This document shows positions 1 to 64,000 of a stretch of DNA of 64,000 bases, in pieces; positions within the stretch are counted from its first letter, which is position 1, and every line of letters begins with the position of its first letter. The notes beneath the pieces were generated by a model that had not been told where the DNA came from, made no database searches, and saw only the letters and a list, made by a program, of their open reading frames with translations. The stretch comes from Octopus sinensis (Eukaryota), in NCBI RefSeq assembly GCF_006345805.1, contig NW_021832382.1, positions 186,001 through 250,000 on the forward strand, written 5' to 3'. The translations under genes were made by a program, and so were the position numbers.

Positions 1-70
1 ACTCCTTTCTACCAATATTTCTACAAAACAAGGATAGCATTAAAATAAAAGCAGTAATGAGTGACTTTGC

Positions 71-350
71 CTAAATTAAAATAATATGAGAAAAATTAAC
101 GAATACCTTTATTAAGTTAATATCGACGAATTGTAGTTGTACGTTAAGTACATTGAACTTGGCAAAAATGTCTGCTAAATAAGCAACATCATGTATAATA
201 GATTCTAGTTCTGGACCAAGGTGAGAGTTCAAAGATTTTAGGAATTCAACCACAGTGTCGAAGAGAAAAAATATACATCCCAAACAGTCACTCTTTGATA
301 GCCACCTTACTTCTGTATGCATTAAAAGTCGTACAAAATCTTTATCATTA
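71..350 (-). pseudogene. hAT transposase remnant (ZBED/SCAND3/GTF2IRD2-like)
   Basis: Translation HTEVRWLSK...DVAYLADIFAKFNVLNVQLQ matches the conserved hAT H-x-x-VRWLS block; runs toward the window edge. Confidence 0.75.
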
Positions 351-419
351 TCGACACAAGGCTGGTAAAAAGACGTGAATTTAGCGAGTTTGATTTAATT
401 TTGTTAATAGAAGAAATAA

Positions 420-1084
420 CTGTATTAGGAGAAGAATATAATCGAGCAGTTGTGTTTTTAGCAACTAAATGCTGGCGATGAATCACACAATGAATAGTCA
501 GTACAGTTGGTACGTGTTGTTTTTCATCGCTCCCTTTAAATTTATATCGCCCCCAGTAAACGATTTAGTCATAAACGCCCCCTTTAAATTTTGTATCTCC
601 CACTTTGGGAAACCCTGGTTTAGAAGATCGATTAGAGCGTCTTTGTTGTCTAAAACGAAGTTAACATCGTCAGCATAGACAATTTCGGTGATAAAGTCGT
701 CGTAGAAAGCTCTTAGATCTCTCAGGGCGGCTTCCAGGTAGATGACAAACAGTAGGAGAGAGAATCTGCCCATATTTGTTTCGAACGGCCTGAGTGAGAC
801 GATTTAACAAGAACTGACAATTCTGTCCTAGCAAGCAGTACCCGTATCATTCTGACTTTGTTCTCAGCCAGGAAACTTTGTAGGATGCAGATGAGTAAAT
901 CACAACGGAGACAGTCAAAAGCTTTCGACATGTCGATTCCGAAGATGGTCGTGGCTCTTTTGAATTTCTGTTGGATAGGGCATCGCCATCTGTGACTCCA
1001 GACAATGCCCGCGGTGAATCTTTCCGCTCTGAATCCGAACTGACTCGGCGCCAGATATTCATTAACTCTTGCATTTTTTATTAT
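420..1084 (-). mobile_element. Degenerate non-LTR (RTE-like) reverse transcriptase fragment
   Basis: QFGFR, IDMSKAFD and YADD motifs across frameshifted ORFs; close similarity to 49255-50110. Confidence 0.8.
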
Positions 1085-1334
1085 TTTTTTTAAATAAAAC
1101 AATAAGGAGGTGAAAAGATAGCTAAGCTAATTACTGGCCTCACGAGACACCCGGCCAGCTTTGCGAATGGCGAAGCCGTTCCCTCGGATCACTGCAATCG
1201 ACAGACGTTCCAGGAGCCAAGAATACTTTCTTGGATCGTGGCTAGTCTTTGAAATCCGTCGACCGAGCGAGCGAAGGAAGCGGAGTGTCTTGGGGCCGAA
1301 AATCCCGGAGGACTCCACGGCAATTGGAGTAAAG
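1085..1334 (-). mobile_element. CRE-clade RLE LINE, 3' end fragment (subfamily A)
   Basis: Near-identical to 4826-5044; encodes FTPIAVESSG...WLLERLSIAVIRGN; A-tail seen as a T-run at about 1085-1092. Confidence 0.8.
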
Positions 1335-1723
1335 TTTAAATTACGAAATGGTATCAAGTCAGAAAATTTCATGGAGACACTGGGTCAGTAAATCATGATG
1401 AAAAATCTATTGCTGATTTTAATGAAACAATCAGTTTAAAAACTGAACAATATGGATTGGACAATGTCTATAATTCAGATGAAAGTGGTGTTTTTTACAA
1501 GGCGATTTCTTCTAAACATGTGTGCACTAAATCAAGGCCTGGAATAGAGTTATTGAAGGATCGATTTTCTTTACTATTATGCGCAAATTGTTCTGGTTCC
1601 GATAAAAGAAGGCCTGTAATGATAGGAAGATTTAAAAGTCCAAGATGTTTTAAAAATTTCAACATTGGAAAATATGTTACCTACACCCATTCCAATAAGA
1701 CATGGATGAACCGTGAAATTTTT
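1335..1723 (+). mobile_element. Tigger/pogo DDE transposase fragment
   Basis: FKLRNGI...VYNSDESGVFYK...RFSLLLCANCSGSDKRRPVMIGRFKSPRCFK...TWMNREIF is the typical pogo catalytic N-half. Confidence 0.85.
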
Positions 1724-1894
1724 AATCCCAAATAAGGGATTTCCCCTGCTCGTATGGGAAGGTGGACATGCCGTCAGGGCGTTTGCCATCCCCTCTATCC
1801 AGTCCAACAGGTTCAAGGATTGACGGAATGCCAGCTGAAGCGAGGGCTCTCTGTATGATCGAGTTGAGTTCACTGTGACGGGGGGCGCGACCAG
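1724..1894 (-). mobile_element. CRE-clade LINE internal fragment (subfamily A)
   Basis: Near-identical to 5169-5339 ([13 protein letters not shown]...GKRPDG). Confidence 0.8.
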
Positions 1895-2631
1895 ACACGG
1901 TGTTGATTGGAGACATTTAAGAATATTTTCAAATTTACAAAATAAAAATGTACCAAAGTACACGAAAAAAATACGCCGTAGGACAGCCCGTATGGAACCG
2001 ACCACACTCGAAGGCGACCCAAAGTGCAATGGATGGCCAGCGAATGGCACATTTGCCTAATTGATAACAAACATGCACGACCAGGTAAGTACTTAGCATA
2101 TGCACACATTAGGAAATAGATACAACTAAATTATTAAAATGTATGGATTTTTAATTAGCTTTGAGGTATATACATTTAAATAGATTATCCAATTTTTTAT
2201 TGAGTTTTAAAATAAATGACAAATTAAGTAATTACAAATTTATTAAATTTATAAAAAGGTGATTTTTAAACACTACTTGTTTAATCCTTGATCGCTTAAA
2301 TGTTTATATTCTCCATTCGACTGTATTTATGACTGTGTTTATGACATTTACATTAGTTATGACATTTACATTAGTTAACCATTATTTATTAATTTTTTAA
2401 TAACCTCCGTATCAACGTGCTTTTAGGTAAGTCAGTTCTTATAAAGATTTTTATTTGTCATATGGATGGTTTATAAACACAATTATTTATTGAAAAAATT
2501 GAATAAAGTTATTTGTATAGTTTTTATAATTAATTTTTGTAAATCATTCGAAATGTGTTTCGAATTTTTTACAGTATTGTTTGTTATATTTTGAGAAAAG
2601 CAATTCGAACAAGAACTTAATTTATGACAAT

Positions 2632-3115
2632 TTAAATTCCATCAAATAAAGTGATTGGGCTAATATCGTAGCTCTCATCGATTTGGCCATCTTCTGCATT
2701 AAGCATGATATCTTCAACAGTATATTCTTCTTGAAACAGTGCAATGATTTCATCGTCATCAATGACTTTTTGTATTTGAAGCATATCTTCTTCAATCATA
2801 ATTTGGTCTAGCTGATTACTGTGTGCCTCAATAATTGGATATGGGGACAACTCTTCTTCAGCATAAGACTCATCAATACCTTGAATAATTCCAACTTTTT
2901 TGAAACAATTACTAATAGTTTCTTGTTTCACACTTGCCCAAGCTTCGTGAAGTAACAACATAGCGTGTCTAAGATTAACAAAAAAATCTAATGATTGATT
3001 AAGCGAGTTCATATAATCAACCACTAACATTTTTTCTGTAATGATGCTTTAGATTTTTTATTATTCCTGCATCCATTGGTTAAAGATGAGCAGTTGAGTT
3101 CTTTGGAAGCCTTAT
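2632..3115 (-). mobile_element. Tigger/pogo transposase C-terminal remnant
   Basis: NLRHAMLLLHEAWASVKQETISNCFKKVGI followed by an acidic tail. Confidence 0.75.
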
Positions 3116-3129
3116 AACTTGAATGTTTC

Positions 3130-3830
3130 CAGCTCTCCTTCGAAGCTTGAAAAGTCCTCATACTTCCCCTCCCAAACAGGAATTGGGTAGGCTCCCTCTT
3201 CAGGACTCGATACCGCTTAGATAATTGTATCGACTCCAGAATACATAAAATTTTAATGACTGAGGTCTTTCCACAGTTGGGAAAATCACGATTTTACTTT
3301 TCAATAAACAAAAATTGTGTTTCACTTGAATGTCAATCACAATTGAAGTGTTCACCCAGATTTTCACTTCAGTGTCGTAAATATCGATCGAACTGAATTT
3401 GTGTTGATACATTTAGATTTTTCAATGCCACACATTGTTCATATGTACAGATATATGCATCCTACAACTTCGTTATGTTTTCTCATGTAGTAACTGTTCA
3501 ACATTCTGATTAAATGATCAACGGATTTCTTGGCTTTTTTACAGTAATTACATGTTGATTCTTTTGGATCAAAAAATTAATTTCTATCCTAAACACTATA
3601 TAGCTTTGTATTTAGGCTGTTATTTCTCGTGGGAAGCTATTGAGAAGATTCAACATCTTCATTCTCCTTACTGTTAAAAAGAACAGAATACTGATATGGA
3701 ATAAGTTTTTTTTCTTCTGTAATAAAGTAAGTAATGTTCTGAATAATCTTCATGCAAACTTTGCTGAATTTTTATAGATTAGAAAAGCAATTCTCAACCT
3801 TCAAGAATTAAATCAATAATTAAGAGTTTC
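3130..3830 (-). mobile_element. Degenerate R2/NeSL-like RLE LINE C-terminal remnant
   Basis: KHNEVVGCIYLY and VKIWVNTSIVIDIQVKHN align with the HNEV/RLE region of 35420-37117. Confidence 0.6.
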
Positions 3831-4399
3831 TTTGTGGCTCAGAAAAAAAATATTTTTACACATTTTCTACACGCACCGGAGGCACGGGTATCAGGTCGGC
3901 GCTGGATTTCGCACTTCCGGCATATCTGTTATCGCTTTTAAGCTGCAGTCATCTCGTCCAGAAAGTCCAAACTCACACTACTATCCTTGGACACAGTATT
4001 TGACGAGGCTTGCTTGCAGTAGAAGGAAGCTGAACTTTCGATCCAGGATGATGTCTCGAGACAGAATTGTTAAGACGCAATATCGTGCAAAGCTATTGTT
4101 GATGACCTAAAGCGGGGGTTGAACTAACACTGTTTTGTCTGTTTGCTTTCTGGGCCACAACACGGGAAGGGTGCATGGCTCCACGCATTTCCATACAGTT
4201 CATTCGGTACTTTTATGGACGACGATTGTGAGATAATCGGTGTTACAAAACGTGTGGGTCTTGACGTATGTCAAGAACACAGGTGGCATCCTAGGTAAGA
4301 GGCTTCCCCCTGTTGCAGGAAAACACAGTCATACAGATTTAATAAAGAATTCACTGAAAATAAATTTAAGACTTTTTTTGAAATGACAATTTTTCTTAA

Positions 4400-4790
4400 A
4401 AGGAAACAGAGAGAAAAGAGAGTTAACAAGAGGACTTCCCCGCCTCGTAGATGGAGAAACAGTTTCCACGTACAATGGCAAGGGAAATCCTCTGAAAGAT
4501 CCATCCACACTCGCGCGAGTCGTTTCTCTTGCGAGAAATCAGACGACCCAGCTTTTTGAGGAAAATGAGTGACCTGTCACCGATTACGCCAGAGGTCTCC
4601 ACGGCGATCGGGGTAAACAGATAGCGTTCCGAGAAATTGGTGTACTTTGAAATCTTTAATTTTTCTGCTCTGCGAGAACCAGAGCCAGCTGCGACAGCTG
4701 AGGAGGAAGATTTTGTTCGGAAAAAGTATCTGAGCAAGTTGCATCCCATATCAGCGATTTTCCAGACTCGAATTTAAAACTTTCAGAAAC
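4400..4790 (-). mobile_element. CRE-clade LINE 3' fragment (subfamily B)
   Basis: KSLIWDATCSDTFS and YLFTPIAVETSG...WIFQRISLAIVRGN. Confidence 0.75.
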
Positions 4791-4825
4791 TTTTTTTTTG
4801 TAAATAACGATATCTAAAAGTAAAA

Positions 4826-5590
4826 AGATAGCTAAGCTAATTAAAGGCCTCACGAGACACCCGGCCAGCCTCGCGAATGGCGAAGCCGTTCCCTCGGATC
4901 ACAGCAATCGACAGACGTTCCAGGAGCCAAGAATACTCTCTTGGATCGTGGCTAGTCCTTGAAATTCGTCGGCCGAGCGAGCGAAGGAAGCGGAGTGTCT
5001 TGGGGCCGAAAATCCCGGAGGACTCCACGGCAATTGGAGTAAAGAACAGCGAGTTGGAAAGATGGCCGTACTTGAGAATCTTTCGGTCCTCGGCCTGCCT
5101 CGAAGCGTGCATAGGATTGGCGGCGGACTGAGCGAGATTTCCAAGCGAGAACGTGTCCGAACAGGTAGAATCCCAAATAAGGGATTTCCCCTGCTCGTAT
5201 GGGAAGGTGGACAACCCGTCTGGGCGTTTGCCGTCCCCTCTATCCAGTCCAACAGGTTCAAGGATTGACGGGATGCCAGCTGAAGCGAGGGCTCTCTGTA
5301 TGATCGAGTTGAGTTCACTGTGACGGAGGGCGCGACCAGCACTTCGCCGGCATGCGAGGGGGTGCAAACCGTACTCGTCAACAGTTCCCCCGCAACGGCA
5401 TTTGTGCGACTGGCAGATTTTCAGCCCGACACGGAGGGAAATTGCCATTCTTAGGCATTCCTTGTCCACCAGGTTCCCGATGGAAGGGAGAGGGAGAGCC
5501 TTCAACCAGACACCGCTGCCTTCGCAGCGACCTGCACGGAGGCAAGCGACACGACTCTTGCAACCAGACTCTTGCATTTATGCGGCTCAG
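4826..5590 (-). mobile_element. CRE-clade LINE, 5'-truncated (subfamily A), intact C-terminal zinc-knuckle plus RLE ORF
   Basis: 246-aa ORF with CRCG...H.LAC knuckle, RH motif and KRPDG...WDSTCSD restriction-like endonuclease motifs. Confidence 0.85.
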
Positions 5591-5949
5591 TACAACTAGC
5601 GAAAGGAGTTTTCTCGGGTATTCAGAAGTATGACAGGGCGGGATTTTGTTGGCTTTTTGTATAGGGATTAGGGTGCCAGTCCCTAGCGGGAGTGGGTCGT
5701 GAACATGTCATTGAATTTTTTTTTAATGCACATTCGCGTTGCCCAAAGCTTTTGCAGTGGGCTTTGCTTGCGCAGGACAACACACTTTATTTTTAAGAGA
5801 AAGAACAGTTATTTCTAATTAATCCGAAGAAAGAGCCAAGCAGACAAGAGAAAACTGTTCAATTTCTAACATTTTTCTTTTATTGCGCATGCGTCCTTTG
5901 AATATAGTCGCAATTTTGTCCATAAGCGACTTGGGACCATACTTAATCA

Positions 5950-6214
5950 GCTCTGCATTGATGTGATCTGGTTCAGTAACCCGACAGTTCTTGAGTTTGC
6001 AAACACTACACCGCTGTCTGCAGGAATTGAGGCAGGTCGCTGGAAACTATTCGGGCACATTTTGAGACTGAGCCCAGCCACTCCCGCTAATCTCTTCATG
6101 CACAAATACTTTATGGAGTATGGCAAAAAATATCGTGGAAGACCGAGATTCACCTTCCCGGGAGTTTTGGGCAAGGATCTCAGCTTCCTTAATAATAATG
6201 ATTGCATTTTCTAA
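5950..6214 (+). mobile_element. RTE-like LINE 3' remnant
   Basis: RWKLFGHILRL...RGRPR; alignable with 49880-50040. Confidence 0.7.
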
Positions 6215-6229
6215 ACGGTCGTATTAGTT

Positions 6230-7623
6230 TGTGATGATATTAAAATCTTGGACAATATATGCTAACGATTCTTCTTAACTGTTTTCTGTAAAAGGAATCC
6301 AGCGACAAAATTTTTTGGTAAATCCTCAGGTATTAATAAAATGAATGAATACAATTAAGTCTAAAGGTATTAATTGAAAATTAGTTTTTAGGCGGTTTTT
6401 TGAATTATTCTTTAATATCGTGTTAGGCTGCTCATTTTGCCGAAGAGTTACAACTTAATAACTTTAAAAATTCTAACGGATTTCTGGCAAAATTCAAAAA
6501 GAGACATGATTTTACAATGTTGCTCTTTTCGTTGAGAATTTAAAGAATTCTTTTGTCAAGAATTTAAAGAAATTTCTAAATATTTCAGATAATTTAGAAC
6601 AAGTTAGTATTATGTTTATGATAGATATGTAGCCTGGCGGATTGCCAAACTGTTTCCCCGGATAATGGCGATCGAGAACCGTTGCATTAGCCAGTCCGCC
6701 TCCCGAGGATCATGGGTGCGCATTGAGATTTTGGCTCCGAGCTTGCGAAGAAACTTTTCAGTTTTTGAACTGAGAGCACCCGACGTCTCCGCCGCGATCG
6801 GCATCACGGAAAACTCCTCCGAGAGGGCAGAATATTTTGATAGCTTTAAATCTTCAGCTTTCTTAGCTGCAGATTTAGCCTCCAGAGCACACGAAGTTAA
6901 GTGAGAAGCAGAAAAGGTGTCCCAGCAGGTTGCATCCCATACGAGGCCTTTTCCGCCTTCAAAGGGGAAAAGGGTCATCCCGTCAGGACGTTTCCCGTCG
7001 CCGCGGTCAAGACCCGGTGGTTTGAGGACCGAAGGAATTCCCGCCAAGTCGAGGGCCCTCCGTATGATGTCATTCATAGCAGAGTGCCTCGGGAAACGTC
7101 CGGCACTCCTCCTGCACGATAAAGGGTGCAGACCGAAAGGGTCAACAGTGCAGCCACAGCGGCACGTGTGCGGGACACATTGTCTTAGTCCGAGGCTCAG
7201 AGAGACTCCGATCCTTACCGCTTCATCGTCAAGAAGAGTGGAGATTTCTAAATTGTATAAGCCTGAACAAATTTATAATCTGGATGAAACTGCATTATAC
7301 TAAAAGCTTATTCTACCAAAAAACATATGCAAAAACCGACTCCAAGGATATCAAAATTTTAAAGACCATGCGTCTATTATGCTTTGTTCAAATATTACCA
7401 GAAGTAATTACTACAACGAATGGATATTAGAATTATAAAAACATTCAAAACATTCATGATAAGAAAGCTACAATATTTAACTGATTTGCTCGGAAAAATT
7501 TGTTCGAAACTGAAAATGTTTTTGTATACAATTCTTTCCAGAAAGTTAATTTGGATTGGGGTCACGTATCTACTGAAACCATTCAAAATTGTTTAAAGAT
7601 TTTAGATGAATCTAATCACAAAA
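6230..7623 (+). mobile_element. Degenerate Tigger/pogo element interrupted by a CRE copy and followed by a Helitron
   Basis: NFKNSNGFLAKFKKRH-like segment before 6580; PEQIYNLDETALY and ETIQNC after 7245. Confidence 0.65.
6582..7243 (-). mobile_element. CRE-clade LINE (subfamily C), 5'-truncated, with 10-bp TSD
   Basis: GKRPDG...WDATCWD ORF 6616-7077; direct repeat ATTTCTAAAT at 6572-6581 and 7244-7253. Confidence 0.85.
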
Positions 7624-7644
7624 TCTTAATAATAAAATGGTATG

Positions 7645-7689
7645 GTGTGTGTCTGTCTGTCTGTCTGTGTGTCTGTCTGTCTGTCTGTG
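7645..7689. repeat. (GT)/(GTCT)n microsatellite in Helitron 5' end
   Basis: Directly visible. Confidence 0.95.
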
Positions 7690-7859
7690 CACACCCACAT
7701 TCAAATTGTTACAAACCAGATCAAATTGTCAAAACCTTCCCTTTTGTAGTTATTCGATAATGAGGCACAATAAAAGGTTGATATCCTCTAAGAACCTTCC
7801 TGTCAAAAAATTTTAATAAGAAAGAATATCCTCGATGATGAGGTCCCCCAAAACCTTCA

Positions 7860-10120
7860 AGTCAATTTTCTGCGTTTTTGTTAAAATGAACAACAAGAAA
7901 GTCCTCGACTCACATGATGTGGTCCCCCAAAACCTTCAAGCCAAAAAATAAAAAAAATTATTTTCTGCGTTTTTGTTAAAATGAACAACAAGAAAGTCCT
8001 CGACTCACATGATGTGGTCCCCCAAAACCTTCAAGCCAAAAAATTAAAAAATTATTTTCTGCGTTTTTGTTAAAATGAACAAAAGAAAGTCCTCGACTCA
8101 CACGATGTGGTCCCCCAAACCTTCAAGCCAAAAAATTAAAAAAATTATTTTCTGCGTTTTTGTTAAAATGAACAACAAGAAAGTCCTCGACTCACATGAT
8201 GTGGTCCCCCAAACCTTCAAGCCAAAAAATTAAAAAAATTATTTTCTGCGTTTTTGTTAAATGAACAACAAGAAAGTCCTCGACTCACATGATGTGGTCC
8301 CCCAAACCTTCAAGCCAAAAAATTAAAAAAAATTATTTTCTGCGTTTTTGTTAAAATGAACAACAAGAAAGTCCTCGACTCACATGATGTGGTCCCCCAA
8401 ACCTTCAAGCTAAAAAATTAAAAAAATTATTTTCTGCGTTTTTGTTAAAATGACCAACAAGAAAGTCCTCGACTCACATGATGTGGTCCCCCAAAACCTT
8501 CAAGCCAAAAAATTAAAAAAATTATTTTCTGCGTTTTGTTAAAATGAACAACAAGAAAGTCCTCGACTCACATGATGTGGTCCCCCAAAACCTTCAAGCC
8601 AAAAAATTAAAAAAAATTATTTTCTGCGTTTTTGTTAAAATGAACAACAAGAAAGTCCTCGACTCACATGATGTGGTTCCCCCAAAACCTTCAAGCTAAA
8701 AAATTAAAAAATTATTTTCTTCTGCGTTTTTGTTAAAATGAACAACAAGAAAGTCCTCGACTCACATGATGTGGTCCCCCAAAACCTTCAAGGTAAAAAA
8801 TTAAAAAATTATTTTCTGCGTTTTTGTTAAAATGAACAACAAGAAAGTCCTCGACTCACATGATGTGGTCCCCCAAAACCTTCAAGCCAAAAAATTAAAA
8901 AAAATTATTTTCTGCGTTTTTGTTAAAATGAACAACAAGAAAGTCCTCGACTCACATGATGTGGTCCCTCAAAACCTTCAAGCCAAAAAATTAAAAAAAT
9001 TATTTTCTGCGTTTTTGTTAAATGAACAACAAGAAAGTCCTCGACTCACATGATGTGGTTCCCCAAAACCTTCAAGCTAAAAAATTAAAAAAATTATTTT
9101 CTGCGTTTTTGTTAAAATGAACAACAACAAGAAAGTCCTCGACTCACATGATGTGGTCCCCCAAAACCTTCAAGGTAAAAAATTAAAAAAATTATTTTCT
9201 GCGTTTTTGTTAAAATGAACAACAAGAAAGTCCTCGACTCACATGATGTGGTCCCCCAAAACCTTCAAGGTAAAAAATTAAAAAAAATTATTTTCTGCGT
9301 TTTTGTTAAAATGAACAACAAGAAAGTCCTCGACTCACATGATGTGGTCCCCCAAAACTTCAATCCAAAAATTAAAAAATTATTTTCTGCGTTTTGTTAA
9401 ATGAACAACAAGAAAGTCCTCGACTCACATGATGTGGTCCCCCAAAACCTTCAAGCCAAAAAATTAAAAAAATTATTTTCTGCGTTTTTGTTAAAATGAA
9501 CAACAAGAAAGTCCTCGACTCACATGATGTGGTCCCCCAAAACCTTCAAGCCAAAAAATTAAAAAAATTATTTTCTGCGTTTTTGTTAAAATGAACAACA
9601 AGAAAGTCCTCGACTCACATGATGTGGTCCCCCAAAACCTTCAAGCTAAAAAATTAAAAAAAATTATTTTCTGCGTTTTTGTTAAATGAACAACAAGAAA
9701 GTCCTCGACTCACATGATGTGGTCCCCCAAAACCTTCAAGTAAAAATTAAAAAAATTATTTTCTGCGTTTTTGTTAAAATGAACAACAAGAAAGTCCTCG
9801 ACTCACATGATGTGGTCCCCCAAAACCTTCAAGCCAAAAAATTAAAAAAAATTATTTTCTGCGTTTTTGTTAAAATGAACAACAAGAAAGTCCTCGACTC
9901 ACATGATGTGGTCCCTCAAAACCTTCAAGCCAAAAATTAAAAAAAATTATTTTCTGCGTTTTTGTTAAATGAACAACAAGAAAGTCCTCGACTCACATGA
10001 TGTGGTCCCCCAAAACCTTCAAGCCAAAAATTAAAAAAAAATATTTTCTGCGTTTTTGTTAAAATGAACGACAAGAAAGTCCTCGACTCACATGATGAGG
10101 TCCTCCACAACCTTCAAGCC
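7860..10120. repeat. About 96-bp tandem satellite, about 24 copies, inside the Helitron
   Basis: Unit ATGAACAACAAGAAAGTCCTCGACTCACATGATGTGGTCCCCCAAAACCTTCAAGCCAAAAAATTAAAAAAATTATTTTCTGCGTTTTTGTTAAA; copies differ mostly in homopolymer length. Confidence 0.95.
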
Positions 10121-10155
10121 TCGTGAGGCCATTAATTAGCTTAGCTATCTTTTTC
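10120..10155 (+). mobile_element. Extreme 3' tip of CRE subfamily A
   Basis: CTCGTGAGGCCATTAATTAGCTTAGCTATCTTTT matches the stop/3' UTR of the copies at 4826 and 17000. Confidence 0.7.
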
Positions 10156-10754
10156 GATGACATAAATTCTTTTTTGTTAAATTTTCGTTAAAAAAATAAA
10201 ATAAAAGCTCTAATTGTTATCGACCATGAATAGACTGTGCAATTATCAGATTTTGAAAACCACTAAAAAGGAAAAAGCAAAAATTATTAGAGATTTACAT
10301 AATTGATTCTTTTTAACTGCCGAAACTGACAAATTCGATTATGCTACTGTTTAGATTTCTTAAAAGATAGAGGCAAATAAAATTTAAATTAGTCATGTAA
10401 ATTTCAATTTGCCTATATTTAAATCTCCTTGATTTAACAGGCTTTAATTTTTTTCCTTATAATACTACAAAGATGAAGCTGATTATCATTTTCTTTACCG
10501 AAACAGACAAGTTCGATTATGCTAAAGTTTCAATTCCTTTAAACATAGAGGCAATTAAGTATAATGGCTTTGATTGGATAATACACTTTACATAAATTTC
10601 ACTAAATAAATTTACGTAGAAAATTTAATATAAATTACTGATTCGCGTTTACAAAATCATAAGAATGTCCTATAAAGAGAGATCTGAGAATGTTAACAAA
10701 CAAGAGAATATGAACCATATAACAAAAAAAGAGAAACGAGGAAGATGTGCTTAA

Positions 10755-11637
10755 ATGGTGAGGGAACTTAGACAACAGCTGAACAAGGTCAGGACTGCTG
10801 TAGACTCAACTACGGGTAATAGAATTATGCATTCTAGGTTAATTGTTTGGGATGAATGTACGATGGCTCATAAAGGCGCATTCAAGCAGTTGACCGAACA
10901 TATAGAGATATCAAGAATTGTAGCGACCATTTGTTTGGGGGAGCATTAGTTGTATTGGCAGGTGATTTTAGACAGACGCTGCCAATTATTCAAAGAGGGA
11001 CGCCTGCGGATGAATTGAATGCCTGCCTCAAATCGTCATATTTGTGGACACACGTGAAAAAGGTAAGCTTAGATGTAAATGTACATGCACATTTACAAGG
11101 CGTTAATAGCATATTCCCACAAATCCTTCTAGATATTGGAAATGGGGCAATCACTTCAGAAATGCACGACCAGAAAATTAGGCTACCGGAAGAATTATGT
11201 ATTTTCGTAGAAACAGCAGAAGAATTATTGAATGCCGTCTATTCCGAACTATCTGAACACTACGTGAATTTCGACTGGCTGCGTGAACGAGCTATATTAG
11301 CTCCACTTAATGATGAGGTACTTAATATAAATTTAGATTATTAATGAAAATCCCTGGCAGAGAAAGAATATATAAATCGGTCGACGTTATTATGGACCAT
11401 GAAAGGGCCTGCGATAGATTTAAGAGACTACAATTTCCGCTGAAGATAAGTTTTGCTATGACAATAAACAAGGCCCAGGGACAGTCTTTAAAGGTAGTAG
11501 GCTTATTTTTAGAGAACGAGTGCTTTTCACATGGCCAGCTGTATGTGGGGTGCTCAAGGGTAGGTAGAAGAGAAATTTATTTATATTTGCCAAGGATGGA
11601 CGGACTGCAAACATCGTTTAAACAGGCCTTAGAATAG
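10755..11637 (+). pseudogene. Helitron Pif1-family helicase remnant
   Basis: IVWDECTM, FGGALVVLAGDFRQTLP, RAILAP and [22 protein letters not shown] motifs; frameshifts and an internal deletion. Confidence 0.9.
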
Positions 11638-13138
11638 GTTATATCAAAGCAGGTCGCATTTATATATCTACATAATTTATAGTTATTTAAGGAAACTGCG
11701 AGCGTAGCGAGCAGGGCCTCCGCAGGAGCTAGCTCGCAGTGAGCGAAGCGAACTGCTGAGCTAGTTTAATAATATGTACTAAAGTTGAAGGAATGATATT
11801 TTCAATCGTTTAAGGAGCAGACTTTTTCGATACCGAATACAGAGATCAAAATATAGACGAAATTTGTTTACAAGAGGATCAAGAGCCTGAAAGTAGCGAC
11901 GGAGATACAAAAATCACATTTCCACTTGATAGACAATATTTTTCTCAAATTGGCCATAAAATTTTCATGTACCAAAAATGGCCTGCACTCATCTTGCAGG
12001 ATAGTTGGTGCAGTCCATTAAAGACCCAATTGTTTGTAAGACTAATTTACTCCCCGTCTCATACCTCTATTTAAGAATTTAAATCCAACTATTTGAAAAA
12101 TTGTAATATTTTACGCAATAAATGCGACTATATATTCTGCATTAATGCCGTTTATTAAAATGGGTATTGAATACGGTGCTAACATTGATATGTGTATTTA
12201 CATTTTCCAAAAACTGATGAAAAAACTTGACTTGTTGAAACCAAATGGTGAATTTAGCCCCGTTGTGAAAAATCACCTTAAAAGAATCAACAGGTTTAAT
12301 TCGAATACATTTATGTAGTCGCGGTTTTGTGACACTTTTAGACAAATTTGGCAAGGTGCGTGGCTCAGCTGGCACATTTCGAGAAATAGACAATATGGCT
12401 GATCTCATCAATACAGCGACGGAGATTGCGTATAAAATTGAGGTCGTTAATTTACTTGTGCAGACTCGTGGACTATCGGTACAAGAATGTAACGGCAGCA
12501 GATTTGTCTTGGAGCACGTGCGTTATGTCTATTCCATACGACATTACTAAACTGAGCGAATACACTTATGTTAATAATTTTTGATCAGAAATAGGAGGAA
12601 GGTTTTGGGTTGTATTTTAACTTCAAAATTAACGGATATACGTATAGCTCGATTTTGTTACCACATGACATAACCAGTCGTGTCTAATATGTAATTTCGC
12701 AGAGGAAATGGATTTCGACGAAATAAAAAAACTGCTCGTTAAAAGAGCTAATGTTGGTAAGAATTGTCCAGAAGATGAACTGATAAATAATATTTCAAAA
12801 TTTAAAGTCAGTTCTAAAAAAATGGAATTTATTGACTTTGTGAAATATTGTCACAAAAACGAATCAACAACTATAGTTTCAAAATTTAAAGGCGTGTCAA
12901 AACAAAATTAATTTCGTTCAACAGATTAGTTTTTGTTATTTTTTAAATAAAATTTCCAATTCTCTTAAACGAACGACAGGCAGAATTCATTGATAAATAC
13001 AATAGTCTAAACCAGGGGTTCTCAATCTTTTTAGCTCAAGGGCCAAATCGATAATTAAGATTAGCTTCGCGGGCCGCACAAAAATATTTTATATATTTTT
13101 ATATTTTCCATTTTACTAAATATTGATTCGCATAAATA

Positions 13139-14230
13139 CACCCCTCGACATTAAAATCCGAATACTTAATTTTTAGCAAATTTCTAATCATTTTTAATAA
13201 AATAATTTATTTGCGCTTCTTTATTTGTATTATTTTAACTATTTATATATTTAAATATATATTCGAACATATAATTTTCAAAATTAAAGCAGAAACGTGT
13301 TTTCTAGTGACAAAGAATTCCGAACGGTATTTTGTTCAACTCGCAGAATACAATTTTTATTAGACAAAAATGAATAATTTCAAAAAAGGACAAATTATAT
13401 CTTTATATAATAAAAATTTCTCCTATAAAATGATTTCGGACATCGTAAATATACCGAAGACAACTGTTTGGGACTTTGTTAAAAAATATCTAAAAACCGG
13501 GATTACGTCCAGAAAGGCTGGATCTGGAAGGCCACCCAAGTTCAGTCAAGATGAAATTAGGATTCTTTTATCATTATCAACTAATAATTTTCGAACCGCA
13601 GCTACCTTGTCTTCAGAAATGGAAAAAATTACACAAAAAAAGTCTCAGCACGCACAATAACAAGAATTCTAAACTCAAAAGGTTTGTATGGACGAGTTGT
13701 AAAGAAACGACCATTTCTAAGTTCAAAAAATATTGCTCTCAGATATGGAATATCTAAAAAATTTATTGCAATTTCCGACAGCGGATGGAGGAAAGTTATT
13801 TTCTCCGACGAATGTAGTTTTGAACTTTTTTCCCATTCAAGACGAATGTATCAATACAGAAAAAAAGGAAATAAATTGAGATATGCGAAGATAATACCTA
13901 GTTTTAAGTTTGGTGGAGGGAAAGTTCTTGTTTGGGGCTGTTTTTCGTATTTCGGAATGGGGAAATTAGTTTTTATTGATGGAAAAATGAACTCTGGGGA
14001 ATATATTAATATTCTGGCAAATAATCTTGAAGATTCAGCGAATAAAATGGGATTGAGCGACTATATATTCCAACAAGATAATGCGCCTTGCCACACATCT
14101 AAGGCAACTAAAGAATATATGTCGTCTCAAAATATTAATTTGCTCGACTGGCCACCTCAGTCACCTGACATGAACCCAATCGAACACATTTGGGCTCACA
14201 TTAAAAACGTTCTTTCAAATGATACGTCAG
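13139..14230 (+). mobile_element. Tc1/mariner transposase, 3'-truncated
   Basis: HTH ORF 13370-13660; FSDE...QQDNAPCH...WPPQSPDMNPIEHIW (DD34E); probable TA|CAC left end at 13137-13141; right TIR not found. Confidence 0.85.
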
Positions 14231-15034
14231 AAAGCAGAACAAGTACAAGATGCGCGGGAATTGCCAGTCGATCCGCTGCGCATTTTAACCCTTTTCACTT
14301 TCTCTATTAGTATAAATAATATTAATTAAAAAAAAGTAAAAAATTGATCTAAAGCAAAAAATATCGGAAATTTGGGGAAATATCCCAACGGAATTCATCA
14401 GAAAACTTGTTAGCTCAATGAAAAATCGTAATTTAGAAGTTTATAACAGAAAAGGAAGGCATTCAAGCTACTAATTAAATTTTGTTCGGTTTTTTTGTCA
14501 TGAAATTATCGTTTTTTGCTTTATTCTTTAAAATTATATGTTTCAATAAATATTTAAATATTAAAATAGTTATAATAATACAAATAAAGAAGCTCAAATA
14601 AATTATTTTATTGAAAATGATTAAAAATTTGCTTAAAATTAAGTGTTCGAATTTTAATGTCGAGGAATGTATGTAGATTCATATATACATTGTGTGTTAT
14701 ATTTTTGAATTTGTCTTGAGGAATTAATTCGTAAAAATTAATAATGGACGCATTTTTGAACAATGCCGCCAGTTCGATATCATGTTGTAAATTAATGAGT
14801 TCTAGTTGAAACTTTGCAGGCGCATCCTTAATTTCCACGCTGAATGGAGTTGCAAATATTTTCATTAAAGGAAGGAATTCTTTAAAATTCTAAAAATTAA
14901 ATTTATATAAATGTACCCCAAAACGTGCTTCAAATTGATTAATGAAATCACCAATTATGGATATGTTTAACCTTAAGAATGAATAATTAAATTTAAACAT
15001 TATTAAAAAATTAAAAAAGTTAGTTACTCTAGAG

Positions 15035-16319
15035 CAGTGGTTCCCAACCTGGGGTCCGCGGAACCCTGGGGTTCCGCAGAGCCAGTTTTGGGGTTCCGCG
15101 AAATTTATTATATTTATTTAATAATAGTTTTTAATTATTAAAATATATTAAACATCCACGCTCATATCTTGTTTCTCTTTTGAGTTAGTTGGTTAATTTT
15201 ATAAGATTAATGAGAAACAATAATTGCATAAGAGATTCCAAAAAATATTCAAAAAAAGGTTTTTTTATAATTATAATTTTAGAAAAGAAAATATGATGAA
15301 AGCTACGTCTCATATGTGTTTTCTCAGAATGGATCTGATTTACCACATACGGCAGAATGCGTAATATGCCATCATATAATGCCTAACACATCTCTTGTTC
15401 TTGCCAAACTATCAAGACATTTATTGATGAAGCATCCTCATTTAAAGGATAAAGATATTTCTTTTTTTTAAAACAAATTAAATGCATCTACAAGGTGCAA
15501 GTTGGAAATGTCCAATTTTGCGAAAGACGACAATTTAAAATCGACCAGAACATTTTATGAAGTATATAATTATTTTAATCAAACAGGTGAGTTATCTTGT
15601 AGCACGTTTGTGGAGAGGCACATACAATTGCCGAAAATCTTATAAAGCCATGTTCAAAAAAATCATATGGCGAACAAATGTCTAAGAAACTGGATCTTGT
15701 TCCTTTGTCAAATAATACTATTTCAAGGCGAATTCAGGAACTTTCGAAAAATATTGAAACACAGTTACTAATTCGTTTGAATAATTCGAATGGTTTCGCT
15801 ATTCAAATTGATGAATCTACTGATGTTGAAGGATTGGCAGTTTTATTGGTTTTCGTTCGATACCCTTTTGACGATATTGTTGAAGAAGACATGTTAATGA
15901 GCGAATCGTTGGAGAGTAATTGTACTGGGGAAAATATTTTCAACACTATTAAAAATTATTTTTTTGCAAAAAACATAAATTGGAATAAATGTGTGGATGT
16001 TTGTAGCGATGGAGCTAAATGTATGATCGGAAAAATTTCTGGATTTGTACCAAGGTTTTCAATATATACATCCACCAAAACAAAATATAGAAATAAACTT
16101 AATGCTTCCGCTGATATGAGGATACAGTTGTCAACAATAACTCCTAACGTTACACAACTATGCTATGATAAAAAATTACCTCAATGTTCACATTAAAATT
16201 GTTTTTGGTTATTACTATTATGTTTTAAGTGAAATTATAATAATTGAATTGGAGGGGTTCCGCAAAAAATAACTTAGCCCAAAAGGGTTCCGCGAGCACC
16301 TTAAGGTTGGGAACCACTG
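15035..16319 (+). mobile_element. hAT Charlie/ZBED5-like element, internally deleted
   Basis: 16-bp TIR CAGTGGTTCCCAACCT; 8-bp TSD CTCTAGAG; PLSNNTISRRI...FAIQIDESTDV ORF. Confidence 0.92.
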
Positions 16320-16809
16320 CTCTAGAGGGGCCGCAAAAAAATCCTGGGGGCCGCATTTGAGAACCGCTGGTCTAAACTAATTCCCCTCAACGTCTGCAAT
16401 GAGGATATGGAATATCATCAGATCAATTATTCTGAATGCTACTTTTCGCAACACAAGTAGTCGAATTTTTTAAATTTTATTCTTTAAGGATTGAAAATTC
16501 ACTGTTTTGATAATTTTTGATTTTCCAACCTTCTGGTACGTGGCTTTGACGAAAAAAATGATAAGTACCCAAAAAGCTCTTTTTCCAAAATTTAAATAAC
16601 CTCTAAAAAGAGATTCGATGATGCTTCCTCGGTAAAAAGCAAATAGGGACCTTGGAATTTTGTCTACGGAGCGTTAGAGTAAGTTCAAAAAGAAAATCGC
16701 CTAAGCTGACTAGTAACGTTTAAGTCAGATCGGCCTTAACATCCATACCACACTCATTTATAATTTTTAGTTCGAATCTTACCTAAAAAATAAAAATAAT
16801 TTTAGAAAC

Positions 16810-17050
16810 CTTTACTCCAATTGCCGTGGAGTCCTCCGGGATCTTCGACCCCAAGACACTCCGCTTCCTTCGCTCGCTCGGTCGACGGATTTCAAGGACT
16901 AGTCACGATCCAAGAGAGTTTTCTTGGCTCCTGGAACGTCTGTCGATTGCTGTGATCCGAGGGAACGGCTTTGCCATTCGCGAGGCTGGCCGGGTGTCTC
17001 GTGAGGCCTTTAATTAACTTAGCTATCTTTAATTTCTTTCTTGTTTAAAA
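16810..17050 (+). mobile_element. CRE-clade LINE 3' fragment (subfamily A)
   Basis: Near-identical to the reverse complement of 4826-5044, followed by an A-run. Confidence 0.8.
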
Positions 17051-17181
17051 AAAAATTAACGTTTTAAAAAAAAAATTTAGAAACATATCATTTATTTGCG
17101 AGGAGATTAATTTGAATGGAAGATAATGTAACTCAATAATGTTTTGAGACATTTCTAATAATGTTTCCATGACATTTGAAA

Positions 17182-17952
17182 ATGGAAGAAAGTGAATATC
17201 AAGATTTACTCCAAAAAAACTTTTCTATTCTTTTAGGAATAATAACCAAAAATAATTCTGCGAGTTTTGTAATGTTATCATGAATAAATGGACAGACGAA
17301 TGCTCTACAAAACATGGAAAAGCAAGTCAGCGTGAGCGACATATTTGCACATCACGACCAATATGGCAAAAATCTGCTGGATTATATTTCCATATTCGGA
17401 AAACACTCGCTGATCAAAGTGGTCGCAGATCTGGGAGTTGATCCAAACACAGCCTCATTCTCAAGTCCTTTTATTCACTGACCGCAAGACTATACTGCCC
17501 TTCACTATGCGGCCGTTTGGGGAGACACGCAGACGGTCAGGAACCTCGTTGACATGGGAGGGGACATTTTTCGCAAAACCTTAAAACACGAGAGACCCCG
17601 AGACCTCGCTTCCCGCTACGGTCATGAGGACTGCGTTGCCTATCTCGATTGGCAAGGTTAACACGTTGTCGCACGACAGAGTCCAAACACGACTTGGAAA
17701 GCATAATCGCCCGAATGGCAGGCTATCTAACCCAACCAGACAAAGTCAAATTACTGGCCAAAGACGAGAAGGCATGTGACTATTAATACTTGCTAGCTCA
17801 CATGTCAGAATGCCTGTGCGGAGAAGAAGGCGTGGATACAAAACACCCCCAACGCCACGACCTTCGATTACAGAATGCACACACAACAACTCTCACACAT
17901 TTTTGGTAACTTTTTTGACCGCTTCACTGGGACTGTCAGTGGAACAGGCTAA
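17182..17952 (+). CDS. ANKRD45: Ankyrin repeat domain protein 45-like
   Basis: After removing introns 17269-17295 (27 nt), 17465-17488 (24), 17657-17679 (23) and 17772-17796 (25, GC-AG) it reads ...YTALHYAAVWG...ERPRDLASRYGHEDCVAYLDW...KLLAKDEK...NACAEKKAWI, matching ANKRD45 as recalled. Confidence 0.75.
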
Positions 17953-17967
17953 TTAACACAAATTATA

Positions 17968-20547
17968 TTACGTAACAACAGGCACTCTTAGCAAATTAAT
18001 TTTCCCGTCATGACGGAAGTTTCTGAACTGAGCAATGTCCTTACGACTGATAATCCCGACAATCTACAGTACAGGCAAAGGAGGGACTCTGTGGTGGTCG
18101 TCCGTCACCAGCACATGTCTGAGTCCCAAATTGCGCACAAGTCGGAATATTTTGGAGAAGGACGTGTTCTGCAGTGAGATGGGGAGACATACCACGTCGA
18201 CCGTGTAGGGAGTCGGGTTGACATAGGGCCGGAGGTCGATGGTGCAGTTAAAGTCGCTGTCCACGAGACCACAACTCTGAAATGAATGGTTGGGTGACCT
18301 CAAAGTCCCGCAGCTTAAAGTAGTTGTCGTCTATTTCGGCCAGTCCCAGACTATTGCTGCAGTCATATCCTCGCTCGACAAATGCCTCCAATGTGCAAAG
18401 AATGTACCTTATGTTTGAGAAGACTGAGTAACTGGTGTCTCAGGATTATCCCCTGGAAGGCGTGTCTCTCAATACTGTCCATCTAACTCTGAGGAGTACA
18501 CACAGTACCAAGACAGAGGAGTCGTGAGTCTTGACTACTGGGAAGCCATGGTGGCAACTCTGCTTGAGGAGGTCGCAAACTTGCCAGACTGGGGTGACGG
18601 CACGAATGGTCTTGACTGGGTGAGCCATCACCTTCGAGGCATCAATGTGGGCTGTCAAGGCAGGCGGCTCCCAGTCCAAGAGTGGAATCTCCATGACGTG
18701 AATATGCATGTCGAAAATGCCCTGGGAATGACGTGGATATTACCTCATTGAAGTAATCCCCCACACACTTGGACATGATTAGGGCGATGATGACAGGCAA
18801 TGCAAGTGAGGCCGTGGCAGTGGCCTCGATGATGATGACCGCCAGTGTGATCACAATCCGCAGATTCCCTCCCAACTGAGCGGCTGCCCCCACCAGTGCG
18901 AACAACTGGACGTCCAAGTTCTGCAACATCAAACAACAGGGAAACAGAGGAGGGGTCGACGGCGTTGAATATCTGTGCGAATAGGCGTCCCCAGGTCCCC
19001 CCAATGACCATGGAAGGGAGGAACAGTCCACTGGGCACGTTGATGCCATATGTCCAGCAGGATGCCAGGAAGTAGGGAATGCACACTTTGATGAGAATCC
19101 GATCGAGTAGTAGTCTGATATAAAGGAAAGGCACACCATCGGGGTTGTGAAACAGCTTTTTGACGAGGTTGGCAGGAGTAGTGAAAATATAGTCCGCGGC
19201 CACACTGTTTTCCCCACCTGAACACGTGGCCAGGGAGTCGAATTTGGTGTCCGGATTGCCAATGTAGCACTCATCAAAGGTGGCAACACACAGGAAGGAC
19301 AGGATAGAGAGGACTCCCACCACAAGCAGGACTTCCAGGACTTTGAGTGCCGAGTATCGGAAATGTCTGGAATTATAGTAGAAATCACTTGAATCGGAAA
19401 ACAGTAAGCCAGTAGTTGATTTGGACAAACAATGCCCCGAGTAGTCCGCCTGTGGTGAGGTGACAGACATACCTATGATGCCCACAATGGCGAACATGAA
19501 TATCTCCAGAATGCCGTACTCCACCACCTGCCAGTCACCCTATACTCTACATCGAATGTCCCAAAGTCGATCAGTCCCACTGACGAGAACCCGTAGCGGG
19601 GGTCGACTATGTTCCGCAGAATATTCAGAGTAAACGTCGACATTACTGCCGCGAAAAAGGTCCGCCAAATCAGAGACAGGTTCCAAAAACTGGAGCCTTC
19701 CTCCAGACTGAACATGAGTCCCCCAATGGGAGCTCCGAAGGCAGCGGAGGCCCCTGCGGCTGCTCCAATGGACACAAAGTCCCGCTGTTCGGTCGTCAGT
19801 CTGAACTCGTTGAAAATCTGAGAATCAGGACGAGCCTCACCTTCAAGTCAAGGTTGAGGGAGGAACTCCTGCCTTGGGAAAGACCGGAAATGATGGCCCC
19901 CGAGTGGATCATGGGCCCTTCCTACAGTGAGGGGACACGCCTACCTTCCCGATTGGGAGACCAGCACAGACGGAGAAAATGACTCCCACAAACTTGGCGA
20001 TGAAAGTCTTGATTCGGACGACCTGGGGGATCTTGATTCCGTTGAGGAAACACTTGATTTGGGGGATGCCACTCCCGGTGGAGGCCGGCTGGGGTAGAAC
20101 ACTCACACCAACCGCCCAGACGGCCAGGAGTGCGGGGATGGACACGAGGAAGAGGGAGAAGAATATCCACGTGAAGTAGGGGATGGCAAACGTGCCCGTT
20201 CGGAAGGCCTCGTTCATTTCTGAGAATGTGAGGAGGGGAGGACGATTAATGAGGAGACTGAACTTGTAGTTGGACATGAGGCTGATGAAATAGTCGATGA
20301 CGAAGGCCACCACGCCCGTGCACATCCCGATCAGCAGACTTATCCCCCATCGCATTATGTTCATCTTCCAGTAGCGCTGGGAGTCATTCGTACAACACAC
20401 CTGAGCACTCATTGCTGACATTTCCCGCCGGTACACCAAGTTCTCGCACTCCTCGTAGTCAAGGCACTAAGTGGTTGTGTGTGCTTGTACTTCGAATCTC
20501 GCGGATATGGGGGTTTTGTGGAGTTCGGAGACCTGTTCGTACTCCAT
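17968..20547 (-). CDS. CLCN7: CLC-7-type H+/Cl- exchanger with CBS domains
   Basis: [33 protein letters not shown] and GLFLP motifs plus CBS tail. About 15 introns of 22-26 nt, e.g. 20467-20490, 20377-20400, 19115-19136. One apparent 1-nt indel near 19097. Start codon uncertain. Confidence 0.9.
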
Positions 20548-20922
20548 TGAGTGCTGGTTGTTGTCGCACAGGATGTCTCCCCCATGGTCAATTATGTGCT
20601 GGAAATATGGGTAATCAAATTGCGGTTTTTAATAATAGACCACATACTGCCATTTTGTTGATCCAAACTAATTTTATTCCAAATTTGAAATATTGTCATT
20701 ACTCAAACACTATATATCAGCTTTATAAATAACAATTATTTTGAAAATCTATCTATACATAAATATATGTCGTACTATCTGAAACAGACCCAGTTGAGGA
20801 GACCAGTACTCACTTTCGATATTCAGGTTGGATACACCTCTAGAGCACCTTGTTTATTTTTGTCCGAGTTATTTATTAATAAGCAGTAAATCAATAAATA
20901 TTTTTATTAATTAACGTGGTCC

Positions 20923-21552
20923 ATGTGGATATCTCTTTTGCGTCATTCAACCCTCTCCAGACACGTGCGACTATTAAATGGGCAACGTGACTACCTCGGA
21001 ATAAGACATTTCTGTACTCCCAACGAGCCGACTGACCCTCTGGAACAAATAAAGGAAGAAAATAGCAAACTGAAGGAATCACTGGAGGAACTGAAGGTTG
21101 GTCACCCCCTCCAATGGCAGGACAAGTACATCCGCTCTCTCGCAGAACAGGAAAACATGCGAAAACGACTTGTCAAACAAATCGAAGAGTCCAAAATATT
21201 TGCCATACAAAAATTTTCTCATGACCTCCTGGAAGTGACCGACGTCCTCCAAAAGGCCCTCCTTTCTGTCCCACAGTCCTCCCTGCCCGACAACCTTCAC
21301 TTGAAGAACCTTTTTGAGGGACTAGAAATGTCCAGTGAACAATTCAAGCACATTCTTTCCCGCCATGGAGTGGTTTCCATGGATACTGCTGTTGGGGATA
21401 AGTTCGATCCCTCCCTCCACTTTGCCCAGTACCAGGTGCCTATTACTGAGGACCAGGAGGACGGGACTGTGGCTGAGGTGGCCAAGGTTGGCTATTTGCT
21501 CCACTCTCGCACTCTACGACCTGCCGTTGTTGGAGTGTTCAAAAATATTTGA
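20923..21552 (+). CDS. GRPEL1: Mitochondrial GrpE nucleotide-exchange factor
   Basis: N-terminal presequence-like segment, DKYIRSLAEQENMRKR, FDPSLH, GYLLHSRTLRPAVVGV; one in-frame 24-nt intron 21097-21120. Confidence 0.9.
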   Translation: MWISLLRHSTLSRHVRLLNGQRDYLGIRHFCTPNEPTDPLEQIKEENSKLKESLEELKVGHPLQWQDKYIRSLAEQENMRKRLVKQIEESKIFAIQKFSHDLLEVTDVLQKALLSVPQSSLPDNLHLKNLFEGLEMSSEQFKHILSRHGVVSMDTAVGDKFDPSLHFAQYQVPITEDQEDGTVAEVAKVGYLLHSRTLRPAVVGVFKNI

Positions 21553-21603
21553 TATCTAACTTTTTTGGCTTTATTTTTTTTAAATATTCTTTTATTAATA
21601 AAT

Positions 21604-22337
21604 ATGTTCGATGTGGGTACACTTCTTTGTGCCCTTTTATTTTCCTTGATATTCCTCATTTTTTTGTTTTGCAAGATCAGTAATGTGCTGGCGACTGTTA
21701 GTGAGCCGGTCCGTCAGCCTCATCAGTTGGTTGATGAAATTGGCAAGGATAGACTGACTTACTCTTAGGGGACCACCCATTAAATAACCCCTCCAAAAAA
21801 ATTGGGACAAAAAAGCAAAGGAGGATCGAACAAAAAAGGCAACTAAAAGCGCAGCGAAGGGCCCAAATCGAAGCTCGGGAGAAGAAACTGGAATGCAATG
21901 CCCGACCACCTGACCCATCTTCTGAGAGTGACTCGAATGAAAGCGTGGGAGGGGAGATTGTGGAGAACCAAGAGGAAGAACTATTTAATTGCTTCAAACA
22001 CGTCATTTCGGTGGAGGAGGAGGGATTTGAGCTCGAGAAAGTAGTCCTCATCTATTGAGTGTAGTATAATTCTGCGAATGAACGAGTCTTGGAGTTGTTG
22101 GAAGGAAAGTCGGTGGCTGACTTGTCGGTGATTGCTGGGGAGTTGGGACTTGACCTCAGAAGAGTTAACATTGCAGTGGAGTCCTTGTTGGGTGAAGGTC
22201 TTGTTTCCGGGGTGGTGAATGAGGCAGGAATGTTTGTCCGGGTTTCTTCAGAGATGCTGGAACGGATCGCTGCCTTCATCAAAGACAAGGGAATTGTGAA
22301 AATAACTGACTTGATAGACGATTTTGAAATATTTTGA
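21604..22337 (+). CDS. DDRGK1: DDRGK1/UFBP1-like protein
   Basis: N-terminal TM, KIGTKKQRRIEQK...KAQRRAQIE coil and C-terminal winged helix (GLVSGVVNEAGMFVRVS...AAFIKDKGIV); introns 21743-21768 (GC-AG, 26 nt) and 22041-22064 (24 nt). Confidence 0.75.
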
Positions 22338-22582
22338 AATATTTTTTAGTTGTCACAGTTATTTTTAATGAACATTCGTCATCAGACTTTTAACCAGCAA
22401 GACCATCTTTCGTAGCTCGTGTAGCTACTAATCTATCCAGGGCACTATAGTAGGGACTCGGTTGAGTTTTATTTCATTAGGGACTAATTATTTTGTACTC
22501 CGAACAAATTTTATTCGGACAGATTTTTATAATGCAGTCGTTTAGAAAATAGATAATGTTTCTACACAAAGTGACATGCCTA

Positions 22583-23789
22583 CACTAGGTGCAAAAAAAA
22601 ACCGTTTTTTAAATACGGCATATTTTGCAAAGATAACCGTGATTTTTCTTTGTCGATATCGAAAGGGATCATTAAATTAACCCTAAATCAATTTTGTTAT
22701 ATTTTTTTTGTATTGTGTTATATGTCTAAATTAAAAATTTTAATTACACGAGCGCAATAAAAAACCGTTTTATTTTTGATTATTTAAAGTTAGTATTCAA
22801 TATGGTCCCCTTTTGCCTTAAAAAGCTTTTGTGCTCTATTCGGCATGCTTTCGATTAATTTTTTTTATAAAACTAATCGGTATTTCGTTCCAAATATTTT
22901 CGATTTTTTCTTTCAATTCCGAAACATTCTTTGGATGAAAGGTGTTTAATTCCCTCTTCATATGAGCCCATATATGTTCGATCGGATTTAAATCCGGTGA
23001 TTGAGGTGCCCATGGTAAAAGGTTTACTTTCTTTTTTTGAAAAAATCGCATAGTCATCTTGGAAGTATGACATGGTGCCATGTCTTGTTGGAAAATAAAT
23101 TCACTAAGCTCCATTTTTTTGCAGATTCCCATAAATGGTTACATAGTGTGTTGATATAAAGTGCGGAATTCATATTCCCGTGTATAAAAGCAAGCGAGCC
23201 CATTCCGTAATAGGAAAAACAGCCCCAGACCATAACTTTCCCCCCACCAATTTTTACAGTAGGCGAAAGGTTGCTTTTTTGAAGGCCTGTATTGTTTTTC
23301 CGATAACAATATTGCCGTTCTTTAATACTAAAAACTTCGAAACTGCATTCGTCGTCCTTATTAAGAATTTTTGGTCTCCCCGAACCTTTCATTCTTTCAG
23401 TCGTACCATATTTAATGAATTTTCGGATGAAGTCAGCGATAGTTGATCGCAGGATATTAAGCTCGTCAGATATTTTTTTAGTGGTCCAATTTAACGCATT
23501 CAAGCTTAGAATCTTTCCTTTTTTTATTACATCAAGCATTCGTAATTTTATCGAGGATTAAAATTCTAAAAAAAGTAAAAAATGTCACACTCACCAGAAT
23601 AAACGGTTTTTTATTGCGCTCGTGTAATTAAAATTTTCAATTTAGACATATAACACAATGCAAAAAAAATATAACAAAATTGATTTAGGGTTAATTTAAT
23701 GATCCCTTTCGATATCGACAAAGAAAAATCACGGTTATCTCTGCAAAATATGCCGTATTTAAAAAAACGGTTTTTTTTTGCACCTAGTG
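22583..23789 (-). mobile_element. Tc1 element with about 188-bp TIRs, internally deleted
   Basis: TA|CACTAGGTGC...GCACCTAGTG|TA; long TIRs 22583-22770 and 23601-23789; QQDMAPCH and PQSPDLNPIEHIW motifs. Confidence 0.92.
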
Positions 23790-23893
23790 TATTTACAAAA
23801 TTATGTTTTTCTATCTGTAATTAATTGGCATTCCAGAACTTAAACGATTAAAACAACATTTTGACTATTAGTTAAATTAGCAGGAAGATAGAT

Positions 23894-24642
23894 TTATTTA
23901 CTGTTAATTTTGGATGGTTTAATAACAGAATCGATAAGTCTCGACTGCATTGCTTCCGAGGGGGTCATAAACGTGTCTCTCTCCAACCAATTTGCTTAAA
24001 AATCAGTCCGACAAAAAAACCAATGACTTGTGGTGTCTGGTCACAATGGGAAGCATAAATGTTCGAAATCTGATCCTTGGCCTTCTGAATCTGGTCAGCC
24101 TGGATAAGAATGTCAGTTGCTTGGCCCTCGTGGATAAGTCCGAGTGTACAGTACTTGGAAGGATCCACTGGGCTGGTGGACCATAATTCTGGAGGAGGGC
24201 AGTGCATGTCGCATTCCTCGAGTCCCGGCAGCAAGCAGTAGGGAGCCCATCGAACACGCCTGCCCGACACACCACGTTGCAATTGGGGGAGAAATGAACT
24301 GCATTGTGTCGTAGATGGCCAACCCGGCAGATATCGACCCCCCTGAACTGGACTACAGACAGTACCTGGACTGTTTATGTAAATGTGGACTGGTTTAGAG
24401 GAATTTTCGGAGTGGAGGTACAACAGCTGGGCCACTATGCTGAATGAGAGTTCGTCGTTCACCTTTTAGTTATTTATGCTACAAACTGGTCCCATCAGAC
24501 ACACAATTCGGTCTTTTAGCAGTTTGGTGCCAATGTCGTACACTCTCTCCCCAACCCCGACATTTTCGATTATATAAGGCATCATAGACACTTTTCTCGA
24601 AAACGAATTGAAAACCATCCTTGACACTACATGTCCCAACAT
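23894..24642 (-). CDS. CLPP: Mitochondrial ClpP protease subunit
   Basis: Presequence, PYIIE...ERVYDI...[43 protein letters not shown]; four introns of 24, 23, 28 and 26 nt. Confidence 0.92.
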
Positions 24643-25241
24643 CTGAGAATTGATTTATTTAAAAATTAATTCATTGAGCAACTTTTAATATTCAATAATA
24701 CAACAAATTCTCACTTTTCGTGACTCAATAATCATCATTTGAGAATTATTAGCCGAGGTAGACAACCGGGATTTGACCCAACGACTGCTCCTGAATTTAT
24801 TTCAGACCGATTCAAGACAACACGATGATCTTGCGTGAGACTGCCATCCTCAGTTGGAGTCAGTCTTACGGGAATTCGTCTCAGACGACCAGTAATGACC
24901 GGAGAAAACCGATTGCACAACTTGCAACACTGTTACCTAAAATACTCAACAATGCTAGCAAGTTCAAGAAGCTTAACTCTTCGGAAACTATCAACACATC
25001 GTAGAACTGAGAATTTATCCCGTAAACAAGTCAGGATTTGATGAAGGACTCACGGTATAGTTTATTCCACTTATTTTGGCGGACCCAATTCAAGAAGTCT
25101 ACAGTGAAGTAATTCTCGTTTTAGTACTCTACTACCAAACTGATCTGATTGTTGTTTGAATCCTCGACCTTCCCCCATATTTAGTGAATTAGTTAGACAA
25201 ACTATATTTTTCTTTCATGAAATTTGTAATAATTAAGAAAT

Positions 25242-25880
25242 TTATATATGATATTTTTTTAGTCTCTGACGTCTATTACAAAACCAAATTCTGACGACGT
25301 CCTCCTCAATGGACAGCAACTCGGCAATGTCGGTTAACGATCTGGGGGAAGGTCTTTGATCCTCGCGAAACCAATTTTCAAGAAATGTTTTTTCAGCACA
25401 GTCAAACGAAGTTCGCTTTTTTCGTTTTTTGATTTCCTCGAATGAGTATATTAAAGCGGTTTTCTGGTCTGACGATCTTAAGGACAGCAACCACTTTCTA
25501 AAAATGTTTATCAGTTTGTTTTGAGTTGAGAATGACAGTTGGTTTGACTCGAAACGGCACACAGTGGTCTGTGATATGGAGATCCCTTTTTCCTCCATCA
25601 ATTGACTGATATCCGACTGAGTGTAGCCAAGTTTGATTCGTTCTTGTTTAAAGTATTTTATGAATGGTTCGAAATTTGCACTTTTGAACATACACTCGGT
25701 TGATTTTAAGTTTTTTGTTGGTTTGTTTATAGTTTGGAATGGATTTTGATTATTGTGATCACACGGATTGTAAAAGTTTGGCCCTTTCCGTCTCTCAGGA
25801 CTCGTCATTTGGTAATTTGCGTGGTTCATTGCTGTAGACGGAATAATAAATTTATAATTTATTATTTTAACGAAAGGCAA
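25242..25880 (-). CDS. Divergent intronless POU-homeodomain transcription factor (class III-like)
   Basis: FKQERIKLGYTQSDI...SQTTVCRFES POU-specific domain and KRKKRTS...WFCNRRQ homeodomain; the true start may be the downstream MNHAN. Confidence 0.9.
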   Translation of the reverse strand: MPFVKIINYKFIIPSTAMNHANYQMTSPERRKGPNFYNPCDHNNQNPFQTINKPTKNLKSTECMFKSANFEPFIKYFKQERIKLGYTQSDISQLMEEKGISISQTTVCRFESNQLSFSTQNKLINIFRKWLLSLRSSDQKTALIYSFEEIKKRKKRTSFDCAEKTFLENWFREDQRPSPRSLTDIAELLSIEEDVVRIWFCNRRQRLKKYHI

Positions 25881-26459
25881 TAAATTAGTTGAATGAATTA
25901 GAATAGAACTGTACTATATTCCAGACAGTACAATTGATTGATTATACTTTATTGGCTATAATCCTTCACAAATAAAGCGGAAAATGTTCCAATTCATTTA
26001 TTTATATCGATTCTAGTTATTTTACACCAAACTGTCAAAGGTTTGCTTTTGCTCAATTAAAAAATTCATTTTAAAAAAACGAAACTTCAGAAATATTGTC
26101 AGCAGAGAAACTCGACTTGTTTATACTTATGTTTCAGTTCATATTAAAAAAATATATGGGGAAGAAAATTCCGAATGGTGAATAATGCGATTTATTAGAA
26201 TGTACAAAATTAGGGGCTAGCAACATGAAAATAGCACAATGATGACGCATGCTTAGCAAGTAATAGCCAGTACTTCCTTATTTGTATAATGACACGGGAA
26301 ACAACCAAAAACAAGATTACTTGTTGATTAGGATGAGGTCAAAAGAGAACCTGGCAATAAGTCTTGTTATTAATGAATTGACTTGATTGCGACGCCGTAA
26401 CAGAATAATAAAGAAATAGGTTGTTGCATTCGTCGTCATTTCAATTGAGTGCCACTCAA

Positions 26460-27235
26460 ATGGTAAACAGTGTGCTTGACTTTGTAATTAAACGCAACAA
26501 AATGCTAAAAAAGAAGAGCAGACCAGTTTCGACAATTCTCCAGTCTAGAAAACTGAGTGACATGTAACTTATTAACCTTAATTATTACTTCCCAGAAATG
26601 GCATAATCAACAAAATTTTTAGTCCAAAAAATCCCATTTCAAAGTCTGAAAGGAAGACAAACCAAATATTCGTCGAAACATCGAAATCGTTTGAATTTGT
26701 CAAACCAGATACTTTTGTATTAAACCCCTAACATTTTAGGAAAATGGAAACAAAATATTTGATTCTGACTGCATCTCGAATTGTAATGAAAACGACAACA
26801 GTAACCCCGGATGTTACGTCATGAGAATATTCGGAGGATCAAATCTAGGGTCCTAAACTTTCTAAATCCAAAGGCACGATTTTTCCTTCGAACGGGAAGA
26901 ATCTAAAATATTCTACAAATCAGCATGCGAGTGGTTTTTTCCTGACATATCAAAGTAAAAAGTCTTACAATTTAATTCTAAGACATGCTGCCATAAAGAA
27001 ACTTTTAAAGCAAAACGTTGGAGACTTTTTGATACGGAAATCAACGACAGTTCACGGGGCCTACTCTCTTTCTGTCCACGTCGACCAAATGCAGGTAAGT
27101 CATTACCTAATTCTCGCTATGCCTTCTGGAGAGTTCGCATTTAAAGTCCATTTTCCTGGTTTATAAAAGGGGCATTACAAGTCGTGGAACTCCCTCTCTG
27201 CTCTCGTGGAACGCATTTCGATAATCTGCTACTAA
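26460..27235 (+). CDS. C-terminal SH2-domain protein (5' end unresolved; missed by the ORF track)
   Basis: Splicing 26564-26595, 26717-26739, 26850-26873, 26955-26982 and 27146-27169 gives EWFFPDISKHAAIKKLL...GDFLIRKSTT..GAYSLSV...VSHYLI, an SH2 pattern with the FLxR arginine. Confidence 0.75.
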
Positions 27236-27348
27236 TTTGTAAATAGTGTCTTTTTTGGTGATTTAACTAATTGGTAATTTAACTACTATTGAACTAATCA
27301 TTGACACAAAGAAATAAACCAGAACAAGATATAAAAAATGATTAACTA

Positions 27349-28692
27349 TTATTGTAGTCGGTCTAGAAATATTATTGTGTGATAAACCATAGTTGTCGGG
27401 ATCAATCTTTTCGGGCAACTCATTGATAGTCACTTCAAACCGCTTCTGCACATCGTTGAGTACTCCATTATCAGTGCTGTTAGCCACAAAAGTCACAGCA
27501 ATCCCCTTTGTCCCAAATCGACCAGCTCTGGCCACTCTGTGGAGGAAACTGTCAGCATCATCAGGCATGTCGTAGTTAAAGACAACATTGACTCTCTCAA
27601 TGTCTATTCCTCTGCCAAATAAATCCGTGGCCACAAGTATTCTCTTCTCAAAGTCTTTAAAGAGTTGGTATCTCTTGAGTCTCTCTTCCTGTTGCATTCC
27701 TCGGTGGATACAAATCACTTCAAAATTCCCAGCAAACAGTAGCTCGGTGAGAGCAACACATCGATTAACAGAACTGACGAAAATGATGGTTTGGTTGACA
27801 CTCAGAGACTCCAACAGTTTGAACAGCATTTTGGTCTTGACTCGTTCTTCCAGCTTTACATAGTACTGCTGGAGTCCGTGAAGAGTCAGTTTGGACTCGT
27901 CGTCAATGTAAATCTCCAATGGCTATGGATTAGTTAGACACACTCACGTCTTGCATGAACTTGAGACACACAGGTCGGATTGATTTGGGGAGAGTAGCAC
28001 TGAACATAATCACTTGCTTGTCGTGGGGAGTCTTTCGGAATATGTCCTGGACGTCTGATCGCATGTCCGTCTTGCCCAAGACTTTGTCACATTCGTCCAC
28101 CACAAAGTGCTGACATTTTTTCAAATTGAGGTGTTTTTCCACCACCAACTGCAGAATCCTTCCAGGAGTGCCGACCACCACTTGCGGCTTTTTCTTCAAA
28201 TTTTTTATGTCCGACTGGATTGGAATCCCTCCGAAACACACGGCCACTCTCACATTCGGCAAATACTTGGAGAATCGCTGATATTCCTTGGATATTTGGA
28301 AGGCCAATTCCCGAGTGTGACACAACACAAGAGTGTTCACATCTGTGCACGAATTCTCCAATTGGTGCAGAGTGGACAGGACGTACACTGCTGTCTTCCC
28401 CATCCCAGACTTGGCCTGACACACAATATCCATTGACAGAATTGCTTGCGGGATGCACTGATGTTGAACTGGCGGATTAGCACATGCAAGTACCTTCCGA
28501 GGGGTGTTCAAATCCACATTCCTGGATTGTTCGTAGTAGTTCAGGTTTGAGTAGGAAATCACGGAATCCCGAGCTGTGAATGGCCACATGAGATCCTTGA
28601 GTCTTGAGGGAGTTATTCTCTGTCTTCGTGGGGACAGTCACTTCATTCTCTTCTTCGTAGTCCAACAAATAGCTGTCGTTGTCGAGGGACAT
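27349..28692 (-). CDS. DDX39B: DEAD-box (DECD) RNA helicase UAP56
   Basis: [27 protein letters not shown] and RVARAGRFG motifs; three 25-nt GT-AG introns restore the frame. Confidence 0.95.
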
Positions 28693-28937
28693 ATCTGAGA
28701 GAATGGATCAATAATGAGAATAGTCCATATATAATTATAATTTTGAGTTAACATCTTCACCAAAAGGAAGAAAGTACGGAATGAACAAATAACAGACCTT
28801 GCAAAAATAGGAAATGATTTAAAAAGAGGAAACTACTATTACATTTCTTGGTTAGCTGCTACAAAAAAATCGAAAATATTTTTATTTAAATTTAATAATA
28901 ATAATCTAAATATATTAAATTTTTCAATTATATATTT

Positions 28938-31900
28938 TGTCACATGGGTGATCAGACCCCTATGGGCAACCTGGCCTTTACGTGTTTCCATGGCAACTAC
29001 ATAGCAAATATTTACTAAAAGGCCAAATAATATAAAAACAAGCAATCCGAACTAATGATTGAACTTTAAATTTTTGAGGAAATGATGTTTTATATTTGAA
29101 CCATGCTTGCTTTAAAATAGTAAAATTATTTACAACATTAGCAAATTATAATGTGAATTATTTTTATTTTTGATAATATAAATTGCAACATTAGCAAATT
29201 ATAATTTACATCAAATTTTTTGCAAAGTTTGTAACAACTTTAACTCTAACCTTAACCCAAACCCTAACGTTGGCAAATGACAACATAAATATATTCAAAA
29301 TCTAACCCTAACCTTAACCCAAACCCTAACGTTGGCAAGTGACAACATAAATGTATTCAAAATCTAACCCTAACCCTAACGTTAGCAAGTGACAACATAA
29401 ATATTCAAATCTAACCCTAACGTTGGCAAGTGACAACATAAATATTCAAAATCTAACCCTAACCTTAACCCTAACGTTGGCAAGTGACAACATAAATATT
29501 CAAAATCTAACCCTAACCCTAACGTTGGCAAGTGACAACATAAATATTCAAAATCTAACCCTAACCCTAACGTTGGCAAGTGACAACATAAATATTCAAA
29601 TCTAACCCTAACGTTGGCAAGTGACAACATAAATATTCAAAATCTAACCCTAACCTTAACCCTAACGTTGGCAAGTGACAACATAAATATTCAAAATCTA
29701 ACCCTAACCTTAACCCAAACGTTGGCAAGTGACAACATAAATATTCAAAATCTAACCTAACCCTAACGTTGGCAAGTGACAACATAAATATTCAAAATCT
29801 AACCCTAACGTTAGCAAGTGACAACATAAATATTCAAATCTAACCCTAACCCTACACGTTGGCAAGTGACAACATAAATATTCAAAATCTAACCCTAACG
29901 TTAGCAAGTGACAACACATAAATATTCAAATCTAACCCTAACGTTGGCAGTGACAACATAAATATTCAAAATCTAACCCTAACCCAAACCCTAACGTTGG
30001 CAATGACAACATAAATATTCAAAATCTAACCTAACCCAACCCTAACGTTGGCAAATGACAACATAAATATTCAAAATCTAACCTAACCTTAACCCAAACC
30101 CTAACGTTGGCAAGTGACACACATAAATGTATTCAAAATCTAACCCAACCCTAACGTTTGCAAGTGACAACAATAAATTTCAAAATCTAACCCTAACGTT
30201 AGCAAGTGACAACATAAATATTCAAATCTAACAAAAAAACCTAACCTACGTTGGCAAGTGACAACATAAATATTCAAAATCTAACCCTAACGTTAGCAGT
30301 GACAACATAAATATTCAAATCTAACCCTAACGTTGGCAAGTGACAACATAAATATTCAAAATCTACCCTAAACCCAACCCTAACGTTGGCAAATGACAAC
30401 ATAAATATTCAAAATCTAACCCTAACCTTAACCCAAACCCTAACGTTGGCAAGTGACAACATAAATGTATTCAAAATCTAACCCTAACCCTAACGTTGGC
30501 AAGTGACAACATAAATATTCAAAATCTAACCCTAACGTTAGCAAGTGACAACATAAATATTCAATCTAACCCTAACCCTAACGTTGGCAAGTGACAACAA
30601 AATATTCAAAATCTAACCCTAACGTTAGCAAGTGACAACTAAATATTCAAATCTAACCCTAACGTTGGCAGTGACACATAAATCATTCAAAAAAACCCTA
30701 ACCCAAACCCTAACGTTGGCAAAGACAACATAAATATATTCAAAACTAACCGAAACCTTAACCCAACCCCTACTTGGCAGTGACAACATAAATTATTCCA
30801 AAATCTCCCTAACCCTAACGTTAGCAAGTGACAACATAAATGTATTCAAAATCTACCCTAACCCTAACGTTGGCAAGTGACAACATAAATATTCAAAATC
30901 TAATCAAAATCTAACCCAACCCTAACGTTAGCAAGTGACACATAAATATCAAATCTAACCCTAACGTTGGCAAGTGACAACATAAATATTCAAAATCTAA
31001 CCCTAACCCTAACGTTGGCAAGTGACAACATAAATATTCAAAATCTAACCCTAACGTTAGCAAGTGACAACATAAATATTCAAATCTAACCCTAACGTTG
31101 GCAAGTGACAACTAAATATTCAAAATCTAACCCTAACCCAAACCCTAACGTTGGCAAATGACAACATAATATATTCAAAATCTACCCTAACCTTAACCCA
31201 AACCCTAACGTTGGCAGTGACAACATATGTATTCAAAATCTAACCCTAACCCTAACGTTGGCAAGTGACAACATAAATATTCAAAATCTAACCCTAACGT
31301 TAGCAAGTGACAACATAAATATTCAAATCTAACCCTAACCCTACCGTTGGCAAGTGACAACATAAATATTCAAAATCTAACCCTAACGTTAGCAAGTGAC
31401 AACATAAATATTCAAATCTAACCCTAACGTTGGCAAGTGACAACATAAATATTCAAAATCTAACCCTAACCCAAACCCTAACGTTGGCAAATGACAACAT
31501 AAATATATTCAAAATCTAACCCTAACCTTAACCCAAACCCTAACGTTGGCAAGTGACAACATAAATGTATTCAAAATCTAACCCTAACCCTAACGTTGGC
31601 AAGTGACAACATAAATATTCAAAATCTAACCCTAACGTTAGCAAGTGACAACATAAATATTCAAATCTAACCCTAACCCTAACGTTGGCAAGTGACAACA
31701 TAAATATTCAAAATCTAACCCTAACGTTAGCAAGTGACAACATAAATATTCAAATCTAACCCTAACGTTGGCAAGTGACAACATAAATATTCAAAATCTA
31801 ACCCTAACCCAAACCCTAACGTTGGCAAATGACAACATAAATATATTCAAAATCTAACCCTAACCTTAACCCAAACCCTAACGTTGGCAAGTGACAACAT

Positions 31901-32402
31901 AAATGTATTCAAAATCTAACCCTAACCCTAACGTTGGCAAGTGACAACATAAATATTCAAAATCTAACCCTAACCTTAACCCAAGCCCTAACGTAACCCT
32001 AACTCGAAATTAAATGATGTTTCTGCTGACGATTCTTCAGACATTTTTGACAAAAATTGGAAGCCTTTTTGGCCAACCGGTGTTTGCTTCGAGCATTCAT
32101 ATCCTCCGGGAATATCCCGATTAACGCTTCTTTAATTTGATTGTATTCGTTAATATTTCTGACGTAACCCTTAAACCCAGACATCACAAAGTGTGAGTAA
32201 CCACGCTGTTAAAATTAATATACTTTTGGGTAAGCCATTTTTAAAAGATAATTCAAATGTAATTTTAAATTAGAATAATTGATTAATCTACACTCTTCCA
32301 TATATAAATTGCTATATTCAATATTTAATACCTTTTCTGCGGTTTCCATAGAAACACGTGAAAGGACTGGCTGCCCATAGCGACATAGTCGCCCATGTGA
32401 CA
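28938..32402 (-). mobile_element. Ginger-like (integrase-type) DNA transposon derivative carrying a TAACCC minisatellite
   Basis: About 60-bp imperfect TIRs starting TGTCACATGGG (about 48/61 identical by hand); 5-bp TSD TATTT; residual ORF 31999-32187 YNQIKEALIGIFPEDMNARSKHRLAKKASNF-CQKC resembles an integrase N-terminus and CxxC. Confidence 0.65.
29241..32003. repeat. Telomere-like minisatellite: 1-4 TAACCC-type hexamers plus a 36-bp core, about 55-57 units, with a 338-bp 7-unit higher-order repeat
   Basis: Core TAACGTTGGCAAGTGACAACATAAATATTCAAAATC; HOR starts at about 31128, 31461 and 31799. Confidence 0.95.
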
Positions 32403-32499
32403 TATTTAAACTAACAAATTATATTTCTCACAGTTTACAGTTTCCTTACAGACCTTAATTTGTTCCTCTTTTTAGGAACTTTCTGTTTTAAGATCAATA

Positions 32500-35400
32500 C
32501 CTAAAGCTCGCTGTGAATTAATTATGAAGGTTCGACTCTGACTGGGCTCTCTACACTCTTAACAATACACTGTCGAATTCTCCAATGAACTAGGTATCCT
32601 TGTTTTTTCCCAGACTGTTTGTTCTCACATCATCTGTCAATCATCAACCACTTTGAATCAGCGCTAGATCAACAGTCCCTGAAGTCCAACAGAGAATGCA
32701 AAGCTGAGAACTCAGTTTGGTATATTAGGAATGCATGCGTTTCCATCTCATGTCTGTCACTAATGCCTGGTAGGGATTACAACCCAATTTGAGTGCACGG
32801 AGCAGCAGCCATGGGCAAGACAGACAACCTCCCAGGTGTTGGGCAGGTTTTCAAGAATGCTAGTGGCTCAAGTTACCTACGAGGAATTGACGGTTGAGCC
32901 CAGACAACCTAGTAAGTGGAAGGACAACATCGCTGCAAAGATTTCTTTGCGTGAGGTAGAGCTGGAAGCACTGATTGGGCACATTGTGGGAAACGGGGTC
33001 AAAGGCAAGACTCCCCCCTTGGTGCGTACTTCACCGACACAGGGCCGCTAAGTGGGACCTGAATGAAGTCGTTAGGGCAAAGAATGAGGTAGAAGAGTCT
33101 ATTCTTGTTTACAAGAAGAAACTCTCTACCTATGAATCGAGGTGTAAACATAATCGAGAGAACAACCTGTTTGAGTTTAATCGCAGGATGTTTTATCGTT
33201 GTTTACACGATGATGGGGTGAAGGAGGGTAGCCAACAAGACTCGGAGATGTTAGCCACATGGGGGAGTATGTGGAAAGTCCGACCTCGCAAGGGAAAAGT
33301 GGACTTTAGCCTAGAGTCCACCAGACCCTTGATGGCCGAGTCTTGCGGTGTCTTTGACATTCGCAAGAAGTTCGATGAGGCAGTTTCCTGCCTTCCAGAT
33401 TGGAAAACTACTGGGATTGATAAAGTATTTAATTTCTTTATAAAACGCTGTACCTCATTGCACGATTGTATGTTTAATATAATCGAGAAGTGTATAGCGT
33501 CCCCGGATAGTATCCCAAGCTGGTTGTGCACTGGTGTTACTTATTTGATACCAAAAGTGTCCTGTCCAGCGTCTCCGACAGATTATCGCCCGATAACCTG
33601 CATGCCTACCTTATACAAGCTGATGACCAAGTTGGTGGCTAATGAGGTCAGAGGATTTGTTGAGGTTAATGGCATTCTATCCGAGAATCAGCTCGGAACT
33701 GTGAGGAATTGCCAGGGAGCAAAGAAGCAGGCATTGATCAACAAGTGTCTTTCTAACGCTTATGGAAACTCACTTACAGTGGTCGTCAAAAAAAATTGCT
33801 CACCAATGTTTATGTCTTTATATAGCATTATTCTGATTTATTTTTTTTGTAAACATCTTTAAGTAGTATTTTATTATTATACCTTAATTTTTATAATAAA
33901 ATTTTTCTTTTTGATTTACAAACTTAAACAAAACAAAAAATTGCAAGACAAAAAACATTAGCACAAATTTGGAAATCTCATTATCAGTAATTAATATGTC
34001 CTCCCCTTGCTAAATATAAAGAATAACTCCTTTTTCTCATTGAATTTACTAAGTTTTGTAAAAAACTTTTAGGAATTGACTGCCAAATTTTCATAATATT
34101 TGTCTTTAGATCCTTTTTACTTTTCGGGGGATTTTTAGCTAATTCTCTTTTCATAAAGCACCATACATGCTCTATTGGGTTAAGATCCGGTGATTGCGAT
34201 GGCCAATCAAGAATATATATTTTTTGGTCTCGAAATATGCCTTAACCATACGAGATGTATGGCATGAAGCATTATCCTGTTGAAAAATAAACGAGGATAA
34301 GCCCATTTTTTCAGCTGATTGGTCCAGATTATTAGACAGTAAAGTTATATAATATCCAGAGTTCATAGTTTCTACGATAAAAACCAAATTGCCTACACCA
34401 CTATACGATATACAGCCCTAATCATAACTCTCCCTAATCCGAACTTAACAGTCGGCAGCAAATGTGCATTTTTTAACTCCGTTTTATTTTTTCTGTAACA
34501 AGCTGATGTTTTCTTTTGTTAAAAACATCGAACATTGACTCATCTGAGAATATCACCGATTTCCATGTACTATCAGATATCGATAAAAATCGTAGTGACG
34601 CAGACCATCTCGAATGATATTTTTTGAGAAAGCAATGGCTTTCTTTTTGCTACACGACAATATACCCCATTTTTATTCAAAGTTCTCAGAATTGTCCTAG
34701 GGGAAACATCAATATTGAAAGTTTCTTTAGTTTTGTTGGACAAATCCACTGCCAACAATGTAGGATGTGATTCGGTTTCATTACATAAAAATTGTATTTG
34801 GGGGGAATTTAGTTTCGGAAGACGTCCTGAGCCCGGTCTCCGATGCAGTGTTCCAAATTCTCGAAATTTTCGAATATTAAATGAAATTGTGGAATTCGGC
34901 AAATTAAGTATTTTTGAGATTTCTCTGATTGATTTACCCTCTTTAAAGTACGCAATAATCATCCCTTTTTTAAATTCAGTTAACTGTTTCTTGGGAGAAC
35001 GTGGCATATGCAATAACAAAAAAAGTGAGCAATGTTTTTTGTCACGAGATTTAAATTTTTATGCTTTAAATTCCTTATATTGAAATAAAATCGCATTAAT
35101 AAATTATTATATTTAAGAATTAGAATAAAAAATGAAGCGTAAGATTAAATTTTTTATTAATTTGTCAATAAAAGCATGAAAAAATGGCTGAGCAATTTTT
35201 TTTGACGAGCACTGTATGTCTATGTGGGTGGATGTTAAGAAGGCATTTGACTCCGTTGATCATGCATATCTCATCGAATGTCTACACAAGCTGTGTCTGC
35301 CTGTGTGGTTCATTAGTTTTGTTAAAGCTGTGATGAGTATGTGAAGTGTTCATCTCGAGTATAACAAACACACAATCGGTGAGGTAAAACTGGAGAGGGG

Positions 35401-37160
35401 GATTTTACAAGGAAATAGCATGTCGCCGCTACTCTTTGTGCTCTGTCTCGAACCATTGAGTAGGCTCCTCAATGGAAGACACGAACAATTGTCAATAACT
35501 CATGAGGGACGTTTGTTTAACACGAACCACCTTGTGCTTATTGACGACATTAAATTGTTCGATCGGTCCTCAAACCAACTCCGCTCTATGGGAGAATGTG
35601 TGAACGAATTCCTGGGGAAAATAGGATTGGAACTTAATTTTTCCAAGTCGGCGACTAACTTGCAATTATATGGCGATCTAGTCAAGGTCTTGGAAGATCA
35701 CGAGGGATATAAGTACCTCGGGATCACTGAAAGCCCCAAATCGCTCATACTCCCAGAAACCAAGATCCAAATAATAGAGGGAGTTCGGAAGCGGGCAGCA
35801 ATGTTATGCAAAACTCATTTAAATGCAAGGAATTTATTCCATGCGTTGAATGAATATGCAATATCATTGCTTAACTATTATGTAGGTATTGTGGAGTTTG
35901 AGCCACAGGAGTACGATGATATGGATTGTATGATCCGTAGAGTACTGAGGGAAAACCATGTTTATGTGCTGGCAGCCAACAAGGAGAGGCTATATCTACC
36001 ACGTGCTCAATTCGGAAGGGGGCTTTGTGGAGTGGCCCATTTAAGTGAGCGTATTCTCCTGAAGATGCATGACCACCTGGTGTCTGGTGCTAGTGTATCA
36101 GATAGGATGTACGCAATCTTGCAAACGGAAAAGGCACGAGCTAGTCACCTTGGAACCATAAAGGCCTATTTGTTGGCTAAGTACGGTTTCGAGAGTGAAC
36201 GAGTGGTAGATGTGAAGGGGTTGATCAAAGTACAAAAAGAGTCTTTGATTAAAAAGATCAACTTAAAAGTCCTTCACAAGACCCTCTTCCAAGCTTTGGA
36301 CAATCCGCATGTTGACGTTAAGTCGTCAACGACTTGGCTAAGATATGGAAATAATTCCCCTCGATCCGAAGAATTATTTACCTATCTGCAAGATCGAAAC
36401 TTTTTCTGGAATCGATTTAAGGTCTGTCCTCATTGTAAATTGAGGTGCCTGTCCGTAGACCACATAGCCACGAAATGCGGTCGTATGCTTTACCACGACT
36501 ATACGTGGAGGCATAACGAGGTTGTACGTAGTTTACACTTAATGCTGTGCAATAAGTATGGGATTAGACGTTCCAGAAAGTTGCGAACTCATAAGGTGCA
36601 GTCTGTGGTCGAGAATGCTAGAGTATGCATTAAAGTGAATACTAGTATTCACACCTCGATACTTGTCCAGCACAATAAGCCGGACATTGTGGTACAAGAT
36701 AAGGTCTCTGGCGAGATACCTATCATAGAAGTTGGCATCACATGTCTAGATCGTTTGACCACGGTGGAAGTGGAAAAGAAGCGTAAGTACGACCTTCTTG
36801 CAAACGAGCTTGGGTTGATGCACGGATGCAAGGTCTTTGTCATTCCTTGCGTGATGACATGGGAAGGAATTGTATCTAAGTACCACAAGGGTTATCTCAG
36901 GCAGTTGGGAGTCGATAGGTACATTCAGGCCTATATGCAGTCCACTGTCCTGAAAAGAACTCTAGAGAGTGCATCTGTTGATGCGCGCAGATCCAGCCCC
37001 CTAATGCCACATGGGCAGAATTATCGGCTGGAAAATGCTCTCACAGAGCTATTCCTTCGACCAGAAGCAGAGGAGGCTGGTCTCCAGACTTCAGATGCGG
37101 ACGGGTCGTCGGATTAATATTTCATTATTTCGATCAAGAAAAGCTTTAACAATTCAATCA
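32500..37160 (+). mobile_element. R2/NeSL-like RLE non-LTR retrotransposon, near full length, disrupted
   Basis: DYRPITC, QLG, DVKKAFDS, GILQG, LIDD-type active site, CPHC..H...C knuckle, RHNEV and KPD..EV..KKRKY RLE motifs. Frameshift near 33000, TGA at 35342 and a Tc1 insertion. The 5' end is approximate. Confidence 0.9.
33777..35214 (-). mobile_element. Tc1 element inserted in the RLE LINE RT domain
   Basis: 26-bp TIR CAGTG(G/C)TCGTCAAAAAAAATTGCTCA; TA TSD; HTH ORF 34573-35019 and QQDNASCH remnant. Confidence 0.93.
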
Positions 37161-37190
37161 TCGAAGGTAAATTCAGAAAGTTTAAGTTAT

Positions 37191-39157
37191 TTATTCAATC
37201 TCATTACTCTTTAGGGCCTTATAAGTCAATTTGAACTGTAATTTACGAGAATAGACAAAACCACCTTTTCAAAATCAGATTTAGCTTTCTTAAAGTGAGG
37301 CTGATCAGAAGCCAGCGCCACCTTCAAAGTAGTCCTTACCATTGAAGCAATTTTCTGTTCTCGGGGAACTTTTGTGGACTTTGTGTTCACTCTGACTTTA
37401 TTCTGGCACAATTTCTTCAATAAATCACCTTCTTCGAGTGAGCATACTCATACATTTCGTCTATCGAACGATCCATTGAAAACTTTGAGGTGCGTAAAAG
37501 TTTATTCATTTTGTGTTTGATTCGAGTGACATCGACAAGTCCCTCAACTCCGTCCTCGATGTCTCCAAACTATCGTGACCATAACTGTGCCTCACTTGTG
37601 TAGTGAACGTGCCTGTCTCCTGGTAAGATTCCTGATTTAACATTGTGTCGACTTGCTCGGCGACTTTTTTTTGTGTATTCTCCCAAAGTTCGTCGGACAT
37701 TCGGGACATGGATTTACCGATATAACTTCGAATACCACACTTTTGGGAAATTGCCAATATTTTGGAGTCTAGAAGCTCTCTTTTTTGGTTTCTGTAGTTT
37801 TCCAGGTACACATCAAACTTGTTCTAACAAATATGAACATTTCATCACCGGCAAAACTCTTCTGATATTTCTGAGCTTAATTTGTGTGTTTTTAACTTTC
37901 CCATTCCTTGATTTTATAGTATTATTCGGTACCTAACAAAGTCGATATTCTTCGACTTGAAAAACTTTTCTGCGACAATTCCGTGTTCACTAGACAAGTT
38001 TTCAAAAGGGTTTCCGAGAAAAATGATTTTTCTTATTTTTGGCCACAAGGATAAAGACAAAACACTTTCCTCATCTCCGATCTGCCAATGCTATTAAAAG
38101 TAACTTGATTTTCAGAGAGATCGATGACTTGCAAGTTGTTGTAGGACAGGAAATAATCACCCTGATTTAACTCTACTACTTATCAGGTCAAGAAAACTTA
38201 AATAGTTGTCATTCAGACACAAATTTTCTTCAAACTGTTCAGAAAGGTATTGCCTCGTCGCATTCTCGATTTGTTCAATGGGAGGAATCTGTTTGATGTT
38301 GTTGTGTCTTAACTTTAAAGTTTTTAAACTAAATAAATAGATTTGATTACTTTTGTAGAGGTCCCAGTCGATTGAATATTTCATAATCTGAGATCTGGTT
38401 TTCCTCCAACGACAGACAAGTCAGCTTAGGAAACCAACTACAATACACAACTTTACATACCAAGGCTGCTTGCCATCTGGCTCCAAATGACAACTCCAAT
38501 CAAGTCTGGGATTTCCGTCAAGATTAAGTTCGGCTAGTTCAACAAGTCCAGCCAAGAACTTAACCAGATTTGGGTCGATTATATTATTGTACGACAAATT
38601 AAGAATCTGCCGAGTTATATCTGCTCCTAACTTTGAGGTTTCCAAAGCCTGGCTTAAATGGAAGAACCAAGTGACTGATGTTATTGAGAGTAAGGTTGAG
38701 GCTGCTGAGAACTGGAAACGACGCAAAAGTTTCTAAAAATAACCGTTTGGGTGGAACCAATCCCAAGTCTGTTGTCCGTGGCGTCGATCTCCACGAGGGA
38801 AGAAAAAATACTGAAATCCTCGTCATCCTTCCAAGTCAAAGTGGCAGAAACAAGACGAAGGGTCTCCACACTTGATGGGTCCAATGTTTCGAGTTGTGAA
38901 AGCTACGTGGATTTGTATTAGTTATTGGACTATGAAATCGCAGGTCAGTTCAACGTTGGGCGATGAATGGGGTTTTGTTTTATGCAGATTGTCTTTTTTC
39001 CTGCTAATAAATTCCTGCAGTTCAGATCTATAGACTGTCAGCCAAGCACCATCTTGTCAATTTTTGTAAGAATCAAGTTACCTGATTCGGACGGGCGGAT
39101 CAGAGGACGGGCTGGAAAGCCTTGAATTGAAGCTGGCTCTTTGAACGTAGCTACCAT
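37191..39157 (-). CDS. XRRA1: XRRA1-like leucine-rich repeat protein
   Basis: GFPARPLIRPSES..GAWLTV N-terminus, EDFSIFSSLVEIDATDNRL..LETFASFPVLSSLNL LRRs and C-terminal HFKKAKSDFEKFKLTYKAL resemble XRRA1 as recalled; multiple micro-introns, e.g. 39053-39081. Confidence 0.7.
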
Positions 39158-39223
39158 CGTTGGCAACAATATTAATTTAAAAAATCATAATAAATTTTCA
39201 AGACATTAATTCTCGTGGGACAA

Positions 39224-40990
39224 ATGGAAAGCACGGATGAACTGATATTCACGTCCTTGTCAGAATATGGCTGGTTGTCTGGACTAGGCTAATGGTAGCA
39301 CCTTCGACAGCAAAGCGAGCGTGAAAGGACTTTCGATAGAGGAGGCATTCCGTCTTACTCATTTTGCCCTTTCCCTCATCGATTCATCCAACCAGACTTC
39401 GAGTCTGTCTCCACATCTCGAAAAGCGATTCAAACAGTGCAAAGAATTATCCGACATTGTTCAGGTCTGCTCATCTGCTGAACTGACAGGGCATGGGATT
39501 CCGTGGAGATTTGGGATTCGAGACATTCCTCTACGGAAATACCCTCCAACTACGCAATGTTCTTCTTTTCCTACTTCAGAAAGTCTCTCATCGCTCTAGT
39601 AAAGTCCCTTCAACGAGTAATAATCCCATTTAAGCCCCCCAGAGAATAACTCGTTCTTCCTCAGACTGAGGGACGAATTGCGGGATCAGCTGGCACTCCA
39701 AAATCTGCCCCACCAACTCCGTCCCCCTCATTCAAAGTTTTCTGAAGGAAGGGTTTCTTCCTTTGTGGTGGAACACGTGTCTCCTGTACTTGCACCAATC
39801 TGCACTTGTCGCTACGACGACAATTTGTGTTGTTCTCTTCTTACAAATGTCGTGCGGAGCAGATATCCTCAACTCACTTTCAATCAGCCCACGGTTCCCA
39901 CGAGGGGGGTAGAAAAGGCAGTCCAGGAATCTAAAACCCCGTCATGTCTGCCTGGGAATGAAATGTCAAAAGATACTTTGAATGTACCAGTTTTGGGAGG
40001 GGAGACACTCCAGGAAATGGCCCAGTTGAAGGCACAAGTTCTCCTTTTGGAGGAAAGACAAAACCAGGTTGGAAGGTTTTTATGACTTTAAGATGGGTAA
40101 CTCATTAGAAACACTGGAGAAAGAATATTCCTCCAGTTTATCACTTCTCAAAAGACTGAGAGAAGCCGGAAATATTTCATCAAGTGAGTTGGATGAGGCC
40201 CAAGTACTTGTTTCTTTAACTCGGTAGAAAATCGCCGAAAAAAGAAGGATTCGATTGGAAACCATGCATACCGAGTGGGAAATCCACAAGGACGTTTCAT
40301 TGGAGGAACAAGGACAGGTCATTCAACTTGGGGAGGACGAAGCTGACCAGGCAAACCAGTTAATAACCGAATGTGATCGACTACGCCGAATGATTGCTGA
40401 AATGGACAAGAGATATCGATCTTTGGTCTTACTTTGAATGACATCATCAGGCTCGTTCTGAAATGGCCTTTCCCAGACGTCAAATCTACATTGATCGAAT
40501 TTTTTCCACTCAAAGAGTGCTGAATCAGGACAGAATCGAGTATGCCGAGGTGGATGCTTCCTCGACTCATTTATAGCTTGTGAAGGAGTGTCGTCTACAG
40601 GAAGAACATATATCTCTGTTGACGCACAAGTTGAATCGTACAATGTCTGAGTTGTTCGTCTTGTTGGATTCGGTTGCGGCCTCTAGTCATTGATAGGATC
40701 CGCGAAATGTGAAAAAAGTGATTCCTAATGCCAAGATGGTCATTTTGCATATTCACAGAGTTGGTCTTTTGACTTGTTGTAGTTTTGGGAGAGGATTCGA
40801 GACGTTGCAATAAGTCTTAGGAAGATTAAGGATTTGACTAATTCAATCGACAATAAAGTACAAGTCCCCGTTATTGTAGATTGAAAAACTCGAATCAAAA
40901 AATACTGCCGAGAAGAGTAGACGAATTATGGCTGATTTGGACATTCTTCTCGACCAAAACAAAAAAATGATTGATCAACTCAAAAACTGA
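39224..40990 (+). CDS. CCDC22: CCDC22 (Commander/CCC complex)
   Basis: MESTDELIFTSL...RFKQCKELSDIVQ|GMGFRGDLGFETFLYG...LRNVLLFL N-terminus and C-terminal RQIYIDRI...KLNRT coil; 23-25-nt introns. Confidence 0.8.
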
Positions 40991-41359
40991 TTTTATTTAA
41001 TCTTAAGATTATTATATTGCTATAATATGCTATTCGGTTATGATATTGTGAATATACACGAGTTGTGTAATTTGTGATAAGAGTTGACTGTGTAGAAGTT
41101 TGGGGTTATTTTGCCCATTGATGGGGAAATTTGAGGTTTAATACAATGGTTTGTGGACAAATTGCTACATCTGGATTGTCTAGTTGTTTCTCGCTACATA
41201 GATATTGTGGAGGATTTCAAAATGTCATTTATGTGGATCAAATAGTTAAAAAACGAGGTAAATATGCATAAATTGAAAAAAAATTAACGCTGCTATAAAA
41301 TAAATGTATAGATTAAAAAAGTAATTTAACTAAACGACCAAAAATTTAAATAATAAGTA

Positions 41360-42653
41360 ATGTTATCGATGCGCCATCATGGCAGCTGTTCCACTGCTGT
41401 GGTCGAGTTCGGCAGTGTCTATACAAAGTGCTCCTCATATAATAAAATAAAGAGTCGGCTATGCTCAGGATACGGCGCCTCTCAGTATTATCCACCAACA
41501 TTTATACGAATTTACAGCTTATAATACTAATTTTATCAATAGATTACTCAAGAAAAGCTCAACATTTCTAAGCACTTTAATAAAAAGAAATTTTCTTGCT
41601 TTGTCCGTTCAATTTTTAAGCGGTTTTTTTCAAAAATAATTCCAGTGAGTTGCTAACCACGACGGGAAATAAAGCGATTCTCATTTTTTCCACTCCCTTC
41701 CAAAAAATGATCAAATTGGCAGCCAAAATATTATTCGACGAATTTCAAGCAAGATTTTTCTTGTTATTGCAGGTATCCTCGGTGGTCGCGGTATCTTCTT
41801 GCTGTTTGTGTCCGCTTAGTCTGGGCATACAGTCGGCACTCGTCATCGACGTGGGCTACTCTGAGAGTAGAATAATTCCAGTATTTCAATTTCAAACCAT
41901 AGATTTACGAAAACTTTCCAATTGTCACCGCCTGTCGTTTTCTGCCTACTGGGTCTCTAAACATACACGAGTTTAATCAATTTAGTTATGTATTTAGAAA
42001 GATTCTCACATCTTTGGAAAGTTAATGAGATTTAATACTTTTAGTCCCCAGTTTGGACGAAGAGGATGCAGAAAATATCAAAGGTTCACGTTTTTGACTA
42101 TTTGGAAGCAATGGCCTGTTTTGTGACGTCCTACAGTCGAGCAGAATCTCTAAAGAGGGGTGAATACATCATTCCCCCTCCCGATGTTACATATAAGCAC
42201 GGGGTAGTCATTTCTGGTTTGTTAAGGTGGTGAATGTGTGTTCTATTTTAAAGGGAGACTGTGTGTGAGTGTCTTTTCGACGAACTGGCTTGGAATGTTG
42301 TTGATTCGATTATTAATGTTGTTTAATTGATGAGACCATAGTCCCCTATTGATGTGCGCTCCTGTTTGGCTGGGAATATCGTAGTGGTTGGCGGATCAGC
42401 TATGTTGAGAGGGTTCTCTGCTCGACTTGTTTCGGAGTTGCAGGCCGAGATATGTCGTCTTGGAAGAATGGAACTCAATTTTAAATTCCATAGACCTCCG
42501 GTCCCTCCGAACTGTATGTCCTGGCTTGGGGGGTCTATAGCTGGGTCAGTTCCAGATTTTATTAAGTTGGTGGAGAATACGGACAATTTGTCTGACTTGT
42601 CTCCTTTCGTGTCGATTAAAAAGAATATTGTTGATATTCCGTCTCTAATTTGA
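41360..42653 (+). CDS. ACTR10: Actin-related protein 10/11 (dynactin pointed end)
   Basis: TAVVEFGSVYTK|VGYA, SLGIQSALVIDVGYSESRIIP and LAGNIVVVGGSAMLRGF...MSWLGGSI; introns include GC-AG 41749-41772. Confidence 0.8.
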
Positions 42654-43744
42654 TATTTTTGTTCTAATATGTTTTTGGCCATTTGTTAGTTTTATATATT
42701 TATTAGTCATATTTTATAAGAATTTCACTAATACATGTTAGTATTCAAGCGTATTACTTCCTTCTTACTTCACTGTGATAAGCCGGATAACATTCAATCG
42801 AGAACATGTGCGAACTTTTTTTGCAATACTTGCAAAATATGTGTTTACAATAATTACATTTCACCATTTTAATATCCCAAATTACGAATTTAGACATACC
42901 GCACAATGGGCAAGAAACCTCCCATCCTTCATTCTGACAGGTTTAAGTTAAATTAGTACATTACAATCATGTTTCTTTACAGGTATTTGAATGAATTCAG
43001 AGGGCTTAATATTTTCTTTGTCTGCTTCGAAGGCGATGGACATATTAGCAGTATAATACGGGATATAATGTAATAAATAATCAGTTTATCGTTTTAGCGA
43101 GAAAGCCGAATTATTAAGAATTTTTTAAAGTACTGATTTAAGGCAATATCATCCAATTTTAATTATCCAAAATATATAACTCACTAATTTCTTGACAATT
43201 TATTTTTGTGTTCGTTCTCCCAAAATAAAAAAATCTTTCGTTAATTCTGTTGTTTATCTTCATATTCATTATAACATTTAAAAGAAAACATATTCAGATA
43301 AAATCCTCAATTAAAATTTCTTAATCATATCAGAACATTTTGAATTAGATTTATTTTTTACTGTCAGATTTCACACCAAAGAAAATATTTTATTTACACC
43401 AAAATCTTTGAGCAGAGGCAGACTCTGATTTTGTTATTCAGTAGTTTCTAAGTATTTGTTGAGATACACTTTTGGTAAAATCTGTTCAAGAGCAATCGTT
43501 GAGTGCGAATGCTCTCTGAGTTCGATAAAAGCTAGAATCCTTTGCAAAATAGAAAAGAGCTTAATTTGTCCAGTACCTGTAACTGTCGGGTTGGTAAGAA
43601 AATTTTGAAAGCTATTATTTCGACTCCACAATTTCAATCTATCGACTAAAAAAGAAAATAAAAGTTTTTTCCTAATAAGCATAATGAAGATATTCGAACT
43701 GACAATATACCTTAATATGCATGGGAATAGACACAGTGTCTCGT

Positions 43745-44100
43745 CTGGGATGCTAAGTGCATTGATTCATTCTATCCATGGGCAATCGTGTCATCTGCCA
43801 CATCTCTCGGGTCCGCTGCGGAAAAGGCGGCGACGGCCAAAATAAATAATACCAAGAACTTGGACGCCGCTTTATATTTACACCAATCGCATTGGAGACA
43901 TCGAGCGTCGCCGAGCCTCTAACCTCGGCCTTTATCAGCGACATCCGGAGGAAATTGGCCCATAGGACGAAAGAGCCACGCGAGGTTTCGTGGCTATTGC
44001 AGAGGATATCCATCGCCATTCTCCGTGGCAACACGCATGCGGTATTTTCCGCAGGAGTGCGCGTGCTTTAGCCCCTTGGAGATTCCTTTTTGTTCATTCC
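43745..44100 (+). mobile_element. CRE-clade LINE 3' fragment (further subfamily)
   Basis: WDAKCIDSF...FTPIALETS...EPREVSWLLQRISIAILRGN. Confidence 0.75.
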
Positions 44101-44259
44101 TTACTTAACTTGTTCCACCATATTTAATAATTAATAAATAGACGCAATAAAATTAATTATTTGTATGGTCCCTAATGTTCAGACGATCGCAATTAAAAAA
44201 ACACTCGAGAGCATGCGCCCGGAGTACAAACTCTTGCCTACAACGGCAACGCATGCAAT

Positions 44260-46330
44260 CAATTAACGACTAAGTGAAGGAAGCAGCCACCACAAGACAT
44301 CAGAGGAACCTGTCAAAGATACAGACGCTGTATTCCGGCCCATGAATCTGGCGGAAGGAAGTGGATCGAGCATCCCAGTTTGTTCCAGGCAAGTTTTCGA
44401 ATAGCCTTGGTGGAGACATGATCGTGTATCTGCTTTGTCCTTGGAGGAAGGCTCAGGAATTTTTGACAGTTCACGGGTTAGATTTGCAATGGTGAGTACT
44501 ACGGCTGTTTTTTGTATGGGAGAGGAAATGACATGGGTGGTCTGATTCCATGGCCGCACTGAACAATTGCAGGTTTTGCATGCGAAGGTGATCTTCCACA
44601 GGGAGGATGGTGGTTTCTCAGTGGAGATGGTCGGAAGAAGTGAATAACATGCATCCGGTAATTGTTCGGAGAGCACCATTTTGAATCCTTTGGAGTTTTT
44701 AAATGTTGCTGGATGAAAGAGAAGCGGCCCAAGCGGGGCTAGTGTAGTTAAGGGAGATCCTGATGTATTGTTTATAGATTATTCTTAGCTTTTCTTTGTC
44801 TTGACCAAAAGAGGATCCGGCCACTGCTCGGAGGGCATTCCTTTTTTTGTTTAATTTTTTGATTATGTGGTCAACATGAGAAGAGAAGGTAAAACATTGG
44901 TCGTAGATCACTCCCAGGATTTTCGGAGTTTTTGAGATGGGGAGGCGTTCTTCAAAGATTTTCAACTCTGGATGCTGGTCTAGTTGGCGACGGTCACTGG
45001 TGAACAACGTAACACTGGACTTGGAGAAAGAGGGTGAGAGGTGGTTGGTTACAAACCAAGACTCCAATAAATCCAGATGGGTTTGTAGGCGTGTGCAAGC
45101 AATTGAAATGTTCTTGTCCCGAGCCGCCAAGATCAAATCATCAGCATAAAACAGGATCAAAGTGTCTTCCAGTTCAGGTAAACTGCTCAGGTGGAAGTTA
45201 AACAAGGCCGGGGAGAGGGCCGATCTTTGCGGGACTTTATTCGGTAAGTATCGCGCGTGCGACGTCTTCGACATGAACAAAGTGCGACCCAGTCTGCCGG
45301 ATATGAACGACTTGAGCCATTTTTGAATCATTGGAGGAATACTCGTCGCTTTAATCTTGTTTTAAAGTAGATGGCGGGAAGTCTTGTCGAAAGCTTTTGC
45401 AATGTCGATCAAAGCCAGAATTGTGCGAAGTGGTGGTTTTTGTTGTTAAAACCATCCGCAATGAAGTTCCATTAGTTTTGTTAGGTGCGTAGAGGTGGAA
45501 TGAGATGGGGGGAAACCATGTTGGGATCTAGACAGGTTGATTTGCGAATATATGTGTTTCAAAATGAATCTCTCCAAAACTTTTGAAGCGACACAAAGCA
45601 GAGAGATAGGCAAGAAAGAACCTGGGTCCCGAGGATCCTCGTTCAGCTTGAGTGCTGGGATTATACTTCATTGTTTCCATAACATGGGGACATATCCAAC
45701 GTTCAATAAAGTTTGAAAGATGTCCGTGATGGCTCGAAGTCAATTCGGTCCAAGGTTTTTTAGATGATGAATGCATATTCCGTATGGGCCTTTCGCCGAC
45801 GAATTCTTAGGATTCAAGATTAGAGCACGTATGTCCAACCAGTCTATCTTGATCGGAGAGACGTTTGGTGACGGAGGGTGATTCAATATACGTACACAAT
45901 TTGATCTGTCCATGTTGATCTGACAGATAGAGCTGTAATGGGACATAATGTCATCCGCTTGTTCCCGAAATGACTTCGAGCTGAGGCGTTTATTTATCAC
46001 AGATTCGTGAGTGGAAGTATGTAAGGTCTGTCCGGAAGAAATAGATTTCAATGCGTCCCAAAATTCAGTTGGCTTGGTAGGATGATCCAGTCTAGATACA
46101 AACTCTTTCCACCTGGCTTTTGTCTTGTAGGATGTGGTCAGTGATTATCCCGTTAATAAGTTGGAGTCCCGAACGCCATTCCTCTTTATTGCACGTCTCT
46201 CTTTTATGAGGTCAATGATCTTCTTTGTGAAAAGTGTTTTGTCCCGCGGATGAATCCTTTGGGAATGTATTTTCGGTCTGCAGAGATTATGCAATTGTTG
46301 AAGTGTTTTATTGCATCATCGATCAATTTA
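44260..46330 (-). mobile_element. I/Jockey-superfamily LINE, degenerate RT
   Basis: VPQRSALSPALFN, FYADD and PKILGVIYD...FSSHVD motifs; frameshifted upstream. Confidence 0.8.
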
Positions 46331-47037
46331 AAATTTAGGACTGAGAATTTTGAGAAATACTGACAAACATCCTGGTATAAATCATTAGTTTAACGTAATT
46401 TTTAACGTGAATTATCATTTACATATCACGTTGAGCACAATTTATGACACTTATGGGGTCACTGCTGGCTCGGTTTAAATCTCGGATCGCGACATTATCA
46501 TTTCTTCTACCGATATGAAAGATATCTATTTTTATACTGTTGGACTGGAGAATTTGATTCATAAAAATCGTATGTCAAATATATCTTCAACCTGCAAACA
46601 AACAGCAGCACTTATCTTTTAACAGACTTGAAAAGAGATTGCTTTATTCTAAGTTGAGTTTGACAAAAGTCTATTCTTTGAATATAAAGACTCTGGTATA
46701 CCGTTCATTTTTCTATGGACAAGGAAGTTTAATTTAAATAGAAAAAGGATATTATGACAAAATACCCAAGTTCTATTTCGTGGTTGATACATAATGACAA
46801 ATAATTGCATTCTATAGAAAAAAGCAATTATTTATCAATAAAAAATCCAAGTCAGATTAGAGAAACCACGAGACTAACCCTTCTTATTGGATATTACTAT
46901 TGTCTCAATCAAAAATAAATTTTGGACTCAAGTGACTGCATCATGAAAGCAAATGGCAAATGAGTGGAGAGAAGGAAGAATAAATATAGCCATAATATTT
47001 AATTAGAACAAAAGAAAAGAAAATTAAACTAAATAAA

Positions 47038-48401
47038 TTACAGTTCGACGCTGTTCGGCAATTCAGAAATAGAAATACCATAGTGAGTCTGAATGTCACT
47101 CAACATTCTTTTATCACTCTCACACACAAAATTAATAGCAGTCCCCTTTCTCCCATACCGTCCACTTCTCCCAATCCTTAACAAATACACACAATCCATT
47201 ACCTGTGTAAATATGATTGTCTGTCGTTGGGGACATCATAGTTAATGACCAAATTCACGTGCTGCAAATCTAACCCACGCGACAACAAATCACTCGAAAT
47301 TAGAATGCGACAGTTCTCAGACCGGAACTCCCCAATGACACGATCTCTCTCTGCCTGGTCCAATTGCCCGTGCTAGCATAACCACAAATCATCACCATAG
47401 ACTCCACCGGGTATTTCTGAGATCTCATCAACTCGGACAAACATTTGACAGTGTTGATACTATTACAAAATATGACAGCTTTGGATATAGACACGTTGTT
47501 GTATATCATCTTAAGGACATCAATCTTACTCTCCTAACCATCAAACTCACATAAACCACCTGATTAGCAACATTGACATAATATTGCGTAATCCCCGAGA
47601 GAGTCAACTCTGTCCGACTCACCAAAATACGGAAAGGATTTATCAAAAACTTGTCCGACAATTCCAAAACCTCATTCGGCAAAGTCGCAGAAACAAGGAC
47701 AAGCTGACCACTTTTTGGCATATTGTCGATCAGCGCACACATTGTCTCCCGAAACCCCTTCGAAAGCATCTCATCGGCCTCATCAAGGACAATCATGAGC
47801 AGATGATCCAAGCGAAGGACATGTTCAATAATCAAATGGAGAACCCTCCCAGGAGTCCCCACCACAATGTCCACTCCATCACGGACATCGGTCACGTTGT
47901 CCCTCACATTCCGACCTCCCACCAGAGCTCTGACGGATAACTAAAAATGTGTAAGTTGATGGACCTGGCAGTGTTTTGACAAGTCTACGAGAACGTTGTA
48001 GGACTGGGTGGCCAACTCTCTGGTTGGAGACAAGACAATTGCTCGACATTTGTGAACAGGGTTCTCTTGATACGCACAAAACACTCGCTGTACTGCAGCA
48101 ATTGAAAAAGTAGCAGTTTTTCCTGTTCCCGACTGTGCTTGGATCACACAGTCTCTTCCGTTATAGCATGGGACTATTGCACGTTGCTGAATTTGGGAGG
48201 GGCGCTCAAATCCTGATGAAAATATTCCTCGAAGAATTTCCATCTTGAGACCCATGTCTTGGAAATTCTCGTATATTGTGATGTCTTTACTGGTTGTAAA
48301 GATAAGTTCGGTTTCTGCATTTTCAAATTCATTGGTCTGAATATTAATTATTATTAAATATTGATTTTTTAAAATTTTTATTATGTAACAACCTGAGACA
48401 T
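47038..48401 (-). CDS. EIF4A3: eIF4A-family DEAD-box helicase, most like eIF4AIII
   Basis: [27 protein letters not shown] (eIF4AIII-type motif VI); introns of 56, 24, 26, 23 and 26 nt. Confidence 0.75.
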
Positions 48402-48689
48402 AACAAAACAACTAATGTAATAAAAACGTGAAGTATTTTATTGCTTAAATTATATTAATTAAATATATATAATCATTTAAGTTTATATATAAGTAAATCC
48501 TAATAATTTTAAAAATCCTTCTAATATATTTTTTGAGGAGAGACCAGCTGCCATGGAGAAAAGTAGCTATATATAGAGTATTGGTGGGCCAGTGCAGCAG
48601 TTTTTCCGTAAGGTAACGGTTGGGAGTCTTCGCTTTTGGGGAAACATATGGCTTTTTTGAGGTGGTTATACAACTATGTATAATCAATC

Positions 48690-49250
48690 TCAGCCAGACA
48701 CCCCCCTGTATGATCGAAAGTCAGATAAAGCAGTCTTATCGGCTTGACAACAGTGAATATAATTGATTTGGATGTAGATAGGTGTAGTTTCACAAATCAT
48801 GCTGCGTTTCCTCTCCAATCATGTGGTTTGGTGTCGTACAGCGTGATAGAAGGCCGTAATACAGAGGAATAAAGAGAATGTCTCACAGAAATATAAACTG
48901 TTTGTCCTTAATAATTATTGTGGACGAGTCGTCTAGACTATTGAGTTTCTTGGCTAGCTCCTCTTAGAATGAATCAAGTTTGTCGACGTTTTTGGCAATC
49001 TTGCCACTGTGAGGGGCATAGACATTAATAATGGAAAGCCTTCCGAACCTGGTATCTATTTGTAGTACCGATATTCGGTCGGTGAATTTCCAGAAACGGT
49101 AAATACAAAAAGAGAGATACTTGTGTGTCATGAATCTGTGGCCATAGTATCTACATTCAAGAGGCAGTGGAATCTTTGGCCATAAGCATCCATACAGCTG
49201 CTGACAAACATATCGGAAACCTGGATTGTATCCGCCGTGATTTACTTATA
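48690..49250 (-). mobile_element. LINE apurinic endonuclease remnant
   Basis: RISVLQI...LSIINVYAPH motif, heavily disrupted. Confidence 0.6.
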
Positions 49251-49254
49251 GAGA

Positions 49255-50110
49255 CCTACTTATTGTTATCCTAAAAAGATTCCTGGATGAGAACAAAGTG
49301 AGCATTATAAGATTACTGCTTGGAAAGACAGAATTATCTGTTCATGCTAAATCGTCTTTTTCAAAGCGGTTTGAAACAAATGTCGACATCTACCTGAAAG
49401 CCGCCTTTAAGAGATCTCAAAACTTTTACGATAGCTCCATCACCGAAATTGTCTATTTTGACGATATTGACTTGGCTTCAGATAACAAAGATGCTCTAAT
49501 CAATCTTCTAAAGAATTCTCAGAGGACACTTAATAAATGGTTCCGCATAATCAACACTTCTAAAATTTAATTCACTGAGATAAAACCAACAAACATGAGT
49601 TGTTGAAACTTTGAGGAATGTCAAGAAACTTGGGGCTCTACTCGAAGATAGCAGAATATGCAAAGCTTGGCTCCAAGCCCGGCCTGTAAATTGCCAACTC
49701 AGATCAAGGCTCCACGACGCCTTTGTGAAACCTGTCTACTTTATAATTCCTCAACATGTGGGAGTTCGGATACTAAACTGAAGACCATAGATTCCTTTCA
49801 CCGCAAAGAAGTGCGCCTTCTACATTGACTTGACTGGGTATATAAAATCAATAATCAATCACTACAAACACTATAACGCTGCACCACTGATTGCAGAAAT
49901 TGTGGCAGGCTGCTGGGAACTGTTCGGGCACATCTTGAAAAAGCCTAGTCATTCCCGCTAATCTTGCAATGGACGGATACTTTGTAAATATCGGGGACGA
50001 TCGATATTTACCTTCCGGGAGTTTTGAGGAAGGGTCCCAACTTATTTGACAAGAACTAACAAAAAAGTGATGCCCCAGATTCTCTACGGGCTCTCGCCAA
50101 TAACAGAGGG
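49255..50110 (+). mobile_element. RTE-like LINE 3' half remnant
   Basis: YFDD-type RT core and WELFGHIL C-terminus; same family as 420-1084 and 5950-6214. Confidence 0.75.
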
Positions 50111-50811
50111 GGCTGGACTAGGATGGTTCAGAAGATTGTCTCGCTTGTCACACGTTTGGAATTAAAACTTTATGTCCCTACGGAATGTATCATTTTTCCT
50201 TTATATTTATTTAATAAAGTAAGTTTGCTTAAACTAATTCTAATAACAATGGAATGTATACGTTCTGATTTTCTCCTTTTTGTTATGGTCATTATTTTTG
50301 TTTTTTCTTTAATTTTGTTCACTCTCAAAAGTATGACATCATTTTTAAGATTAGCCCTTTCCTTTGACGTTCGGTTAATTGATGTCGATAAGTTACAATT
50401 CTTCTGGAATCGTGTGACCACCGGTAGAAGAACTGCTCCAATGCCTCAAGTCACAATCTATACCCCATAAATCAGATCAACCTCATATCAGGCCCTCCAG
50501 AGTGCAGTGACGAGCCCTCTTTGATAACGTGCTACAATAAAGGATACAAACACGGCACAATCAAAGTAAAAATATTGATTGTCAATAATTAGTGGAAATG
50601 TAAAGCCAGCCTTCCTAAGGGATGCTCTTTTGATGAACTGAGTGTAAACTGCGAGGGCTCTTCTCGGCCTGGATATGTCCTTGTTGGATCATGTGCTGTA
50701 TATATATTGTGTTATATTAGATTGAATATACAACAAAGTTTAATAGCCATTTCAATCTGATTGAAAATATACCTTTACTTATCATTTTTGGTGGCATTTT
50801 ATTTTTTATAT

Positions 50812-51722
50812 TCAAACGGTATTATCGAAGATCTTCTCGCGTGGCGGACTACACGCCGTCGGCTCCCTTTGAAGGTTAGTTGGCCTGGCTGACACATAAA
50901 GAGCCTCCTGGGTATGATGAATTCCACGAACATCCGACATATCGCCATCGCTACATTCCGACACAAACGAGACATCACTTTACTATTATTAATGACGACT
51001 TTGGGTGTGGGGGGTGGAGAAATCAACATTGCAGGTCATATCCGAGTCGCAGATCCTCTTCAGATAATACAGGTTGGATTTGTTTGGTGGACTAGGTTGG
51101 TGTTCAGGCACTGCAGATACTCACATCCGCTAATTAATACTTTAATCGTCTTTAAATAAGGATGGTCTCTATTTAGTTAAGTCAAAATAATATCGAGTGG
51201 TTTTGATGCCACAAATGCGACAATGGCTTAGAAACTGATTCTTGATCATGAAAACGTGACTTCTTAGGCCACATAAAAAATTTTATTAAAGTAACAAATT
51301 TTCTTCGTCTTCTTCCCTGAGCCACACTTCCCATTCTAAACCAATCAATATAGGGAAAAACCGCCGACAATTTCCCGTCCAATAGAACTGATTTTGCGTG
51401 CTAATGCCAACTCAATTTCACTCTTCCCACTTCCGACGTCATCCGCCTCCACAACCGATGTGGCCATTTTCCGCAGCTCCTCATTTTCCTTCACCAACTT
51501 GCGACATCGAGCCAACAACCGAGGCCCTGCCGACGTTTCCCGACAATTTTCCCCTCCACATCCTCCCATTTGCACTGCCCGCGAATTCAAATACACATAT
51601 TGCCGAGAGAAATTTTCCGATTCGTTAAAAAGTTTGCGAATTTGCATCAAAACCGCCAAATCGACTTTGAGTCCCTCCTCCCGGTCGAGTTTGGCCTTGC
51701 TTTGACCGATTTTTTCAGTCAA
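50812..51722 (-). CDS. WTAP: WTAP/Fl(2)d/Mum2-like protein (boundaries uncertain)
   Basis: KVDLAVLMQIRKL and AGPRLLARCRKLVKENEEL...EIELALARK resemble the WTAP VDPAIN and GKKLMAKCR.LIQENQEL..LEAELALQK core; acidic tail inferred to 50812. Confidence 0.55.
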
Positions 51723-52189
51723 AAAGTTCTTTTTTAATAATTTTGAATAAAAACGATTGCATTTTGTTCAGATTTTTCGATTTCTGCAATTGTTTGGGTT
51801 ATTTCGTTGATTTTAGAACAGATTTTGTATGTCTCGTTTTTTCTGGCTTGTGTTGTCTTTCTTACATAGTTGTAGCACCTAAGGAATGGAAGTGAAAGAG
51901 AATTACATTGATAAAAGCTTTTCTCTTGGGAGATCGGCCAGTTTGTCCTTTTAACATATTAATATTATAGTTTTTACTGTATTTAGACGCTGGTTGTTTT
52001 CTTTTATCGAACTTTGTACATGCATCACTTCGAAGTACAAATAATAAAAATATTTTTATGAAGAACTCCTTTATTTTAAACAAATAACAAAAAATTGTCG
52101 TCGCTTGTGTCAGATCTTGGATGATTTTTTCCGTTGAAAACTTCCACGCTCCTTTTAAGATTGGGTTTTTTGGAGGCCGTCTAGGTCTT

Positions 52190-53570
52190 CAATATTTTCC
52201 AGTCCATTCCGTTTGCCGAGCTGGACAGTCGGATATTGGCCGGGAACATTCCGACCTTCGTGTGGGATCTTTTCTTCTCAGTTCATCCACTAGCATTCAA
52301 AAAGAAAGACGATGGAATCCGTGTAAATGCAGTCAGAAACCACTTCCGTCGGCTGGCATCTAAGGCTGCTGCAAAAATTGTGTGTAGTGACTTGAGCAGC
52401 GAACTCTCCTGGGCCAGCTCGGCGTGGGTGTCGCTTGCGACTTTGAAGTTGCAGTGCAGGCTGTCCGGAAATTCCGATTCCTTTTGAAAGGGCGCCAAAT
52501 TTGATAAGAAAAACGTTTTAACAGCGTCAGGGGAGACAACATGATGAAAACATAAGAGATTGTCTTTCTAGTAAACCATGCATACGGCTTTGTAGACTTT
52601 TCTATTCCGGAGACCGAGTTGTTCGATCATAAACGAGTGTTCAGCAAGATGATTCTTTTGGTCCTCTGCTTTTCGCGCTGGCAATCGACGATGTCGTCTG
52701 CTCGGTGGGATCGCTATTTATCTAATGGTATCTAGACGATGCCACAGTCGATGACTTATTTAAGAACATTTCAGTAATGATCCTCTCCCTGAACAAGCCG
52801 TGACTTTAGGTGAACATCATTAAATTTGAAATCTTAACGTCCTAGAGACACCAGTGCCATCCCCCTGCAACAAAATTCTCACTATTCAGTAGCTGCGTTC
52901 TGGTTTAAAAGATTCTACTTGCTTTATAAAGTATTTTGCTCCAAATTCTTGGTGGCGATCTGAACACCTCTGGACAAGCAAGAACTACTACTTATTTCCG
53001 ACATTTGAAACAATAAAGAACAAAGCAAACTTATATGCTCACAATAGTGACATTCATCAGAAAATAATACTCGATGTCCTGACAATTTCTCTGTGAATTT
53101 ACCGAACGAATTACAGAAAAAATCTACAATTGAAAAGATTAAAACAAATTCGTTACACACAACATTTTTTAACGGTCTGGGCGACAGTAATGAAACAGCT
53201 GACCTGAGAATGAATGAATGTTTTGTAGAAGATCAAAAATCTTTCTGAAATCGATGAAAAAAGAGCAACCATACGACTCCACAAAAAGGCTGTTGACGAT
53301 CAATTCCATTTTCAGTTCAAGTTTGACAATACGGTACGATCCAGAAGTACGGTCACCTCTCTAGTTTTGTTTTCACGCCCATCACTTTTGAGATCTCTGG
53401 GGTTTTTGGCCCCAAGTCGCTTTGTTTCATACGTGATTTGGGGAGAAGAATCGCCAAAAAAAAGGACGAACCGAGAGAGTCCTTTTGGCTTCTTCAACGT
53501 CTCTCCATTGCCGTAATCTGCAGGAACTGTTTCGCAATCCGTGAGGCTGAGAGGGCGTCCTAAATTGCGT
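52190..53570 (+). mobile_element. CRE-clade LINE remnants (RT 52190-52900; C-terminus 53330-53570) separated by unrelated AT-rich DNA
   Basis: PLAFKKKDDGIRVNAVRNHFRRLASK; later WLLQRLSIAVICRNCFAIR. Confidence 0.65.
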
Positions 53571-54249
53571 AGTCTTAAACAAATTTTCTCCTTTTCTAAC
53601 TGTCTTTTATTAATGAAAAGTTTGACAATTATTATATCGATTTTGACATTTTTAGCTCAATTTTGACAATGGACAAGCAATCTTGAATTCTGACATCAAT
53701 GTTGACAAAATTAGCCGTTTTTGCACACTTTGTTGTCTCTTGATCCCGCGAGCCAGTTTTGTCTGATGTTCGATTACTCCCGAGTTAGATTTATCATAGA
53801 ATATTCTAACTCATTTTGTAGTAATAGTGCTCAAAATTCCGTCAGGGTTCCATTTCCTGCTGCATGAACATCGTTATGAGGATTGTTTGATTTGATAAAT
53901 GTCTTTATCTCAGCCTTGAGAATCGAAAAACAGCCTTCGCATAAATTAAGCTGCAGATATAATATGGTGCATAAAATCTTCGAATTAGATATTTTACTCG
54001 CACGCCTTCAAAATTTCCATAAAAATCAATAATTTCCTCTCCAGCTAAACTGTCAGATAATGCCGTCACAAAATTGCTAAATTTTGATTTTAAAGATTCA
54101 ATGTGTGATTCAAATCTCACATTGTTCCATTGTCATCAATTTTCAAAATGACGTTAAGATTCACTCCTGTGCTTGCCCTTACTGGAACTATCGCACGTGA
54201 TCCTATATAGGATCTGCAGAATTTTTTTTAATGTAAAGAGATTGAAATT

Positions 54250-55300
54250 TGTTTCGTCCAGATGTATTTTTCCATTTGTATTACGTTGATAATCCAATCC
54301 AGTGACCTTATCCTCGCTCGGTGATCTTTCCACGAGCCCACACAAGATCGCACTGGGCGGCAGGCCGTTTTTGGCGGAGCATTCGCTGACGGGCCCAGGT
54401 TCAGCTTGATGAGGTCTTCCAGAGAAGCTGGACCGGGGCGTTGGCTATCATGTGACGAACGATCGGTTAATCTGAGGGCCCTTTGTTGAGCCTCCTCGAT
54501 TCGCCTCCTGTTGGACTACGATAGCCGCGGACCCCATGATCCGCAGGCGTAGGCAATACATGGTTCGAAGTACTGGCGGTAGATATTTGCCAGTACCGGG
54601 TGCGACCCGTTTTTCCATATTCCGGATAGAGTTCGTAGTATGTTCAATTTTTGTTCGCATCTGCGAAGGAGGTTGTCCGCATGTGGGGAGAAACAGAGGT
54701 GCATGTCGAGGGTTACCCCTAGGACCGTCTGACTCCTGTAGAAGGGTACGGATATATTATTCAGCATTAAGTCGACTGACGTCCTTCCCAATCTTTTGTC
54801 TGAGGTGAAGAGGGACGTGGCGGACTTCGCCGCTTTTACCACGAGCCGGTTGTCCGTCAGCCATAGGTTCAGCCGATCCAAGTTAGCTTGGAACCTTTCA
54901 GAGGCCTTCTGGATGTCCCGGTCCCGTGAGGCTAGTACGATGTCGTCCGCGTATGAGAGAACAATGTCTTTGTTGTCGAGGGAGTAAGGGAGGTCTTCCA
55001 AAAATAGGTTGAAGAGGGCCGGGGATAAGGGGGATCCCTGAGGTACTCCGTTGGGTAGAAAACGAGATTTGGACTTCAGACCACCGAGGCACACCCTTCC
55101 CCTTCGTCCACTTAGGAAGTTGGTAATCCATATTTTTAGCTTCAGAGGAAAATCGGATTGGAATATCTTCCTTGAGAGGAGCTTTCTCGAGACGGAATCG
55201 AAGTCTTTATGGATGTCGACAAAGCAGAGCACGGTCTTTTGGTGCCTCGGTTTGCTGGCAAAACCGGTAAAGATGTTGAAAATGTCTTTCGGGTAAGAAA
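54250..55300 (-). mobile_element. I/Jockey-superfamily LINE RT fragment
   Basis: DIHKDFDSV, GVPQGSPLSPALFN, YADD, LGVTLD in ORF 54516-55232. Confidence 0.85.
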
Positions 55301-55509
55301 TCTTCTATTCTGCCAAGAACCAGTCTTTCCAGGATTTTTGACATCGAATATAACAGGGAAATCGGCCTGAAAGATGCCGCGTCCCCTCATGGTCTTCCAG
55401 GCTTCAGTATCGGCCTTATTAAGGCCTGTTTCCATATTGCCGGAATCACGTTGTTGTTGATTGAATAGTTGAAAATGGATGTTAGGAACCTGACTTCTCG
55501 CAGCATTTT

Positions 55510-55849
55510 GTAGGTAATCAAGTCGGTTATATATTGTTACAATACAAACTTTATTAATTACCAATTTTCGTAATTCCTTCAATGTCATCGATGGATTATT
55601 CTCAATTTTTTCAATTATCAAATTCATATCATCCGTAAGTTTAATCGTTGCATCCCTTCTACCTCCACGTTTACAAAAATACGGATTTCCACTTTTTACA
55701 ATGGTTATAGCTGTTGTCCTCTTGACACCAAGATCGCGAGCAAGCTGTATATAATCGCCATCCTTTTCATTCTTATTTATAAGTGCTCTTCTTGTAGCTT
55801 CTGACACTCTTGAATTTTTTCTTGACATAAATTCGTACAAGAACGGCAA
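55510..55849 (-). mobile_element. IS630/Tc1-like transposase N-terminal HTH fragment
   Basis: LARDLGVKRTTAITIV...KRGGRR...IENNPSMTLKELR. Confidence 0.6.
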
Positions 55850-56502
55850 ATCAGAAAATACAAAATAAATGAAAAATCGGCAAAAGTCAAGATTAACATA
55901 AAAATATCAAAATCCAATAACAAGTAAAATAGAGAAGTTAACTAAATTAGATAAGTCGCCGAGCAGATGGACAAACAATTTCCACGTAATATCGCGAACG
56001 ATATCCGCTGAAAAAGCCAGCTCGTTTCACGACTATCGTGACTCCTCCTCGAGATGAATGAAATAATGGCTTTGATGTCACCTTGAAACTGTATTGTCAG
56101 CAAGGTTTAAAAACAACATCAAAATACCCTCAGTTGTAATAAAAATCAATATAGAGACTATAGCTATAAAGAATCCACTTGAGGCCATACAAATTGAGAA
56201 CAACAATAGATTTTTATGCCAAAATATTGGCCTGGAGGAGAATAGGTCCATCTAAGGAAAAAGACCGACGGAGAGAGTCAGTCAGGTAGAAAAAGTAAGT
56301 AGGGAAAAAGGGAAGAAGAACAATCAATTTAAAATGGATGTATCTGTTAATGGGAAACACCCAGTGATACAGATAAATCGTTTAAAAAATGCTAAAGAAA
56401 GCCCAGCATACATATCTATGAATTATTAACTGAGTTAAACATTATTCACGATTGGTGGATCTTTGTATTTACTCGCATTCAATCAGTTTTTCTTTGTTGG
56501 TA

Positions 56503-58797
56503 CAGTCTAACCTCTTTTTGGGGCACCTAGTGCCCCAAAAACAGGGGTTTCCCCAGATAGAGGGGTTTTCTGATATTAACGAAAAAAACCAACGTTTTGT
56601 TAATTTAAAACCAAAAGATGTTTATTTTTAATTTCATTTAACAATTTTAGTCTGAATAACTCTCCCCGATCAGAAGGGTTGTTCTCATATTTGCAGGATA
56701 GAAACTTTTTTAATGGTCAACGGAAACAGTGTAACCACTGTAAGAGTAAGGCAATGACCGTTGACCATTTAGCCACGAAGTGCGGGAGTATGCTTTACCA
56801 TGATTACACGTGGAGGCATAACGAGGTGGTGAGGTCCCTCCATCTTTTGCTCTGCAATAAGTATGGCTTGAGGCGGTCCAGAAAGTTGCGAACATATCGA
56901 GTTCAATCGGTGTGTGAGAACTCGCGGGTGTGCATTAAGGTGGATACCCCCATACGCACTTCGATTGTTGTCCAGCACAACAGACCCGACATTGTGGTCC
57001 ACGATAAGGTCACCGGGGAGATTGTTATCGTGGAGGTGGGCATCACGTGCCTAGACCGTTTGCAGATAGTGGAAGTGGAGAAAAAAAGGAAGTATGACCT
57101 CCTTGCAAACGAGCTAGGACTGATGCACCAGTGCAAAGTCCATGTCATCCCGTGTGTGATGACATGGGATGGACTGGTCACCAAATACCACAAGCGGTAC
57201 TTAAGACAGTTGGATGTAGATAAGTCTCTACAGGCTTATATACAGTCAACTGTTCTTAAGAGGACTCTGGAGAGTGTCTCGTTTGATGCTCGCCGATCCA
57301 GCCCTTTCCTGACGTTTAGTCAGCAAGAGGCGCTGGACTGCACCTTCTCGAAGGTCTACAGTGCCAGAGAAGAGGAGGAAGAAGGGGAGGAGGTGCGTGG
57401 AGTGCCGCCTTCTGCTCACTTCGAAGGCTCTGGACTTAGTTAGTAAAATTACTTAGTTAATTAGTTTCTTTCTTAATAAACAATTTTAGTCTTTACTTGT
57501 CGTCAAATGATCCGTTATTTTCGCTCCGAATTTGTACTTTTGAATTAATCGATCCATTGTCAACTTCTTAAAATTATAAAATTCATTTAATATGGAAAAT
57601 GCCATCTTCCATTGCATTAATTGAAAAAATTAGTTCCTTGATAGATTGACATTTTATAACTCCGTCATATAATGCATTGTCATTTTCTATACCAGAGATT
57701 TCTACTGATATAACTTCCTTGACAGTTTCTTCGATTTTTCTCCATTTATTTGATCAGATTTTTTCACATCATGTGTACGTTGCTCATTAATTTTATTCCA
57801 ACAATTTGTATTCGTTTCTTTAGTAACATTCATCCAAGCATCTTCAATTGCTAGCAAAACATTTCTCATATTTATATTTGATAGGCCTAAAAGATTTATT
57901 TATATACAGTGAATACCATTTAATATTAATTCTTTGCATTCAAAAAAACATATGAATTTAACCAGTTCATGTGAGTAACATGTTTTGAATGAGCGAATTA
58001 TTCCCATGTCAAGCGGTTGAAGCAGCGGAGTAGTATTTTTAGGCAAATATAAAAAAATTATATTGTAATAATCATCTGCTTTATGGCATCCTGCATTATC
58101 CAAAATTAATAAAATATGTCTGTTATTCTCTTTCATTCGTTCATTTATCACATATAACCATGGATTAAAAATATAACTTGTCATCCAAGCATTTTTTGAA
58201 GACATTTAATACATTATGCTGTTCAATATTAAAATTTTTCAAACAACGAGGAGACTTGTATTTTCCGATTACCAAAGGTTTCATTTTCTCACCAATTGAA
58301 TTTGTACATAAAAGAACGGTAACTCTTTCTTTATTTTTTTTGACACCACTACAAGTGTCCGTTAACTCTACGAAGGATCTACAGTCGGATTTTTTGACAA
58401 ATAATCCAGTCTCATCGCAGTTGAAGATATCCTTGCTGGAATATGCTTCCATGTGATTATCATAAGTTTTAAAGAAGCTTTTCAGCATGGATGTGTCGCA
58501 TGACTTTTTTTCACCAGAAATTGTTTTTAAAAAAAGTTGATGCCGTTTCTTAAAACGAACAAGCCATCCATTGGAAGCTTTAAATTCTGGTAAATTTAAA
58601 ATTTGAGCTGCTTTCTTGGCAGTAGATTGTAATAATGGTCCGGAAACTACTAAATTATCATTTCTTAATCTATAAATGCCCCATAACGGGGTTTATCTTA
58701 TAAAGAATAAACAGAAAAACTTCTAATAGAAATTCAAATTGCCCCAAAACCCGAGGGTGCCCCACGTCCGGGGTCGCCCCAATAAGGGGTTGCACTG
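56503..58797 (-). mobile_element. Tigger/pogo element interrupted by an RLE LINE
   Basis: TA-flanked imperfect TIRs CAGTCTAACCTCTTTTTGGGGC / CAGTGCAACCCCTTATTGGGGC; FNCDETGL, ILDNAGCH and QPLDMGII motifs. Confidence 0.8.
56654..57478 (+). mobile_element. R2/NeSL-like RLE LINE, 5'-truncated, with 14-bp TSD
   Basis: Intact knuckle plus RLE ORF similar to 36360-37000; TSD AACAATTTTAGTCT at 56640-56653 and 57479-57492. Confidence 0.9.
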
Positions 58798-60359
58798 TAG
58801 TAGGATCACAATGCGTACTACTTCATATATAATTATACCTTTTCAGTATCATAATTTCTGCCTTTTTAATTTTGACAAACTCCTGCCTATTTGTAAGCTT
58901 GTACATCTTAAATATTTTTGAAGTAGTTTAGGAAATGCTGTTTAAAACGTGATAGTGGAATTTTATTCAGTTCAAAAACATTTTTACACAAACTTCCCCT
59001 GAAGTATATCTAGTTGAAAAAAATTAGAGTTCTGTATAAAAACGAGAACTATAAAAGTCCAGAAAGTCTTTTGCGCATTTAACACAGGCTGAAACATCGA
59101 CTATTGGTCATAGCTAGGGCAACCGCAAATATGACCTAAAAAATTTCAAATATGACCGATAAAATATGACTTATATGACCTTAAAAGAAAAAATATATGC
59201 CCTTAATATGACCTAATAAATTTTTATTTTATGTATTAATAAAGTTTTAATAAGACTTATATTTCGAACTAATCACTCAAATTTATTGCAATATAACGAA
59301 AAGTAATATTTAATGTTATCATTTTTAAAGTTTCTATCCTTCTCCAACATCTTTTGAAGTATAGAAAAACTTCTTTCAATGGAAATAGTTGTTGCTGGAC
59401 ATTTCCATAATATCGAACAAATTTCTGGTGAACAATTATCAATCTTAGCAGTATAAATTTCTTTTAATCGATTTTTATCTATTCTTTTATGGAAATATTT
59501 AGATATTCCCCATAGATCATCCCCAAAATTTATCACATTAATAAATTTAACGGCATCCTCAATGGTAAAAAAAGTTTCTTGGCATTGATGTAATCCATCT
59601 AATATGTCACTATAACGTGATTTTATCAATGCAAGGTTTCTTTCCAAATTAATTGAATTTAAAGCAGTTTTTACTTTATCTAAGATTTTCCCTTTTTTGT
59701 TAAATTCAGTACCAGAAACTATAGTGCGAACTGTATGCATTTTTTTAGTAAAAGGCAGCACTAAGCCAGGTTCCCCATCTTGTAATTATTACTTCAGGTG
59801 GTAATTTTATATTGTCAAAAGGATCTCTTCGAGATTTTTTTTGAGCAATGCAGTTTTCATCGTGGCAATCAGATTATTAATATCCCCATAGTGTGTACTA
59901 ATTTTTAAGGCACAATTATGTAAAAGATGAGCAAAACAAGTGATGTGTATAACATTGTTATACATAATTGACAATGTTTCTGGAGCAAATATCATGTATG
60001 ATGCAGCGTCGATAACCATAAACAAAATTAAATCGTTTGACGTTAAAATCCTTTAAAGTTTCATCGATTATCTGGAAAATAACTGAAGCATTACATATTT
60101 CAACAGAAATGCATTTTAATAGATAAATTTTCGATGGATTACAAATAGTCTCCCCAAAACATTCACAATTTATTATTTGAAATTTGGGTTTCATCAACAA
60201 TCAAAAATATTTTCAAATTTAAAATAAGATTTTTTATTCGTTCAAAATTTAGAAGATATTTATCATACACCAATTTGCGGAACACAACAGAACTTGCAAT
60301 TAAGTCCCCCATTAGTACTTCTCGTAAATTCGTACGGATATTTATTTAATATTTTAGAG

Positions 60360-63251
60360 CAGGGGTGCGCAAGCTTTTTGGGTTTGCGGCCGCATAGCAT
60401 TTATTTTTCCTTCTCTTCCACGGCCGCACATTTTCTGCATTATTTTTTCGATATTAATATAGTAATTTTTTAATTATTAAAAGTGACCGCATAAGTTGCC
60501 CATTGCCATCGAGACCGAATGAGTTCTTGGACAGGAAATGCTCTCGTTCATCAGGGACATCATATTATTAAAATAAATAATTATTTCATGGACAAAAAAT
60601 AAGAAAGAAGGAAAGTTAATTAAAAGAAATGTATTATACAAGTTATTCTAATGACGGCCAGGATCTTTGGTATTTTTTGCGAGCTTATTGAAATCCACTG
60701 GTAGGGTAGATATCATTCTGCGCAAACATGACTCTAAGTTTGCATCCGTTATCCGAGATCTACAGTATGGTCCAAAAATAGTACACCCCTTGTTTTTTTG
60801 TCGAAAAAGTCTTATATCTGCTAAAATAATACATTTATTTAATTATTTTTTTGTGAATTATATCTGTTTTAGAGTTTAATGAATTTTTCACTTTATAGAA
60901 AATCGAAATGAATTTAATTATACATATATTTTAAAAATTAATGAATTTTTAATGGTCCATAATAGTACACCCTTAACAAATTCAACATCTGTTGTGCTTT
61001 AAAATTACCTAATAAAGTTTTATTTAATATACAAAAATTTTTTATTTTAGTTTATGTTCTTTTATTTTTTTAAAGTAATTATTTAATTAAATAATTATCT
61101 TATTATCAGATTTTTTTTATTTATGACGTCAAATGTTTCGATTTTTCTTTTTAAATAGCACCACATGTCTTCAATTGGATTTAAATCTGGCAAATTTTTT
61201 TTTTCTGTCAAAAAACTTTTAGTCTTCTTTGCAGTATGCTTCGGATCGTTATCTTGTTGGAAATTCGGATTTTCTGAATGATCGTTGATAAAGGGCATCA
61301 TTTTTTCCTCAAGTATATTAATGTACATGTCTGCATTCATGATTCCATTTATGGTATAAAGTTCACCAGGTCCTTGGAAGCTCATAAATCCACATATCTT
61401 TATATTTCCGCCGCCATGTTTCATTGTAGATACTATGCATTTTGGATTTAGTGCACCGCCATTTTTGCGCCACATATGCTTAATTCAATTTGATCTGAAC
61501 AAATTGATTTTGGTCTCATTTGACCACAGAATTCTATTCCAAAAATCCATATTTTTGCCTACATATTTTTTTGCAAATTAAACGGTTTCTTTTGTACCTT
61601 TTTGACAATAACGGTTTCCTTCGAAGTATCAGCCATATAAATTGCATTCATGTAGTCTCCTTTTTATTGTAGATTTTTTATTTTTAATAACAGAATAAGA
61701 TTCCAATTGTTTTGCAATTGCAGATGAAGAGATTCTTGGATTTTTTTCAGCAGAACGTCTGATTAGACGGATAGATCTGATAGATAACTTCTTCGGTCTC
61801 CCTCTTTCTCGATTTAAAATGCCGTTTATTCCGTTTTTCGGTATTTTTGTACAATCTTAGCAACGGTGTTCTTGCTAATCTCAAGTTTTTTGGCAATTTT
61901 TTTGTATCCATAGTTGTCCTCGTGTATGGAAATAATACGATTTTTAATATCTGAAGAGAGATCAACATTACGAAAGTTCATGTTAATTATTTTGACAATA
62001 AGATAATTATTTAGTTAAATAATTACTTTAAAAAAATAAAAAAACATAAACTAAAAATAAAAATATTTTTGTATATTAAATAAAACTTTATTAGGTAATT
62101 TTAAAGCACAACAGATGTTGAATTTGTTAAGGTGTACTATTTATGGACCATTAAAAATTCATTAATTTTTTAAAATATATGTATAATTAAATTCATTTCG
62201 ATTTTCTATAAAGTGAAAAATTCATTAAACTCTAAAACAGATATAATTCACAAAAAAATAATTAAATAAATGTATTATTTTAGCAGATATAAGACTTTTT
62301 CGACAAAAAAACAAGGGGTGTACTATTTTTGGACCATACTGTATATTGACTTTTTAAATATTTCATTTTGGAAAATGTAGACTCACATAAATATGTGCTT
62401 CCGAATGGCGCATTCAATTTGAAATTCCAATGTAATATAATTTTAAATTCCAATGGCGCATTCTCGATCGAAACAGTATGTGGTGCTGCAGTTAATTGAA
62501 GTTTGAGTTCAATTTTTTTAAATTCGTTAAATCGCTCTTCAAATTGTTTCGAAATATAATCGAATATAGTATTAAATGTATTTGGTGTAATGAGTAAAAG
62601 TTTGATATTTCTTTTCGTAAATCAAGCACACGACATGCTGTTTCACCTTGTGATAGCCATCGAACTTGTGCATGGTATAAAATGTCTTCAGCAGATATTT
62701 CACTACCGGAAAGAATTGTACGAAACTGTCTATGTCTCAATGCATTGTTTCGGATATATAATAATTTGTTTTACTTCATTAAGTGTATCTTCAAATTTTT
62801 TCATTTGTGAATAAAGTGCTTGTTGGTGAAATGAAAAAGAAAAAAATTGTGTTTTAAAAAATTCAAAATAAGTAAAAAAACGATTAAAGAAATAAAATCG
62901 GAAAATATCACAAAAATGATGAAATTTCAAATAATTTAACCATTAAAAGAAACTACATCCCAAAATATTCCTTTGAATCCAATTAAAAATATAAATAAAG
63001 GTAAACCAAATAAAGACAACAGCGCTACATAATGAAAATAAATTAAGCCGTTTATGATAATTACTTTTAATAAAGGTTAACCATTATATAAAAATAGAAT
63101 TCTATATAATATGAATATTTTTAATTATTATTTAGGGTTTTTCTTGATTAATTAACACTATGAGCATTATATTTAAGATTAGTTGCTCGATGACCTAATT
63201 GTGCCCACGGCCGCACATTCATCGACTCACGGCCGCACTTGCGCACCCCTG
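60360..63251 (-). mobile_element. hAT element (GTF2IRD2-like remnant), nested
   Basis: TIR CAGGGGTGCGC; 8-bp TSD TTTTAGAG; YHAQVRWLSQG remnant at 62492-62740. Confidence 0.9.
60763..62341 (-). mobile_element. IR/DR-type Tc1 element with about 340-bp TIRs
   Basis: TA|CAGTATGGTCC...GGACCATACTG|TA; internal direct repeat ATGGTCCA.AATAGTACACC; QQDNDPKH and PDLNPIE motifs. Confidence 0.92.
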
Positions 63252-63769
63252 TTTTAGAGAGTTTGAATTCATTAGATTTTTTTGATTTAGGCATCTATTA
63301 ATATACCTTTTTTTTATATAAAAACCTTTATCCCACTCAACAAAAAACCGATTACATCTTACGTTATAAAAAAATAATTCAAATATTATTCTTCAAATAT
63401 TTATATTTAAAAGAATAAATATTGATCTAATTCATTTATTTGAATATGACTTTATTTTTATAATATGACTTTATTATTGAATATGACTTATATGACCTAT
63501 TAATAAGTGTTTAAATAGTTAAAAAATATAATTAAAATATTTAATTAATATAAACAAATACAAAATGACCTTATTTTGTGATAAGCATTATATGACTTTT
63601 GGTTGCCCTAGTCATAGCACAAGCCTTGGTCTACCAGAAAATGGTAGATTATCTGATTTCTTTTTCTCCTTTGTGAATGCGTTAATCCAAATAAACATGA
63701 GTTTTTACGACAGGATGTATACACCATGTTAAACTTCACATGGGGGCATTTTTTTAACCAGAAAAAGAG

Positions 63770-64000
63770 TTCTTCAAAATAGCTAATTAAGTGTCAGCAG
63801 TGGCTGCACCTCGGATTGCAAGCGAGTTACCTCGCAAGATTTCGATCGATATCCTCTGGTACAGCCAGCCGATTTGGCGGTGGTCCTTCGTGCACTTGTG
63901 GATGCACTTCCCAATTTCGGTCAGAAGCGACACTCCGGCCGTCCCTATCACTCCACTTGTCTCCACAGCAATCGGGACAAAGTGGTAATTTGGTGGGAGA
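63770..64000 (-). mobile_element. CRE-clade LINE 3' end (runs off the window)
   Basis: FVPIAVETSG...WLYQRISIEILRGN; stop at 63787-63789 followed by TTAGCTAT as in other CRE 3' ends. Confidence 0.75.

What the first reader, a model, noticed from the sequence alone, without database searches (positions are those of the whole stretch)
28938..32402. Ginger-like DNA transposon that carries a telomere-repeat array as cargo
Seen: the 2.76-kb TAACCC-rich array is not free-standing. It sits between about 60-bp imperfect inverted repeats beginning TGTCACATGGG, flanked by a 5-bp direct repeat (TATTT at 28933-28937 and 32403-32407), with a short integrase-like ORF remnant inside. Known: Ginger/TDD elements have TGT...ACA TIRs, 4-5-bp TSDs and Gypsy-like integrases. 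Inference: a cut-and-paste vehicle that disperses interstitial telomere-like seeds. It could act as a telomere-protein mimic or as a breakage or telomere-healing site, which would matter if the host undergoes DNA elimination.
Basis: partly seen in the sequence, partly recalled or inferred. Interest (0 to 1): 0.85.

Follow-up and report, generated by a model that had tools for sequence, protein, structure and literature searches.

The report
Octopus transposon carrying telomere-like minisatellite
This is one 3.5-kb copy of a non-coding cut-and-paste transposon in an octopus genome, and its interior is a tandem minisatellite in which each unit holds a short telomere-like motif; transposons with an internal satellite are already known, and this copy has neither a true telomere array nor an integrase remnant.

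Summary
The window is Octopus sinensis contig VCDQ01002019.1.

**Confirmed**
- The element spans 28938-32402. Its terminal inverted repeats are 60/61 nt, 79% identical, and both start TGTCACATGGG. Their alignment scores 57, against a shuffle maximum of 39.
- An exact 5-bp duplication, TATTT, flanks the element. No other length from 2 to 10 bp matches.

**Corrected**
- The 2,765-bp interior is not a telomere-repeat array. It holds about 57 monomers of 38-61 bp. Each is a 31-nt non-telomeric core plus 10-28 nt of TAACCC-like hexamers.
- Only about 30% of the array's bases are telomere-like, and the longest perfect telomeric run is 17 nt.
- The monomers form a 7-monomer, 338-bp higher-order repeat.

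**Not supported**
- The "integrase-like ORF remnant" has no Pfam match and no hit among 1.84 billion representative proteins.

**Interpretation**
- This is a non-autonomous TIR transposon with an internal minisatellite, a kind already described in frogs, bivalves and Drosophila.
- The TGTNR termini, TIR length, 5-bp duplication and AT-rich target fit Ginger2/TDD. A Ginger2 family is annotated in the sister species O. vulgaris.
- Membership stays untested, because no tool here could search octopus DNA for other copies or an autonomous partner.
- The proposed telomere-mimic or chromosome-healing roles have no support.

The parts
28933..28937 (.). Left target-site duplication, TATTT
   Evidence: Read directly. 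It is the only matching flank length among 2-10 bp, p about 0.0024.
28938..28997 (+). Left terminal inverted repeat, starting TGTCACATGGG (TGTNR-type terminus)
   Evidence: Inverted alignment score 57 against a shuffle maximum of 39.
28998..29240 (.). Left unique internal part. It is AT-rich (the left non-array part, 28938-29240, is 27% GC) and non-coding, with a 32-nt direct repeat at 29121-29152 and 29174-29205 (87.5% identical).
   Evidence: (stops in all frames).
29241..32005 (+). Composite minisatellite of about 57 monomers, 38-61 bp each. A monomer is the core TTGGCAAGTGACAACATAAATATTCAAAATC plus 1.7 to 4.7 TAACCC-like hexamers, with the C-rich strand on +.
29945..31999 (+). The part of the array organised as about 6 copies of a 7-monomer higher-order repeat (55+61+50+42+47+42+41 = 338 bp). 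TRF scores the last 3.3 copies at 96% matches. In the aligned copies that lack large rearrangements, 0-2 substitutions stand against 5-10 single-base deletions.
   Evidence: period 338, 3.3 copies, 96%; monomer lengths; substitution and indel counts.
32006..32341 (.). Right unique internal part. No homologue was found.
32342..32402 (-). Right terminal inverted repeat, ending CCCATGTGACA
32403..32407 (.). Right target-site duplication, TATTT

Best explanation
This is a single copy (3,465 bp) of a non-autonomous cut-and-paste DNA transposon. It is inserted into AT-rich intergenic DNA of Octopus sinensis, about 350 bp upstream of a DEAD-box helicase retrocopy.

Shown: the insertion duplicated five target bases (TATTT). 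About 60-nt imperfect inverted repeats bound the element. It has no coding capacity.

Inferred: it can move only if a transposase made elsewhere recognises its termini. The terminus TGTCA (TGTNR), the TIR length, the 5-bp duplication and the AT-rich target are those of integrase-type transposons. The best fit is Ginger2/TDD, so the most likely mobilising enzyme is a Ginger2-type DDE integrase-like transposase.

Eighty percent of the interior is a minisatellite whose monomer joins a 31-nt unique core to a short, variable telomere-like tract. Inferred: the array grew by replication slippage, which explains the variable hexamer number, and by unequal exchange, which explains the 7-monomer higher-order repeat. 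It is most likely selfish or neutral DNA with no telomere function.
For: - Host identity comes (contig VCDQ01002019.1 of GCA_006345805.1; a cluster member is named Octopus sinensis).
- There is no coding capacity and no homologue.
- No rve/integrase domain occurs in the 30 ORFs of at least 110 aa that were scanned, out of 41 in the window. The other 11 were judged by eye and mostly overlap scanned ones.
- Ginger features from the literature are TGTNR termini, 50-180-bp TIRs and AT-rich targets for metazoan Ginger2, and 5-bp TSDs for TDD-4/5 (PMC2836005). Kojima gives '4 or 5 bp for Ginger2' (PMC10045372).
- One Ginger2 family (526 kb) and one Ginger1 family (825 kb) are annotated in the sister species O. 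vulgaris (PMC13282606 supplement).
- TIR elements with internal tandem arrays are an established class (PMC9659126; PMC12628747).
Against: - Only one copy was seen. There is no second copy of the TIR or the monomer in the 64-kb window, and no octopus genome could be searched, so mobility of a family is inferred from one TIR plus TSD.
- Metazoan Ginger2 elements described so far make 4-bp TSDs, not 5-bp. The TSD here is not centred on an RTATAY site.
- The TIRs are 21% divergent.
- No autonomous partner was found.
- Whether the array was present when the element transposed, or expanded afterwards at this locus, is unknown.
Confidence: 0.7

Rival explanations
1. The transposon is real, but the array is not cargo. 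A short internal repeat expanded at this locus after insertion, so the family does not spread telomere-like arrays.
For: The higher-order repeat copies are almost free of substitutions, 0-2 per 338 bp, which points to very recent amplification. The TIRs, by contrast, are 21% divergent. No second array occurs in the window. In-situ growth of internal arrays is a documented route (PMC12628747).
Against: The monomer core shows no significant similarity to the element's unique parts, so no proto-monomer is visible. Imperfect TIRs may be a family trait and need not indicate age. Tandem-repeat-bearing MITE families with arrays in many copies are known.
Confidence: 0.4
2. The element belongs to a DNA-transposon superfamily other than Ginger2/TDD. 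Candidates are Transib or a hAT group with 5-bp duplications, Tc1/mariner with a TA target, or an undescribed family.
For: Superfamily cannot be assigned from one non-coding copy. The O. vulgaris annotation has 123 unclassified TIR families covering 12.4 Mb, against one Ginger2 family. Transib also makes 5-bp duplications (own knowledge). The sequence CACATGG sits three bases inside the terminus.
Against: If the terminus were CAC..GTG, the flanks TTTGT and ACATA would not match. A TA duplication would need three extra bases on the left end only. hAT termini are typically YARNG, not TGTCA (own knowledge). TGTNR with a 60-nt TIR and a 5-bp duplication is the published Ginger/TDD signature.
Confidence: 0.3
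3. There is no transposon. An ordinary interstitial minisatellite happens to lie between sequences that form an inverted repeat by chance.
For: Only one locus was seen. The flanks are AT-rich, which makes short direct repeats more likely by chance.
Against: The inverted-repeat score of 57 exceeded all 1000 shuffles (maximum 39) and all 128 real window pairs (maximum 33). The direct repeat abuts the repeat ends exactly and matches only at 5 bp, p about 0.0024.
Confidence: 0.05
4. The array works as a telomere-protein decoy, a fragile site or a seed for new telomere addition.
For: The G-rich strand carries 64 YTAGGGTTR half-sites, and two perfect TTAGGG repeats occur together 12 times. The only experimentally determined cephalopod telomere motif is TTAGGG (PMC13218726).
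Against: No run has three perfect repeats and the longest perfect tract is 17 nt. There is no canonical G-quadruplex motif, and 70% of the array is non-telomeric core. The locus is internal to a 295-kb contig with genes on both sides. From my own knowledge, programmed DNA elimination is not reported in octopuses. No data on protein binding or breakage were available.
Confidence: 0.03
5. The structure is an assembly artefact.
For: The middle of the array differs from the cleaner higher-order repeat copies mainly by single-base deletions, 5-10 per copy against 0-2 substitutions. That is the signature of unpolished long-read consensus, so monomer number and array length may be wrong.
Against: The two ends carry matching TIRs and the same 5-bp duplication. 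A chimeric join of two loci would not produce that.
Confidence: 0.05

Closest known systems
Ginger2/TDD DNA transposons (Bao, Kapitonov and Jurka 2010, PMC2836005)
   Same: TGTNR terminus (TGTCA). TIR length inside the published 50-180 bp range. A 5-bp duplication, as in TDD-4/5 and within '4 or 5 bp for Ginger2' (PMC10045372). An AT-rich target. The superfamily is present in molluscs, and one family is annotated in O. vulgaris.
   Different: There is no integrase-like coding sequence or remnant in this copy. Published metazoan Ginger2 families make 4-bp duplications at RTATAY. No autonomous partner with these termini was found. No Ginger element with an internal minisatellite turned up in the papers read.
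Tandem-repeat-containing MITEs and TIR elements: Xmix/Xstir and miDNA4 in Xenopus, pearl/CvA and Donax MITEs in bivalves, Tetris in Drosophila virilis (PMC9659126, PMC12628747, PMC4079207)
   Same: A short non-coding element with TIRs and a TSD, whose centre is an array of satellite-like monomers that varies by unequal exchange. Such elements are well documented in molluscs.
   Different: Here the monomer contains a telomere-like tract. At 3.5 kb with a 2.8-kb array, this copy is larger than a typical MITE. Copy number and array variation across the genome are unknown.
Interstitial telomeric sequences and subtelomeric composite repeats
   Same: TTAGGG-type hexamers lie at an internal chromosomal site, with degenerate variants (TAACCT, AAACCC).
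   Different: The hexamers never form a continuous tract. They are 10-28-nt islands separated by a 31-nt unrelated core, and the whole array sits inside transposon termini.
Helentron/Helitron non-autonomous elements carrying satellite arrays (CgHINE in Crassostrea gigas)
   Same: They are a mobile element in a mollusc that carries and spreads central tandem repeats.
   Different: Helitrons have no TIRs and make no target duplication. This element has both, and the array borders lack Helitron-type ends.

Membership tests
Ginger2/TDD | Encodes a Gypsy-integrase-like transposase (H2C2 zinc finger plus DDE), or keeps a remnant of one | tested here: not met
   The candidate ORF 31999-32208 (minus strand) has no Pfam hit, no word-sharing candidate among 5.8 billion proteins and 0 hits among 1.84 billion representatives. 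Its H/C spacing does not fit HHCC. All frames of both unique parts contain stops.
Ginger2/TDD | For a non-autonomous copy: shares its termini with an autonomous element that encodes the integrase-like transposase | not testable with these tools
   No tool searches octopus genomic DNA. The metagenome and viral scans returned nothing and do not cover the host. No rve domain occurs in the 30 window ORFs scanned.
Ginger2/TDD | Termini 5'-TGTNR...YNACA-3' | tested here: met
   TGTCA...TGACA. The definition is from PMC2836005.
Ginger2/TDD | TIRs of about 50-180 bp | tested here: met
   60/61 nt at 78.7% identity, with weaker similarity out to about 80 nt.
Ginger2/TDD | Target-site duplication of 4 bp (metazoan families) or 5 bp (TDD-4/5) | tested here: inconclusive
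   An exact 5-bp TATTT in one copy. The length fits TDD and the '4 or 5 bp' rule, but not the 4 bp of the described metazoan families. One copy cannot establish the family's length.
Ginger2/TDD | Preference for the AT-rich target RTATAY | tested here: inconclusive
   The reconstructed empty site is ...CAATTATATATTTAAACTAAC.... It is AT-rich and contains ATATAT, which overlaps the duplication but is not centred on it.
Tandem-repeat-containing non-autonomous TIR elements (TR-MITE type) | TIRs plus a TSD, no coding capacity, and a central array of tandem monomers | tested here: met
Tandem-repeat-containing non-autonomous TIR elements (TR-MITE type) | Many dispersed copies with the same ends and variable monomer number | not testable with these tools
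   There is one copy in the window. The host genome is not searchable here.
Telomeric repeat array or interstitial telomeric sequence | A continuous tract of the telomere hexamer (TTAGGG)n | tested here: not met
   The longest perfect tract is 17 nt. No run has three perfect repeats. Only 30% of the array's bases lie in hexamer-like blocks.
Transib | Termini CACNNTG directly abutting a 5-bp duplication | tested here: not met
   CACATGG begins three bases inside the terminus. With that boundary the flanks would be TTTGT and ACATA, which do not match.

The most novel reading that the evidence does not exclude
The termini define a multi-copy octopus family, possibly Ginger2-mobilised, in which most members carry this core-plus-TTAGGG minisatellite. 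A cut-and-paste transposon would then be the vehicle that seeds telomere-like arrays across cephalopod chromosomes. Those arrays could recruit telomere-binding proteins or mark fragile or rearrangement-prone sites.
Probability: 0.12. Interest if true: 0.55.

Novelty: new member of a known kind. Interest (0 to 1): 0.27.

Why it matters
The locus adds a cephalopod example to the known link between DNA transposons and satellite DNA. If the superfamily assignment holds, it would also be a Ginger-type element with an internal minisatellite, which none of the papers I read describes.

If many copies carry the array, the family would explain part of the interstitial telomere-like signal in octopus genomes. 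It would also be a convenient marker for transposon-driven satellite birth.

For annotation, the practical point is that this should be labelled a composite minisatellite inside a TIR element. It is not an interstitial telomere. The array sequence in this assembly also looks poorly polished.

Tried and rejected
**Homology of the candidate ORF.** Pfam, the 5.8-billion-protein word search and a full phmmer search against 1.84 billion representatives all found nothing.

**Finding other arrays through called ORFs.** A homology search with an 82-aa array ORF gave only a weak, unrelated hit. An exact look-up of the ORF spanning the right TIR found no record.

**Finding the orthologous (empty) site in other octopuses.**
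- Clusters of the neighbouring DEAD-box, POU, RT and GrpE proteins contain only O. sinensis sequences.
- A homology search with the POU protein returned relatives at no more than 42% identity.

**DNA pattern scans for the monomer core and the TIR.** Metagenome contigs and viral contigs gave 0 hits. These collections do not hold octopus DNA, so the result says nothing about copy number.

**Sampling more octopus DNA through transposon proteins from the window.** The look-ups returned only the same contig or no record.

**Literature string search for the TIR and core sequences.** Only chance primer matches came back.

**Other checks.**
- Deriving the monomer from the element's own unique sequence gave no similarity above the shuffle null.
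- An Rfam scan of the window found no family.
- Helitron-type array borders, Transib boundaries and Tc1/mariner TA boundaries were rejected by reading the junctions.

Structure prediction of the 69-aa peptide was not attempted. A single-sequence model of a peptide with no homologues would not be informative.

Full report
**Source of the window.** An exact look-up of the GrpE ORF (20923-21552) places the window on contig VCDQ01002019.1 of assembly GCA_006345805.1 (294,666 bp). Window position 1 is contig position 186,001. A cluster member of a reverse-transcriptase ORF in the window is named Octopus sinensis by NCBI. The surroundings are ordinary octopus euchromatin. They hold a CLC channel, GrpE, DDRGK, a POU-homeobox gene, DEAD-box helicase copies and many transposon fragments.

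**The transposon-like frame is real.**
- Both ends start with TGTCACATGGG.
- A gapped alignment of the left end against the reverse complement of the right end runs 60/61 nt at 78.7% identity with one indel. Weaker similarity extends to about 80 nt.
- The inverted local alignment scores 57. The null is 24 +/- 2.7 with a maximum of 39 over 1000 dinucleotide-preserving shuffles. The maximum is 33 over 128 real pairs of window segments at the same spacing.
- Immediately outside the repeats the five bases TATTT occur on both sides. Among flank lengths of 2-10 bp only 5 matches, and local composition gives p of about 0.0024.
- The matching duplication argues against a chimeric assembly of two loci.
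- The reconstructed empty site is ...CAATTATATATTTAAACTAAC....

**The interior is not a telomere-repeat array.**
- Splitting the 2,765-bp array (29241-32005) at its conserved core gives about 57 monomers of 38-61 bp.
- Each monomer is a 31-nt core, TTGGCAAGTGACAACATAAATATTCAAAATC, followed by a telomere-like block.
- The blocks are TAACCCTAAC (19 monomers), TAACCCTAACCCTAAC (10 monomers) or longer blocks with the variants TAACCT and AAACCC (about 12 monomers).
- Only about 30% of the array's bases are in hexamer-like blocks. The longest perfect telomeric stretch is 17 nt.
- Two perfect repeats occur together 12 times and three never do. No canonical G-quadruplex motif is present.
- From about 29945 onward the array is built from a seven-monomer higher-order repeat (55+61+50+42+47+42+41 = 338 bp) in about six copies.
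- Copies differ from the cleanest copy by 0-2 substitutions but 5-10 single-base deletions. I read this as unpolished long-read consensus in the array's middle. The real copies are probably almost identical and the array length is uncertain.
- The monomer and two-repeat telomeric strings occur nowhere else in the window.

**The 'integrase-like ORF remnant' is not supported.**
- The only candidate is a 62-69-codon open frame on the minus strand (31999-32208) that ends at the array border.
- It has no Pfam family at E up to 10 except a noise hit. No candidate shares words with it among 5.8 billion proteins. It has no hit at E <= 0.001 among 1.84 billion representative proteins searched with full phmmer.
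- Its histidines and cysteines are not spaced as in the integrase HHCC finger.
- Two other chance ORFs of the same size lie in the 700 bp of unique element sequence, so its length is unremarkable.
- None of the 30 window ORFs scanned (of 41 with at least 110 aa) has an rve/integrase domain.

**What it is.** The anatomy is that of a non-autonomous TIR transposon: TIRs, a TSD, no coding capacity, and an interior taken over by a tandem array. This class is well described. Examples are Xmix/Xstir and miDNA4 in Xenopus, pearl/CvA and Donax MITEs in bivalves, and Tetris in Drosophila. Helentron-borne arrays in oysters are a mechanistically different parallel (PMC9659126; PMC12628747).

I infer growth by slippage within the hexamer tract and unequal exchange between monomers and higher-order units. 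The monomer core shows no similarity above chance to the element's unique parts. Its origin therefore stays open: either a captured pre-existing repeat or a proto-monomer that has since been lost.

**Superfamily.**
- Bao et al. define Ginger termini as TGTNR. They report Ginger1 with 4-bp CCGG/CCGT duplications, and metazoan Ginger2 with 50-180-bp TIRs, 4-bp duplications and AT-rich RTATAY targets. They report TDD-4/5 with 5-bp duplications.
- Kojima summarises '4 or 5 bp for Ginger2'. GingerRoot/IS3EU make 6-bp duplications and mostly have TA..TA ends.
- The present element has a TGTCA terminus, a 60-nt TIR, a 5-bp duplication and an AT-rich target. It fits Ginger2/TDD better than any other superfamily I know and does not fit Ginger1.
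- Ginger2 has been found in a sea snail and Ginger elements in bivalves and other molluscs. One Ginger2 family (526 kb) and one Ginger1 family (825 kb) are annotated in O. vulgaris, next to 123 unclassified TIR families.
- Superfamily membership is defined by the transposase. That could not be tested, so I put Ginger2 membership at about 0.4.
- Transib boundaries, Tc1/mariner TA boundaries and Helitron ends fail on reading the junctions.

**What could not be done.** The decisive test is a census of the termini and the monomer in octopus genomes. No tool here searches eukaryotic genomic DNA. The protein-based routes to other octopus loci returned only this contig. Pattern scans of metagenomic and viral contigs found nothing, which is uninformative because those collections lack the host. 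Three questions therefore stay open: whether a family exists, whether its members carry the array, and which enzyme moves them.

**Function.** Nothing supports a telomere-mimic, breakage or healing role. The locus is internal to a 295-kb contig with genes on both sides. The telomere-like tracts are very short and interrupted. From my own knowledge, the host is not known to eliminate DNA. The 64 YTAGGGTTR half-sites leave weak protein binding possible in principle. TTAGGG is the only experimentally determined cephalopod telomere motif.

**Verdict.** This is a real but ordinary structure: a new member of the known class of TIR transposons with an internal minisatellite. Its termini are Ginger2/TDD-like and its monomer has a telomere-like motif. 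Interest is modest unless a genome-wide census shows a family that spreads these arrays.

Noticed in passing
window 33777-35214: A Tc1/mariner-type element with the TIR CAGTG[G/C]TCGTCAAAAAAAATTGCTCA, flanked by TA on both sides. It carries an HTH transposase fragment (ORF 34573-35019, minus strand). It is nested inside a reverse-transcriptase-bearing non-LTR element whose ORF is split into 32975-33862 and 35420-37117.
   Followed up: partly
window 27263-28589 (minus strand) and 47506-48411 (minus strand): Two intronless DEAD-box helicase copies, by eye DDX39/UAP56-like and eIF4A-like. Each is split into two adjacent ORFs. They are either processed pseudogenes or frames broken by single-base assembly errors. 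The first lies about 350 bp from the element's left end.
   Followed up: partly
window 25242-25808 (minus strand): An intronless 188-aa POU plus homeodomain gene. Its nearest relatives in a 5.8-billion-protein collection are only about 41% identical.
   Followed up: partly
window 29945-31100: The middle of the array differs from the cleanest higher-order repeat copy mostly by single-base deletions and hardly at all by substitutions. This suggests unpolished long-read consensus in this public assembly.
   Followed up: partly
window 29121-29152 and 29174-29205: A 32-nt direct repeat (87.5% identical, 53 bp apart) in the element's left subterminal region. It could be a transposase-binding motif or an incipient duplication.
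   Followed up: no
window 10931-11344; 13684-14310; 59273-59761; 61095-61475: Further transposon fragments are present: a PIF1-like (Helitron-type) helicase piece, two DDE_3 Tc1/mariner transposase pieces and a weak hAT dimerisation-domain piece.
   Followed up: no
window 4837-5577, 6616-7077, 36300-37117 and 56679-57443: A recurrent conserved C-terminal module (e.g. ...GDGKRPDG...WD.TC.DTF...) follows reverse-transcriptase ORFs and has no Pfam match. It probably belongs to an octopus retroelement lineage.
   Followed up: no
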